From Bacteroidales bacterium (GTDB lineage Bacteria; Bacteroidota; Bacteroidia; Bacteroidales; DTU049): 47,104 bases of DNA. The notes beneath the pieces are model-generated. The model made no database searches and was not told where the DNA came from. It worked only from the letters and a program-made list of their open reading frames with translations. The stretch covers positions 1 to 47,104 of the forward strand of contig JAPXMM010000002.1 in NCBI GenBank assembly GCA_033809015.1, in the 5' to 3' direction. The position numbers were made by a program, and so were the translations under genes. Positions 1 through 47,104 of this stretch are shown piece by piece. How positions within the stretch are numbered: position 1 is the stretch's first letter; each line of letters begins with the position of its first letter.

Positions 1-575
1 GGTTTATTATGATAAGATATTAAAAGCAAAATAGCACTGAGAGAGCCAAGCATAGAGAATATTTCATCTAAACTTTTGATATTACACACAACCTCAGTAT
101 GAATGGGATGAAAAAGATATAGCACGGTAGCTAAAAAAGCAATTAATTTAGCATTTTCTTTATTAAACGGTGGGAAAGACAACAAAGCTTTGATAGTGAG
201 AAAGAGAATAACCATGAGCAGAGCATAAGATAGAATATTTGTGAGATGTCCTATCCATGGATGAAAACCAAATAATTCTTTTTGAATAGCAAAAATAAAT
301 TGAATAAATGGACGATAGCGACCACCAGCCACATATTTTACATCTTCACCAAAATATCCTACAAATGAATCATGAGTGAAAATATCTTTCACACCTTTGA
401 GACCTTGCTGAGTAAATTTATTCTCATGCATCACTAATCCATCATCTAATACATAATCAAATGTAATAGTCGGTAAATATAAAATACTAGCAGTCAGGAA
501 AAGAAATAAACATAGTTTTTTATTAGAAAAATTTGATATTTTATTAAAAAAAGTTATTTTTTTCAAATTATTCAT
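1..575 (-). CDS. N-terminal ~191 codons (runs off window start) of a polytopic membrane protein, TMTC/TPR-type (DUF1736-like) family
   Basis: Not in the supplied ORF track because there is no stop inside the window. My own minus-strand translation from the ATG at 575-573 reads MNNLKKITFFNKISNFSNKKLCLFLFLTASILYLPTITFDYVLDDGLVMHENKF...GGRYRPF...LFHPIHTEVVCNIKSLDEIFSMLGSL and stays open to position 1. The family call rests on the remembered HPIHTE..NIK..DEI block. Confidence 0.5.
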   Translation of the reverse strand, partial: MNNLKKITFFNKISNFSNKKLCLFLFLTASILYLPTITFDYVLDDGLVMHENKFTQQGLKGVKDIFTHDSFVGYFGEDVKYVAGGRYRPFIQFIFAIQKELFGFHPWIGHLTNILSYALLMVILFLTIKALLSFPPFNKENAKLIAFLATVLYLFHPIHTEVVCNIKSLDEIFSMLGSLSAILLLISYHNK

Positions 576-624
576 AATAATTATATTTTTTATTATGCGA
601 AATTAATATTTTCATTTAATAAAT

Positions 625-657
625 CATAAAAAAAGGAGTAATAAAATTATTACTCCT
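625..657 (-). terminator. Rho-independent terminator downstream of gldJ
   Basis: Perfect 10-bp stem AGGAGTAATA (634-643) / TATTACTCCT (648-657) with a 4-nt loop. The A-run 628-634 on the plus strand gives a T-run on the minus strand. Confidence 0.7.
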
Positions 658-692
658 TTCATTTATATCAAAAAATTGAATAAACAATAAAA

Positions 693-2180
693 TTATTTAG
701 TTTTTGTACCATAATTAACTGGAGCACCAACTCTAGTCATAGCACATCTGAAGCCGATATAATCGGTAGATAGTTCTTCATCTAAAAATCTACGAGTACC
801 CGGGCTTAAGAAATAAGCACGATCTTTCCAAGAGCCACCTTTATAAACTCTAGCTTGATTATTTACTAAAGAAGTTTTCCCAAATTCATACATTACTTTA
901 TTTTGTTGGTCTCCTTCTAGATATTCTGACTGAGAATAATAAATAGAACTAGTAAAATCACCATCAAGATAATCTCTATTATCAGCATATCTAAAATTAC
1001 GTCTATCTTTAGCTTCTTCTTCTGTAAGTGGTCTCCACTGTATTCTACCAAGAGAATCTTTTTCTGCTATTAGACCTTCTTCATCTCTTACTTTAGTCAT
1101 AAAAACATTACCTCTATATGGTCTCCACTCATCCATATCTTCATAAGATAAGGGTCTATACACATCTAGAACCCATTCAGCAACATTACCAGCCATGTTA
1201 TACAGCCCAAAATCATTTGGCCAATAGCTAAAAACAGGAGCTGTAGCATCATAACCATCATTGAGATAACCTGCTACTCCCATATAATCTCCTCTACCAC
1301 GGACAAAGTTAGCTACAAAATCTCCCATATTTTGATAGTAATCTGTACGCAAAACGTGCCCATTCCAAGGATATACTCTTCTTTCTAACACACGTTCAAA
1401 AACAGTATTTCCTATTAAACCCAAAGCTGCATATTCCCATTCTGCTTCGGTCGGTAGTCTGTATTTAGGTAATAAAATCCCATCTTCTATGCGTACTTTT
1501 CTTGTTCCCATACCTGATGGATTTAAATCATACAAATCATTTTTTACAATGCCTTCATACTGACCAGCTAGATAAGCATCTGTATTGAAATTATTTTCAT
1601 TCATTTGCATGTTGTCTAATTTCAAAATGCCTTCACGAATTAATATGTACTCGTTAACTCTATCAGTTCGCCAAGAAGCATAATCGTTAGCTTGTCTCCA
1701 GCTAACACCTACTACAGGATAATAATTATAAGCTGGATGTCTAAAATAATAATCTACAAAAGGATCATTATAACCTAAACGAGATAGCCAAACTAAAGTA
1801 TCAGGTAAAGCTTTATAGACAACCTCTGGATAATCTACGCCATAAACTCTAGAAAGCCAATAAGTATATTCTCGATAATCGACATTAGCCACCTCAGCCA
1901 TATCCATATAAAATGAAGATACAGAAACCCTTCGAGGGACATTATCCCATTCATAAGTAACATCTTGTTCAGTACGACCCATTACAAAGGTACCACCTGT
2001 TACTAGAACTAATCCCGGACCTGTTTCTTGCTCTTCATAAGGGACAACTTCAAAACCACCCCAATTAGGATCATTGTATACCCATCCAGTAGTACGTGAT
2101 CTCTCTTGAGCACAAGAACTCAAAATAATCAAAAATATTATACTCAGACTAAAAATCTTTGAAAACTTTTTTATATTCAT
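693..2180 (-). CDS. gldJ: Gliding motility lipoprotein GldJ (FGE-sulfatase/SUMF1 fold)
   Basis: Lipoprotein signal ...LSSCAQ. The N-terminal block TTGW..ND...GGF....YEEQETGPGLVLVTGGTF.MG resembles Flavobacterium GldJ, and the C-terminus shows the FGE-type motif GGSW...... plus GFRC. Confidence 0.8.
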   Translation of the reverse strand: MNIKKFSKIFSLSIIFLIILSSCAQERSRTTGWVYNDPNWGGFEVVPYEEQETGPGLVLVTGGTFVMGRTEQDVTYEWDNVPRRVSVSSFYMDMAEVANVDYREYTYWLSRVYGVDYPEVVYKALPDTLVWLSRLGYNDPFVDYYFRHPAYNYYPVVGVSWRQANDYASWRTDRVNEYILIREGILKLDNMQMNENNFNTDAYLAGQYEGIVKNDLYDLNPSGMGTRKVRIEDGILLPKYRLPTEAEWEYAALGLIGNTVFERVLERRVYPWNGHVLRTDYYQNMGDFVANFVRGRGDYMGVAGYLNDGYDATAPVFSYWPNDFGLYNMAGNVAEWVLDVYRPLSYEDMDEWRPYRGNVFMTKVRDEEGLIAEKDSLGRIQWRPLTEEEAKDRRNFRYADNRDYLDGDFTSSIYYSQSEYLEGDQQNKVMYEFGKTSLVNNQARVYKGGSWKDRAYFLSPGTRRFLDEELSTDYIGFRCAMTRVGAPVNYGTKTK

Positions 2181-2208
2181 AATTTTTATAATTTTTAAAT
2201 ATTAATAA

Positions 2209-3198
2209 TTAAAATTTAGGACAGTTTATAGGAGCTATTCTTTTTGCTTTCACTGGACAAGGTAACCTAAAAGTCAGTGAAAATTCATGTGCACCGCCAG
2301 ATTGATTAGTAAGTCTAGAAACTGTAATATCATAGCTATAGCCTACTTGAAAAGTTTCTTGTACGAAACCTAATAATACTATAAAAGCATCTGGATTTTT
2401 TGTACTATGTCTAAACCAGGTACCTACAACAAAAGGATATTTATTTAAATATAATCCATAGTTAAATTCTTCAAAATCTTGTTGTTTAGAAAATAAAATA
2501 TTGGGGGATAAAGTAGTTTCTTCGACAGTATATTTTTTATATGGTTTAGATTCAATACTTATTATGCCACCAGCATGAACTGTATATTTAACAGGTAGTT
2601 TAGAAGTACTGATAAATCCTTCATTAGGTCTAGTAACATGACTAGCTGAAAAGCCAACAAAGAACCTTTCTCCATAACCAGCAATGCCAGCAGTAAAATC
2701 AGCAAAATTCTTTGTTAAATTTTCAGGTGGAATCTCATTAGTATTACGAATAATGCCCCATCGAGGATCTATCTGATCTGGAAAAATCAATTTTTCCCAA
2801 TCAAGAGTTTTTTGTACAAAAGTAGCTTGCAATGCAGTATTAATATAAAACTTATCTGATACTTTCAGTCTAAAAGCATACATTAATCCAGCCAAAGTAG
2901 TATTTAAAACTCCTTCGCCAGCTCTATCTACATCTACTAAAACACCTATACCACCAGACAACGCTGGCACATACATATCATAGGAAGCATTATAAGTAAC
3001 ATATGTACCTGTTATACCAGGCCATTGACTTCTAAAATTAAATGCCAATCTTGGACATATTTGGGAACCTGCTAAAGCAGGATTTAAATATAAAGGATTA
3101 GCATAATATTGTGAAAAATGAGGATCTTGCCCTTTTAATCCTCCGATGCTGCCTATAATTATAAGTAAAATCAAAAAATATTTCTGTTTCATTATCAT
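2209..3198 (-). CDS. PorP/SprF family type IX secretion system membrane protein
   Basis: Hallmark N-terminal motif QDPHFSQYYANPLYLNPALAG after a signal peptide. Length is ~330 aa. Confidence 0.85.
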   Translation of the reverse strand: MIMKQKYFLILLIIIGSIGGLKGQDPHFSQYYANPLYLNPALAGSQICPRLAFNFRSQWPGITGTYVTYNASYDMYVPALSGGIGVLVDVDRAGEGVLNTTLAGLMYAFRLKVSDKFYINTALQATFVQKTLDWEKLIFPDQIDPRWGIIRNTNEIPPENLTKNFADFTAGIAGYGERFFVGFSASHVTRPNEGFISTSKLPVKYTVHAGGIISIESKPYKKYTVEETTLSPNILFSKQQDFEEFNYGLYLNKYPFVVGTWFRHSTKNPDAFIVLLGFVQETFQVGYSYDITVSRLTNQSGGAHEFSLTFRLPCPVKAKRIAPINCPKF

Positions 3199-3316
3199 TT
3201 TAATTTGTTACAAAAATAATACATTTTTTTTATTAACAAAAATTTTAACAATTTTTTTATAAAATTTTATAATTTTCATCATTATACATAAATAATATTC
3301 ATAAGGTTACATTAAA

Positions 3317-4234
3317 TCATTGAGAAACCAACATTTCATTATATTTACTAGCATTAATAGGATCTATTGATTTTAGAATATTTACTATTTCAGTCTTTTC
3401 TATAGCAGGTGCAGGCTTAAAAATATTTACTAATTCATCACTTTTAGCTGTCATAAATAAACTAATAATAAATAGACCAGGTTTTTCTTTATAAGTTTGT
3501 TGGATTAATTTCATTGCTTGAGTAATACCACCACGACCTTTTACTATATCATCAGCCATGATATCTAAGCCTTGTCTATGATAGAGATAAAAACCTTTTC
3601 TGAAATTTTCATAATTTTTATTTGTTAGATTTTCTAAAATCCAATATCTATTTTTTTGATTTTCATAAGATCGCCAACCTTTATATTGTGTAGCATTAGC
3701 TGGTATAGAATTAATAACAGACCATGCTTTCTCATAGAATGGAGCACCACCTAGCTCCTGATAACTATCAAAATCTAATCCTATAAATAAAAAAGCATAA
3801 TAAGAAAGTAAAGATTCCAAATTACCAACAAAAGTATTTTCTACATAATCTAATGATGTACCCTGTGTATATTGAAATTGAATGTCCTTATCTTGGAAAT
3901 TTAATAATGTAGAGTGATATGAAGTATTATAAATAGGACGACGTAATTGAACTTGAAAAGTACCAGCATACATATTAACGTTATCATATGAAGAAATCGT
4001 AATTATTATAGAACATTCTATTCGTTCCTCAGGTTCGAAATTATAATTTGTCCACTTACGATCGTTCATAAATTCATAAATAGAATTCTGCAAATTTTCA
4101 AAAACAGATTGATCTACATTAGTGATAGAACTAGCATTTATAGAAACCGAACAATTTAATTCTTGACTATAAGAGATGATATGTAGCGGTATTAAAAATA
4201 TCAAACATAAAAATATTTTCAAAAAATTTTTCAT
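3317..4234 (-). CDS. DUF4835 (PorD-like) T9SS-associated protein
   Basis: Signal peptide followed by ELNCSVSINASSI...VFENLQNSIYEFMNDRKWTNYNF.PEERIECSIIITI, which matches the remembered DUF4835 N-terminal pattern. Confidence 0.7.
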   Translation of the reverse strand: MKNFLKIFLCLIFLIPLHIISYSQELNCSVSINASSITNVDQSVFENLQNSIYEFMNDRKWTNYNFEPEERIECSIIITISSYDNVNMYAGTFQVQLRRPIYNTSYHSTLLNFQDKDIQFQYTQGTSLDYVENTFVGNLESLLSYYAFLFIGLDFDSYQELGGAPFYEKAWSVINSIPANATQYKGWRSYENQKNRYWILENLTNKNYENFRKGFYLYHRQGLDIMADDIVKGRGGITQAMKLIQQTYKEKPGLFIISLFMTAKSDELVNIFKPAPAIEKTEIVNILKSIDPINASKYNEMLVSQ

Positions 4235-4239
4235 TCTAT

Positions 4240-5442
4240 TTATTTTTTACATAAATCTAAGATCAGCTTTTCAATAATAAAATAAGCTAAAGATTTTTTA
4301 CTATCAATATCAGAGTAAATAGTAGTCCCATCATTCTTAATTATAGTTATTTTGTTATAATCACTCCCCATGCCGATATTTTCATCTTTAGCACTATTCA
4401 AAATAATAGCATCTAAATTTTTATTTTTTAATTTTTCTATAGCATTATTTATTTCATTATCAGTCTCTAAAGCAAAGCCAATAAGCCACTGATGTTTCTT
4501 TTTTTGAGCTAATTCAGAGAGAATATCTGGATTTTTAGCTAATTCGATAGTCAAATGATCAGATTTTTTAATTTTTTCTTTAGAAAAATTGACAGGGTAA
4601 AAATCAGATACAGCAGCATTCATAATAACTCCATCCACACCATCGAAATAGTCAATACATTTTTCGAGCATATCTTTAGTAGTAGTTACATTAACAAGTT
4701 TAATATTGGGATGAGAAACATTAAGACAAGTAGGACCGCTGATCAAAATGACATCTGCTCCTAAACTAGCAAGAGCTTCAGCAATAGCAAAGCCCATTTT
4801 GCCACTACTTTTATTACCAATAAATCTGATTGGATCTATGGGTTCATAGGTGGGACCTGCGGTAACAAGAATTTTTTTACCAGATAAAATTAATTGAGAA
4901 TCAAAAAAATTTTCTATCTCATTAGCAATATTAAGTGGTTCAGCCATTCGACCAGTACCCTGATACCCACAAGCCAAATCACCACTTTCTGGTTGGATAA
5001 ATCTAACACCTAAATTTTTTAAAATTGTAATATTTTGTTGTAAAATTGGATGATTCCACATTTTCACATTCATAGCAGGAGCTATGAAAACTTGTTTATT
5101 AAAAGCTAAAAAGCTAGTAGATACAGTATCATCAGCTATACCATTAGCCAATTTACCAATAATATTTGCAGTAGCAGGAGCTATGACAAATATATCTGCC
5201 CAATCAGTGATACTGATATGTTCGGTGCCAGAAGAGTGGACATCATCAAACATTTCATAATAAACATCATAATTAGTAAGGGTTTTAATAGTCGTAGGAG
5301 TAACAAATTGTAAAGCATTTTTAGTAGCTACTACTCTGACATCTGCACCACCTTGTACAAAAAATCTAATAAGTATTGGAATTTTATATGCAGCTATACT
5401 ACCACTAATGCCAATGAGAATATGTTTATTCTGAAAATTCAT
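4240..5442 (-). CDS. coaBC: Bifunctional phosphopantothenoylcysteine decarboxylase / phosphopantothenate-cysteine ligase
   Basis: N-terminal flavoprotein domain (ILIGISGSIAAYK), a C-terminal DFP domain (VTAGPTYEPIDPIRFIGNKSSGKMG), and 400 aa length. Confidence 0.95.
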   Translation of the reverse strand: MNFQNKHILIGISGSIAAYKIPILIRFFVQGGADVRVVATKNALQFVTPTTIKTLTNYDVYYEMFDDVHSSGTEHISITDWADIFVIAPATANIIGKLANGIADDTVSTSFLAFNKQVFIAPAMNVKMWNHPILQQNITILKNLGVRFIQPESGDLACGYQGTGRMAEPLNIANEIENFFDSQLILSGKKILVTAGPTYEPIDPIRFIGNKSSGKMGFAIAEALASLGADVILISGPTCLNVSHPNIKLVNVTTTKDMLEKCIDYFDGVDGVIMNAAVSDFYPVNFSKEKIKKSDHLTIELAKNPDILSELAQKKKHQWLIGFALETDNEINNAIEKLKNKNLDAIILNSAKDENIGMGSDYNKITIIKNDGTTIYSDIDSKKSLAYFIIEKLILDLCKK

Positions 5443-5763
5443 TTATTGACTTTCTGGAATACGGAAATATATCTTATTTCTTAAGAATTCTTTAGTTGCT
5501 ACAAGTGTTGGTTTGGGTTTTAATTCATACTCTCTAGCAACCTCTATCTGAGCTTTATTTTCAATATATTCTTCTAGTGTATCAACAGTGGTTTTAAATT
5601 CAGAAAGTTTTTCATCAAGTTCTTCTTTTCTTTGTTGGCTAATTTGATTTGCTCTTTTACCAATGATAAGTGTGCTCAGATAAATATTACCTGTGATCTC
5701 ACTCATTTCTTTAATATCTCTGGTAACAGCTTCTTGCCAAATTTTTTGATCTTTTTTTATCAT
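5443..5763 (-). CDS. rpoZ: RNA polymerase omega subunit (Rpb6-like)
   Basis: 106 aa with NIYLSTLIIGKRANQISQ, matching the omega core helix. It sits in the conserved bamD-rpoZ-coaBC arrangement of Bacteroidota. Confidence 0.6.
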   Translation of the reverse strand: MIKKDQKIWQEAVTRDIKEMSEITGNIYLSTLIIGKRANQISQQRKEELDEKLSEFKTTVDTLEEYIENKAQIEVAREYELKPKPTLVATKEFLRNKIYFRIPESQ

Positions 5764-5770
5764 AATTTTT

Positions 5771-6583
5771 TTAAATATTTTGTTTTAAACTTATTTGTTT
5801 TTGTATTTCAGCTTTAATATCATTTAATTTATTGATATACTTACTATTAGGATATAAAGATATAAAATTATTAATTGCATCAACAGCCTGCTGAAATCTG
5901 GTTAATTGTTTATTTTTGATACTATTAAGAGCATAATAATAATGAGATAGACATAAATAATAATTTGCATCCTCCTTATAATCAGAAGCTGGATAGTCTT
6001 TTATAAAATTATTTAATGTAACAATAGAAGCTTTATATTCTTGTATATCATAATACAATTTAGAATTAGCGTAATCTTTTTTTTCTAGATTTGCACTTAG
6101 TTTATCTATACAATTTTTTGCTTCTATAATTCTAGTACTATTAGGATATCTAGAGATGAATAAACGAAAGTCATTAATAGCTTCTTTAGTAGTAGATTGA
6201 TCTAAATAATAAGTGGGAGCCAATTTATATTTAGAATAAGCTGCTTGGAAAGCGCACTCCTCAGCATATTTACTAGAAGGGAAGGTTTTGGCGAATTCAC
6301 TAAAATGGTAACTAGCTAATATGTAGTCGCCTTGATGATAATAGCTCCATGCCATATAATAATATAACTCTTGTGATTTTGTAGTTCCACGATAATATGG
6401 AATTATCATTTCACATAATTGAATGACCTGATAATATCTGCCCTCTTGATAATATTCTAACACTTTAGCATATTTGAGCTCTGGGTCATCTGCTTTAGCA
6501 ATTTTATTAAATTCAATATTATCTCTACATGAAGAAAAAACAATTAATAATAAGGTAAATGCAAAAAGTATTTTAGTTTTCAT
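5771..6583 (-). CDS. bamD: Outer membrane protein assembly factor BamD (TPR lipoprotein)
   Basis: Lipoprotein signal (VFSSCR), repeated TPR-like Y/A-rich helices, 270 aa, and conserved synteny. Confidence 0.8.
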   Translation of the reverse strand: MKTKILFAFTLLLIVFSSCRDNIEFNKIAKADDPELKYAKVLEYYQEGRYYQVIQLCEMIIPYYRGTTKSQELYYYMAWSYYHQGDYILASYHFSEFAKTFPSSKYAEECAFQAAYSKYKLAPTYYLDQSTTKEAINDFRLFISRYPNSTRIIEAKNCIDKLSANLEKKDYANSKLYYDIQEYKASIVTLNNFIKDYPASDYKEDANYYLCLSHYYYALNSIKNKQLTRFQQAVDAINNFISLYPNSKYINKLNDIKAEIQKQISLKQNI

Positions 6584-6662
6584 AATAAATTAAAAAAAAT
6601 TAACTTCAAAATAACGACATTTACACTTATTAAATTATAAAAATTAAAAAACTTGTGCTCAA

Positions 6663-7004
6663 CTAATGCGAGCAAGCTTTTTCTATTTTTGTACCTTCGG
6701 GACTTTTTTCAGTTAAATAACCAGTCTCATGAATTAGATTTATCAAATCTGTCTCATTATATCTCTGAGGATTGTATACAATAGTAACGATTTTTGTTTC
6801 TAAATCAGCATTGACAGAATAGATATCTTCTCTATTAGAAATTTTTTCCTCAATAAGTTTTTTACCATTTTCGCAATGGAAAAAAGTTTTCACTTTAAAC
6901 TCAGCTTTGTTTTTACTAGCTTCTTTGCCAGTGACAGTAGTTTGAGCATTTACAAAATTAGGTATTGCAAATGCAACTAATAAAATTAAAAATAACTTTT
7001 TCAT
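6663..7004 (-). CDS. Periplasmic heavy-metal-associated (HMA)-like domain protein with a degenerate metal motif
   Basis: Signal peptide and a ferredoxin-like HMA pattern (FKVKTFFHCENGKKLIEEKI...IVTIVYNP....LINLIHETGY). Only one Cys lies in the usual CxxC position. Confidence 0.45.
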   Translation of the reverse strand: MKKLFLILLVAFAIPNFVNAQTTVTGKEASKNKAEFKVKTFFHCENGKKLIEEKISNREDIYSVNADLETKIVTIVYNPQRYNETDLINLIHETGYLTEKSPEGTKIEKACSH

Positions 7005-7079
7005 AATGATATTTTTATTATTTTAAATGCAAAATTACAAAAAAATTTTTATTTTAAAATCAATAATTAAAATGATAAT

Positions 7080-8105
7080 CTAAAAACTTTTAACCATATC
7101 AATAATCTCATCTACTGCTATTTGATTAATGCAGGAACAATTGTCAGGATTTAAACAATGTTTAGGACAATTGATTTTTTCAATATTAGGTAAAATGACA
7201 TTAGCATTTCTACCGATAGGAGCCCATCTATGTGGAGCATAAGTACCCACAGGCACATATAATCCAATAACATTAGTACATAGGGAAGCAGCAATGTGTA
7301 ATGGACCAGTACTACTAGCTATTACAGCTTTAGCATTTGCTAAAACACTCATTAATTGATACAAATCTAAAGAGCCAAAAAAAGTTTTTACATTCAAATC
7401 CTTAAAAATTGGCAACCAATATTTACCTTCTTCACTACTACCAGTGATATAAACATTTTCGCCAAGTTCGAGTAATTTTTTTGCTAATAAATAAAAATTA
7501 TTAGAAGAAAAATTAGGAGCACTACCCATAGAACCGGGATGTAGAATTATGGGACAATTATTACGATCTATAAAATCATTAGACGCAAAAACTGGTAAAT
7601 CACGAAGAATAAATTTATCTTTACCATAAAATTGAACTAATTCAGTAATAGAAGGTATATAGTCAATCTGCAAGGGATGAAGAAGAAAAAAATTTAATTG
7701 AGCTTCATGTAAAAAAGACTTTTTTCTAGAAAAATTAACTAATTTATTAGCAAATCTATATGAATAAAAACGATGAGAAGTAGCAATACGCATAGGTATT
7801 TTAGATTTTGCAAACAATCTCATCACATTATAATCTGGATAAGCGAAAATGACAACATCAGCAGCGATAGAATTGATAAAATTTATTTTTTTATCAATCT
7901 GTAAATCTTTATCAATTTGATCATAAGAATAAACATTATCAATAAAATTATATGAAGCAGCAATAGGCAGAGCATAATCCCTCACAAGATAAGAAATATT
8001 AATCTGAGGAAAAATTTTTTTCAGAAAAGCTGCTAAAGGCAAGGTGAGAACTAGATCGCCTAATTTATCAGTTCTAGAAATTAGAATTTTATTAATATTA
8101 AGCAT
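7080..8105 (-). CDS. Glycosyltransferase family 9 (LPS heptosyltransferase-like)
   Basis: ILISRTDKLGDLVLTLP at the N-terminus and ...SSTGPLHIAASL.. near the C-terminus are typical GT9 motifs. Confidence 0.75.
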   Translation of the reverse strand: MLNINKILISRTDKLGDLVLTLPLAAFLKKIFPQINISYLVRDYALPIAASYNFIDNVYSYDQIDKDLQIDKKINFINSIAADVVIFAYPDYNVMRLFAKSKIPMRIATSHRFYSYRFANKLVNFSRKKSFLHEAQLNFFLLHPLQIDYIPSITELVQFYGKDKFILRDLPVFASNDFIDRNNCPIILHPGSMGSAPNFSSNNFYLLAKKLLELGENVYITGSSEEGKYWLPIFKDLNVKTFFGSLDLYQLMSVLANAKAVIASSTGPLHIAASLCTNVIGLYVPVGTYAPHRWAPIGRNANVILPNIEKINCPKHCLNPDNCSCINQIAVDEIIDMVKSF

Positions 8106-8135
8106 AAAAAGAACTAGTAATGAGATATAATGTTA

Positions 8136-9416
8136 TCACTCTACTAACAGAGCCTTAACAGGTTCCATGCCAAAGGGAGAATTTTCTTCGATAGCATTCA
8201 AAACTGCACCACCACCAGTAAACATATAATATTTAGGGTCATCAAGAGCCTTCATATATACACCAGGCAAAAGACGTTTAAGCTCTTGTAAAGTATCACC
8301 ACCAGCATATAATTTCATTGCATCATTATTAGAAGTTATCAAGTTATTAAGAGCAATAGTACCATCATTAAAATATGGAGCAAACCCCATAACAGCATTT
8401 ACAAAAAATGTTTTAGCATTATTGAAAATATTAATCAGAGAAGGTTCACTAAAAGATTCAGGAGCTACATCTAACACATAATTAAGCTTATTACCAGCTT
8501 TCAAATTATGAATATCAACGACTTTATAATGACCATCTATTTTGCCTTCCATAGTATCAGACTCCACTATGAAACGAGGTTCTATGATCTTATTTGGATA
8601 ATTATTATTAACAAAATCAACAAAATCTTTAGCTAGAGCCAAATTATCTTCATCTATACCATTAATTAGAATATTGTATTTCGCAGCCAAATAAGCATTT
8701 AGGATGACACCACCGAGCATTAAATAATCTACTTTTTCTATAAGAGCTTTTAAACTATTGATTTTAGTATCAAATTTAGCACCAGCAATAACAGCAATCA
8801 TTGGTTTATTTGGAGAAAATATTTTATCTAAATTATTAATTTCCTTTTGTAATAATAGACCTGCATAGCTAGGCAAATACTTTGTAATAGTAAATGTAGA
8901 AACATGAGGTTGCCAAGAGCCGAAAGCATCATTTACATAAATATCAGCTAATCCAGCTAACTCTTTAGCAAATCTATCTTTCCATTCGCCTTTGTCTTCT
9001 TCACCCCTAAACCACCTTGTATTAGGCAAATAAATTCCATCAATATTGCCAGATTTTAACTCTTTAATTAAACTATTAATAGAAGTATCAATGTCTTGAA
9101 TACCATAAGGCTCATTCACATAAAAATCAGGAACTTTAAAATTCAGATTTAATTTATTATACAAATATTCGACAATGGGCATTACACTGGTTTTATCAGA
9201 AATAGTGATAGAACCATCTTTTTTATTTTTAGGACGACCGACGTGAGTCATAAGAATTAGTTTACCACCATGAGAGGCGATATAGAATAAAGTTTGTAGG
9301 GTAGCATCAATGCGATAAGGATCAAGAATAATGCCGTTTTCTACTACATTATGATCCACTCTAACGAGGACTAATTTATCATTTAAATTGGCATTTTGGA
9401 TAACTGATAATTTCAT
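8136..9416 (-). CDS. pgk: Phosphoglycerate kinase (somewhat divergent, 426 aa)
   Basis: LVRVDHNV, MTHVGRPK, AGGDT and FTGGGAV motifs occur in PGK order. Confidence 0.8.
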   Translation of the reverse strand: MKLSVIQNANLNDKLVLVRVDHNVVENGIILDPYRIDATLQTLFYIASHGGKLILMTHVGRPKNKKDGSITISDKTSVMPIVEYLYNKLNLNFKVPDFYVNEPYGIQDIDTSINSLIKELKSGNIDGIYLPNTRWFRGEEDKGEWKDRFAKELAGLADIYVNDAFGSWQPHVSTFTITKYLPSYAGLLLQKEINNLDKIFSPNKPMIAVIAGAKFDTKINSLKALIEKVDYLMLGGVILNAYLAAKYNILINGIDEDNLALAKDFVDFVNNNYPNKIIEPRFIVESDTMEGKIDGHYKVVDIHNLKAGNKLNYVLDVAPESFSEPSLINIFNNAKTFFVNAVMGFAPYFNDGTIALNNLITSNNDAMKLYAGGDTLQELKRLLPGVYMKALDDPKYYMFTGGGAVLNAIEENSPFGMEPVKALLVE

Positions 9417-9476
9417 AGCGCGAATGTTTTATGCAAAGATAAGAAAAAGTTAGAAATTGTGAAAAATTTTATTTCC

Positions 9477-10558
9477 TAAATGTTTAAAACAATTAATGAT
9501 ATTAATATCATATAAAATTTATTATATATATTTGCCGAAAATCCAATATTTATGAAGACTTTAGTAGATAACATTAATCAGCATCTGGCTATGAGTAAGG
9601 AAGACTCTAAAGCCTTTTTTGATAATCTCTACGATTTCCTATTACAAAACGAAGCAGACGTAGTAGATTACCAAGGTTTAAAACTTCAAAGTATTCCTCC
9701 ACTTTGTCCTAACTGTCGTAGTAACGATATTGTAAAAAATGGTAAACAAAAAGGTATGCAAAATTATCTTTGCAAATATTGTGGCAGACAATTTAGAGTT
9801 ACCACCGGCACTTTTGTTTATCGATTGCAGAAACCTCAACTTATGCTCGAGTACATTCGTTGTATGGTCGCAGGCAAAAGCCTCAGAGCTTGTGCTCGAG
9901 AGGTTGGCATAAGTCTGCCCACAAGCTTCACTTGGCGACACAAAATCTTAGCTGCTTTAAAGAATTTTGACAAAAATGTAAACTTTTTTGGCATAGTAGA
10001 AATAGACGAATTGCTGATGGATTATTCTGAAAAAGGCAGACAATATTTAAGTGTAAAAGAAATGAAGCGAGCGATGAGAAAAAAGCCCAAAAAAGTGGCT
10101 GTAATAGTTGCAACAGATAGAAGTGGAAATATACTATTTCGGAATACTGAGAGTAATAGGGCAAAGCGAGAAGATATTGAGAAATTTCTAAAAGGCAGGA
10201 TAACAGAAGATGCAGTATTATGTACTGGTACCAAATACGCATTCAGACACATAAGAAAAAGCAAAGTAAAACATAAAGAGATAGTAGGAGCTAAAAGAAA
10301 AAAACGAGGTGTTTACAGCACAGCTATAGTGAAGGCTAAATCAGAGGAATTCACTAAATGGATATATTCGAAGTTTAGAGGAGTAGCGACCAAGTACTTG
10401 CAAAACTACATTATGTGGTATGTAGCGATAGGTAAATATTTATCAGAAGGCATAATCAGTAATACTGGTAGAATGCTTAACCTTGCATCGTCGGATAGAT
10501 TTGCCTGGTATGAATATTTTAGAGAAAGTAAAATATCATATACTGTTTTAAACATTTA
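9477..10558 (+). mobile_element. IS1595-family-like insertion sequence (~1.08 kb)
   Basis: A 15-nt perfect terminal inverted repeat, TAAATGTTTAAAACA (9477-9491) versus TGTTTTAAACATTTA (10544-10558), encloses a single transposase ORF. The right repeat overlaps the stop codon. Confidence 0.7.
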
Positions 10559-10559
10559 A
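9552..10559 (+). CDS. Transposase: N-terminal Zn-ribbon plus ISXO2/IS1595-type DDE domain
   Basis: CPNCRSNDIVKNGKQKGMQNYLCKYCGRQF Zn ribbon, then IVEIDELLMDY and VAVIVATDRSGNILF blocks typical of IS1595/IS1-like DDE transposases. Confidence 0.8.
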   Translation: MKTLVDNINQHLAMSKEDSKAFFDNLYDFLLQNEADVVDYQGLKLQSIPPLCPNCRSNDIVKNGKQKGMQNYLCKYCGRQFRVTTGTFVYRLQKPQLMLEYIRCMVAGKSLRACAREVGISLPTSFTWRHKILAALKNFDKNVNFFGIVEIDELLMDYSEKGRQYLSVKEMKRAMRKKPKKVAVIVATDRSGNILFRNTESNRAKREDIEKFLKGRITEDAVLCTGTKYAFRHIRKSKVKHKEIVGAKRKKRGVYSTAIVKAKSEEFTKWIYSKFRGVATKYLQNYIMWYVAIGKYLSEGIISNTGRMLNLASSDRFAWYEYFRESKISYTVLNI

Positions 10560-10681
10560 ATATGTTTGTTAATTTTTTACCTTTTAATCTTTTTTATTTC
10601 TAAATGACTTATATTTTATTTTTTTTAGTTTAAAATATTTATTACTTTTATATTTGTTTTCTTTTTCCCCTTTAATATAAT

Positions 10682-11578
10682 ATGGATAATGAGTATTTAA
10701 AAAGTTTTCATAAATATTTGCTTTTAGATAGGCGAAATAGTCCTAATACTATTGATGCGTATTTAAGAGATGTTAGTAAGTTAATTAATTATTTTAGTGG
10801 CATCAATAAATCATTTATTTCAGCTAATTTGGATGATTTAGAACAATTTGTGAGCTTCTTATCTGAATTAGGATTAGAAAGTAGCACATTAGCACGTATA
10901 ATTTCAGGAATCAGGGCTTTTTATAAATTTTTACAAGAAGAGGAGATCATAGAAGACAACCCTGCTGAGCAATTAGATACACCGAAACTTACAAGAAAAT
11001 TACCCGAGATTTTATCGATTGAAGAGATAGAGCAAATTTTATCTGTTATTGATTTAAGTAAATTCGAAGGACACCGCAATAAGGCTATCATTGAAGTTTT
11101 ATATGGTTGTGGGTTGAGGGTGAGTGAGCTTATCAATTTGAAAATAATGGATTATTTTACAGATGAATCCATATTAAGAGTTATAGGAAAAGGTGATAAA
11201 GAACGCTATGTGCCTATTGGTAGTAAGGCAAAAAATGCTTTGTATTATTATATAGAATATAGTAGGCCACATTATCCGATGATTACTCAATATCAACAAT
11301 ATATTTTCCTTAATAGGCGAGGTAGAAAATTAACTAGAGAAATGATTTTTATAATTGTCAAAGATTGTGCTGCTAAAGCTGGGATACAAAAAAATGTTCA
11401 TCCACATACTTTTAGACATAGCTTTGCTACACATTTAGTAGAAAATGGTGCAGATCTTTTTGCAGTTCAGGAAATGCTAGGACATTCATCTATCACAACT
11501 ACTGAAATTTATACGCATGTTTCCATGTCGTATTTGAGAGATGTTATAGACAATTTCCATCCAAGAAATAAAAATTAA
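10682..11578 (+). CDS. xerD: Tyrosine site-specific recombinase XerD
   Basis: 298 aa with an N-terminal SAM-like domain. Catalytic region GLRVSEL...HPHTFRHSFATHLVENGADLFAVQEMLGHSSITTTEIYTHV. Confidence 0.8.
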   Translation: MDNEYLKSFHKYLLLDRRNSPNTIDAYLRDVSKLINYFSGINKSFISANLDDLEQFVSFLSELGLESSTLARIISGIRAFYKFLQEEEIIEDNPAEQLDTPKLTRKLPEILSIEEIEQILSVIDLSKFEGHRNKAIIEVLYGCGLRVSELINLKIMDYFTDESILRVIGKGDKERYVPIGSKAKNALYYYIEYSRPHYPMITQYQQYIFLNRRGRKLTREMIFIIVKDCAAKAGIQKNVHPHTFRHSFATHLVENGADLFAVQEMLGHSSITTTEIYTHVSMSYLRDVIDNFHPRNKN

Positions 11579-11593
11579 AATTTTATAAAAAAT

Positions 11594-12661
11594 ATGTTAG
11601 TAAATAATCAAAGTTACCAATCAGTATGGGCAGATATTAATAATAAAGTAATTTATTGCATTGATCAGACAAAGCTACCTTTTAGATTTTCTATTTTGAA
11701 ATTGAACAATCTAAATGACATTTCTGATGCTATCACTAATATGGCTATACGTGGTGCTCCAGCTATTGGTATAACAGCAGCTTACTCTATTTGGTTATCG
11801 CATCATTATAATAATGGTGATATTAATCTTATCCGACAAGATTATAATAAATTAATTTCTCTTCGCCCTACAGCTATAAATTTAAAAAAAGGTGCAGATT
11901 ATGTGTTTTCTGCAATAAATAGAAATATAAATAATTCACAAGTATATGATAGAGCTAGCGAATTTGCAAATAATGAAATAAATGCCTGCTACAAAATTGG
12001 GACATATGGAGTAGAACTAATCAAATCAATTCATAATCAATCACAAAACACAGTTAATATACTTACTCATTGTAATGCAGGGTGGTTAGCCTGTGGTGAT
12101 TATGGAACAGCACTGTCTCCTATTTTCGAAGCAAATAAACAAAATATACCTATTCATGTTTGGGTAGATGAAACTCGTCCATTAAATCAAGGTTCTCGTT
12201 TAACTGCATGGGAACTTTATAATGAAAAAATACCTTTTACTATTATTACTGATAATGCAGGTGGACTACTAATGATGAAACATAATGTAGATATGATAAT
12301 AATAGGTGCAGATAGAATAGCTAAAAATGGCGATGTAGCTAATAAAATTGGTTCTTATCTAAAAGCTTTAGCTGCTGCAGCTCATTCTATACCATTTTAT
12401 GTAGCTGCTCCTATTTCTACTTTTGATTTCTCCTTAGATACAGGTGATGACATTCCAATAGAACAAAGGAATTCTTCTGAAATACAATCTATTCAATCTT
12501 TTTATGATGATGAATGGATTAGCTCTGAATTATTCCCATCAGATTATCAATCTATTAATTACGCTTTTGACATCACTCCTGCAAAATTTATTAATTCGTT
12601 TATTACAGAACAAGGCATTTATAAAAATATAAATGATTTGATAAAGCAATTTAATTCTTGA
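11594..12661 (+). CDS. mtnA: S-methyl-5-thioribose-1-phosphate isomerase (eIF-2B family)
   Basis: AIRGAPAIGITAAY, RPTAINL, THCNAG and GADRIAKNGDVANKIGSY motifs. Confidence 0.85.
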   Translation: MLVNNQSYQSVWADINNKVIYCIDQTKLPFRFSILKLNNLNDISDAITNMAIRGAPAIGITAAYSIWLSHHYNNGDINLIRQDYNKLISLRPTAINLKKGADYVFSAINRNINNSQVYDRASEFANNEINACYKIGTYGVELIKSIHNQSQNTVNILTHCNAGWLACGDYGTALSPIFEANKQNIPIHVWVDETRPLNQGSRLTAWELYNEKIPFTIITDNAGGLLMMKHNVDMIIIGADRIAKNGDVANKIGSYLKALAAAAHSIPFYVAAPISTFDFSLDTGDDIPIEQRNSSEIQSIQSFYDDEWISSELFPSDYQSINYAFDITPAKFINSFITEQGIYKNINDLIKQFNS

Positions 12662-12695
12662 TATTATGAATTTTTTATTTAAAATCTTGTAAATA

Positions 12696-13289
12696 ATGAA
12701 ACAATATTTAAAACAAGCCAAAGATATATCAAGGTTTATGCGAAGACTATACCTACAAAAGTTAACTACTAGCCTAGGAGGTAATATAAGCATGAAAATA
12801 GATGATAGGATTTTAATTACCCCCTCTCAAATAGATAAAAATGATCTCAAAGCAAAAGACATTGCATATTTAACTACAAATGGAGATATTCTAAAAACAA
12901 AACATAAAATAAGTATAGAAACACCCATGCATATAGCTATATACAATGCCAGATCTGATGTACAAGTGATCATACATGCACATCCATTTTGGTGTACTGT
13001 AGCTGCTATTTGGGGTTTGCAGATAGATACTAATGTTACTGATGAAGCTCAATTTAATATAAAGAAAATGAGCTTTGCTAATTATTATCCTATGGGGACA
13101 GATGATTTAGCTAATGAGATTGCAGAAAAAATAAAATATTCCGATGTTGTGATAATGCCCAATCACGGTATAGTATGTGTAGGTAAAACACTTATAGAAA
13201 CTATAGAAAAATTAGAAATTGCAGAGAATCTAGCCCACATTAGCTGGTTAAAGCAGTTCAATGATAAGCTGACATATTTACCAAGGTAA
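12696..13289 (+). CDS. Class II aldolase/adducin family protein (MtnB-like methylthioribulose-1-phosphate dehydratase candidate)
   Basis: GGNISMK...ILITPS and HAHP motifs. Adjacency to mtnA supports the call. Confidence 0.65.
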   Translation: MKQYLKQAKDISRFMRRLYLQKLTTSLGGNISMKIDDRILITPSQIDKNDLKAKDIAYLTTNGDILKTKHKISIETPMHIAIYNARSDVQVIIHAHPFWCTVAAIWGLQIDTNVTDEAQFNIKKMSFANYYPMGTDDLANEIAEKIKYSDVVIMPNHGIVCVGKTLIETIEKLEIAENLAHISWLKQFNDKLTYLPR

Positions 13290-13327
13290 AAATCATCATA
13301 ATTGTTTTCAAGAATCATTATTATAAT

Positions 13328-13390
13328 TGTTTAAAACAATTAATGATATTTTAATTTTATTTTATAAGTAAATTATATAATTATAGAAAG
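13328..13390 (+). repeat. Solo copy of the IS left-end sequence
   Basis: TGTTTAAAACAATTAATGATATT at 13328-13350 is identical to 9481-9503 at the left end of the IS. Similarity decays over the next ~40 nt, and no transposase ORF is nearby. Confidence 0.55.
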
Positions 13391-13599
13391 GTATTAATGC
13401 AAATTAAGTAGAATTATAAAATTTTAAAATATTCTCGCATAAATATAGTATCAGAATGATATATATGATATTTTATTTGTTTATTAAATATCATATATTG
13501 ATTTAATCATTTATAAAGTTTAAAAAAATACCCTCCTCTGAAATCCCCTTCTACAAACCATTTGCATTAAAAAAACATTGCAACTATAATATATTTAAA

Positions 13600-13748
13600 A
13601 CACTTTACTTTTCAACTCTTAAACCTTTAAACCATTAAACTCCTAAACTTATCGACTTCTCCCTCGTCACCTCGTCACCCTGTCTCCCAGTCTCCTCGTC
13701 ACGCACTCTCCCCCTCTCCCCTTTCTCCCCCTCTCTCCCTCACTTCTC
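13600..13748 (+). repeat. Modular intergenic repeat, copy A (TAAAC-word module plus C+T-rich GC-rich tail)
   Basis: ...AAACCTTTAAACCATTAAACTCCTAAACTTATCGACTTCTCCCTCGTCACCTCGTCACCCTGTCTCCCAGTCTCCTCGTCAC...CTCTCCC. It shares module order with the 32.8-33.0 kb copy. Confidence 0.7.
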
Positions 13749-13860
13749 AAAAAAACCTTTTTACTAAACACAAACAAAAATTTAAGCTTAATGGCAAATA
13801 AATATTATTTTTGCAAAAGATAGAGTTTTTATATTTATAATTAGGATAAATTATTTTACT

Positions 13861-15531
13861 ATGAATTTTATCAATGAATTATTTTTTGGTACAGGTATAG
13901 CTCATTCAGTGTTTATCATAGCTATTATAGTAGCTATAGGAGTATATTTAGGCAAAATAAAAATTTTTGGAATATCTCTCGGTGTAACGTGGGTATTATT
14001 TATAGGAATACTTTTTGGGCATTTAGGCTTCATCGTAGATGAGCATATTATTAGCTTTGTCAAAGAATTTGGTTTAATATTATTCGTATATTTTGTAGGA
14101 TTGCAGGTAGGACCGAATTTCTTTTCTTCATTTAAAAAAAGTGGATTAAAATTAAATTTATTAGCAGTTTTGATTATTGTGTTAGGTGTTTTAATAACAT
14201 ATATATTACATAAAATCACTAAAGTGCCCATGTCTACTATGACGGGAATACTATCTGGTGCTGTAACTAATACACCTAGTATGGGAGTAGCACAACAAAC
14301 ATTTTTAGAAATGACTGGACATGCAGACCCGACAATCGCTCTAGGCTATGCAGTAGCTTATCCGATAGGTATTTTAGGTGTGATCCTTGTAATTATTTTA
14401 TTAAGATATATTTTTAAAATCGACATAAATAAAGAAAAAGAAGATTTAGAACAAGCTGATAATAAAAAAGAAAGCCAAGCTCAAGTATTTTCTTTGCAAA
14501 TAACTAATCCCAATGTTTTCGGGAAAAGTATTTATGAAGTAAAAAAATTAATAGATAAAGATTTTGTGATTTCTCGTGTTTTGCACTCTGACACGAATAC
14601 TATAGAAATAGCTCAACCTAAAACAATCTTAAATGAAGGTGATAAAGTATTGATAGTTACTAATTTGCAAAATTATAATGAAATAGTGCAATTGCTAGGT
14701 AAACACATAGAAATGGACAAAGATCAATGGGACCAGCTCGACCATAAATTATTCTCTGAACAAATCATTATTTCGAATTCCAAAGTGAATGGTAAAACTA
14801 TAGGACAATTAAAGCTAAGGAGCAATTTTGGTATCAACGTTACCAGAGTAAATCGTGCAGGTTTTGATCTGGTGGCAAATCCGAATTTAATGCTGCAGAT
14901 AGGAGACAGATTGACTGTCGTAGGTACAGAATCTGCGATTTACAATGTAGAAAAATTTCTAGGGAACTCTCTAAAAAAATTGAATGAACCAAATCTATTT
15001 GCTATTTTTATCGGTATAGCTTTAGGAGTACTTTTAGGTAGTATTCCATTTAGGTTCCCTGGTATTCCAGAGCCTATAAAACTAGGTTTAGCAGGTGGTC
15101 CATTAATCGTAGCTATATTATTAAGTAATTTCGGTACTAGATATCATATCATCACTTATACTACTGTGAGTGCTAATCTAATGGTCAGAGAAATTGGTAT
15201 TGCTATGTTTCTAGCAGCAGTAGGAGTAAGTGTGGGTAAAGATTTTGTACAAACTATTGTAGATGGAGGTTACATTTGGGTAGCCTATGGAGCAATTATT
15301 ACCATTTTACCTATTTTAATCGTTGGTATAATTGGTAGATTATTTTTCAAACTCAATTTTTTAACTCTCATTGGTTTAATAACTGGTAGTGTTACAGATC
15401 CGCCAGCATTAGCCTTTGCTAACTCGCTATCAGATAATGATGCTCCCATGGTTAGTTATTCTACAGTATATCCACTTACGATGTTTCTACGCGTTATCAC
15501 AGCTCAGATCTTGATTTTATTTTTTGTTTAG
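13861..15531 (+). CDS. YidE/YbjL-type (AspT/YidE/YbjL family) transporter with two central RCK_C/TrkA_C domains
   Basis: 556 aa with two polytopic halves flanking two soluble repeats (...GDKVLIVT..., ...GDRLTVVG...). This is the typical family architecture. Confidence 0.8.
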   Translation: MNFINELFFGTGIAHSVFIIAIIVAIGVYLGKIKIFGISLGVTWVLFIGILFGHLGFIVDEHIISFVKEFGLILFVYFVGLQVGPNFFSSFKKSGLKLNLLAVLIIVLGVLITYILHKITKVPMSTMTGILSGAVTNTPSMGVAQQTFLEMTGHADPTIALGYAVAYPIGILGVILVIILLRYIFKIDINKEKEDLEQADNKKESQAQVFSLQITNPNVFGKSIYEVKKLIDKDFVISRVLHSDTNTIEIAQPKTILNEGDKVLIVTNLQNYNEIVQLLGKHIEMDKDQWDQLDHKLFSEQIIISNSKVNGKTIGQLKLRSNFGINVTRVNRAGFDLVANPNLMLQIGDRLTVVGTESAIYNVEKFLGNSLKKLNEPNLFAIFIGIALGVLLGSIPFRFPGIPEPIKLGLAGGPLIVAILLSNFGTRYHIITYTTVSANLMVREIGIAMFLAAVGVSVGKDFVQTIVDGGYIWVAYGAIITILPILIVGIIGRLFFKLNFLTLIGLITGSVTDPPALAFANSLSDNDAPMVSYSTVYPLTMFLRVITAQILILFFV

Positions 15532-16849
15532 ATTCTAATACATATATTTGTTTGGTATTTTCATCTACTTTCACTATTTCGGAAACTCGCTTGCCTACTA
15601 ACCATATTATTTGGCCTGTCGCATCTACTAAAACAAATTGAAAATGTTTCTCTATTGGAGTAGCTTTTTGATTAATTAAAAAATCGCTAATTTTCACATG
15701 TGATTTCATACCAAAAGGTATAAATGAATCTCCTTCTTTTATTTTTCTTAATTTCAATGGAAATTTAATCTTTTCTAAATCCATAAAAGCAAAATTAGGT
15801 CTTTTATCTATGATTAGTCCATCAGCTTGCAAAATTTGAATATTTAACTCAAACGGTTCTTTAATAGTTTTTCTATTTTTAGTAATAGTTATTTCAGGGA
15901 AAGTGGTGTGATTATTTATAACATACAAAATGCTTTTTTGAGTATAAACATTGTAATCGGGTAAAATAAATTGCCGAGTTTCATTTTTATGTAAAGTTTT
16001 GATAATATTTTGAATTTGATCAATACTAGCTGACAGTGGACTAAGAATAAAATGCAATACTGCAAGGTCTGATAAATACAATCGCAAAAAATTAATAGAA
16101 AAGCTCATATCTTCGTAATAAACAATATAAGGTGTCAGATATTTTTCTAATAAAATGCCATAAGTATCTCTTTGCTCTTGTAAAATCTGAATATTATTAA
16201 GTATAGTTTTTTCTACTCCTGGACGCATATCTTTAAGCAATGGTATGAGCTCATGGCGAATGCGATTTCTCAAAAAAATCAGTTCATTATTAGTTTTATC
16301 TATTCTATATGGAATATTTTGTGTATTAGCATAATTTTCTATATCTTTTCTAGATACATGCCAAAGTGGACGAATGATTTGATATCTTTTCTGAGGTATA
16401 CTGGATAGACCAAATAATGTAGCTCCTCGCAAAATATTAATAAAAAAAGTTTCTATGACGTCATTAGCTTGGTGTGCTAAAGCCAAATAATCATAATTAT
16501 ACTTCTCTATTAATTCCTCGAAAAAGTCATATCGCAGTTCTCTAGCCGCTTCTTCGATAGATAATTTATGTTCTTTTGCATATGTTTCAGTATCCACTTT
16601 TTTGACATAAATCGGTATATCATGATTTGAAAAATATTCTCTCACAAACTGCTCATCTTCATCACTATCATTGCCGCGCAGTTGGAAATTAACATGAGCT
16701 ACAGCAATATTTAGATTCAATTTCATCAAAATATTAGAAAGCACCATACTATCTACTCCACCGCTCACACCTATTAGAAATTTAAGTTGTTTATAATTTC
16801 TATTTATTCCTTTTAAAAAATTATTAACTGCACTTTCTATTTTTACCAT
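15497..16849 (-). CDS. tilS: tRNA(Ile)-lysidine synthetase
   Basis: PP-loop motif IGVSGGVDSMVL, 450 aa, and a C-terminal TilS substrate-binding region. Confidence 0.9.
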   Translation of the reverse strand: MVKIESAVNNFLKGINRNYKQLKFLIGVSGGVDSMVLSNILMKLNLNIAVAHVNFQLRGNDSDEDEQFVREYFSNHDIPIYVKKVDTETYAKEHKLSIEEAARELRYDFFEELIEKYNYDYLALAHQANDVIETFFINILRGATLFGLSSIPQKRYQIIRPLWHVSRKDIENYANTQNIPYRIDKTNNELIFLRNRIRHELIPLLKDMRPGVEKTILNNIQILQEQRDTYGILLEKYLTPYIVYYEDMSFSINFLRLYLSDLAVLHFILSPLSASIDQIQNIIKTLHKNETRQFILPDYNVYTQKSILYVINNHTTFPEITITKNRKTIKEPFELNIQILQADGLIIDKRPNFAFMDLEKIKFPLKLRKIKEGDSFIPFGMKSHVKISDFLINQKATPIEKHFQFVLVDATGQIIWLVGKRVSEIVKVDENTKQIYVLESKQKIKSRSEL

Positions 16850-19725
16850 AATAAAAAAATAATTTCTGGATCGATAATATTGTTATTAATGAACTGCTTA
16901 TAATCTCTAATCTCTAATAATAAAGCATTGTCTACATCAGATAAATCTACTAAAAGCAAACTAGTGGGTATATTGACATCTGTATTCAATATTGTTTTAT
17001 AAATCATGAAATAATCACTAGGCTCTATTTTGCCACCAATGAAATATCGAGTCATTACGATTTCATTTTTCACTAAATCTATATATCCATCACGGCATTT
17101 TCTAATTTTGTAAGTTTCATTATTTGCTAATGTTTGCTGCATTATCCACTGATATGCTATATCTATAAATTTACTAAAAATTTTCTCAAAAGGCTTTTTA
17201 ATTTGCATTAATGGAGTTAAATTTTTAGGAAATTCAGGAACATATTCTTCTAATATTTTCAAAGAATTTACTGCAAAACCATTTTTTTTTATTTCTTGGA
17301 TATCGAAATAATGTATATTTACTTTGGCTTTATGATTTTGAGATATAATGTCATCTGCTAGATTTAATGTACCACTACGATACATATTTATCAGCTTTAA
17401 TTCATCTAATGAAAGGCTAAAATTATCTTTTACTTCTAAATCGAAAATATTTATAAAATGTTTTAGCTCAGAAGCCGATAATTTATAATCTGATTTTAAT
17501 TTTGATATATTGAGATCGCTGATAGCTATCACATTATCATCTGTATCATAAATCCAATGTTTAGTATATAAAATTTGCCAAATAGTAGAATGAAATACAG
17601 CCTCATCATTTCTAATATATGAAGACCAGCTATACTTGCCCCACCAGTAATCATCAGGGAATTGCAAAATCCAATGTAAAAGAAAATTACTTTTTTCTAA
17701 ATTAATATTTGACAAAAAATCTTCTATCCCTTCGATAGTCCAATCATCGATATTCTCCTCTACTATTGGCTTTACATCACTATTTCCTCGCAGATTAGCC
17801 TTTTCATCTTCATTCAAATGATTTTCTATTTTTATTTTCTTAGGAAATTTATTAATATTTAATTTTTCGAATATAGATATGAATTGAGATATAGGTAATT
17901 TATAATTATTTTCATACCATTTAAAATTCACAAAATTTTTATTATAAGAAAAATAATATTCCAATTCTTTAGTTGGTAGATACAACTCATTTGGTTTGCA
18001 CCACTCATTATTTATGTTAGGAATGCATTCGAAACTTTGTAATAATGTATTATCTACCTTATCTAAATTAGCTAAAAACAAATCCCAGAATTTACGATAA
18101 GCTTTTTTCAGAATATATGTAGTCAATTGATGATTAATACCTTTTTGATCATCATAAGGTTTTATTTGTAGAGAATAGAATAAATTAACAATATTTTCAT
18201 TGTTTATAAGTGCTGGATTAATATTCATAGCTGAATCTGGAGCTCCATAAAGGAAAACATTACTCATCTCCTCATCCCAGAGTTTCCATTTATTATCTGC
18301 AGTATATAACCACGGATAATCACTTAAATTATAAAATTTATTCTTATTATTTGGTAAAACTAACTCTGGATTTTGTGCTAAAAGTTCATAAAAAAATTCT
18401 GTCTGCTCAGAATTATAATTTTTATTAAAATATAATTGCTTCAATGCAAAAGCGAAATCATGCTCATCAATTATTCTAATTGATAATTCTTTTTTTATCA
18501 ATTCAGCAAAATTAGTTTTATCAATCAGCCCTATATTAATCCAATTTTTTTTGTTCCATAATTTATTTAAAACATTTTTAGGTATGAGCTCTAGCAACAA
18601 TTTATTTCTAGGGAAAGCAACAAGAGAATGAGGATAATATTTATTATCATTAGTTAAGATAGACTTATCATTTTTTAGAAAATTAATCCATTGCTCTGCC
18701 CATAATTTCTCAATAGGATGCTCATAGTGAGACAAAGTAAAAGCTTCGTATAAATCGGGAGTTAATAAATTTCTATTACGTAACTCTTTTAGAAAATTCG
18801 GAAATAATTTCTTAAGTTGATTCAGCAAAACTTTATTTTCATTAATAGATGAATTGTCCCATGGTATCTGCTCGCGAGTAGGTGTAGTCGTAAAAAAGCC
18901 ATGTACAATAAAAGGTAAATGCAATATTTCTCTAGTAGGGAAAAAAACGAAAAGTGGATTAGTAGCATACAACTTTTCTAATGAAAGAGCCAAAGATAAT
19001 TTTTTTTGATTATTATTAATTTTACTAAGGACCAAATACTTTTCATCAGCTATAGCATCTGACATATTAGTAGATAAAATTACGATTTTACTATCATCAG
19101 TATTAGTTTTTTCAATAAAAAATTTTTCGCGAGTTACATTATTAACAATTTCGATTTTATTTACATAGTCCAGAAAAAGAATAAATCTATAGTCCCAGGC
19201 TTTCACTCTATCCCATAAATCTATAACAGAAATATTTTTTTTAAAAGGAAACCAAAAAAATGTAGTAAAAGGCTCTAAAATATCAATCGGGTCAATAGTT
19301 TCTAATAATTCAAAATCTCGAATTACAAAATCATATCCATCAGAATGTATCTCGGGAGCATCAGTAATGCCAAAAACAGAACGAAAACCTATACCAAATT
19401 TACCTATTTTATTAATATTAGCCAAATGTTGTTTTGTAGATTTACCATATGTAGTAATAGCAATGAAATCATCATCATTGAAAGGATCACCATTATGATA
19501 AATAGCTATGCCATCATTATCAAATTGTATTTTCATTTTGCCCGGTCTGGTTATTCTAGCACAAGCATCCTCAGCATTTTGTACTATTTCATCCAAGAAA
19601 TGAACCGGATCAGCATATAGTGAAGATAAAATTTCTGCATAGCGATTGCCCTTATCTTTATTAGCCTTCACTACCTCTCGTGTCAAAGAAATATATTCCT
19701 GTAAATTATTGAATTTTTTTGGCAT
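16843..19725 (-). CDS. Large (960 aa) sacsin-like GHKL/Hsp90-type ATPase-domain protein, function unknown
   Basis: The N-terminus carries Bergerat-fold boxes: FLDEIVQNAEDA (N box), DNDGIAIYHNG (G1-like) and IGKFGIGFRSVF (G2). The following FFWFPFKKN block resembles sacsin repeat regions. Its stop overlaps the tilS ATG by 7 nt. Confidence 0.7.
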   Translation of the reverse strand: MPKKFNNLQEYISLTREVVKANKDKGNRYAEILSSLYADPVHFLDEIVQNAEDACARITRPGKMKIQFDNDGIAIYHNGDPFNDDDFIAITTYGKSTKQHLANINKIGKFGIGFRSVFGITDAPEIHSDGYDFVIRDFELLETIDPIDILEPFTTFFWFPFKKNISVIDLWDRVKAWDYRFILFLDYVNKIEIVNNVTREKFFIEKTNTDDSKIVILSTNMSDAIADEKYLVLSKINNNQKKLSLALSLEKLYATNPLFVFFPTREILHLPFIVHGFFTTTPTREQIPWDNSSINENKVLLNQLKKLFPNFLKELRNRNLLTPDLYEAFTLSHYEHPIEKLWAEQWINFLKNDKSILTNDNKYYPHSLVAFPRNKLLLELIPKNVLNKLWNKKNWINIGLIDKTNFAELIKKELSIRIIDEHDFAFALKQLYFNKNYNSEQTEFFYELLAQNPELVLPNNKNKFYNLSDYPWLYTADNKWKLWDEEMSNVFLYGAPDSAMNINPALINNENIVNLFYSLQIKPYDDQKGINHQLTTYILKKAYRKFWDLFLANLDKVDNTLLQSFECIPNINNEWCKPNELYLPTKELEYYFSYNKNFVNFKWYENNYKLPISQFISIFEKLNINKFPKKIKIENHLNEDEKANLRGNSDVKPIVEENIDDWTIEGIEDFLSNINLEKSNFLLHWILQFPDDYWWGKYSWSSYIRNDEAVFHSTIWQILYTKHWIYDTDDNVIAISDLNISKLKSDYKLSASELKHFINIFDLEVKDNFSLSLDELKLINMYRSGTLNLADDIISQNHKAKVNIHYFDIQEIKKNGFAVNSLKILEEYVPEFPKNLTPLMQIKKPFEKIFSKFIDIAYQWIMQQTLANNETYKIRKCRDGYIDLVKNEIVMTRYFIGGKIEPSDYFMIYKTILNTDVNIPTSLLLVDLSDVDNALLLEIRDYKQFINNNIIDPEIIFLLW

Positions 19726-19804
19726 TAAAAAAACTTTATCTTTAGCAAAATTAAGAAAAAAAGGTGTTGTAAAAAAGTTTCTGTATTAGGAGTTTTAAAA
19801 ATTG

Positions 19805-20015
19805 ATGGGAAGGAGAGGAGGAGACGTGGAGATGGGGAGAAAGGGTGAAATGGTGAAAGGGAGAAATGGAGAAGTTGATAAGTTGATAAGTTGATGAGTT
19901 TAAAGGTTTAAGCAGAATGTTTAAACTATATTAAACTACATTAAACTACATTAAATTATTTAATAAATCATAGTCCAACAGGCAGGTCATTTGATAATCA
20001 GTGGTTCAGACATTA
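19805..20015 (-). repeat. Modular intergenic repeat, copy B: left arm bracketing the island (inverted relative to copy C)
   Basis: The reverse complement reads AATGTCTGAACCACTGATT...GGACTATGATTT...TAGTTTAAACATTCTGCTTAAACCTTTAAACTCATCAACTT(ATCAACTT)n...C+T-rich tail. This is the same module order as 32682-33010. Confidence 0.8.
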
Positions 20016-20068
20016 TTTTCTATGAATGTTAATATAAAGATTACTTTTCAAAGTTTTTTATATGTTTA

Positions 20069-20099
20069 TTTGTAAATTTTAAATTTTAATGTAAATTTG
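20069..20099 (+). promoter_or_regulatory. Bacteroidota sigma-A-type promoter candidate (-33 TTTG / -7 TAAATTTG)
   Basis: TTTG at 20069-20072 lies 19 nt upstream of TAAATTTG at 20092-20099 (TAnnTTTG consensus). The ATG at 20123 is 23 nt downstream. Confidence 0.4.
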
Positions 20100-20122
20100 T
20101 GGGAAAATAGGATAAACAAATC

Positions 20123-20977
20123 ATGAAAAAATCTCTAACAATTATTATTTTTTTTATAATTACTTTGATTGCATTTGGGCAGAAACAAATAGGGAAAGAA
20201 ACTTCCGCAATTGTTGCCGAAGGAAAATTGCTTTATAAATCAGAAATGGCTTCGTGGTATGGCACAGACATTTTTCTTGACAAATACAAAGACAAAGCAG
20301 ACGATGTGGGAGGATATTTTTCATATCTCGAAAATAATATCGCAAAGTGTATTTTCTTTTCTAATGATGACAACCCAAAAGTAATTGCGACAATTACTTT
20401 TGACAGCACATACAATGTAAACATAGCTCAAATAGATGGTAATGAAAGAGAATTTACAACTTATGAAAATGATCTTTATACGATTCGTAAAAAAACATTA
20501 AAAGAAGTAAATAGCGATACTCTTATTAAAATGTACAAGAATACAAACATTAATTTGGTACCTCTTATAAATAATAACGAGAAGAAAGTTTATATTTTAA
20601 CTGTACCAGAAAATAATGGAATTGTCATTTTTGGCAATGATTATTTGTTTACTTTTGATAAAAACAATAATCTGGTAAGTAAGAAACAAATTCACAAAAA
20701 CATAATTGTGAATGAATATAGCAAAGGACAGGAAAGTGAGATAGAATTAAAGGAAGCTCTACACACTCATTTAGCATCAACAGGAAAATTCATTACCTCT
20801 ACCGACATTTGTACGCTAATGCTTTACGAGAATTTTGCAAAATGGGAAAAGTATTATGTGATTTCCGATGAATATGTATCAATTTGGAATTGCAAAACTA
20901 ACAAGCTTACTGTTATTACAAGAGAGGTTTGGGATAAAATGAATAAAGACCAAAAAGAGCGACACCTAGAAAAATAA
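20123..20977 (+). CDS. Secreted protein of unknown function, paralog A (pairs with 26867-27661)
   Basis: Sec signal peptide. Blocks shared with the 264-aa paralog: AEGKLLYKSE..W.GTD / AEADLMYKYE..WNSTD, GGY, FGNDYLF, and H....T..ITSTDICT / ITATDICT. Confidence 0.7.
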   Translation: MKKSLTIIIFFIITLIAFGQKQIGKETSAIVAEGKLLYKSEMASWYGTDIFLDKYKDKADDVGGYFSYLENNIAKCIFFSNDDNPKVIATITFDSTYNVNIAQIDGNEREFTTYENDLYTIRKKTLKEVNSDTLIKMYKNTNINLVPLINNNEKKVYILTVPENNGIVIFGNDYLFTFDKNNNLVSKKQIHKNIIVNEYSKGQESEIELKEALHTHLASTGKFITSTDICTLMLYENFAKWEKYYVISDEYVSIWNCKTNKLTVITREVWDKMNKDQKERHLEK

Positions 20978-21137
20978 GCAGACTAAAAGCAGCCGATAAC
21001 AGCATAAAACGGCAAGTGAGGATATATTTGACAAAGCATATACTAATTTTTGGTGTGGTTTGATAGTAAAGTGCTCTGAGATCCACCAGTACGCCAAGTT
21101 CAATACCACTATAGGTTATGAACTCCTAAAAATCGTA

Positions 21138-21262
21138 CAAAATATTTAAAATATCAAAAAAATGAATAATTTTTTAGATAAAATCATAATAAATATGTAT
21201 AATTTTGTTATGAGAATGGTTATAAAAATTAGTAAATATTTTAAAAAAATAAATACATCTTA
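21138..21262 (+). repeat. ~115-bp duplicate of the leader region found upstream of paralog B
   Basis: AATGAATAATTTTTTAGATAAAATCATAATAAATATG...GGTTATAAAAATTAGTAAATATTT matches 26748-26866 (AATGAGTAATTTTTTAGATAAAATCATAATAAGGTATG...GGTTATAAATAAAGTAGTAAATATTT). Confidence 0.6.
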
Positions 21263-21382
21263 AAAATGATAAAAAGTATAAAATATATTCGAAATTTGGT
21301 CGAGCTTATACGCTTTTTGTGCTATTAAGGTGCGATTATAAACAAATTATAAAACATTGACAACAACAAAAACAACAAAATT

Positions 21383-22351
21383 ATGAATATACCAGTAGAA
21401 TATCAAGACCTTTCAGGGACAATTACCAATCAAACTTACAACTTGACACGAATTGCTTTTGCAAAACATTTAGCAATTGCAGGACAAGGTTATGCTCCAA
21501 AACCACATAAATTTATACGGACACTTTCAATGTTTTTTCATTACATCTATTACATACAAAGACAATCATTTAACAGCGATAAATTTTCGGAACCTCTTAT
21601 GATACTTTCTGACCCAACTGAAAAAGGACAATTTTCAAATCTAGCAGGTAAAGCAATAGCTGACTTTCTATCCAAGAAAATAGACCAAAGCTTATTTACT
21701 GTAAACTATGAAGGTGCAATGAAATCACTGAATATAAAAGTTAAAGGAGGACGACCTGACTTACTTGCATTCAAAAAGGATTCTATGTTTGCTATTGAAG
21801 CAAAAGGGTTTTCGGGTGGAGCAGGTAATATGACACAACACATGAATCAATCTCAAACAGGTAAAATTCCAGTTAATTTTTCTGTTGCTTGTGTTTCTTA
21901 CAAACTATACAAAAATGTTAAATGTAAATATCACAAAATATGTAATAACAATGTGTCTTATAACAACGGACTTTTAAGAAAACTTACTCAACAATATTAT
22001 GGTGGATTTTTGGGATTTTTAAACGAAACATATTTCAACTATAGAGAAATAGAAATTCAAAGCGAAAAATTTTATGAAGTTGAGTTATCGCATGAATCTT
22101 TTAAAAAATTGTTCCCTGAAAAATTTACCTTCATATCTTTGGATCCCTTGGAAATTTTTAAGTATTACCTACCTAAATTAATTCTTCCACTTAAAATAAG
22201 AGATTATGCAAAAGATGGTATTACAAGTGAAACTGAACCATTTATTTTTGAGACGAATACAGAAAATAACTTATTATATGTAGACAATGACAGAATTGGT
22301 TTAAAAATTGAATCTACTCCGAAAAGTAAATATTTAAAATTAAAAATTTAA
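21383..22351 (+). CDS. Hypothetical protein with a PD-(D/E)xK nuclease-like motif
   Basis: GGRPDLLAFKKDSMFAIEAKGF fits PD...x14...E-A-K spacing, preceded by a possible helix-acidic element (LSDPTEKGQFSNLAGKAIADFL). I recognise nothing else in the protein. Confidence 0.5.
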   Translation: MNIPVEYQDLSGTITNQTYNLTRIAFAKHLAIAGQGYAPKPHKFIRTLSMFFHYIYYIQRQSFNSDKFSEPLMILSDPTEKGQFSNLAGKAIADFLSKKIDQSLFTVNYEGAMKSLNIKVKGGRPDLLAFKKDSMFAIEAKGFSGGAGNMTQHMNQSQTGKIPVNFSVACVSYKLYKNVKCKYHKICNNNVSYNNGLLRKLTQQYYGGFLGFLNETYFNYREIEIQSEKFYEVELSHESFKKLFPEKFTFISLDPLEIFKYYLPKLILPLKIRDYAKDGITSETEPFIFETNTENNLLYVDNDRIGLKIESTPKSKYLKLKI

Positions 22352-22380
22352 TTAAAAATAATCAAAAAATTAATTATAAT

Positions 22381-22414
22381 TTTGCTTAGAAAAAAAATTT
22401 TTGATGTAAATTTG
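22381..22414 (+). promoter_or_regulatory. Promoter candidate for the 22490-25936 operon
   Basis: TTTG (22381-22384), a 22-nt spacer containing an A8T5 run, then TAAATTTG (22407-22414). The -7 box and flank (ATGTAAATTTG) are identical to the one at 20089-20099. Confidence 0.35.
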
Positions 22415-22489
22415 CAAAAAGATATTATTTGTATATTTATGGTGATGGCGACCACCTTAAGCGGAGCCAAAACAATTAATTAAAAAAAT

Positions 22490-23848
22490 ATGTACAACGA
22501 ACAGTTAGAAAAATTGATTGAAATGGCTCTTATAGATGGAGATCTAACAGAAAAAGAAAAGCAAATTCTTTTCAAAAAGGCAGAGGAACTTGGGGTTGAC
22601 CTTGATGAATTTGAAATGGTACTTGAAGCAAAATTGTTTGAAAAACAGCAAGGCAATAAATCAGATACGTCTACACCTGAATCTGTTAAAATTGGTGATG
22701 TAAAAAAATGCCCAAGATGTAAAGAACCTATACCTGCTTTGAGTAATGTATGTCCTGCTTGTGGTTATGTTTTAAATACAGAATCATCGGTTTCCGATAG
22801 TCAATCATTAGAAGCTTTGATTGAAAATATTGAAAATGACATTATTGAAATAAAATCGTTTCCAAAACCGACTGTAATTTCAACATTAATAAAACAACTG
22901 CCAATCATCTTAATTTTAATTGGTGTAATACTTTTTATAATAGCTACAAAATTTAGCATTATTTATTTGAAATATATACTAATGATTGTTGGCGGTGCTT
23001 GTGTTATAGGTGCTTTTTTTATTTTTAAAAATAAATATATTAAAGAAAAAAGAGAACGAGAATTGAAGGAAAATGGGATTTTTATTACAGAAAAGAATGA
23101 TTCCTCTCTTGAGAAACTAAAAGCAGACTTTGAAAAAAATAGCAGAACTGCCAAAATATTCTATGGTGAAAATAAGAAAGTTTCTAATCTTATTGATGAG
23201 TTCAAGAAAGAAATTCAAGATATTGAGAAGAAACGAAAAAAATTAATGTTTCAAAATTGGATTGTGTATGGAATTATTTGTTTGATAGCCGCTAGTATAT
23301 TATTTATTCCAAAGCAAAAATCTAACTATGAACTTATGATAGAAGAAATACAAGAAAAATTAGCTGAACTAAAAACTAAGGAATATATTATTGATGGAGG
23401 AAAATTTAAAACAACAGGGAATTTCGGTAGTTTGTATCAAATAACCTCTACCAAAGTAGTTGTAAATATAGATTATAAAATATATTATGACGCAAGAGGT
23501 TACTTTTTGTCGATTCAGGGGATAAAGCTAACTCTAAATCCAAACAATAAACTAAAATTAAAGAAAGAAATTACGAAAATAAAAGAAGGATGCCCTTATT
23601 CTAATGAAACCCATTGCGGTAAACTTACTTCGGCACTAATTTTGGAAGATGAAAACAATAATTCAGTTGGAATAAAGAGTCTTGAGTTGTTGAATGGCGA
23701 TGATCCAGATAACAAAGCTCTTTTTTATTCAGAATCAGAAGAAGTTCTATTGTCTTTTAAAGGAGGACCTTACACAAAACAAGATATAGATAAGTTGTCA
23801 AATGTAAAAAATTTCACAATTTCTATAATAATTGCAAAAGAATATTAA
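22490..23848 (+). CDS. Membrane protein: TerB-like N-terminal helices, Zn ribbon, 2 TM, coiled coil, a third TM, and an unknown ~190-aa C-terminal domain
   Basis: LIEMALIDGDLTEKEKQILFKKAEELGVDLDEFEMVLE (TerB/DjlA-N-like); CPRCKEPIPALSNVCPACG; hydrophobic stretches LPIILILIGVILFIIA, ILMIVGGACVIGAFFIF and WIVYGIICLIAASILFI; K/E-rich segment 180-245. Confidence 0.7.
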   Translation: MYNEQLEKLIEMALIDGDLTEKEKQILFKKAEELGVDLDEFEMVLEAKLFEKQQGNKSDTSTPESVKIGDVKKCPRCKEPIPALSNVCPACGYVLNTESSVSDSQSLEALIENIENDIIEIKSFPKPTVISTLIKQLPIILILIGVILFIIATKFSIIYLKYILMIVGGACVIGAFFIFKNKYIKEKRERELKENGIFITEKNDSSLEKLKADFEKNSRTAKIFYGENKKVSNLIDEFKKEIQDIEKKRKKLMFQNWIVYGIICLIAASILFIPKQKSNYELMIEEIQEKLAELKTKEYIIDGGKFKTTGNFGSLYQITSTKVVVNIDYKIYYDARGYFLSIQGIKLTLNPNNKLKLKKEITKIKEGCPYSNETHCGKLTSALILEDENNNSVGIKSLELLNGDDPDNKALFYSESEEVLLSFKGGPYTKQDIDKLSNVKNFTISIIIAKEY

Positions 23849-23852
23849 AAAT

Positions 23853-25199
23853 ATGGGGTTATTCGGGAATAAATCAGAAGGCGGATTAATTGACGTAATC
23901 CGTTGTGACGAACAAGAATATCTTGTTTGGAAATGGCGACCATCTGGTGAAGCAAACACAACAAAAAAAGAAAATTCAATACGCTACGGTAGTAGTTTGC
24001 GAGTTAAAGACGGAGAATTAGCCGTTTTTATGTATCAACAAAAAGACGAGTTGATTCAAGATTACATTTTGGGTCCCTATGATGATACAATAAAAACTGC
24101 GAACTTTCCTGTACTAACCAGCATTGTTGGTGCTGCTTTTGGTGGTGCTTCTCCATTTCAGGCAGAAATCTACTTTATTAATTTATCGGGCAATGTTCAG
24201 ATTAAGTTTGGAGTCCCTTACTTTGATGTATTTGACCCAAGATTTTTAGATTTTGCTGTGCCTATGGTAGCAAGAGGTACAATTACTTTTAATATTACAG
24301 ATTATAAAAGATTTATTAAACTCAATAGACTTATCAACTTTGATATAGAAGATTTTAATAATCAAATTAGAGATGCTGTTACAAGATATATTAAAGGTGT
24401 AATAACAAATATCCCAGCTGACAAAGGAATACCAGTTCTTCAAATGGAACGAAAACTTTTTGAAATTAATGAAATTGTTGCTGCTTACCTCAAACCAATA
24501 CTTGAAAATGATTTTGGTGTAAATATGAAAAGACTTGATCTTGCTGCTATTGAAGTTGATAAAGAAAGTGAGGGTTATGCAGAGTTAAGAAAAGTAACAG
24601 CCGAGCAAACAACAAAAACCATACTAGCCCAAGCTGATGTTAATATAAAGAATATGGAAGACATGCAAAATATTAATGCACAAAATATGGATGAAACATT
24701 GCGTATTCAAAGAGAAGAATCACAGAGGGCACAGAAACTTCAAACCGAAACCAACTTTATCGGCACTCATGCACTCAATCAACAAACAGAGGTTCTTAAA
24801 ACAGGAGCTGAAAGTTTAGGAAATATGGGTAACATGGACATGGGCGAAGGCGGAGGAATGAACCCCGCTGGATTGATTACAGGAATGATGATGGGAGGTG
24901 CAATGGGTAATCAAATGGCTGGTATGATGAACCAAATTGGACAAAATATGAATCAACCCCTAAACTCACCACCTCCACCTCCACAAATCCAATATAGTGT
25001 TTCAGTAAACGGTCAAACAGCAGGTCCATTTAATTGGCAACAACTACAGCAAATGGTACAAAATGGACAACTGACAAAAAATACTTATGTTTGGAAACAA
25101 GGCATGGCAGGTTGGGAATTAGCAGGTAATGTACAAGAACTTGCAAATTTGTTTGAAGCAGTTCCGCCACCCCCACCTCCGCCACCACCAGATGTTTAA
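23853..25199 (+). CDS. SPFH/Band-7 protein of the YdjI (PF13421) type with an M/G/N/Q-rich linker, C-terminal GYF_2 domain and polyproline tail
   Basis: MGLFGNKSEGGLIDVIRCDEQEYLVWKWRP...GASPFQAEIYFIN...ARGTITFNI matches the remembered Band_7_1 pattern. YSVSVNGQTAGPFNWQQLQQMVQNGQLTKNTYVWKQGMAGWELAGNV is the GYF_2 (DUF4339) pattern. The protein ends in P9. I prefer the ATG at 23853 (4 nt after the upstream stop) over the track's TTG at 23832. Confidence 0.85.
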   Translation: MGLFGNKSEGGLIDVIRCDEQEYLVWKWRPSGEANTTKKENSIRYGSSLRVKDGELAVFMYQQKDELIQDYILGPYDDTIKTANFPVLTSIVGAAFGGASPFQAEIYFINLSGNVQIKFGVPYFDVFDPRFLDFAVPMVARGTITFNITDYKRFIKLNRLINFDIEDFNNQIRDAVTRYIKGVITNIPADKGIPVLQMERKLFEINEIVAAYLKPILENDFGVNMKRLDLAAIEVDKESEGYAELRKVTAEQTTKTILAQADVNIKNMEDMQNINAQNMDETLRIQREESQRAQKLQTETNFIGTHALNQQTEVLKTGAESLGNMGNMDMGEGGGMNPAGLITGMMMGGAMGNQMAGMMNQIGQNMNQPLNSPPPPPQIQYSVSVNGQTAGPFNWQQLQQMVQNGQLTKNTYVWKQGMAGWELAGNVQELANLFEAVPPPPPPPPPDV

Positions 25200-25234
25200 T
25201 CCTCAAAATGTTTAATCCGTAAAAATATAACCAT

Positions 25235-25588
25235 ATGAATGAAGATAGTTTTTTTTCAATAAACAGATTAGTTGAATTCGGGATTAGCTTGGCAGTTGCT
25301 CAACAAATGGTACAAACTATGAATCAAGCAATGACAAATATGCAAGTTCCTGGAGCAATGAACTCAATGCAATCAGCCCCACAACAATTTTATTATGCAA
25401 TAATTGAAGGTAAACAAGCCGGCCCATTTTCTGAGCAAGAATTATCTAGATTAATTGCAGAGAAAAAAGTTGTTAAAGAAACGTACATTTGGAAACCAGG
25501 TTTAGCAAATTGGGAAATTGCAGAAAAATTGCCAGAAGTTTTAAAATTGGTTGCTTTAGCTCCACCACCATTTCAACAAAATCAATAG
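25235..25588 (+). CDS. Small GYF_2-domain protein (stand-alone copy of the tail of the preceding SPFH protein)
   Basis: YYAIIEGKQAGPFSEQELSRLIAEKKVVKETYIWKPGLANWEIAEKLPEV, preceded by a Q/M/N-rich segment and ending in APPPFQQNQ. Confidence 0.75.
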   Translation: MNEDSFFSINRLVEFGISLAVAQQMVQTMNQAMTNMQVPGAMNSMQSAPQQFYYAIIEGKQAGPFSEQELSRLIAEKKVVKETYIWKPGLANWEIAEKLPEVLKLVALAPPPFQQNQ

Positions 25589-25591
25589 ATT

Positions 25592-25936
25592 ATGAAAATA
25601 AATTTAGTACAAACTATTATAGCCATAGCGATAAGTTTACTCATCGCTTATGCCTTGTATAATTTTCACGATAGTGAAAACAAAATACTTTTGGGTGCAG
25701 GTAGTTTTGTGTTTATTGCAGTAACATTAATATTTACTTTCGGAATAAGTTTTGAGAAATCAAGAGCAACAACAAATATCAGGGTTGTTTCCGGGATTTT
25801 CTTTGCTATTGCGTTGATAAGCAACTTGATTTTCACCTTTATTCAATTTTCAATTCCAATCTATGTAATAACCAATGGAATTTTGTTGTTAGTTTTTATT
25901 TTGATTGCATACTCATTAAATAAAGCAAAACAATGA
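25592..25936 (+). CDS. Small integral membrane protein (about 4 TM)
   Basis: Four hydrophobic stretches in 114 aa. The start lies 3 nt after the upstream stop. Confidence 0.7.
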   Translation: MKINLVQTIIAIAISLLIAYALYNFHDSENKILLGAGSFVFIAVTLIFTFGISFEKSRATTNIRVVSGIFFAIALISNLIFTFIQFSIPIYVITNGILLLVFILIAYSLNKAKQ

Positions 25937-26340
25937 ATTTAAGAATTATCAAATGCATTTTGTGAATGAATTTGTTACTACGTTTACATATTCCAATATC
26001 CAAAAAAATGAAAGTATCTTTTATATAGTCAGTGGAAGATGAATTTTTTGGTAAATGAGACTAAAAATGACAAATATAAATAAATTAGAAAGATTCTTAA
26101 GTCAATAAACTAAATCAAACATTTCATTCCGATGAAACTTATGTTTAGCTTGATAGGAAATCATCAGAAATCCACTACTGAACATATACTAGATTGGTAT
26201 TACCAACCGTATAAACAAAATGCTCCAGAGATAGTGATATAATAATTTGTTTAGATAGCTGACAATTTGGCAGATTAATTATAGTGGCATATTATTCGCT
26301 AAACAATTGTATAAATGACATTAAGAAATAATATTTACAA

Positions 26341-26718
26341 ATGAAGAATTACTACAAAATTTTGGAAGTAAAACCTACCGCAACAAAAGAAGAAATCAAA
26401 AAAATGTATCGTAAATTAGCGTTTAAATTTCATCCTGACAAAAACCCTAATAATAAGGAAGCCGAAGAAATATTTAAGGAAATAAACGAAGCTAATGAAA
26501 ATCTTACTGATGACACCAAACGAGCAAAGCACGACTATGACTTACAACAGGAAAGAGTAAGACAGGAATCGGAAAGGAGAGCTAAAATGCAGCAAGAATT
26601 CATAGAAAAAATAATAATAGTTGCTGCTGTTATTATTGCCATTGTTGGCGTTGTTTCACTTATTGCAGCTAACAACGTAAATAATGGAACTAGTGCATTA
26701 AAAAAATTAATCCCATGA
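26341..26718 (+). CDS. Tail-anchored J-domain (DnaJ-like) protein
   Basis: [33 protein letters not shown] carries the HPD motif. A charged linker is followed by the C-terminal [22 protein letters not shown]. Confidence 0.85.
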
Positions 26719-26747
26719 ATAATTTTACTTCACCAAACAATCTTTAC

Positions 26748-26866
26748 AAAATGTTTGAAATATTAAACAATGAGTAATTTTTTAGATAAAATCATAATAA
26801 GGTATGAATAAATTTAATTTAGGTACGGTTATAAATAAAGTAGTAAATATTTAAAAAGACACAAAT
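26748..26866 (+). repeat. Leader repeat (partner of 21138-21262), directly upstream of paralog B
   Basis: See 21138-21262. This copy ends at the ATG of 26867. Confidence 0.6.
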
Positions 26867-27661
26867 ATGAAACGGATTACAATTTTATTTTTTTTAGGAA
26901 CACTTTTTCTGAATGTATTCTCTCAAGATGAGAATATACAGTTAAAATTTGATTCAATAATTGCAGAAGCAGATTTAATGTATAAATATGAAAAGACCGT
27001 TTGGAATTCTACAGATTTATTAATGGCTAACAAAAATTTAAAAAAGAATTATGGTGGTTATATTGTTAGACATTCAGCTGATTCAATTTTTGTAACACAC
27101 TTAGACAAAAATCAGAAAGAAAGTATTGCTAGATTCGTATATATTTCTACAAATTTTAATGAGCCTTACCAAGTAAGAATAGAATCTTCACCTTTGTCTG
27201 TCACAGAAAAAGAATTATTTGACATTAAAGTTAAAATGATTAATCAACTTTCTGACAGCAAATATAATGTGACAATACCACCAGGATTTAATCCTAACTT
27301 TGTTTTAATGAAAAATGATACAATATTTAAACTTTATATTATAATGGGGACATCAGAAGCCGGAGTGATACCTTTTGGAAATGATTATTTGTTTATAGCA
27401 AATTCAAAAGGAGATATTGTAGATTGGACTAAATTCCATTCTCGTATTATACCGACAATGGCTAAATATGAAGGAAAAAAAGTAACAAAATCTTCGCATT
27501 CTCATTTGCGGACTACTCCATATATTACAGCAACAGACATTTGTACTTTTAGACTTTATGCACAATACACAGGGCTGGAAGAATTCTCAGTATATTCACC
27601 TGCACTAGGAAAAACGATGACCTATAATTTGAAAACAAATAAAATTGAAATAGAAGAATAA
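26867..27661 (+). CDS. Secreted protein of unknown function, paralog B
   Basis: Signal peptide. It shares the FGNDYLF, TATDICTF and other blocks with 20123-20977. Confidence 0.7.
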   Translation: MKRITILFFLGTLFLNVFSQDENIQLKFDSIIAEADLMYKYEKTVWNSTDLLMANKNLKKNYGGYIVRHSADSIFVTHLDKNQKESIARFVYISTNFNEPYQVRIESSPLSVTEKELFDIKVKMINQLSDSKYNVTIPPGFNPNFVLMKNDTIFKLYIIMGTSEAGVIPFGNDYLFIANSKGDIVDWTKFHSRIIPTMAKYEGKKVTKSSHSHLRTTPYITATDICTFRLYAQYTGLEEFSVYSPALGKTMTYNLKTNKIEIEE

Positions 27662-28020
27662 AAAAAGCTAACAAAGGCTATGTGCAATAAGGGTTTTAGT
27701 GGCTATTTAAGCATTATAGTTCGATCAAAAATTTTTGTAATAATAGAAAAACTCCAAAAGTTGTATAAACATTTTCAAATCTGAATATAACTTTATTCAC
27801 TCCTAAAGTTTAAAAAATTTTAGGAGTTATGAATAATGCCATCATTGTTACAAAAAAGTACGAAATGATAGTCGGGCATTATTGATATTTTATTTAGATA
27901 CATATCGATAACAGCTATGTATATGAAACGTACTAGTTTGAGAGGCTTAGTCTCTACCCACAATAGTAAAAAACGTGAGGCTGAAAGAAATACTTGATTA
28001 GCCAATGAAACCGCTACGTT

Positions 28021-28602
28021 TTATACCGATTGTTGTGAGTTAATGCTTTTTCTTAATTCTTTAGGTAAAAACATATCAATTTCTTCATCGCTAAAGGTTA
28101 ACTCTTCTTTAGATTTCAAAGACTTACTTGCTTTATCATATGCACCACTAGTCGAACGTGGAGCTCCTTGATAAATATTATGCAATTTGCTTTGCAACTC
28201 ATCCCTTTTCTGTATTATTTCATCAATAGTTATTGCATTTGCCTTTATATCAGTCAATAAAGAAAGATATGTTTCTCTAATATTCCAAAGATTTGATGCA
28301 CAATCAACGTGCTTTTGTGCAATTTGACCTAAATCATAATTTTTTAAATATGTATTTAAAGACAAAAGGATAGTTGAAATTAGTGCTGTAATAATCCCGA
28401 CCCATTTCTGATCACCAAAAACACTAACCATAATTCCAGTTGTGGTAATTGCTGATAGAACAATTTGTAAAATTTTAATCTTATTATTTCTACGATTTAA
28501 AATATCAGCACACTTTTCTTGAGTCTTATGTGACCAAGCAACACGTCCAAAGCATTCTCTTATCTGAGATTCTATGATGCTAATTTGGGAATTTTGTTCC
28601 AT
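28021..28602 (-). CDS. SLATT-domain 2TM effector-like protein
   Basis: An N-terminal helix (IRECFGRVAWSHKTQEKCADIL...) is followed by two adjacent TM helices (ILQIVLSAITTTGIMVSVF / WVGIITALISTILLSLNTYL) and a helical C-terminal region ending in TFSDEEIDMFLP. This is the remembered SLATT layout. I chose the start at 28602 (MEQNSQ), which has GGAGAG 7 nt upstream and gives a 23-nt overlap with the upstream gene. Confidence 0.7.
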   Translation of the reverse strand: MEQNSQISIIESQIRECFGRVAWSHKTQEKCADILNRRNNKIKILQIVLSAITTTGIMVSVFGDQKWVGIITALISTILLSLNTYLKNYDLGQIAQKHVDCASNLWNIRETYLSLLTDIKANAITIDEIIQKRDELQSKLHNIYQGAPRSTSGAYDKASKSLKSKEELTFSDEEIDMFLPKELRKSINSQQSV

Positions 28603-29461
28603 ATATTTCTCTCCATTTCTTTTTTGCTTCAACAGACGCATTGTTTTGGTTTTCAATTGCTTCTAAAGAAATATTATAACATCTGTTAGCTTTATATTCA
28701 AACGAACCTTTTCGATTAACTGATTGATTGCTTCCTAGTGCATGCCAATATCTTTGTGCTGTATTCTGTTCTGATAAATATTTAAAAAAATCCCGTGACA
28801 TCCAATCATAATAAAATGTAGATTTATCTTTATGCTCGTAATTTTCCAAGAAATTATAAACCAATGTGTCTATTAATAAGCCTCCCATTGGAACATCCCA
28901 TTTATATTTCCAAGCTCTTGCCATTCGACATAAAGCCTTCATATTTCCTTTAGTTGCATTATTTCTGTCATTAACAGCTTTTATTTCGAGGCGGGGGTCT
29001 GTTTTTTTCCAACTACCTCCATTATTTGTGTCAGGAAATGTAAAACTACCATCAGTATTCTCAAAACATGGTACAAGTTCAAAATTTATATCGTCATTAA
29101 AAAGTATTTGAATTACTTGACCGTCAGCTTTAAGATATGTTTTTGAGTAAGTTTTTTCGATTGATTGTTTTACTGCCTGTAATAACGCAGATTGTCCATT
29201 ATTTAGATGTTTGTCATATTGCAATTTAAGTCTAGATGGCAACATGAAAATCCAATCTATATCACTTGTTACAATATCAGTGTCCCTGCCGTATGAACCA
29301 ACATATAAACTATTTCTAGTCTCACTATTAATATTCCAAAAATCAAGATTTAATTGTTTGGTCATTCGATTGTATCTGCATCTAATCTTATCAACTTTGT
29401 CCTTTTCTATTTTTAGATTATCAACAAAGCTTTGAAATGTTTTTTCTACATTTAATACCAT
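28580..29461 (-). CDS. SMODS-type nucleotidyltransferase (CD-NTase-like second-messenger synthase candidate)
   Basis: Pol-beta NTase signature GSYGRDTDIVTSDIDWIF (GS...DxD) and a third acidic position in INFELVPC. The downstream W..TDP...........G....L.R.AK.WK pattern is typical of SMODS. Confidence 0.8.
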   Translation of the reverse strand: MVLNVEKTFQSFVDNLKIEKDKVDKIRCRYNRMTKQLNLDFWNINSETRNSLYVGSYGRDTDIVTSDIDWIFMLPSRLKLQYDKHLNNGQSALLQAVKQSIEKTYSKTYLKADGQVIQILFNDDINFELVPCFENTDGSFTFPDTNNGGSWKKTDPRLEIKAVNDRNNATKGNMKALCRMARAWKYKWDVPMGGLLIDTLVYNFLENYEHKDKSTFYYDWMSRDFFKYLSEQNTAQRYWHALGSNQSVNRKGSFEYKANRCYNISLEAIENQNNASVEAKKKWREIYGTKFPN

Positions 29462-29606
29462 GGTTTATATTCTTTTTTTTAGCAAGACGTCCAAAACGTC
29501 TTATTTACTCAACAAAAATACAACATTATATATATATAAAAAATTATTTTATTATCTAAATATAATAAATACCAAATACAAAATTTAAAATTTGTCCATA
29601 ATTTTT

Positions 29607-30140
29607 TTAAGGTGCCACATAAATAGGATATGTTGTGGCTGTAAATATTGTTCCATCAGTTTCTTTATAATCAATAGTAAAAGATTGCAAACAATTTGTG
29701 TCAGTTGGTGCTGACAGAAATATGTAAATGTATGAATTACAACGTGGATGAGAAAAATTTATAAAACTTAAATTATTTGAAAGTACTTCACCATTATAAT
29801 AACTTATTTTAAACTTTATAATATCGTTGATAGTATCTACTAATGTATCATTACCAATAAAATAATTTGCTATTACATTTAAATACTCTATGTTCCCGAC
29901 TACAGAGTCATTATAAGTACCGCATGGAGGCCATTCTCCTATATGTTTTGTGTCGAACCTAAGTGTTATTTGAAGGCTATCATATTTGCAAGTATCGTTT
30001 ATATTATAATTAATATAGTTACTCAATGATGTTGTTTCGCTTGGCCATGTGCAGTATTTATTTCCAATAGGTTTACAAGAATTTGTAAAAATAATAAATA
30101 TTAAACCTAAAATTAATAAAATAAAACATTTTATTTTCAT
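29607..30140 (-). CDS. Lipoprotein, unknown function
   Basis: Signal peptide plus lipobox (IFTNSCK). Cys-rich, with no recognisable motif. Confidence 0.6.
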   Translation of the reverse strand: MKIKCFILLILGLIFIIFTNSCKPIGNKYCTWPSETTSLSNYINYNINDTCKYDSLQITLRFDTKHIGEWPPCGTYNDSVVGNIEYLNVIANYFIGNDTLVDTINDIIKFKISYYNGEVLSNNLSFINFSHPRCNSYIYIFLSAPTDTNCLQSFTIDYKETDGTIFTATTYPIYVAP

Positions 30141-30160
30141 ATCACCACCTTGATTTTTTA

Positions 30161-31774
30161 CTATTTTCCTATAATTGAAATTTTTTGCTTGTACATTTTA
30201 TCACCAGCTTTAACACTGATAAAATATATCCCTTCTGGCTGATTTCTCATTTGAACGGTTATCTCGACATCACTGTTTTGAGAATAAGTAAATACTTTTT
30301 GCCCCAAGCTGTTGTATATTTCAATGTATTTATTTGTTTGGTCCAATGCATTATTAAATTTTATTTTAAATGTACCAGAAGATGGATTGGGAAAAACAGA
30401 AAATGCATTATCAGAAGTTAGTTGTTCAATTTGTCCAACGATATCAACGCATCCACTTTTTTCAAAAATATCCACATTCGAAATGACTGGATTAAAATAT
30501 TCAACGTTCCAAGTTGAACTTTCTGTAAAAGGAATGCTCACCAAATCTATCGTAACAGATGTTGAATTGATATTTTCTCCTCCTAAGCTACAATCTATAG
30601 AATTTCCAAGTGAATCTGCTTTTATAATTCCTATCTGTGAGGGAATGTAATATTTAGTAACGAGCAATGGTCCACTTCCAATTATAAACAGACCACTATC
30701 ACTAGTAAATGTAAAATCAGAAAGCATTAGTAAATAACTAAAGCTATTTGCTATATTTCCAGACGAATCAATTTTTAAAATATAATTATTTATATCATAA
30801 TTACTTATAACTGATAAATAATAATCTTTGTAAGAACTTTCTTTAAACTTCCCGATAAGATTAACAAAATTGTTTTCAAAATAAGAATCAGCATCAAATT
30901 GATAGCTTTTTACAATATTTCCCGAAAAATCTGTTTTCAAAATTGTTGTTTTGTCATCATATGAAGTGTAGAATAATAATCCGTCGTTTAAGATAAGAAT
31001 ATCGCCACCATAGCTCTTTGAGCCAGTGTTATCCTTTTTTAACCAATCTATATTCCCAATTGAGTCTGTTTTAAGAATTATAAACTTTTGTTTAATATGA
31101 ATTGAATCAATAAGCTCATTTATACATCCAATGGCAACAAATTCACTATCTGAAATTTGTTTAATACTCGAAAGTGCAGAAGAAACTCCTGCTGAAATTG
31201 TTTTTGTCCATTTAGTATTCCCAATAGAATCAATATTTACAATTAACATTTCAAAATGTGGATAATTAAAAAAGTTTAAATAATAATTACCATCATAATT
31301 AGTTTGATATGTATCAGTAGTAGTAAATCCCGATAATATAAAACCTTTTTCATTGGTTTGTTGAATACTTAAAGCATAATCGTTTTTACCGACATTAATC
31401 TCTTTTGTCCATAGCGTGTCACCTGAAGAATTGATTTTAACGCAAAAAATATTGGTCATAGAATCGTAAGGATTAAATAAATCGCCTGCAAAAACATAGC
31501 ACGAATCGCTTGTTACTGTAGCACAATAAAAGTCTCCCTCGTTACCATAAGTTTTGCTCCATAAAAGATTTCCATTGTCATCCAATTTAGTAATCATGGG
31601 TAAAGAGTCAAAATCGCCTCCGACAAGGAAACCGTTGTCAAGAGTATTAATAACGACATGCCCATTTATTGGAAAATAATTATCGTACAAAACCTTGGAA
31701 TACAAATTTTGTGAAGTTAATTTTGTTGCTGCTAAAATTGTAAGACATGCTAATATAATAAACGTTTTTTGCAT
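30161..31774 (-). CDS. T9SS-secreted repeat protein (beta-propeller-like repeats plus Por_Secre_tail C-terminal domain)
   Basis: Seven or more copies of a D..GN..W.K motif (DDNGNLLWSK, NSSGDTLWTK, DSIGNTKWTK, DSIGNIDWLK...). The C-terminal FSVFPNPSSGTFKI...IEIYNSLGQKV...EGIYFISV is the T9SS sorting-domain pattern. Confidence 0.8.
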   Translation of the reverse strand: MQKTFIILACLTILAATKLTSQNLYSKVLYDNYFPINGHVVINTLDNGFLVGGDFDSLPMITKLDDNGNLLWSKTYGNEGDFYCATVTSDSCYVFAGDLFNPYDSMTNIFCVKINSSGDTLWTKEINVGKNDYALSIQQTNEKGFILSGFTTTDTYQTNYDGNYYLNFFNYPHFEMLIVNIDSIGNTKWTKTISAGVSSALSSIKQISDSEFVAIGCINELIDSIHIKQKFIILKTDSIGNIDWLKKDNTGSKSYGGDILILNDGLLFYTSYDDKTTILKTDFSGNIVKSYQFDADSYFENNFVNLIGKFKESSYKDYYLSVISNYDINNYILKIDSSGNIANSFSYLLMLSDFTFTSDSGLFIIGSGPLLVTKYYIPSQIGIIKADSLGNSIDCSLGGENINSTSVTIDLVSIPFTESSTWNVEYFNPVISNVDIFEKSGCVDIVGQIEQLTSDNAFSVFPNPSSGTFKIKFNNALDQTNKYIEIYNSLGQKVFTYSQNSDVEITVQMRNQPEGIYFISVKAGDKMYKQKISIIGK

Positions 31775-31980
31775 AATTGGTTTATTTTAAATTTCAAGAC
31801 CAAATTTACGGAATTTATTTTATTATGCAGAAAATATTGTTAAATTTATTTAAATTTTAATTAACTACGTCGATATAATGCAAAATAATCATTAATATTT
31901 AAGAGTAGTGTCTATGATTGCAACTTGGTTTTACTCCAAAAATTTCCCAATTCATTTTTTGATATTATTTTGTCTGTTGT

Positions 31981-32541
31981 TTATTTTATTTGAAATGAAG
32001 TTGATTGAAGTTTTCCGTTTTCAAAAATAAAATATCTACTAAATTTGTAATCTCTTTTGAAGATTTGATCAGATAGTATATCTTTTTTAAAAAGCGTGGA
32101 ATATCTATTACAATATCTTGTTTTATAGTATTTTTCATTTATACTGAACATCGGATATTGTTTTAGTTTTGATTTATCAACCTTCAACTTTTCAATGTCG
32201 TAGTACTCTGATATTAGAAAAAAAGCAAAACCATTTTTTTCACAAAATTCTTGCACCAAATCTACAGAATAACAATATTCAGATTGGCAATTGGGCGACC
32301 AAATATACACTAATGATTTTGGTTCTTTTAAAATACAATTTCTCAATTGAGTACCATTAATTGCATATATTTTACCATCATTTTGCAAGTTGCAAATATC
32401 AAAGTCCGGTTCAGTAAAAACGATATTGTTTTTTTCTTGTTCAGGTAGCTCAGAATAACCACTATAAAATCCTGGTATTGTGGTAATAATGCAACTTGAA
32501 AAAAAGATCACTATAATAATATATACAATATTCTTACTCAT
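31981..32541 (-). CDS. Lipoprotein, possibly a degenerate thioredoxin-like fold
   Basis: Lipobox FFSSC. LVYIWSPNCQSEYC loosely recalls the WxxWCxxC position of TlpA-like proteins. The call is weak. Confidence 0.45.
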   Translation of the reverse strand: MSKNIVYIIIVIFFSSCIITTIPGFYSGYSELPEQEKNNIVFTEPDFDICNLQNDGKIYAINGTQLRNCILKEPKSLVYIWSPNCQSEYCYSVDLVQEFCEKNGFAFFLISEYYDIEKLKVDKSKLKQYPMFSINEKYYKTRYCNRYSTLFKKDILSDQIFKRDYKFSRYFIFENGKLQSTSFQIK

Positions 32542-32681
32542 ATTTTTTTATTTTTTTCAAAATTATATAATTTTGATATATATATAAAAAAAAGCAATAA
32601 TATAACTGCTTTTGAAATGATTTGTAATATTTTTTGTTGTTGACTTTGGTACGACCTATCGGACTACTCAGCCACAACTAT

Positions 32682-33010
32682 TAATGTCTGAACCACTGAT
32701 TTCCAGATGACTTGTAGTGAGCATAACCGAACTATTCGCCTGATAGACTATGATTTCAAGGATATTAGTTTAATTTAGTTATTTGTGGGCATTCGTGTTC
32801 ATTTGTGGAAAATTATTTTAAGTTTAACATAGTTTAAACATCTTGCTTAAAACCTAAAACTTCTAAACTTCTCAACTTCTAAACTCATCAACTTCTAAAC
32901 TCATCAACTTCTCCCTATCACCCCATCACCCCAGTCTCCTCCTCTCCCTTTCTCCTCGTCTCCCTTTCTCCTCGTCACCTCGTTACCCAGTCTCCCCCGT
33001 CTCCTCGTCA
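32682..33010 (+). repeat. Modular intergenic repeat, copy C: right arm bracketing the island (most complete copy)
   Basis: TAATGTCTGAACCACTGATT..GACTATGATTT..ATTTGTGGGCATTCGTGTTCATTTGTGG..TAGTTTAAACATCTTGCTTAAAACC..(CTTCTAAACTCATCAA)2..C+T-rich tail CTCCCTATCACCCCATCACCCCAGTCTCCTCCTCTCCC...CGTCTCCTCGTC. Confidence 0.8.
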
Positions 33011-33088
33011 ATTTATTATTTACTAATTAAAAGCCTATTTAAAAAAAATAATTATTTCATACCTTTGTAATTAATATTAAAAAAATTT

Positions 33089-33802
33089 ATGTCTGGTATA
33101 TTGTATTTAATTCCTAGCCCTATCGGTGATATTAAAAATGTCGATTACATTACTAAAAATGACCTTACTGCACTTTTGAAATTGAAATATTTTATTGTGG
33201 AAGAAGAGAAAACTGCTCGAGCATTTTTGCATTATTGTGGACATAGTCTCGATAGCGAAGTGGTTTTCACAGAATATAATGAGCATAATTATAAAAATTA
33301 TTTTAATAATGAATGGTTGAAATACATAAAAGCAGGGAATGATATTGGGTTGATATCTGAGGCTGGTACACCGTGTGTCGCAGATCCTGGCAGCGAAATA
33401 GTACTAACAGCTCAATTAAATAATATCGATGTTAAACCATTTACGATGCCTTCTTCTATTATTCTTGCATTGATGTCTAGTGGATTAAATGGTCAGAAAT
33501 TCACTTTTCATGGTTATCTAAATAAAAATGAAGATAAACTAAAAGGACAAATTAAATATTTTGAAAAAGAAAGTAAAAAAAGCAGATATACTCAAATTTT
33601 TATGGAGGCTCCATATCGTTCGCAAAAGGCTTTCGAAACACTAATACATACATTATATGATGATACGCTTTTGTCTGTAGCTGCTGAGCTATCTACTTCT
33701 AATCAATTTATTAAAACTAAACAAGTAAAAGCTTGGAAAAAATCACCTATAGATTTAAATAAAAAACGTTGTATATTTTTATTTCTTTCATCACACTCAT
33801 AA
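33089..33802 (+). CDS. rsmI: 16S rRNA (cytidine1402-2'-O)-methyltransferase
   Basis: GILYLIPSPIGD at the N-terminus and ISEAGTPCVADPG, of the tetrapyrrole-methylase-fold RsmI family. Confidence 0.85.
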   Translation: MSGILYLIPSPIGDIKNVDYITKNDLTALLKLKYFIVEEEKTARAFLHYCGHSLDSEVVFTEYNEHNYKNYFNNEWLKYIKAGNDIGLISEAGTPCVADPGSEIVLTAQLNNIDVKPFTMPSSIILALMSSGLNGQKFTFHGYLNKNEDKLKGQIKYFEKESKKSRYTQIFMEAPYRSQKAFETLIHTLYDDTLLSVAAELSTSNQFIKTKQVKAWKKSPIDLNKKRCIFLFLSSHS

Positions 33803-33993
33803 TGAGTGATTTAAATATAATGATTAAAATAGATGTTTAGTAAATAAATTTTTCTAAAAATTTTTGTTTTAATATATAATTTTGTTAAAAACATATTACT
33901 CTCTAAAGAATTTGGCTATTTCTGATGTATTGACTGTAATAATTTTTTAATAATTTTATTGAATATTTCAAAAAAATTAATTATATTTGTATT

Positions 33994-35478
33994 ATGAAAA
34001 AATATTTATTAATTCTTATAATTATGGTATCAAATTTATTTACAAATGGACAAAATATTAGAAAGCCGATAGTACAAGGTACATTCTATCCTAATAATGA
34101 GCTAGAACTAAAAAATCAAATAGCAAATTGGTATAAAGCATATCAACCGACTAATTATTCTAAATCTATAAGAGCCCTGATAGTGCCACATGCTGGCTAT
34201 GTTTTTAGTGGATCTGTAGCAGCTAGAGCATATGCTCAGTTAGAACCATCAGCTAAATATAAGAATGTTTTTCTCATTGGTAGAAGTCATCAAGGTTATT
34301 TCAGTGGTGCTTCGATATATCCATCTGGTGCTTTTACAAATGTTTTAGGAGAAGTGCAAGTAAATGATACTATTTGTGATGAATTGCTTAAATACAAAAT
34401 TTTTTCTCAACCTAGTCATTATCATGATAATGAACACGCTATAGAAGTGCAACTACCTTTCTTGCAATTACGCTTGGCTGCAGGTTTTAGGATTATTCCT
34501 ATTCTGGTAGGCACAGAGAATACAACTATATTAGATGAGATAGCTTCTATTTTGAAAAAATATTTCACTGCAGACAATCTTTTCGTAATTAGTACAGATT
34601 TATCTCATTATCCTTCTTATAAAGATGCTATTATCTCAGATAGTTTAACTGTAGCAGCTATCACTACTGGTGATCCCTACAAATTTATGGCAGCTGTGAA
34701 TGATATTGAGATGAGTGGTAAATACGATAACTTATCAACTGCTGCCTGTGGTGCTGCAGCAGTATATGTACTTTTGAAAATCATTGAAAAAGAGCCATAT
34801 GAAGTTAAAAAAATCTTCACTGCTAATAGTGGAGATGTATCTGGAGATAAATCTAGAGTGGTCGGATATGCTAGTCTAATAGTCATTCCTAAAGATACTA
34901 AATCTGAAATAAAAAATCAATCAGCAGATTCTGAGTTTACACTTACTGAGGAAGAAAAAGAATTTCTTAAAGATTTAGCTTTTAAAAGTATAAAGTATGG
35001 ACTAACTTATCATACATATCCGAAAGTAAAAATTCCAGATTGGCCTGGATTACATGCTAATTGTGGTGTATTTGTTACTATCAATAAACGTGGCAGACTT
35101 AGAGGTTGCATAGGTACATTCAGACAAGATAAACCTTTGTGGCAGAATGTTATGGAAATGGCTCAGAGTGCAGCTTTCAATGATCCACGTTTTTCACCAC
35201 TCAGTTTTGATGAATTAAATGAAATCGATATAGAAATCAGTGTACTCACACCGCTTAAGCAGATAAAGTCTATTGATGAAATTCAGCTAGGTAAACATGG
35301 CATTTATATTAAAAAAGGATTGCGTAGCGGCACATTTTTACCACAGGTAGCTACTGAAACTGGATGGACATTAGAAGAATTTCTGGGTCATTGTGCTCAA
35401 GACAAAGCTGGCATTGGTTATTATGGATGGAAAGATCCAGATACTGAAATTTATATTTACGAAGCCATAGTTTTTTAA
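33994..35478 (+). CDS. Fusion of AmmeMemoRadiSam system protein B (Memo-like) and protein A (AMMECR1), with an N-terminal signal peptide
   Basis: LIVPHAGYVFSGSVAARAY (Memo motif) in the N-terminal half and GVFVTINKRGRLRGCIGTF (AMMECR1 motif) in the C-terminal half. The N-terminus MKKYLLILIIMVSNLFTNGQ looks like a Sec signal. Confidence 0.85.
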   Translation: MKKYLLILIIMVSNLFTNGQNIRKPIVQGTFYPNNELELKNQIANWYKAYQPTNYSKSIRALIVPHAGYVFSGSVAARAYAQLEPSAKYKNVFLIGRSHQGYFSGASIYPSGAFTNVLGEVQVNDTICDELLKYKIFSQPSHYHDNEHAIEVQLPFLQLRLAAGFRIIPILVGTENTTILDEIASILKKYFTADNLFVISTDLSHYPSYKDAIISDSLTVAAITTGDPYKFMAAVNDIEMSGKYDNLSTAACGAAAVYVLLKIIEKEPYEVKKIFTANSGDVSGDKSRVVGYASLIVIPKDTKSEIKNQSADSEFTLTEEEKEFLKDLAFKSIKYGLTYHTYPKVKIPDWPGLHANCGVFVTINKRGRLRGCIGTFRQDKPLWQNVMEMAQSAAFNDPRFSPLSFDELNEIDIEISVLTPLKQIKSIDEIQLGKHGIYIKKGLRSGTFLPQVATETGWTLEEFLGHCAQDKAGIGYYGWKDPDTEIYIYEAIVF

Positions 35479-35581
35479 ACTATTATTTAAAATAGGCGTT
35501 TGGTAAAAAAAGATGCAATAAATATTTTTGCAATAATAGAATACGCAAATATTAATTATTAGCTCGAATTAATACCGTATT

Positions 35582-35669
35582 GGGAAATGATTTGCTATAA
35601 AACACATCGTAGGGGCGTATAATTATACGCCCCTACATATTATTGCGTAGTTTTATCAAATCATTTCCC
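35582..35669. repeat. Nested palindromic element between convergent genes (possible bidirectional terminator or REP/MITE-like unit)
   Basis: Perfect 28-nt palindrome GTAGGGGCGTATAATTATACGCCCCTAC (35609-35636). It is flanked by outer arms GGGAAATGATTTGCTATAAAAC (35582-35603) and GTTTTATCAAATCATTTCCC (35650-35669), complementary apart from a 2-nt indel. Confidence 0.75.
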
Positions 35670-35824
35670 CAGCGGAGACTTTTCTCGTATGTCTATTTAA
35701 TGAAACAATATAGTGATTTTTTTAAAATAAATCAAATTATATTCTTAAAAAATATAATTACTATTTATACATTCACAATAATATTGAGTTAATAATTAAA
35801 CACCTAATTCTTTAAAATTATTTT

Positions 35825-36382
35825 CTACAAATTTATTAAGGTCATAATTATACAAACGACTCCATTAATGAAATAAAATATTGAAGACATGATATAAAAT
35901 ATTTTAATAGAGCCCAATCTATTCACCTGCTTGCCTGCATATGCACCAATAAATAAGAATAGCAAGATAAATATTATTGTGTACAACATCGATCTATATA
36001 TATTAGCAAACATATAACTAACAGACAAAGCAGCTAAAAATGATTCGAAACTCAACGATAATGACATCATAAGTACTGTCTTAAATTTATTCAAATCTAC
36101 TATTAATTCACTTAATTTGCCTTTAGCTATACTGAAATACATCCTAACAGCTAAAAATAGAAATAGAATTATACTTATTATACCAGGGTTGAAAGATAAA
36201 GTAATCATCGTAGCCAATCCTAATTTGTAACCTAAAAAGTACATCAACATTGATACTATTGCAAAAATCAAATTCACCATTACAATTTGTGCATTCGATT
36301 TGAAAACTAATGCATGTCTATACGATGTAGCCATTAAAAAAAATCCAAGACTGATGCTTGCTAAGATAGGAATTATGTCCAT
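35825..36382 (-). CDS. Polytopic membrane protein (about 6 TM; size and topology resemble MntP/DUF204, unverified)
   Basis: 185 aa, hydrophobic throughout, with two similar halves. I see no diagnostic motif. Confidence 0.5.
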   Translation of the reverse strand: MDIIPILASISLGFFLMATSYRHALVFKSNAQIVMVNLIFAIVSMLMYFLGYKLGLATMITLSFNPGIISIILFLFLAVRMYFSIAKGKLSELIVDLNKFKTVLMMSLSLSFESFLAALSVSYMFANIYRSMLYTIIFILLFLFIGAYAGKQVNRLGSIKIFYIMSSIFYFINGVVCIIMTLINL

Positions 36383-36477
36383 ATTTTTTTCTTTATTTAC
36401 AAAAATACTAAAAAATCGGCTTTATTTATTGATATCTTTTTTTAAATTTTGCATAATATTTTTGTTATCACTAATAA

Positions 36478-37467
36478 ATGAAAATACTTATTAGTCCATT
36501 AGACTGGGGACTCGGGCATGCTACCAGGCTCATTCCTATTATTAGAAAATTATCAGATAATGGTAATGACGTCATTATAGCTGGTGACGGCAAAAGCTTT
36601 GCATTAATTAAAAAATATATTAAAAATGCTCAATTCATCCCTTTTTATTCTATTCATTTTAAATATTCTAAAAATGGACTCAATTTCTTTAATTATTTTA
36701 TCATCGCTTTTCAGATAATCTGGCAAACCCTTTATGAACATTTAAAACTAAAAAAAATAATAAAATTGTACAAAATAGATATCATCATTAGTGACAATCG
36801 TTACGGTTTATATAATAAAAATGTTACTTCATATTTCATTACTCACCAGCTAAATGTAATTTTACCCAAATTTTTATCCTTTGCTAATCCATTAATTAAT
36901 AGTTATTTGAGGCATTATCTTAAAAAATTTGATCAAATTTTGATTCCAGATTATCAAGCTGAAAATGAAAGCCTAGCAGGCAAATTATCTCATCCAACTA
37001 ATTATAATAAATTACCTATCACATATATAGGACCATTATCTAGATTTGATAAGGTAGATATTATGAAAAATGAAAAACAATATGATGTAGTTATATTAAT
37101 TTCTGCTCCATTACCATATTGCAACTTAATTGTAAAAGAATTAAGTGATTTTGCTTCTTTGAATAAATCAATTTCTTTTGTTTTAATCTCTCCATATTTA
37201 TTTAGGAGTAATTTTACTAATCTAACTATTATAAAATCTCCAGATGATAACCAATGGTTAACTATTGTCTCAAACGCTAAAAATATAATTTCCACAGCAG
37301 GCTATTCTACTATTATGGATTTATTTTTAATAAATAAAAATGCCATTTTAGTCCCAGTAAAAGGACAAACTGAGCAAAAATATTTAGTTAATTATTTGAA
37401 TAATAAATATGGATTCAAAAAAGCAGATTCTTTTAAAAATGCTATCGCACAAGTTTTGCAGCAATAA
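36478..37467 (+). CDS. Glycosyltransferase (GT-B, GT28/MJ1255-like family)
   Basis: N-terminal MKILISPLDWGLGHATRLIPIIRKL (GLGH.TR motif) and C-terminal ...STAGYSTIMD.... Confidence 0.65.
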   Translation: MKILISPLDWGLGHATRLIPIIRKLSDNGNDVIIAGDGKSFALIKKYIKNAQFIPFYSIHFKYSKNGLNFFNYFIIAFQIIWQTLYEHLKLKKIIKLYKIDIIISDNRYGLYNKNVTSYFITHQLNVILPKFLSFANPLINSYLRHYLKKFDQILIPDYQAENESLAGKLSHPTNYNKLPITYIGPLSRFDKVDIMKNEKQYDVVILISAPLPYCNLIVKELSDFASLNKSISFVLISPYLFRSNFTNLTIIKSPDDNQWLTIVSNAKNIISTAGYSTIMDLFLINKNAILVPVKGQTEQKYLVNYLNNKYGFKKADSFKNAIAQVLQQ

Positions 37468-37469
37468 AA

Positions 37470-37660
37470 TTATAAAATAGGTAAGTTTAATGTAGTTATT
37501 TGTGGAAATTTGTGTGCATTTGTGTAAGATAAATAATAATCCACAGATAGACACAAATTAGCACAGATGAGATAGTTTATATTTGCGTTCATTTGTAGAA
37601 AATAATTTTTATTTTAACATTGTTTAACATTATTTAAACATTTTGCTTAAATTTGTAAAA
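37470..37660 (+). repeat. Modular intergenic repeat, copy F (AT-rich modules only)
   Basis: ATTTGTGGAAATTTGTGTGCATTTGTG...CCACAGATAGACACAAATTAGCACAGATG...CATTTGTAG...ATTATTTAAACATTTTGCTTAAA. The ATTTGTGG and TTTAAACATyTTGCTTAAA modules are shared with 32780-32850. Confidence 0.6.
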
Positions 37661-37680
37661 CTTATTTTCAGAAATTAATT

Positions 37681-38817
37681 ATGGATCGTAGAGACTTTAT
37701 TAAGCAAAGTTTACTTACTGGAATAGGTGGATTGTTATTAACTAAACTTCCATTTTTTGATAAATTAGAAGCTAAAAATACAATAAATAAAATCATGCAA
37801 GACCAAGAACAATTAGCCAAATATTGGGAAAATATTAATGATACTACCGTAAGGTGTTTGCTATGCCCTAATTATTGTGTAATACAGGACGGGCAAGTAG
37901 GCATATGTAAAGATCGCAAAAATATTGATGGTAAACTATATAGCTTGTCATATGGCAGAATAGTAGCACTTAATATAGATCCTATTGAAAAAAAACCTTT
38001 ATATCATTTCCTACCGATGTCTACAGTGCTATCTTTTGGCACAGCTGGTTGTAATTTTTCGTGCAAAAATTGCCAAAATTGGGATATAGCTCAAGCATCT
38101 CCATTATCAGTAAAATCTTATAATTACACGCCAGAGCAGCTGGTAAAAACTGCTTTAGCACAAAATATTCCATCTATAGCATTTACATATAATGAGCCTA
38201 CAGTTTTTTATGAATTTATGTATGAAACAGCTCTTTTAGCTAAAAATAATGGCATCAAAACTATTCTAGTTAGCAATGGATATATTAATCCACAACCATT
38301 AGCTGATTTAATTCCATATTTAGACGCAGCCAATATAGATCTGAAATCATTTGATGATAACATTTATATCAAATTAAATGGTGGTAAACTACAGCCGATT
38401 TTGAATACTTTAAAAACTTTAAAAGAGAATGGCATTTGGTTAGAAATGACTAATCTAATAGTCCCCACCTATACAGATGATTTGAATATGATAGAGAATA
38501 TGGTTAAATGGTTGGTAGATAACGGTTTCGCAGATATGCCATTACATTTTTCAAGATTTTTTCCTGCATATAAATTATCTAATTTACCACCTACACCTGT
38601 AGAAACTATCTTGGCAGCTGTCAAAATAGCTCGTGATAATGGTATGAAATATGTTTACACTGGTAATGTTTTAGACGTAAATAACGATAGTACTTTTTGT
38701 CCTCAATGCAATTCTATTTTGATAAAACGCCAAGGCTATCATACATCAATCATTGGCATAAATAGAGAAGGAAATTGCACGAAATGTGGTTATCATATTT
38801 CTGGTGTTTGGTCGTAA
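37681..38817 (+). CDS. AmmeMemoRadiSam system radical SAM enzyme with a twin-arginine (Tat) signal peptide
   Basis: CNFSCKNCQNW (CxxxCxxC) and an N-terminal CLLCPNYCVI...GICK auxiliary Cys cluster. The N-terminus MDRRDFIKQSLLTGIGGLLL fits the Tat consensus (S/T)RRxFLK. Confidence 0.85.
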   Translation: MDRRDFIKQSLLTGIGGLLLTKLPFFDKLEAKNTINKIMQDQEQLAKYWENINDTTVRCLLCPNYCVIQDGQVGICKDRKNIDGKLYSLSYGRIVALNIDPIEKKPLYHFLPMSTVLSFGTAGCNFSCKNCQNWDIAQASPLSVKSYNYTPEQLVKTALAQNIPSIAFTYNEPTVFYEFMYETALLAKNNGIKTILVSNGYINPQPLADLIPYLDAANIDLKSFDDNIYIKLNGGKLQPILNTLKTLKENGIWLEMTNLIVPTYTDDLNMIENMVKWLVDNGFADMPLHFSRFFPAYKLSNLPPTPVETILAAVKIARDNGMKYVYTGNVLDVNNDSTFCPQCNSILIKRQGYHTSIIGINREGNCTKCGYHISGVWS

Positions 38818-38905
38818 ACATTGCATCATTTAAAATATTAACATTTTAGAAATAGATAATTTTAACTTTAACTATTTTTGTACAAAAAGTTAAAAATAAT
38901 CTTTA

Positions 38906-40351
38906 ATGAAAAAAATTTTATTTTTTATTTTATTGATGATAAGCATTGTAGGAATATCACAAAATATAGTGATAAATAAAAACTTTGACGACAATAATTT
39001 TTTACATTGTAATGATATTGATAGCACACGATATATGATAACTCCTTATTTCAGTGGACTAGCAAGCATAAATAATTATGAACTCTTAATAGGTGCTAAC
39101 GTTAAAAAAAGTTTTAAAAATAAAAATACAAATTTCAAAATATGGACAAAACCTGAGTTTTTATTTTTTTCTTTATATGATTATCTAAACTTTTATGATT
39201 CTATTGCTCGCTTTCCAGGTGGAGAAAAAATTTATAATGAACATTACTCGTGGAATGCACCTATAGAACTAACTATGACTGTAAAAAATCATTATACTTT
39301 GTCAATCGGTTATAGCAAATTTCACTGGGGAGATGGATATAGAGGATTAAATCTGTCATACGCTAGTACCAATTATCCTTATTTGCTTCAGCGATTTACA
39401 ATCAAAGGATTAGATTTTTCATGGGCTATGATGAGATGGACTAATCCATTAACAAAGCCAAACTATGATAAATATTCCATATTTCATAGTTTTTCATTTA
39501 ATATTGGAAAAAAATGGCGATTTGCATTTTTCGAAAACATCATTTATCCTGCTAGAGATAGTACTCATAACAATTTCGAATATGTTTATCTATTACCACA
39601 AATTTTTTATAGATATGTAGATTATTCACTTGGCTCACCTTATAATTTATTATTTGGTGGTAATTTTAATTGGCATGTAGCTAAAAACTTCCAAATTTAT
39701 GGTCAAGCTATTTTAGATGATTTCATATTTAATGAATTTCAAAAAGATATAAAGCATAGATTGCATCCTGATGATACCACCATCGTTTATGGTAATTGGA
39801 TGAATAAATATGCTGTGCAAATAGGTATGAAATGGAGAACTAAAAATGACAGATTACGTACTAGGTTAGAATTCAATGCTGCTCGCCCATACACGTATAG
39901 TCACAAAAATTCTATTCAAAATTTTTCGAATAATGGACAACCTGTGGCTCATCCTTTTGGTGCTAATTTTTATGAAGTCCTTGCCGAGGCTGCTTTTATA
40001 AAAAATAATTTCTATATATACTTTTTAAGTTTTTATAAACAAATCGGCTATGATACTACTGGTACACATTTTGGACAAAATATCTTCGCGCCTACTTTCG
40101 ATGCTTATATGGGCAACAACATTCCTGTAAATCCTTTTTATAATGTTATAGGACAGGGAAATCTAGATAAATTGCTATCTATTCAGATTAATTTCATGTA
40201 TAAAATCAAAATTAGTTATTTATATTACATTTATGCAGGTGTAGGATATGAATCTAGATACAACTTCAGTACAGACTTTTTTGATTTTATTCCTTTTTTT
40301 AAAATACAATTCAATACAAATAATTTGCATGCATGGCATAGCTATAATTGA
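38906..40351 (+). CDS. Secreted, probable outer-membrane beta-barrel protein (Wzi/RemB-like in size; unverified)
   Basis: Signal peptide, 481 aa, rich in alternating aromatic and Gly/Asn residues. Confidence 0.45.
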   Translation: MKKILFFILLMISIVGISQNIVINKNFDDNNFLHCNDIDSTRYMITPYFSGLASINNYELLIGANVKKSFKNKNTNFKIWTKPEFLFFSLYDYLNFYDSIARFPGGEKIYNEHYSWNAPIELTMTVKNHYTLSIGYSKFHWGDGYRGLNLSYASTNYPYLLQRFTIKGLDFSWAMMRWTNPLTKPNYDKYSIFHSFSFNIGKKWRFAFFENIIYPARDSTHNNFEYVYLLPQIFYRYVDYSLGSPYNLLFGGNFNWHVAKNFQIYGQAILDDFIFNEFQKDIKHRLHPDDTTIVYGNWMNKYAVQIGMKWRTKNDRLRTRLEFNAARPYTYSHKNSIQNFSNNGQPVAHPFGANFYEVLAEAAFIKNNFYIYFLSFYKQIGYDTTGTHFGQNIFAPTFDAYMGNNIPVNPFYNVIGQGNLDKLLSIQINFMYKIKISYLYYIYAGVGYESRYNFSTDFFDFIPFFKIQFNTNNLHAWHSYN

Positions 40352-40422
40352 GAGGGGGAGACTAGGAGATGAGGTGACGTGGTGACTGGGAGACCGAGAG
40401 ACTGGGGAGAATGGGTGACATG
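40351..40422 (-). repeat. Modular intergenic repeat, copy D (GC-rich tail only, inverted)
   Basis: AGAGGGGGAGACTAGGAGATGAGGTGACGTGGTGACTGGGAGACCGAGAGACTGGGGAGAATGGGTGACATGG is the reverse complement of the CTCGTCACC/GTCTCCC word set. Confidence 0.65.
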
Positions 40423-40567
40423 GAAGTAGCATGATTCCTAACTATTTTATAATTTATGAAATTTAAAAATTGGAAAATAATAAATAATGATTAGTGGAAA
40501 AATATATAATATTTTATTAAAAAATTTTTTAATTTTACATCAGCGAAACTTTAAAAATAAATTAGAT

Positions 40568-41719
40568 ATGAAAAAATTTTATATTCTATTGATTAGTATG
40601 ACATTTTGCCTTTGCTATTCCTGCCAAAATAATAAAGACATAGCAAAAATAAATTTCACAATTGATAGCTGCACTGTCAGTCATCCAGATATTAAGCAAA
40701 TCACTAGTAAAATTAATATCGCAATGATAGATATAAAAAAGTGGAATGATACTACTTTTTTATTTTTGATACCAAGCAATATGAATAGTACTATATCACT
40801 ATACACTTATTACTGGGATAATGGTTTTAATTTACTAATCAAATATGAGCTCTCTGACAGCATAAGTAATTTTTTTCTCAAAAATCAATACAATAGCATT
40901 ACATTTATAAATAAAGATTCATTAATTGTGGGAGGTAATAATAACTTTGCAATTATTGATTTGAAAAAAAATGAAATCTCACCATCCTATCAACCAAATG
41001 AAAATGAATATATACAAGCTACACAGAATCCACTACAATGGAATAGCAAACATAAATTATTATTATCAGAATATCTGAATTACTCTAATCCAACATCAGA
41101 GCTTGGCATTGTACAGACTGAAATAATCGCTTGCATAGATTTATATAATAATAAACTCTATAAAATCCCAATAAAAATGATTAATGAAGAGCAAATAAAG
41201 CTTGATCCTAATTATGTATTTCATTTTTCTACTTTTGAAGATAAAATTATTGGTAAACACAGCATAAAAAATGAGTTTTTAGTTTATAATTTTAATGATA
41301 ATTCTGTAAAAACTATAGAAAATGATGCATTAGCAAATTTCAATAAAAAATTCACAAATAAAAAGAAGGAACGATTAGAAAAATTACAAAAACAGCTCGG
41401 ACTATATGATTTTCGTTTGAATGAATTTGCAAACAATTATATACAAAAAGCTATAGTGTGCGATCAAACCAATGGTAATATTATAGTAGCTTACTTAGAT
41501 CCAGTGCCACAGGATGGTAAAGATGGTAAAAAACCTCCAATTTCTTATAGAGCTAAAACATTTTTAATTTTTGATAAAGATTTCAATTTGTTAGGAGAAA
41601 TAAAAACTGATGTTGATAATTTCACACCATCAATGTTTTTTAGCATAGACAATAATATTTTCTTGATAGAGATTTGTTTTAATAAATTAAATATTAAAAG
41701 AATTTCCTATGAATCCTAA
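40568..41719 (+). CDS. Lipoprotein, unknown function
   Basis: I prefer the ATG at 40568, which gives MKKFYILLISMTFCLCYSCQ (signal plus lipobox), over the track start at 40487. Confidence 0.6.
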   Translation: MKKFYILLISMTFCLCYSCQNNKDIAKINFTIDSCTVSHPDIKQITSKINIAMIDIKKWNDTTFLFLIPSNMNSTISLYTYYWDNGFNLLIKYELSDSISNFFLKNQYNSITFINKDSLIVGGNNNFAIIDLKKNEISPSYQPNENEYIQATQNPLQWNSKHKLLLSEYLNYSNPTSELGIVQTEIIACIDLYNNKLYKIPIKMINEEQIKLDPNYVFHFSTFEDKIIGKHSIKNEFLVYNFNDNSVKTIENDALANFNKKFTNKKKERLEKLQKQLGLYDFRLNEFANNYIQKAIVCDQTNGNIIVAYLDPVPQDGKDGKKPPISYRAKTFLIFDKDFNLLGEIKTDVDNFTPSMFFSIDNNIFLIEICFNKLNIKRISYES

Positions 41720-42143
41720 AAGATTTCTTTTACTATTTTGTTTAATATTAATAATTTTCATAGTTAGTAGTTGCAGAGAAAAATATCCTGATGAAAAGCT
41801 CATAAATGAATATGTGGCTATAAATAAAGATAAATTTAATAATGAAAAAACTTTTTACCTCTTATCTATGCGAGAAACTCCACTTTCTTGTGCTAATAAA
41901 CTGATACAGTTTGATCCAGATAAAGTGATAAAGCAAATATCTGACTCACTGAAAAATGAAAAAATATTTTTACTCACTGATGAATTTATATATTTCTACT
42001 TAGACACTATACATGCAGGAAGTGTAAAAATAATCATAGATTCTAGCTATGTATTAGACCAATACAGACTGCCACATTCAGCACATTTATTTTATTTTAA
42101 AAATGGGAAAATTAAAAATTGGCAATTAATAAATAATTATTAA
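41709..42143 (+). CDS. Lipoprotein, unknown function
   Basis: Signal plus lipobox (IVSSCR). It overlaps the upstream gene by 11 nt. Confidence 0.6.
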   Translation: MNPKRFLLLFCLILIIFIVSSCREKYPDEKLINEYVAINKDKFNNEKTFYLLSMRETPLSCANKLIQFDPDKVIKQISDSLKNEKIFLLTDEFIYFYLDTIHAGSVKIIIDSSYVLDQYRLPHSAHLFYFKNGKIKNWQLINNY

Positions 42144-42348
42144 CTGGAAAAATATAATATTTATAACCAAATTTATTATTTTACAATAATCAAAATTCAT
42201 TTGTCGTTATTAAAAAAAATTAAAAGAGGTAAAGAACTAAATGTTTTAAAAAATTTAAAATTTTTCAATTAATAAAGGTATTAAATCAAACATTTTATCT
42301 GTTGTTTTAATTTTATATGGTGCAAGTGAATAAATAAAATAATCAATT

Positions 42349-42666
42349 ATGAAAACAACAAAGTTTTTCCCAATCATCATCACGTTGATATTTCTATCAA
42401 CTAGTTGCATTACTACATCTGTGGCTGACATTCAAAGTAAATCTGATAATATCATTAAAATTTATACTACTAAATTACCAGAAGAGGATTATATAGAGGT
42501 TAAGTATATTTCAGCTAGTGGTTCTATATTTAGCAGTCCTGAAAGATTACTCTATAAACTATCATTAAGAGCTAAAAAAGAAGGTGGAGATGCAATTATA
42601 GATGTAAAATATAGCTCAGTATTTTGGTGGCCTGAAGTATCTGGCATAGTTATTAAATTCAAATGA
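42349..42666 (+). CDS. Small lipoprotein (105 aa), copy 1
   Basis: Lipobox FLSTSC. It differs from copy 2 at two residues (D33N and Y88F). Confidence 0.75.
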   Translation: MKTTKFFPIIITLIFLSTSCITTSVADIQSKSDNIIKIYTTKLPEEDYIEVKYISASGSIFSSPERLLYKLSLRAKKEGGDAIIDVKYSSVFWWPEVSGIVIKFK

Positions 42667-42762
42667 AATTTTGTAAATCTATAATATATTTAATCTAAGC
42701 TGTTTAAATATAAGGAATCATCATATAAAAAAGAAAAAAATTTTTTTATCTCAAAACAATTA

Positions 42763-42770
42763 CTAATTTT
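42763..42770 (+). promoter_or_regulatory. -7 box TAATTTTG inside a conserved promoter cassette (copy 1 of 4)
   Basis: The cassette AAAAAATTTTTTTATCTCAAAACAATTACTAATTTTGAACCATCGAAA matches the Bacteroidota TAnnTTTG consensus. Confidence 0.45.
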
Positions 42771-42816
42771 GAACCATCGAAAATTCAAAAAAAAAGATAT
42801 TAAAAATATGGATTAA

Positions 42817-42947
42817 TACTATTGGAAAGAAATCATTTCTACTTTAGGTAGATATGATATAGGTTTTGGTAAAATAAAAACTATTTCTATTTCACACTTT
42901 TAATATTATTTTAGCATATCTAGAGATTAAAAGAGGTAATTTCAAAT
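42817..42947 (+). pseudogene. 5' fragment of a 44557-44964-like membrane protein gene
   Basis: ATGGATTAATACTATTGGAAAGAAATCATTT-CTACTTTAGGTAGATATGATATAGGTTTTGGTAAAATAAAAAC...GCATATCTAGAGATTAAAAGAGGTAATTTCAAA aligns to 44557-44730 with a ~30-nt deletion. The third codon is a stop. Confidence 0.6.
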
Positions 42948-43125
42948 TTATTATTTTACAATAATCAAAATTCATTTGTCGTTATTAAAAAAATTTAAAA
43001 CATTTGAAAAACTAAATGTTTTAAACGATTTAAAAAATTTTTCAATTAATAAAGGTATTAAATCAAACATTTTATCTGTTGTTTTAATTTTATGTAGTGC
43101 AAGTGAATAAATAAAATAATCAATT

Positions 43126-43443
43126 ATGAAAACAACAAAGTTTTTCCCAATCATCATTACGTTGATATTTCTATCAACTAGTTGCATTACTACATCAGTG
43201 GCAGACATTCAAAGTAAATCTAATAATATCATTAAAATTTATACTACTAAATTACCAGAAGAGGATTATATAGAGGTTAAGTATATTTCAGCTAGTGGTT
43301 CTATATTTAGCAGTCCTGAAAGATTACTCTATAAACTATCATTAAGAGCTAAAAAAGAAGGTGGAGATGCAATTATAGATGTAAAATTTAGCTCAGTATT
43401 TTGGTGGCCTGAAGTATCAGGAATAGTCATTAAATTCAAATGA
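43126..43443 (+). CDS. Small lipoprotein (105 aa), copy 2
   Basis: See copy 1. Confidence 0.75.
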   Translation: MKTTKFFPIIITLIFLSTSCITTSVADIQSKSNNIIKIYTTKLPEEDYIEVKYISASGSIFSSPERLLYKLSLRAKKEGGDAIIDVKFSSVFWWPEVSGIVIKFK

Positions 43444-43540
43444 GAAATTTGTAAATCTATAATATATTTAACCTAAGCTGTTTAAATATAAGGAATCATC
43501 ATATAAAAAAGAAAAAAATTTTTTATCTCAAAACAATTAC

Positions 43541-43548
43541 TAATTTTG
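43541..43548 (+). promoter_or_regulatory. -7 box TAATTTTG, promoter cassette copy 2
   Basis: AATTACTAATTTTGAACCATCAAAAC. Confidence 0.4.
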
Positions 43549-43582
43549 AACCATCAAAACTCTAAAAAATTAAAAGATATTA

Positions 43583-43625
43583 AAAAATTAGTAATTTTAG
43601 TTTTTGCAGTAATGATAGATGACAT
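43583..43625 (+). pseudogene. Remnant of the start of a 45177-like lipoprotein gene (ATG replaced by ATT)
   Basis: AAAAAATTAGTAATTTTAGTTTTTGCAGTAATGATAGATG versus ATGAAAAAATTAGCAATTTTAGTTTTTGTAGCAATGATAGCTG at 45177. Confidence 0.5.
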
Positions 43626-43671
43626 CTCTTGTGAATAAACATTAATATGGCATTTTTAAAAATATATAATT

Positions 43672-44472
43672 ATGAATACAACCAAATTTTTCATCATTTC
43701 CTTAACGGCATTTTTTCTGTTAATTAATAATCTAAAAGCTCAATCCGATACTACAAAATGGTTAGACAATAATCAAATAAAATTTTCTCTTACTACAGCA
43801 GTAATAGAAAATATTGGTATAGACTATTATAATCTAAATTGTCAGCTATTAAGATCATATCCTATGCCTGGTGTAGAAGCTACAGCCAACTATTATTTGC
43901 ATTTAAACAAAGGCTGGGGACTTAATTTCGGTATCGGTGGTGGAATAACTTTTTACGACCTACATTTCGAAATGGAATTACCTGATGATGCTTATGCACC
44001 TTATTTTGACTCTACTAATACAGCTACTACAAAATTTAATAAATCTAATATTACTCAAAAATATTTGACTATTCCTATATCTATACAGAAATCATTTCGT
44101 TTTCCTAATAATAAAAATACTTTCCATATTTTAGAAGCTGGAGCTAGAGTTAGTTTTTTATTTAAAAATCATACAGAAATTGTAGAAACCTACCCTACTA
44201 GTGCTACTGAAAATGCTACATTGTTCACTGCAGATTTTAGAAATCCTAACAAAATAAAAGGTAGTGTTTATTTCAAATATGGTATTCAAGAAATTCTAAA
44301 AAATCAAAATACTTTTCAGTGTAATATAATTCTTCATTATTCACCAGCTGAGCCCACTTTTGGTACTTACGAATTCACAACAATAAATAATAGCTACGCT
44401 ACACTTTCGCAAAAGATTAATTATATCGGGCTAGAATTTGTCTATGGGCTCACATTATCTAAAAATAAATAA
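43672..44472 (+). CDS. Secreted protein, probable small outer-membrane beta-barrel (porin-family-like)
   Basis: Signal peptide ending in KAQ, 266 aa, with alternating beta-strand-like pattern and GxGGG turns. Confidence 0.45.
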   Translation: MNTTKFFIISLTAFFLLINNLKAQSDTTKWLDNNQIKFSLTTAVIENIGIDYYNLNCQLLRSYPMPGVEATANYYLHLNKGWGLNFGIGGGITFYDLHFEMELPDDAYAPYFDSTNTATTKFNKSNITQKYLTIPISIQKSFRFPNNKNTFHILEAGARVSFLFKNHTEIVETYPTSATENATLFTADFRNPNKIKGSVYFKYGIQEILKNQNTFQCNIILHYSPAEPTFGTYEFTTINNSYATLSQKINYIGLEFVYGLTLSKNK

Positions 44473-44518
44473 TGAAGTCATAATTAGTTGAAAATTTTTT
44501 TATTTAATAAGTAATTAC

Positions 44519-44526
44519 TAATTTTG
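44519..44526 (+). promoter_or_regulatory. -7 box TAATTTTG, promoter cassette copy 3
   Basis: GTAATTACTAATTTTGGCACCGTCAAAACC lies 30 nt upstream of the ATG at 44557. Confidence 0.45.
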
Positions 44527-44556
44527 GCACCGTCAAAACCATAAAAACAAATAGAT

Positions 44557-44964
44557 ATGAAAAAATTGGATAAATACGATTGGCAAGAAATCATTTTTGT
44601 AGCAATTTTTATAATTACTGCTACTTTAGGTAGATATGGTATAAGTTTTGGTAAAATAATAACTATTTTTTATTTCCCACTTTTAATAATATTTTTAGCA
44701 TATCTAGAGATTAAAAGAGGTAATTTCAAAATTGATAGTGTATGGGCAGTGTTTACCTTATTTTATAAATCATTTTATTTAACAGCTATGTTTTTTCTTA
44801 TGAGTAAATATCCTGGTTATCAGATTATGGCAGTTTCAGCTTTGGTAATAACGATTCTATATATAATATTGACTTATTTTGTTAAAAAGAATAATAATCT
44901 AGCTATCAGAGCAGTGATATATTATCTTGTTTTTGGACTATTCTTGCCTCCCATTTATTATTAA
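44557..44964 (+). CDS. Small integral membrane protein (about 4 TM)
   Basis: 135 aa and hydrophobic. It is the intact counterpart of the fragment at 42817-42947. Confidence 0.65.
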   Translation: MKKLDKYDWQEIIFVAIFIITATLGRYGISFGKIITIFYFPLLIIFLAYLEIKRGNFKIDSVWAVFTLFYKSFYLTAMFFLMSKYPGYQIMAVSALVITILYIILTYFVKKNNNLAIRAVIYYLVFGLFLPPIYY

Positions 44965-45139
44965 AGTAATATACAGCTTAGATGTGGTGGAATATGTAAT
45001 GTAAAAACAGCATTTTTTCATATAAAAGTTCACAAAAATTACAATTATATTAATAATATTTTTAAAAGAAACAAATAATTACTAATTGAAAAATATATAA
45101 TATTTAAAGAAAAAATTTTTTTATTTAAAAAGTAATTAG

Positions 45140-45147
45140 TAATTTTG
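45140..45147 (+). promoter_or_regulatory. -7 box TAATTTTG, promoter cassette copy 4
   Basis: GTAATTAGTAATTTTGCAACGTCAAAACC lies 29 nt upstream of the ATG at 45177. Confidence 0.45.
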
Positions 45148-45176
45148 CAACGTCAAAACCCTAAAAACAAAACAAT

Positions 45177-45650
45177 ATGAAAAAATTAGCAATTTTAGTT
45201 TTTGTAGCAATGATAGCTGTTTCATTCAGCAGTTGCCAAAAAGAAAAACCACAAAGTGTAGCAGAAAAATTTTTATCAGCTTACGTAAAAGCAGATTTCG
45301 AAACTGCTAAAACAGTTACTTCAGGTGATGCATTAGAGCAAATTAGCCAAATCAGTAATATGGTTAGCTCAAATCCTGAATTCTTCCCAAAAGATTTAAA
45401 TTATGAAAATCTTGCTTGTCAAGAAAATGAAAACAAAGTAAAATGTACTTTCACCATGGTTCAAGGTACAGAAAAATTTGATGGTAACTATGTAGAACTA
45501 GAGCAAGTAGATGGTAAATGGATGGTTACTACTGTAGGTTATGAAGGAGAAGAACTTCCAGAAATGACTGAAGAAGAAAATATGACTGATTCTACTGCAA
45601 TGCAAAGTGATTCAGCAGCTATGACTGAAACTCAACCAGTTACTAAATAA
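45177..45650 (+). CDS. Lipoprotein, DUF4878-like, with an acidic S/T-rich tail; paralog of the next gene
   Basis: Lipobox FSSCQ. EKFLSAYVKADFETAKTVTSGDALEQ parallels EKFISAVQQNDFEVAKSLADSTALET in 45689-46147. Confidence 0.65.
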   Translation: MKKLAILVFVAMIAVSFSSCQKEKPQSVAEKFLSAYVKADFETAKTVTSGDALEQISQISNMVSSNPEFFPKDLNYENLACQENENKVKCTFTMVQGTEKFDGNYVELEQVDGKWMVTTVGYEGEELPEMTEEENMTDSTAMQSDSAAMTETQPVTK

Positions 45651-45688
45651 TATTAAAAACCTAAAAAACAAATAAAAATACAAATCAG

Positions 45689-46147
45689 ATGAAAAAATTA
45701 TTAGTAATCACATTAGCTATAGTATCATTAGTATTCGTACAATGTAAAAAAGCTAATACACCAGAACAAGTAACTGAAAAATTCATTTCAGCTGTTCAAC
45801 AAAATGATTTCGAAGTTGCTAAATCTTTAGCAGACAGTACTGCATTAGAAACTTTAAATATGATTGAAGGTTTCGCTACCCAAATGGGACAAACTGTTAC
45901 AAAAAATGATTCTATTGTACCAGATGTTAAAGACATCAAATGCGAAGATATGGACAGCAAAGATATGAAAAAATGTACTTATACTTCTCAAGGCACACAA
46001 AACTATGTAGAACTTAAGAAAATTAAAAATGAATGGAAAGTTGTAAATTTCCCAAAAGAAGGTGCTAATGAACCTTTAGCAGATCCTTCAATGGATATGA
46101 GCGAAGAACCTGACACTACTACTACAGATTCTATAGTAGCACAATAA
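45689..46147 (+). CDS. Lipoprotein, DUF4878-like paralog
   Basis: Lipobox-like FVQCK. See the previous gene. Confidence 0.65.
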   Translation: MKKLLVITLAIVSLVFVQCKKANTPEQVTEKFISAVQQNDFEVAKSLADSTALETLNMIEGFATQMGQTVTKNDSIVPDVKDIKCEDMDSKDMKKCTYTSQGTQNYVELKKIKNEWKVVNFPKEGANEPLADPSMDMSEEPDTTTTDSIVAQ

Positions 46148-46163
46148 TTCTAATTAAAAATTT

Positions 46164-46200
46164 TAAAAAAAGGGCAATGTTACATTGCCCTTTTTTATTT
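46164..46200. terminator. Rho-independent, potentially bidirectional terminator
   Basis: GGGCAATGT (46172-46180) pairs with ACATTGCCC (46182-46190). An A-run precedes it and TTTTTTATTTTT follows. Confidence 0.8.
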
Positions 46201-46289
46201 TTATAAAATTAATATCTGCTAGTTCTATTTTGGAATCTGAAATTAAATAATTTTATGCTTGAGAATAATTTAATTTCAATTCATTGAAT

Positions 46290-46372
46290 TTTTATTTTTT
46301 TCTCATTGCTCACAAGTCTTCCACTCATCTATCTCCTTTTTTCTTTTTCTCATCTCTCCCCTACTCTATCAT
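46290..46372 (+). repeat. Degenerate copy E of the C+T-rich repeat tail
   Basis: CTCATTGCTCACAAGTCTTCCACTCATCTATCTCC....CTCATCTCTCCCCTACTCTATC has the same word style (CTCATC, TCTCC) but is AT-diluted. Confidence 0.4.
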
Positions 46373-47104
46373 TTAAAATCTTTCTAAATACCAATCAATT
46401 GTTTTAGATAATCCTTCAATAAAATCAGTTTTAGGTTGCCAACCGAGCTCTTTTCTAATTTTTGTACTATCAATAGCATAGCGTAGATCATGTCCTAGCC
46501 TATCTTTTACGAAAGTTATTAATTTTTCACTATATCCTGCTGGTCTATTAAGTTTCTCATCCATAATTTTACAAATCAATTTTACTAAATCGATATTCCT
46601 CCATTCATTATTACCACCGATATTATATGATTCGCCAATAACACCTTTTTGCCAAACAAGCTCTAAAGCATCACAATGATCATCTACATACAACCAATCT
46701 CTAATATTAATACCTTGTCCATAAACAGGCAATGGTTTTTCATGATAAATATTACTAATTATTACTGGCAAAAGTTTTTCTGGATATTGATTAGGACCAT
46801 AATTATTAGAACAGTTAGTAACAATAGTAGGCAAGCCATATGTATGGAAATAAGCTTTAACGAAATGATCGCTAGATGCCTTAGATGCAGAATAAGGGCT
46901 ACGTGGAGAATATGGCGTTTGCTCCGTGAAATATCCCTGCTCTGATAAAGAACCATATACCTCGTCAGTAGATATATGTATAAAACGTCTTTTATCAAAA
47001 TCTCCGTCCCAAACAGCTTTAGCTGCATTAAGTAAATTTACAGTTCCTATCACATTTGTATATACAAAATCCATTGGATTAACAATAGATCTATCTACGT
47101 GGCT
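46373..47104 (-). CDS. rfbB: dTDP-glucose 4,6-dehydratase, C-terminal ~243 codons (gene continues past the window end)
   Basis: [28 protein letters not shown]...[12 protein letters not shown]...[15 protein letters not shown]. The frame is open upstream of the track's Met through to 47104. Confidence 0.9.

Follow-up and report, generated by a model that had tools for sequence, protein, structure and literature searches.

The aspT-tilS-960aa block and rsmI enclose, in an uncultured clade of Bacteroidales found in anaerobic digesters, what is probably a strain-variable island of accessory and defence genes, seated at one recombination hot spot and bordered by mosaic copies of a repeat. The window analysed here is the whole stretch of 47,104 nt of contig JAPXMM010000002.1 (GCA_033809015.1), positions 1 to 47,104 of the forward strand, and it was compared with more than 30 related contigs, all of them metagenome or MAG sequences. 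The first-pass annotation had offered three readings of the locus, namely the mobilisation of a MITE pair or composite element, an inversion between repeat copies, and a recombination hot spot with changing cargo; the last of these is the best fit of the three. To judge from their sequence, the two arms that flank the island represent two distinct copies of one intergenic repeat, which is modular, contains minisatellites, is dispersed and appears to represent an undescribed family. The copies in the window are as follows.

19805-20015, + strand: left arm R2 (repeat search and alignment)
19805-19871: R2 tail, G/A-rich, 8-nt period
19872-19900: R2 AAGTTGAT words
19908-19926: R2 core TTAAGCAGAATGTTTAAAC
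19921-19955: R2 ATTAAACTAC 10-nt words
19965-19995: R2 inner module AAATCATAGTC
19996-20015: R2 20-mer terminus (M20)
32682-33010, - strand: right arm R3 (repeat search and alignment)
32682-32701: R3 M20
to about 32757: R3 inner module with GACTATGATTT
32767-32813: R3 TTTGTGG module
32832-32850: R3 core GTTTAAACATCTTGCTTAA
32857-32912: R3 16-nt words
32913-33010: R3 C/T-rich 8-nt tail
13618-13751, - strand: R1, with a TTTAAAACA-type core, words and a C/T tail, no M20; inverted relative to R2
37484-37650, - strand: partial copy with the TTTGTGG module, TTTAACATTA words and core AAGCAAAATGTTTAAA
40350-40420, + strand: partial copy, the G/A-rich 8-nt tail alone

The 20-mer AATCAGTGGTTCAGACATTA lies at 19996-20015 on the forward strand and its exact reverse complement at 32682-32701. 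At three mismatches or fewer the window holds only these two matches, both at arm ends (shuffles, 0/100), which confirms the perfect inner inverted repeat described earlier. In an ungapped repeat search, 19828-19937 pairs with 32821-32930 (110 nt, 74%) and 19983-20015 with 32682-32714 (33 nt, 88%), both in inverted orientation. Gapped alignment bears out the further claim that both arms pass through the same modules in the same order: the G/A-rich tail of 8-nt period, AAGTTGAT-type words of 8 or 16 nt, TTAAGCARRATGTTTAAAC, the ATTAAACTAC 10-nt words, AAATCATAGTC and the 20-mer. When the arms are aligned with each other, the TTTGTGG module, beside the 10-nt words, is found in the right arm only, and the homology ends exactly at ...GACATTA. 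Word copy number in the arms depends on the strain. The arms also have a polarity, with the fuzzy 8-nt-period tail toward a core-gene promoter and the sharp 20-mer terminus toward the cargo; all four 20-mer-bearing arms have a core gene on the tail side and orphan genes on the 20-mer side. No part of the window matched Rfam at the gathering score, and neither arm matched at E <= 1.

The arms are not peculiar to the island: the same modular family occurs in at least three further intergenic positions of the window and, in relatives, at other loci (L022, L025, L030, L035 and L036). The copies at the five window sites are strictly intergenic and share modules, and many are partial; exact-pattern scans give one or two copies per related MAG, these MAGs being fragmented. 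Nor is the 20-mer a ubiquitous word of this genome: the 47 kb contain it twice, and relatives have few copies. Elsewhere it forms the conserved terminus of small hairpin elements, across phyla; those at candidate-phyla loci (Parcubacteria/Paceibacterota) have no Rfam match. The island pattern of a 20-mer terminus beside a variable, high-identity segment is repeated at a second locus, where L025 and L022 are 93% identical on the tail side, beside a methyltransferase gene, whereas on the 20-mer side a cassette has been replaced, next to a segment of 99.9% identity.

The island is missing from four sister genomes (L017/L043, L018, L020 and L019), whose flanking genes are 81-92% identical to those of the window; for aspT the identity is 91-92% in the first three and 82% in L019. 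There the aspT-tilS-960aa block stands directly beside rsmI, in the order aspT, one repeat (core TTTAAACAT, then words and a C/T tail) and rsmI, which is the empty site with one repeat copy that the first-pass annotation had envisaged. The same conserved flanking genes enclose alternative gene content, the empty state included. The core, words and tail of the outer right arm already stand at the empty site in these relatives. The left arm is missing from it, and the 20-mer was not found in the empty-site genomes at up to four mismatches. The left arm came with the island or later, and simple recombination through flanking homology leaves its origin unexplained.

The cargo falls into three parts.

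20016-32681: accessory island, 12,666 nt, left half transcribed rightward and right half leftward
20110-22331, + strand: cassette 1, two orphan ORFs (20123-20977 and 21383-22351)
22332-26870, + strand: conserved island core, with a zinc-ribbon protein, SPFH/Band_7 + GYF, GYF, a 114-aa ORF and a DnaJ-domain protein (Pfam)
26871-32541, no strand assigned: variable right half, with a 264-aa ORF, type I CBASS (predicted), a 177-aa ORF, a T9SS-sorted 537-aa protein and a 186-aa ORF
28021-28656: 2TM/SLATT_4 effector (Pfam SLATT_4, 5e-71; PADLOC 2TM effector, 2.8e-83)
28580-29461: SMODS cyclase (Pfam SMODS, 2e-46; PADLOC cyclase, 1.8e-129)

By our count, 13 ORFs in the island reach 70 aa or more, where 15 had been given. 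With a SMODS cyclase adjoining a 2TM effector, the pair is a predicted type I CBASS, whereas most of the cargo (the SPFH/GYF operon, the DnaJ protein, the T9SS protein and the orphan ORFs) has no match in the PADLOC defence library. The island core is 99.7-99.96% identical in L013, L016 and L056, and on both sides of it the cassettes are swapped with gene-exact boundaries. To the left, L013 and L056 have a ThsB-TIR + SLATT_1 pair in place of cassette 1, and the boundary lies directly past the conserved promoter TAAATTTGTGGGAAAATA, at 20109. To the right, divergence starts exactly past the ATG at 26867-26869; the right half is made up of other genes in L013, L016 and L056 and is present at 99.8% in L070-L076.

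A comparison of the lineages W, G1 and G2 shows how far the island departs from its surroundings: block B, next to the left arm, is 89-92% identical between them and the island 99.5-100%, an island identity far above that of the flanks in metagenome assemblies. In R2 itself, the stretch inward of 19920 reaches 99.5-100% identity between lineages in which the flanking block stands at about 90%. The drop in identity falls in the arms or within about 50 nt of them. Between G1 and G2, the identity rises from about 91% to 100% some 45 nt outside the left tail, and between the window and L070/L071/L073 it falls from 99.8% to about 92% at about 32985, within the right tail. Assembler chimeras at repeats could exaggerate identity breaks located at the arms, a concern mitigated by the arm joins, which were recovered alike in more than 10 independent samples and by several assemblers. 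L013 is a patchwork relative to the window, with block A at 89-90%, 13330-19827 at 100%, the arm at 95%, cassette 1 replaced, 22332-26870 at 99.7% and the remainder replaced. The segments of the island, as read from such alignments, appear to have different histories.

A second rearrangement was found next door: a 6-kb housekeeping block has, in the window lineage, the opposite orientation to that seen in the outgroup and in every other lineage.

13753-19796, no strand assigned: block B
13861-15531, + strand: aspT-like permease
15497-16849, - strand: tilS
16843-19725, - strand: 960-aa SACS/TmtA-like (sacsin) ATPase, overlapping tilS

The tilS operon had been placed at the left edge of the island, but the gene that the left arm touches is that of the 960-aa ATPase, not tilS. 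R1 and R2 are mutually inverted and bracket block B. The breakpoint intervals of the inversion, 13610-13704 and 19796-19920, lie within R1 and R2 to within 10 nt at the outer limits. Both repeats are hybrid in make-up, combining the relatives' A-side repeat with the arm of the G lineages; R1 consists of the A-side of the relatives' repeat and the aspT-side tail of that arm. The orientation of block B tracks sequence lineage perfectly, and the ancestral orientation is fixed by the outgroup L045. Block B appears to have been flipped by recombination between the inverted R1 and R2. The suggestion of an inversion between repeat copies was sound as to mechanism, but the inverted orientation is found for this adjacent block and never for the island.

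It could be argued that the repeats are incidental, that this is an ordinary hot spot turned over through homology in flanking core genes and conserved promoters, and that the repeats accumulated in permissive intergenic DNA and suffered one chance inversion. We consider this rather unlikely, although several breakpoints (about 13330, 20109, 22332 and 26870) do lie outside the repeat, as does the G1/G2 break just outside the arm, and the family also occurs at sites without known variation; at 40350-40420, for instance, L069, the sole other contig recovered there, has the same genes on both sides. Against it, repeat copies contain the two breakpoints of the inversion as well as the identity break on the right, the L025/L022 locus shows the same pairing of terminus and variable segment, and the polarity of the arms is the same in 4/4 cases.

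A non-autonomous composite element, in which arm, island and arm were moved in trans as a MITE pair by a transposase encoded elsewhere, is very doubtful. The shared unit of 99.5-100% identity does end within about 50 nt of both outer arm ends, as a discrete mobile unit would, and the 20-mer acts elsewhere like the terminal inverted repeat of small elements. In those canonical pairs, however, the sharp ends always point outward; here they point inward, and the outer ends are fuzzy, variable tandem arrays. The outer right arm, from core to tail, is already in place at the empty site, which leaves no clean site without both arms, no target duplication is seen at the insertion boundaries, and the segments differ in history. 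The island was found at a single locus and in one orientation in every one of the metagenome or MAG contigs that carry it, which number more than 20 and come from many samples, with no second locus in that set, and had no match in plasmid and phage collections. Neither recombinase, transposase nor transposase domain was detected among the island genes by Pfam and PADLOC, and the whole window has no tRNA. The earlier statement that integrase, transposase and tRNA are absent holds to that extent, but a recombinase gene of XerC/D type (10682-11578) and a DDE ORF of IS1595 type (9552-10559) lie 8-10 kb to the left, both syntenic in relatives, and the latter has no 20-mer-like ends. Composition inside and outside the arms, which the first-pass annotation had proposed to compare, is indistinguishable (GC 0.292 within the island, 0.293 and 0.274 in the flanks), a result that carries no information here because the DNA is exchanged between sister lineages. 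Taken together, the lack of mobility genes, the one locus, the one orientation and the flank-like GC give no sign of self-mobility.

It is hardly credible that the island flips between its inverted arms like a phase-variation switch: the arms do form inverted repeats of the 110 and 33 nt given above, and an inversion between copies of their repeat did occur next door, but all the contigs have the island in one orientation relative to both arms, no invertase gene is found near the island, and the perfect match is just 20 nt.

Several known systems resemble the recombination hot spot favoured here, each in part. Defence-island hot spots are a general concept, with type I CBASS and Thoeris-like TIR cassettes among their contents. 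Like them, this locus varies between close strains and carries a SMODS cyclase together with a SLATT effector of the 2TM type, or ThsB-TIR + SLATT as the alternative allele; unlike them, it has mostly cargo without a defence-library match and no integrase or tRNA anchor. The concept of minimal mobile elements was reportedly introduced by Saunders and Snyder in 2002. In Neisseria, such elements and the Correia-repeat-bordered regions (PMC3082526, PMC2649163) likewise carry whole-gene cassettes that differ between strains while the conserved genes on either side stay the same; they lack mobility genes, are exchanged through homologous recombination and have small repeats at their borders. The present host, in contrast, is not known as naturally transformable, the island is larger and itself a multi-cassette mosaic, and the border repeat family is unrelated.

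As for the repeat, cyanobacterial STRR heptamers are intergenic short tandem words. The cross-phylum TAACTGA heptamer arrays, suspected of a role in gene rearrangement, are, like the words here, intergenic and tandem, with a frequent position directly before start codons, and like the 20-mer elements are common to distant phyla with no evident transfer mechanism (PMC4679880). The words here differ from both in being of the AATCAGTG type, spaced at 8-10 nt and ending in a fixed 20-mer, and they often pair with an inverted partner into a long hairpin. In architecture, the arm repeat, which is dispersed, intergenic and modular with partial copies, may be likened to BrickBuilt or BIME elements. 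BrickBuilt, a MITE of Porphyromonas gingivalis, is an intergenic minisatellite of variable copy number between a leader and a tail with small inverted ends (PMC4596501). The two share a Bacteroidales host, a location always intergenic and near promoters, several dispersed copies, many of them partial, and an internal tandem minisatellite of variable copy number set between leader and tail parts with small inverted ends. Compared by description, BrickBuilt has one 23-nt array, whereas the arm repeat has 8-, 10- and 16-nt units in successive arrays, one end that is a 20-mer conserved across phyla, and two copies bordering a 12.7-kb island. BIMEs, REPs and REPINs of Enterobacteria and Pseudomonas, known sites of recombination and rearrangement, are likewise intergenic mosaics, in which a short conserved motif, placed either way round, is combined with further small motifs, and form inverted doublets able to fold into hairpins (PMC2817692, PMC3733652). 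Unlike these, the arm repeat shows no GTAG or CGTC tag, no RAYT-like ORF or RAYT/TnpA-REP gene was seen in the window, the 20-mer is not palindromic, and copy number seems low (1-2 per fragmented related MAG); unlike BIMEs, it has long purine/pyrimidine arrays of 8-nt period.

We would picture the island as having been gained, swept between sister lineages of about 90% identity and remodelled cassette by cassette. The process would be homologous recombination of imported DNA and not self-transposition, and its crossovers would fall at the repeats, within or next to them, and at promoters or leaders that are conserved. The comparisons show directly where the island is present and where it is absent, the breaks in identity, the replacement of cassettes, the inversion with its breakpoints inside repeats and the dispersal of the repeat family; that the recombination is homologous, that crossovers prefer the repeats and how the DNA was imported are what we infer from this pattern.

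The locus is best read as a recombination hot-spot island whose borders are copies of a mosaic repeat not described before. The island (20016-32681) lies between two inverted arms, each ending inward in the 20-mer AATCAGTGGTTCAGACATTA (M20), which stands on the + strand at 19996-20015 and as its exact reverse complement at 32682-32701. These are the only two copies in the 47-kb window at up to 3 mismatches, and 100 shuffles gave none. A repeat search aligned the arms as two inverted segments, one of 110 nt with 74% identity (19828-19937 and 32821-32930) and one of 33 nt with 88% (19983-20015 and 32682-32714), and the similarity stops exactly at ...GACATTA. The first-pass annotation had described inverted modular arms with a perfect 20-nt inner repeat, and both the exact copies and a gapped alignment, in which the module order is the same in the two arms, bear this out.

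Repeat copies in the window and modules of the arms
R2, 19805-20015: left arm
R3, 32682-33010: right arm
R1, 13618-13751: oriented as the right arm; core-like module, words and C/T tail
Partial copy, 37484-37650: TTTGTGG module, words and core
Partial copy, 40350-40420: tail alone
Arm module 1: purine-rich tail with an 8-nt period
Arm module 2: 8/16-nt words of the AAGTTGAT type
Arm module 3: core TTAAGCARRATGTTTAAAC, with the palindromic centre ATGTTTAAACAT
Arm module 4: 10-nt words, ATTAAACTAC
Arm module 5: AAATCATAGTC
Arm module 6: the 20-mer terminus M20

Modules may be absent, duplicated or reversed from copy to copy. Depending on the strain, the right arm repeats its 16-nt word roughly 3, 6 or 9 times, and the left arm of other lineages carries about four additional 10-nt words. 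Full or partial copies are also found at other loci of related MAGs (contigs L030, L022/L025 and L035/L036), their sites including those beside metK and beside a PUA-domain methyltransferase gene. Where an arm bears M20, the tail points toward a core gene and M20 toward orphan genes in four of four cases, a sample of only four. Assemblies of the clade tend to break at these repeats; L009, L012 and L016 are among the contigs that end in or near them, and the DTU049 scaffold L025 has a run of N within a second copy of the repeat (195-431).

Rfam returned no match to the repeat, either for the window at gathering score or for both arms and the candidate-phyla loci discussed below at E <= 1, and literature searches with 12-mers of the 20-mer found unrelated primer matches only. 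The arms were also considered as a source of promoters. All four genes flanking them have a TAnnTTTG motif (Bacteroidetes-type -7) 24-31 nt upstream of the start codon, and all four motifs lie outside the arms; this idea was therefore rejected, and the arms occupy the space between divergent promoters. The segment adjoining the right 20-mer (32620-32681) is G+C-richer (GACTTTGGTACGACCTATCGGACTACTCAGCCACAAC), is kept in contig L016 with several paired-looking substitutions, and has no Rfam match.

Genes of the island and its borders
Left border, 15497-16849: tilS, essential
Left border, 16843-19725: 960-aa sacsin/HATPase protein, matching PADLOC TmtA (Tiamat) at 2.8e-38
Right border: rsmI
Island: two orphan ORFs
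Island: zinc-ribbon protein
Island: SPFH/Band_7-GYF protein and small GYF protein
Island: DnaJ-domain protein
Island: 264-aa orphan
Island: type I CBASS pair, a SMODS cyclase and a SLATT_4 2TM effector
Island: 177-aa orphan
Island: T9SS-sorted protein
Island: 186-aa orphan

The 960-aa gene and tilS share 7 nt, and next comes a permease gene of the aspartate-alanine-exchanger type (aspT); together the three make up block B (13753-19796), with block A to its left. The pairing of tilS with a defence-like ATPase is an odd combination, and a stable one, still present in a relative with 61% amino-acid identity. No transposase or recombinase was found in the island and no tRNA in the whole window, and a megablast of the arm-island-arm segment against plasmid and phage collections gave no match. 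A foreign base composition, which the first-pass annotation had proposed to look for, was rejected: the GC content is 0.292 in the island and 0.293 and 0.274 in the flanks.

Outside the island, the ORF at 9552-10559 encodes an IS1595-type DDE domain with an InsA zinc ribbon. Relatives have it in synteny, at 93% and 66% amino-acid identity; it shows no detectable terminal repeats and may be a domesticated transposase. As the transposase mobilizing the island it was rejected, given the synteny down to 66% identity and the lack of 20-mer-like ends. Further to the right there is a 777-nt tandem duplication (98% identical) across 42257-43333, carrying a 105-aa ORF, and a family of small genes with near-identical upstream regions (42168-43569 and 44480-45220; repeat families D1, D3, D4, D7 and D9).

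The history of the locus was read from relatives, namely uncultured Bacteroidales/Rikenellaceae MAGs and digester metagenome contigs, grouped by their nucleotide identity in block B.

Lineages compared
W: the window, L013, L014 and L015; mutual identity in block B 100%
G1 and G2: 89-92% to W and to one another
D: L017/L043, L018 and L020; about 91% to W
L019: 82% in aspT
L045: outgroup, 61% amino-acid identity

The empty site that the first-pass annotation had proposed to look for was found in lineage D and in L019, with one repeat copy: aspT is followed by a single repeat (TTTAAACAT core, words and C/T tail) and then by rsmI, with neither M20 nor the island at the locus. Set against this site, the island carriers have three additional parts, namely the left arm in full, the island itself and the right arm's inner modules; the outer portion of the right arm is resident there already. 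Deletion between the palindromic ATGTTTAAACAT cores was considered as the origin of the empty site and rejected, because the empty sites are without the left G/A tail.

Among W, G1 and G2 the island is 99.5-100% identical, despite flanks that have diverged by about 10%. The steps in identity fall near the repeats. The step between G1 and G2, from about 91% up to 100%, lies some 45 nt beyond the outer end of the left tail; that between the window and the relatives' contigs L070/L071/L073, from 99.8% down to about 92%, lies within the right tail, near 32985. The data compared are all metagenome assemblies, in which different strains can become joined at repeats; it is unlikely that the steps are assembly joins, since the same joins occur in more than 10 independent samples.

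The island is also remodeled from within. In L013 and L056 the cassette at 20110-22331, with the two orphan ORFs, is replaced by ThsB-TIR and SLATT_1 (L013, 5760-6612), and in L013, L016 and L056 the sequence differs from directly after the ATG at 26867-26869 onward. The first of these boundaries lies directly after a conserved promoter and the second directly after a start codon with a 130-nt leader upstream. This leader is a direct repeat, 80% identical (21128-21255 and 26735-26870), that precedes two different island genes. L013 is a mosaic when compared with the window: 89-90% identical in block A, 100% in block B and 95% in the arm, with the cassette replaced, then 99.7% in the island core (22332-26870), and replaced again. 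A second locus tells a similar story: L025 and L022 are 93% identical on the tail side, and the M20 side has one cassette replaced next to a segment of 99.9% identity.

The first-pass annotation had also suggested an inversion between repeat copies. For the island this did not hold: more than 20 contigs, drawn from many samples and assemblers, all have it at one locus and facing the same way with respect to both arms. It did hold for the adjacent block B, whose direction in W is the reverse of that in G1, G2, D, L019 and the outgroup. The breakpoint intervals, 13610-13704 and 19796-19920, lie in R1 and R2, which are mutually inverted copies. R1 joins the A-side of the relatives' repeat to the tail that the G-lineage arm has on its aspT side; R2 is the hybrid reciprocal to it. 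The orientation of block B matches the sequence lineage perfectly, so the inversion is not an assembly flip. An exchange between R1 and R2 would account for it.

We consider it probable that this is a hot-spot island kept and spread by homologous recombination among co-occurring lineages of about 90% identity. The mosaic repeats, together with the conserved promoter and leader sequences, would serve as crossover sites. The island's presence or absence, the identity steps, the cassette swaps and the inversion with its hybrid repeats are observed directly, whereas we infer that the exchanges are homologous, that they favor repeats, and how the DNA entered. That the repeats are instead incidental residents of the hot spot is unlikely in our view. 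A MITE-pair composite moved in trans, as the first-pass annotation had offered, fails on several counts and is very improbable: the 20-mer termini face inward, the outer right arm was already resident at the empty site, there is no target duplication, the island occupies a single locus, and its segments have separate histories. An invertible switch, with the island in a single orientation everywhere in the contigs compared, is hardly credible.

Beyond this clade, exact copies of M20 were found in 21 metagenome records and in 11 genome records; for the genome collection a uniform model predicts about one chance copy. A few of the copies are chance matches in coding sequence, such as that in MurC (...QISGSDIK...). 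The remaining copies are intergenic and come from Parcubacteria/Paceibacterota, Ignavibacteria, Cytophagia, Chitinophagia, Saprospiria-like and unassigned contigs. Viral contigs scanned with a 17-mer showed 2 matches, which is the chance level.

Contigs carrying 20-mer elements
Candidate-phyla type: L001, L006, L048, L051, L054, L059, L060, L065, L066
Further contigs: L002, L003, L005, L007, L011, L050, L052, L055, L061, L063, L068

Words of the AATCAGTG type, spaced 9-10 nt apart, stand before the intergenic copies, and at nine or more loci an inverted M20 partner is found 80-235 nt upstream, the ...GAC ends of the pair pointing outward. The candidate-phyla elements form hairpins of 110-130 nt (z = -5.3), and the last bases of the 20-mer, ...ACATT, abut the ATG of unrelated genes. 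Strong hairpins come only from such paired 20-mers, in contrast to the solo inner arms of the window, which fold no better than shuffles (z = +1.5 and +0.2). An autonomous element, if there is one, would be expected to show GTCTGAACCACTGAT and, 0.8-3 kb further on, ATCAGTGGTTCAGAC, with an ORF between. Two contigs are of separate interest. In L010, from an uncultured Bacteroidetes (1-5723), most genes are separated by tandem arrays with periods of 53, 58, 65 and 90 nt and 3.4-4.5 copies each, every unit containing AATCANNGGTTCAGACA. The unrelated, higher-GC metagenome contig L063 has a 20-mer-bounded 150-nt element and a tailed copy (6600-6750 and 8130-8300), the latter joining the 20-mer to an 8-nt-period CACCATTC tail in the architecture of the window arms.

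The polarity of the window pair is opposite to that of the canonical pairs, the ...GAC ends facing one another, which argues that the two 20-mers are the termini of two separate elements and not of one that swallowed cargo. For the same reason, the idea of one small element split by the island was rejected. A tyrosine-recombinase core site made of abutting 20-mers (GGTTCAGACA-TTATAA-TGTCTGAACC) was dropped as well; by eye the half-sites on the island side match at only 6/10 and 3/10, and integration would yield direct full sites instead of inverted half-sites. The perfect identity of the 20-mers reflects family-wide conservation of the module and not a function specific to the island.

One joint reading, which we regard as rather doubtful, takes the 20-mer as the terminus of undescribed small non-autonomous elements that are found across phyla (Parcubacteria/Paceibacterota, Ignavibacteria and several classes of Bacteroidota) and mark cassette junctions. 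The canonical element may be a hairpin of 80-230 nt with outward inverted termini and AATCAGTG-type words; in the candidate phyla it may have inserted flush with start codons, and in this clade and at least one unrelated organism (L063) it may have fused with 8-nt-period minisatellite tails. Its end may be a marker of the points at which foreign gene cassettes join, and perhaps even give rise to them. If this were true, the inward-facing pair would be the footprint of cargo capture, not a coincidence.

The locus behaves like defence-island hot spots. In Neisseria its counterparts, by behavior, are the minimal mobile elements and the variable regions with Correia repeats at their borders (PMC3082526, PMC2649163). 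Among described repeats, BrickBuilt, a minisatellite MITE of Porphyromonas gingivalis (PMC4596501), is the closest analogue, followed by the BIME/REP mosaics (PMC2817692, PMC3733652). The word arrays found across phyla recall the TAACTGA repeats described by MacGregor (PMC4679880), which likewise sit before start codons and were suspected of a role in gene rearrangement.

What we have here is a clean natural example, in an uncultured Bacteroidales species complex from digesters, of a defence and accessory island that has swept through lineages whose flanking genes differ by about 10%, of its remodeling by one gene cassette per step, and of small mosaic repeats at the edges of exchanged blocks, mediating the inversion of essential genes. 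The repeat family has no match in Rfam and no relevant match by sequence in the literature, and its most conserved module is common across phyla. Should that 20-mer module turn out to be the active end of an element that moves or promotes recombination, it would point to a hitherto unnoticed route by which accessory regions are assembled; otherwise the case is that of an ordinary, if well-documented, hot-spot island.

What the first reader, a model, noticed from the sequence alone, without database searches (positions are those of the whole stretch)
22381..25936. Unnamed four-gene membrane operon: TerB-like/Zn-ribbon/3TM protein, PF13421 SPFH-GYF protein, small GYF protein, 4TM protein
Seen in sequence: four same-strand ORFs are packed with gaps of 4, 35 and 3 nt behind one TAnnTTTG promoter candidate.
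- Gene 1 (452 aa) has a TerB/DjlA-N-like helical pair, a CPxC-x11-CPxC ribbon, two TM helices, a K/E coiled coil, a third TM helix, and a ~190-aa presumably periplasmic domain with no motif I recognise.
- Gene 2 is a YdjI-type SPFH protein (Band_7_1 pattern) extended by a Met/Gly/Asn/Gln-rich linker, a GYF_2 domain and a P9 tail.
- Gene 3 repeats only that tail module.
- Gene 4 is a 4TM protein.

Established knowledge (from memory): in the Bacillus subtilis pspA-ydjGHI operon, a PF13421 SPFH protein (YdjI) acts with a Zn-ribbon protein (YdjG) and a membrane protein (YdjH) to recruit PspA to damaged membrane.

Inference: this looks like a PspA-less, GYF-decorated relative of that membrane-stress module. 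It sits inside a mobile-looking island about 2 kb from a SMODS-SLATT pair and next to a PD-(D/E)xK-motif protein. That context suggests a membrane-integrity sensing or abortive-infection role rather than housekeeping. I know of no named defence system with this composition.
Basis: partly seen in the sequence, partly recalled or inferred. Interest (0 to 1): 0.8.

Follow-up and report, generated by a model that had tools for sequence, protein, structure and literature searches.

The report
Conserved Bacteroidota SPFH–GYF membrane operon
The four genes are a real operon found, strongly conserved, across the phylum Bacteroidota; it most likely builds a scaffold under the cell membrane and is not a phage-defence system, although nobody has tested its function.

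Summary
Four co-oriented genes lie at 22490-25936 with gaps of 4, 35 and 3 nt. Their domains are as described: a TerB-like/Zn-ribbon/3TM protein, a PF13421 SPFH + GYF_2 + P9 protein, a small GYF_2 protein and a 4TM protein.

The same g1-g2-g3-g4 cassette occurs in about 70 of 80 loci fetched from all major Bacteroidota orders. Its flanks differ each time. Gene 2 is 57-89% identical across orders, while its synonymous sites are largely randomised, which indicates strong purifying selection.

The cassette is essentially absent from phage and plasmid collections. It has no PADLOC match and no consistent defence neighbours.

In close strains, the CBASS pair and the Tiamat-like gene beside it lie in replaceable segments that stop short of the operon. 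The defence/abortive-infection reading is therefore not supported.

The link to B. subtilis YdjGHI/SamGHI rests on gene 2 alone. No pspA is in or next to the cassette, and there is no TPM-domain partner.

Gene 1 here is an atypical membrane-spanning variant. Most orthologues are soluble proteins of about 240 aa that share only the N-terminal TerB-like + Zn-ribbon module.

Best model: a GYF/polyproline-linked SPFH scaffold at the inner membrane with exchangeable adaptor subunits. This is inferred and untested.

The parts
22377..22414 (+). Two TAnnTTTG (Bacteroidota -7-type) promoter candidates, at 22377-22384 and 22407-22414, in the 138-nt gap upstream of gene 1
   Evidence: The motif is frequent in this window (119 matches against about 90 expected), so these are candidates only.
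22433..22479 (+). A 47-nt remnant of a conserved leader of about 245 nt that precedes gene 1 in other loci. The upstream terminator-like hairpin of that leader is missing here.
   Evidence: blastn: 85% identity to the L014 leader. Alignment of 12 leaders. No Rfam match.
22490..23848 (+). Gene 1 (452 aa). Its parts, in order: a cytoplasmic TerB-like helical hairpin (residues 1-58), a C4 Zn-ribbon (72-95), a TM hairpin (139-178), a cytoplasmic K/E-rich helical region, TM3 (256-274), and a lineage-restricted alpha/beta domain (about 295-452) with a conserved Cys pair, presumably periplasmic.
   Evidence: AF2 pLDDT 82; no PDB fold match; TerB in 17 and Zn_ribbon_3 in 40 of 78 family members; the C-terminal domain has only 8 related clusters among 1.84 billion representatives.
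23853..25199 (+). Gene 2 (448 aa). A soluble PF13421 SPFH domain (about residues 1-240), a long helix (about 240-322), an M/G/N/Q-rich linker, P5, a GYF_2 domain (383-430) and a P9 tail.
   Evidence: (GYF matches the GltJ GYF structure 7z3c).
25235..25588 (+). Gene 3 (117 aa). A conserved N-terminal helix, a GYF_2 domain and a PPPF tail; it is a paralogue of the gene 2 C-terminal module.
25592..25936 (+). Gene 4 (114 aa). A 4-TM protein that starts 3 nt after gene 3. It is the only membrane-spanning subunit present in nearly all cassettes.
   Evidence: no PDB or family match; median g3-g4 gap is 4 nt in 65 loci.

Best explanation
This is a chromosomal, phylum-wide Bacteroidota cassette that most likely builds a scaffold on the cytoplasmic face of the inner membrane.

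Proposed working (inferred from domain knowledge):
- The soluble PF13421 SPFH protein (g2) oligomerises through its SPFH domain and long helix.
- Its flexible M/G/N/Q-rich linker presents a GYF domain flanked by polyproline.
- The small paralogue g3 (helix + GYF + PPPF) is translationally coupled to the 4TM protein g4, and this pair supplies the membrane anchor.
- GYF-polyproline contacts between g2 and g3 cross-link the assembly.
- g1 contributes a conserved cytoplasmic TerB-like + Zn-ribbon docking or regulatory module fused to exchangeable C-terminal parts. In this window that part is a membrane-spanning version with an orphan periplasmic domain, which could couple the scaffold to an envelope signal.

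Functionally it would act in membrane organisation or envelope-stress homeostasis, like B. subtilis YdjGHI/SamGHI and other SPFH systems. It would not act as an immune system.

Shown here: the anatomy, the conservation, the gene coupling and the lack of defence linkage.

Inferred, not shown: all protein contacts, the localisation and the physiological role.
For: - The cassette g1-g2-g3-g4 recurs in 73 (g1), 84 (g2), 83 (g3) and 73 (g4) of the 84 loci held, drawn from Bacteroidales, Flavobacteriales, Cytophagales, Chitinophagales, Sphingobacteriales, Saprospiraceae and Ignavibacteria/Kapaibacteria bins. Flanks are unrelated.
- Tight spacing: median g1-g2 gap 14 nt and g3-g4 gap 4 nt.
- g2 is 57-89% identical between orders on long contigs. 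Four-fold degenerate sites are 29-58% identical against 28-37% expected at random, which indicates strong purifying selection.
- Polyproline next to the GYF domains is conserved: a P4+ tail in g2 in 70/78, pre-GYF P3+ in 77/78, and a PP tail in g3 in 68/74. The linker is 55-80% M/G/N/Q.
- Balaji & Aravind 2007 (PMC2034487) recorded the SPFH+GYF architecture, proline-rich stretches beside bacterial GYF domains, and neighbourhoods with TM and Zn-ribbon proteins.
- YdjI/SamI precedent: a soluble SPFH protein with a low-complexity linker and a C-terminal Zn finger, recruited to the membrane by operon partners (PMC8581546 and bioRxiv 10.64898/2026.02.06.704340).
- Accessory genes inserted between g2 and g3 in other loci are membrane-related: bPH_1, YidD, and small 3TM proteins.
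- g2 and g3 have no TM helix and g4 has four.
Against: - No experimental data exist for any member, and no complex prediction could be run.
- The AF2 model of g2 was unusable (pLDDT 45.6), so the SPFH fold rests on the HMM match alone.
- Prevalence per genome is unknown. Named cultured species are rare among the hits, and some genomes carry two cassettes (L005 and L027). The cassette may therefore be accessory rather than core.
- Variable g1 C-termini, tandem g1 paralogues and an insertion slot are features also seen in conflict systems.
- Some loci lie beside integrases or defence genes (L034, L022).
Confidence: 0.55

Rival explanations
1. An anti-phage, abortive-infection-type system. The SPFH/GYF complex senses membrane perturbation during infection, and the small 4TM protein (or the g1 TM part) acts as a membrane-disrupting effector.
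For: - In this window the operon lies between a Tiamat-like (TmtA/sacsin) gene and a type I CBASS pair.
- Both flanks vary between strains.
- g1 C-termini are hypervariable, with tandem paralogues.
- A few other loci sit near integrases, DUF262, UzuA, PDC-S13 or PD-T4-3 hits.
Against: - None of g1-g4 matches a PADLOC model.
- Flanks of 41 other loci show no recurrent defence family: singletons among 147 proteins, and only generic kinase models among 71.
- The variable segments stop at 26870 and upstream of 20123, so the operon block lies outside them.
- g2 and g3 are under extreme purifying selection across the phylum, which is unlike typical defence genes.
- The cassette is virtually absent from phages, plasmids and IMG/VR.
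Confidence: 0.07
2. An SPFH regulator of a specific membrane protein. As stomatin and HflK/C do for channels and FtsH, the g2 oligomer encloses and gates g4 (a small channel-like 4TM protein) or a client encoded elsewhere. The GYF domains serve only to tether the client.
For: - The SPFH family precedent is established knowledge and is cited in the SamI preprint.
- g4 is the invariant membrane partner and is tightly coupled to g3.
- Ion-channel genes (Castor/Pollux-RCK type) lie next to the cassette in several Flavobacteriales loci.
Against: - g4 has no similarity to any channel, protease or NfeD family.
- The channel neighbour is lineage-restricted: 4 of 147 flanking proteins.
- No protease is encoded nearby.
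Confidence: 0.15
3. A true functional equivalent of YdjGHI. The complex recruits an ESCRT-III/PspA-family protein, encoded elsewhere in the genome, to damaged membrane.
For: - PF13421 membership of g2.
- YdjI is needed for PspA foci in B. subtilis (PMC8581546).
- PspA/Snf7 genes exist in some Bacteroidetes (PMC11237479).
Against: - No PspA_IM30/Snf7 family appears in the cassette, in the window genes scanned (20123-29461) or among the commonest flank families of 26 loci.
- The SamI preprint reports developmental roles of SamGHI that do not depend on PspA.
- The C-terminal adaptor differs: GYF here, Zn finger in YdjI.
Confidence: 0.1
4. A component of Bacteroidota gliding motility or type IX secretion, by analogy with the Zn-ribbon + GYF protein GltJ of the Myxococcus gliding machine.
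For: - The only PDB and NCBIfam matches of the GYF domains are to GltJ.
- T9SS-tail proteins are the commonest flank family (6 of 147), and one lies in the window at 30161-31774.
Against: - The GltJ similarity is confined to the GYF domain (E about 1e-3).
- The cassette also occurs in bins labelled Prevotella, Alistipes, Rikenellaceae and Bacteroides, which are not gliders.
- T9SS-tail proteins are abundant in these genomes anyway.
- No gld/spr/por genes are linked.
Confidence: 0.03

Closest known systems
Bacillus subtilis PspA-YdjGHI (renamed SamGHI) membrane-stress module
   Same: - The central protein is a PF13421 SPFH protein without its own membrane anchor.
- Its SPFH domain is followed by a low-complexity linker and a small C-terminal adaptor domain.
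- It is encoded with a Zn-ribbon protein and membrane protein(s) that would tether it.
   Different: - No pspA is present.
- The adaptor is a GYF_2 domain plus polyproline, not a Zn finger.
- The partners are unrelated: g1 is TerB-like with one ribbon, whereas YdjG has two ribbons + NTF2-like + TM and YdjH has a TPM domain.
- There is an extra GYF paralogue (g3) and a 4TM protein (g4).
- The phylum is Bacteroidota, not Firmicutes.
Classical SPFH operons (stomatin/QmcA-YbbJ, YqiK-YqiJ, HflK/C-FtsH, flotillin-NfeD)
   Same: An SPFH-domain oligomeriser is encoded next to a small polytopic membrane partner, and a role in membrane organisation or quality control is presumed.
   Different: - g2 belongs to the Band_7_1 (PF13421) branch and has no N-terminal TM or hairpin.
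- There is no NfeD or protease partner.
- GYF/polyproline modules are absent from the classical systems.
Bacterial GYF-domain proteins described by Balaji & Aravind 2007 (SPFH+GYF architecture; GYF with Zn-ribbon and TM neighbours) and Myxococcus GltJ (ZnR + GYF)
   Same: - GYF_2 domain with the conserved aromatic core and flanking proline-rich stretches.
- Association with a Zn-ribbon and with TM proteins.
- The SPFH+GYF fusion itself was listed in that paper.
   Different: - That work was a domain-level catalogue. It did not describe the four-gene cassette, its phylum-wide conservation, the g3/g4 pair or the variable g1.
- GltJ is a motility protein with a different architecture.
TerB / DjlA N-terminal domain family
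   Same: The g1 N-terminus carries the acidic helical-hairpin repeat (DGxLTEKEKxxL...GxDxDEFE) typical of TerB-like domains, which act close to the membrane.
   Different: - There is only one repeat unit and it scores below the Pfam cut-off here.
- There is no ter operon and no J-domain fusion. A separate DnaJ-TM gene lies 405 nt downstream, but it is conserved only within this species.

Membership tests
   g2 scores 87.6 bits against a cut-off of 24, E 1.1e-24, covering model positions 6-200 of 211. All homologues carry the precomputed PF13421 annotation.
   The AF2 model of g2 had mean pLDDT 45.6 because the alignment was shallow, so no fold search was run. No PDB chain matches by sequence.
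B. subtilis PspA-YdjGHI / SamGHI system | Soluble SPFH protein with a low-complexity linker and a C-terminal Zn finger | tested here: not met
   g2 is soluble and has the linker, but it ends in GYF_2 + P9 rather than a Zn finger.
B. subtilis PspA-YdjGHI / SamGHI system | pspA (ESCRT-III family) in the same operon | tested here: not met
   No PspA_IM30 hit among the ten genes scanned in 20123-29461 or among the 25 commonest flank families of 26 loci.
B. subtilis PspA-YdjGHI / SamGHI system | YdjH-type partner (TPM domain) and YdjG-type partner (two Zn-ribbons + NTF2-like + TM) | tested here: not met
   g1, g3 and g4 have no TPM or NTF2-like hit, and g1 has a single ribbon. Partner architectures are taken from PMC11237479. 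No direct sequence comparison with YdjG/YdjH was possible.
B. subtilis PspA-YdjGHI / SamGHI system | Operon partners recruit the SPFH protein to the membrane | not testable with these tools
   This needs localisation or interaction experiments, or multimer modelling.
GYF_2 domain (PF14237) | HMM above the cut-off, a conserved aromatic core and adjacent proline-rich ligand stretches | tested here: met
   g2 scores 66.3 bits and g3 53.9 bits against a cut-off of 25.8. G-P and two Trp residues are invariant in 50 g3 orthologues. Polyproline is conserved in 68-77 of 74-78 orthologues.
TerB-like domain (PF05099 / DjlA N-domain) | HMM match above the cut-off | tested here: inconclusive
   The window g1 scores 15.2 bits against a cut-off of 24.4 (E 0.027), and the DjlA model gives 2e-5. 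Among 78 family members, 17 hit TerB (best 1e-7) and 11 hit DUF533. Only one repeat unit is present.
Known or candidate anti-phage defence systems (PADLOC-DB 2.0) | Any component matches a defence-system model | tested here: not met
   g1 to g4 have only noise-level hits, E >= 0.0016.
Known or candidate anti-phage defence systems (PADLOC-DB 2.0) | Recurrent location in defence islands or on mobile elements | tested here: not met
   - Among 218 flanking proteins of 41 loci there are only scattered hits, and none is recurrent apart from generic radical-SAM and kinase models.
- Integrases appear in a few loci.
- Phages gave 1 weak hit, plasmids none that were close, and IMG/VR 2 distant hits.
- No background-corrected statistic was computed.
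SPFH-NfeD operons | An NfeD-family partner gene next to the SPFH gene | tested here: not met
   No NfeD hit in g1, g3 or g4.

The most novel reading that the evidence does not exclude
This would be an unrecognised, phylum-wide membrane-scaffold system of the Bacteroidota. A soluble SPFH oligomer is wired to a 4TM anchor through eukaryote-like GYF-polyproline adaptor contacts and a prion-like M/G/N/Q linker. Interchangeable TerB/Zn-ribbon subunits, together with a gene 'slot' between g2 and g3, plug different sensor domains and small membrane proteins into one very strongly conserved core.
Probability: 0.35. Interest if true: 0.65.

Novelty: new variant of a known kind. Interest (0 to 1): 0.45.

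Why it matters
SPFH proteins occur in all domains of life, but their mechanisms are poorly understood. The PF13421 branch has been studied experimentally only in B. subtilis, as far as the literature searched here shows.

This cassette gives a second, architecturally distinct PF13421 system. It is conserved at 57-89% identity across a whole phylum that includes gut bins labelled Prevotella, Bacteroides and Alistipes as well as many environmental lineages.

It suggests a concrete, testable assembly principle: GYF domains binding polyproline tails. It also shows that the PspA connection is not obligatory for this SPFH branch.

For defence-system discovery it is a cautionary case. Lying next to CBASS and a Tiamat-like gene in one genome did not generalise to other genomes.

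Tried and rejected
- **Defence membership.** PADLOC on g1-g4 found nothing. Scans of 218 flanking proteins from 41 loci found no recurrent defence family.
- **Phage or plasmid cargo.** tblastn against INPHARED and PLSDB, plus an IMG/VR scan, gave 1 weak hit, none close and 2 distant hits respectively. PHROGs gave nothing for g2-g4.
- **Recent horizontal transfer as the cause of the high g2 identity.** Four-fold degenerate sites are near random for several pairs, so purifying selection is the main cause. Some pairs (L014, L017, L011) are less saturated, and MAG mis-binning or older transfer cannot be excluded for them.
- **Fold of the g1 C-terminal domain.** The model is confident (pLDDT about 88), but Foldseek against the PDB gave no hit with E < 0.001. 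Profile searches against the PDB were also empty.
- **Profile of g4 against the PDB.** Only noise.
- **Rfam on the g1 leader.** No family matched. RNAalifold found a terminator-like hairpin with little covariation, and folding z-scores were not significant.
- **Looking for the cassette in named model organisms.** A third homologue search returned only MAG names.
- **Literature.** Searches for PF13421, GYF_2, DUF805 RNA and SPFH in defence found no functional study of this cassette.
- **The 'PD-(D/E)xK' neighbour.** No support from Pfam, NCBIfam, PADLOC, PHROGs or PDB sequence searches.

Full report

Yes. The ORF list shows four + strand ORFs:
- g1, 22490-23848, 452 aa
- g2, 448 aa from the ATG at 23853 (the listed ORF starts at an upstream TTG, 23832), ending at 25199
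- g3, 25235-25588, 117 aa
- g4, 25592-25936, 114 aa

Domain matches:
- g2 matches Band_7_1 (PF13421) at 1.1e-24 and GYF_2 at 2e-18.
- g3 matches GYF_2 at 1.6e-14.
- g1 has a C4 Zn-ribbon at residues 72-95, just under the Pfam cut-offs.
- g1 residues 6-58 resemble the last repeat of TerB (E 0.027) and the DjlA N-domain (2e-5).
- g4 matches nothing.

A hydropathy scan gives three TM helices in g1, four in g4 and none in g2 or g3. g3 is a duplicate of the g2 tail (BLASTP 3e-16).

Small corrections:
- The ribbon is CPRC-x10-CPAC, not x11.
- There are two TAnnTTTG candidates (22377 and 22407), but the motif is common in this AT-rich window.
- The 322-aa neighbour called a PD-(D/E)xK protein has no database support.

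**2. The operon is a conserved cassette, not a local accident.**

*Homologue searches.*
- A search with g1 returned hundreds of proteins. Most share only the N-terminal 100-150 residues.
- A search with g2 saturated at 8000 hits, many of them 85-90% identical.

*Gene order and spacing.*
- Contigs that encode g1 relatives have a Band_7_1+GYF_2 gene directly downstream.
- A pattern scan of one genome per GTDB species found 309 relatives of g2, of which 80 loci were fetched.
- BLAST of all window proteins against these loci shows the order g1-g2-g3-g4 in about 70 of them.
- None of the window's other genes travels with the cassette: not the TmtA-like gene, the 322-aa ORF, the two lipoprotein-like genes or CBASS. 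The DnaJ-TM gene appears only in same-species contigs.
- Spacing is tight. The median gap is 14 nt for g1-g2, 23.5 nt for g2-g3 and 4 nt for g3-g4.

*Taxonomic spread.* The labels span Bacteroidales, Flavobacteriales, Cytophagales, Chitinophagales, Sphingobacteriales and Saprospiraceae, plus Ignavibacteria and Kapaibacteria bins. Two cultured isolates carry it: Gelidibacter gilvus and Pseudopedobacter beijingensis.

**3. Conservation pattern.**

- Median identity to the window is 78% for g2, 69% for g3 and 55% for g4. For g1 it is 50%, and over the N-terminus only.
- Using only long contigs as taxonomic anchors, g2 is 57-89% identical between orders.
- At four-fold degenerate sites, identity between the window and other loci is 0.29-0.58, against 0.28-0.37 expected from composition. 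Amino-acid identity for the same pairs stays at 0.8-0.88.
- The high protein identity therefore mainly reflects purifying selection. For the least saturated pairs, transfer or MAG mis-binning cannot be excluded.
- The polyproline stretches on both sides of the g2 GYF domain and at the g3 C-terminus are retained in about 90% of orthologues, as is the M/G/N/Q-rich linker.

**4. Gene 1 is the variable subunit, and the window's version is atypical.**

- Only the TerB-like hairpin and the CPxC...CPxC ribbon are conserved.
- Of 78 g1-like proteins in the loci, 50 have no predicted TM helix. These are mostly soluble proteins of about 240 aa with a helical domain carrying an FP[IV]PN motif.
- Only four, including the window's, have three TM helices.
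- Some loci carry two to four g1 paralogues in tandem.
- AlphaFold models the window protein confidently (pLDDT 82). It shows an N-terminal helical region, the ribbon, a TM hairpin, cytoplasmic helices, a third TM helix and a compact alpha/beta C-terminal domain.
- That C-terminal domain has no PDB fold match. It has only eight related clusters among 1.84 billion representative proteins.
- Positive charges on the cytoplasmic sides and a conserved Cys pair in the C-terminal domain fit an N-in, C-out topology (sequence reading).

**5. Context and the defence hypothesis.**

*In the window.*
- A SMODS cyclase plus SLATT_4 effector (type I CBASS) lies at 28021-29461.
- A sacsin/HATPase protein matching Tiamat TmtA models lies at 16843-19725.

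*In near-identical strains* (g2 about 99% identical):
- The block of 284-aa gene, 322-aa gene, g1-g4 and DnaJ-TM is constant.
- Identity breaks at 26870. There the 264-aa gene, CBASS and the T9SS-type genes are replaced by four unrelated small genes, including an HNH_5 protein.
- In one contig, tilS and the TmtA-like gene are missing upstream.
- So the operon borders variable hotspots but is not part of them.

*In other taxa.*
- 147 flanking proteins from 26 loci gave only singleton PADLOC hits.
- The commonest Pfam families there were T9SS tails, Castor/Pollux-type channels, integrases (4) and ordinary metabolism.
- Another 71 flanking proteins gave only generic kinase-model hits.

*Other evidence.*
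- g1-g4 match no PADLOC model and g2-g4 match no PHROG.
- g2 is essentially absent from phage genomes, plasmids and IMG/VR.

Together with the selection pattern, this argues against a dedicated immune function. It does not formally exclude one.

**6. Comparison with the known.**

- B. subtilis YdjI/SamI is a soluble SPFH protein with a low-complexity region and a C-terminal Zn finger. YdjG and YdjH bring it to the membrane, and it is needed for PspA foci (PMC8581546; bioRxiv 10.64898/2026.02.06.704340).
- YdjG has two Zn-ribbons plus an NTF2-like domain and a TM segment. YdjH has a TPM domain (PMC11237479).
- Here only g2 is homologous. The adaptor domain is GYF instead of a Zn finger, no pspA is present, and g1 and g4 lack the YdjG/YdjH domains.
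- The cassette therefore plausibly works like YdjGHI, as a tethered PF13421 scaffold, but it is not a member of that system.
- Balaji & Aravind 2007 already listed the SPFH+GYF fusion, proline-rich flanks, and GYF neighbourhoods with TM and Zn-ribbon proteins (PMC2034487). They did so at domain-catalogue level only.
- The only solved relative of any part is the GYF domain of Myxococcus GltJ (7z3c).
- No paper found describes this four-gene cassette or tests it.

**7. Most likely mechanism (inference).**

- g2 oligomerises through its SPFH domain and the long helix at about 240-322.
- Its GYF domain and the g3 GYF domain bind the conserved polyproline tails in trans.
- g3 is co-translated with g4 and docks on it, giving the membrane anchor.
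- g1 adds a TerB/Zn-ribbon module with lineage-specific outputs. In this organism that output is a transmembrane link to a periplasmic orphan domain.
- In other loci, genes inserted between g2 and g3 encode bPH_1, YidD and small 3TM proteins. This fits a membrane-organisation theme.

I put about 0.55 on this scaffold model, 0.15 on a narrower 'SPFH gates g4 or a client' version, 0.10 on PspA recruitment in trans, 0.07 on defence and 0.03 on motility/T9SS.

**8. Verdict.**

This is a real and notably well-conserved operon without experimental characterisation. It is a new variant of the SPFH-scaffold kind rather than a new kind of system, and the defence interpretation is not supported. Interest is moderate (0.45). 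The strong conservation across a major phylum and the GYF-polyproline wiring make it worth testing, but nothing categorically new is shown.

Noticed in passing
window 28021-29461 (- strand); variable segment 26870-32970: A type I CBASS pair: a SMODS cyclase (PADLOC 1.8e-129) and a SLATT_4 2TM effector. It lies in a segment that near-identical strains replace with four unrelated small genes, including an HNH_5 protein. This looks like a strain-level defence hotspot between the DnaJ-TM gene and the rsmI-like gene.
   Followed up: partly
window 16843-19725 (- strand): A 960-aa sacsin-type HATPase protein that matches Tiamat TmtA models (E 3e-38, partial coverage). In one close strain (L087) it and tilS are missing between the transporter and the 284-aa gene.
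   Followed up: partly
L014 2728-2971, L056 9010-9255, L011 9007-9255, L017 257-500 and eight more loci; window 22433-22479: A leader of about 245 nt upstream of gene 1, with 75-96% nucleotide identity to the L014 copy in bins labelled as different orders. It contains a strong hairpin followed by a U-tract (terminator/attenuator-like) and matches no Rfam family. The window keeps only the last 47 nt. It is a candidate cis-regulatory RNA of the cassette.
   Followed up: partly
L009 4637-4704, L037 5002-5070, L006 2958-3026 (similar sequences in L008, L034, L041, L084): The Rfam 'DUF805 RNA' motif (RF03081) sits directly after the gene 2 stop wherever extra genes are inserted between g2 and g3. 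It also precedes unrelated small membrane-protein or lipoprotein genes elsewhere in the same contigs. It is absent from the window, where the g2-g3 gap is 35 nt.
   Followed up: partly
L027 (contig DAONZU010000125.1, same MAG as L005): The MAG that holds a contig (L005) 99.8% identical to the window over 23896-26870 carries a second, diverged cassette (g2 74% identical) with two different long g1 paralogues. Genomes can therefore hold more than one copy.
   Followed up: no
window 20123-20977 and 26867-27661: Two paralogous secreted or lipoprotein-like genes (29% identity, E 4e-25) with no family match bracket the block 322-aa ORF, g1-g4 and DnaJ-TM. The downstream copy lies in the strain-variable segment.
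   Followed up: partly
window 26341-26718: A small J-domain protein with a C-terminal TM helix follows the operon after 405 nt and is constant within the species but not in other taxa. This is curious because the g1 N-terminus resembles the non-J part of DjlA. It is probably coincidence.
   Followed up: partly
L001, L033, L038, L048 (downstream of g4); L037, L041 (nearby): A Castor/Pollux-type RCK ion-channel gene of 632-634 aa lies next to the cassette in several Flavobacteriales/Crocinitomicaceae loci. This may be lineage synteny or a functional link.
   Followed up: no
L089, L090 (IMG/VR contigs): Two contigs classed as viral encode a distant g2 relative (about 46-47% identical) preceded by a weak Zn-ribbon match to g1, with no separate g3 or g4 match.
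   Followed up: partly
window 21383-22351: A 322-aa ORF directly upstream of the operon. It is conserved only within the species block.
   Followed up: partly
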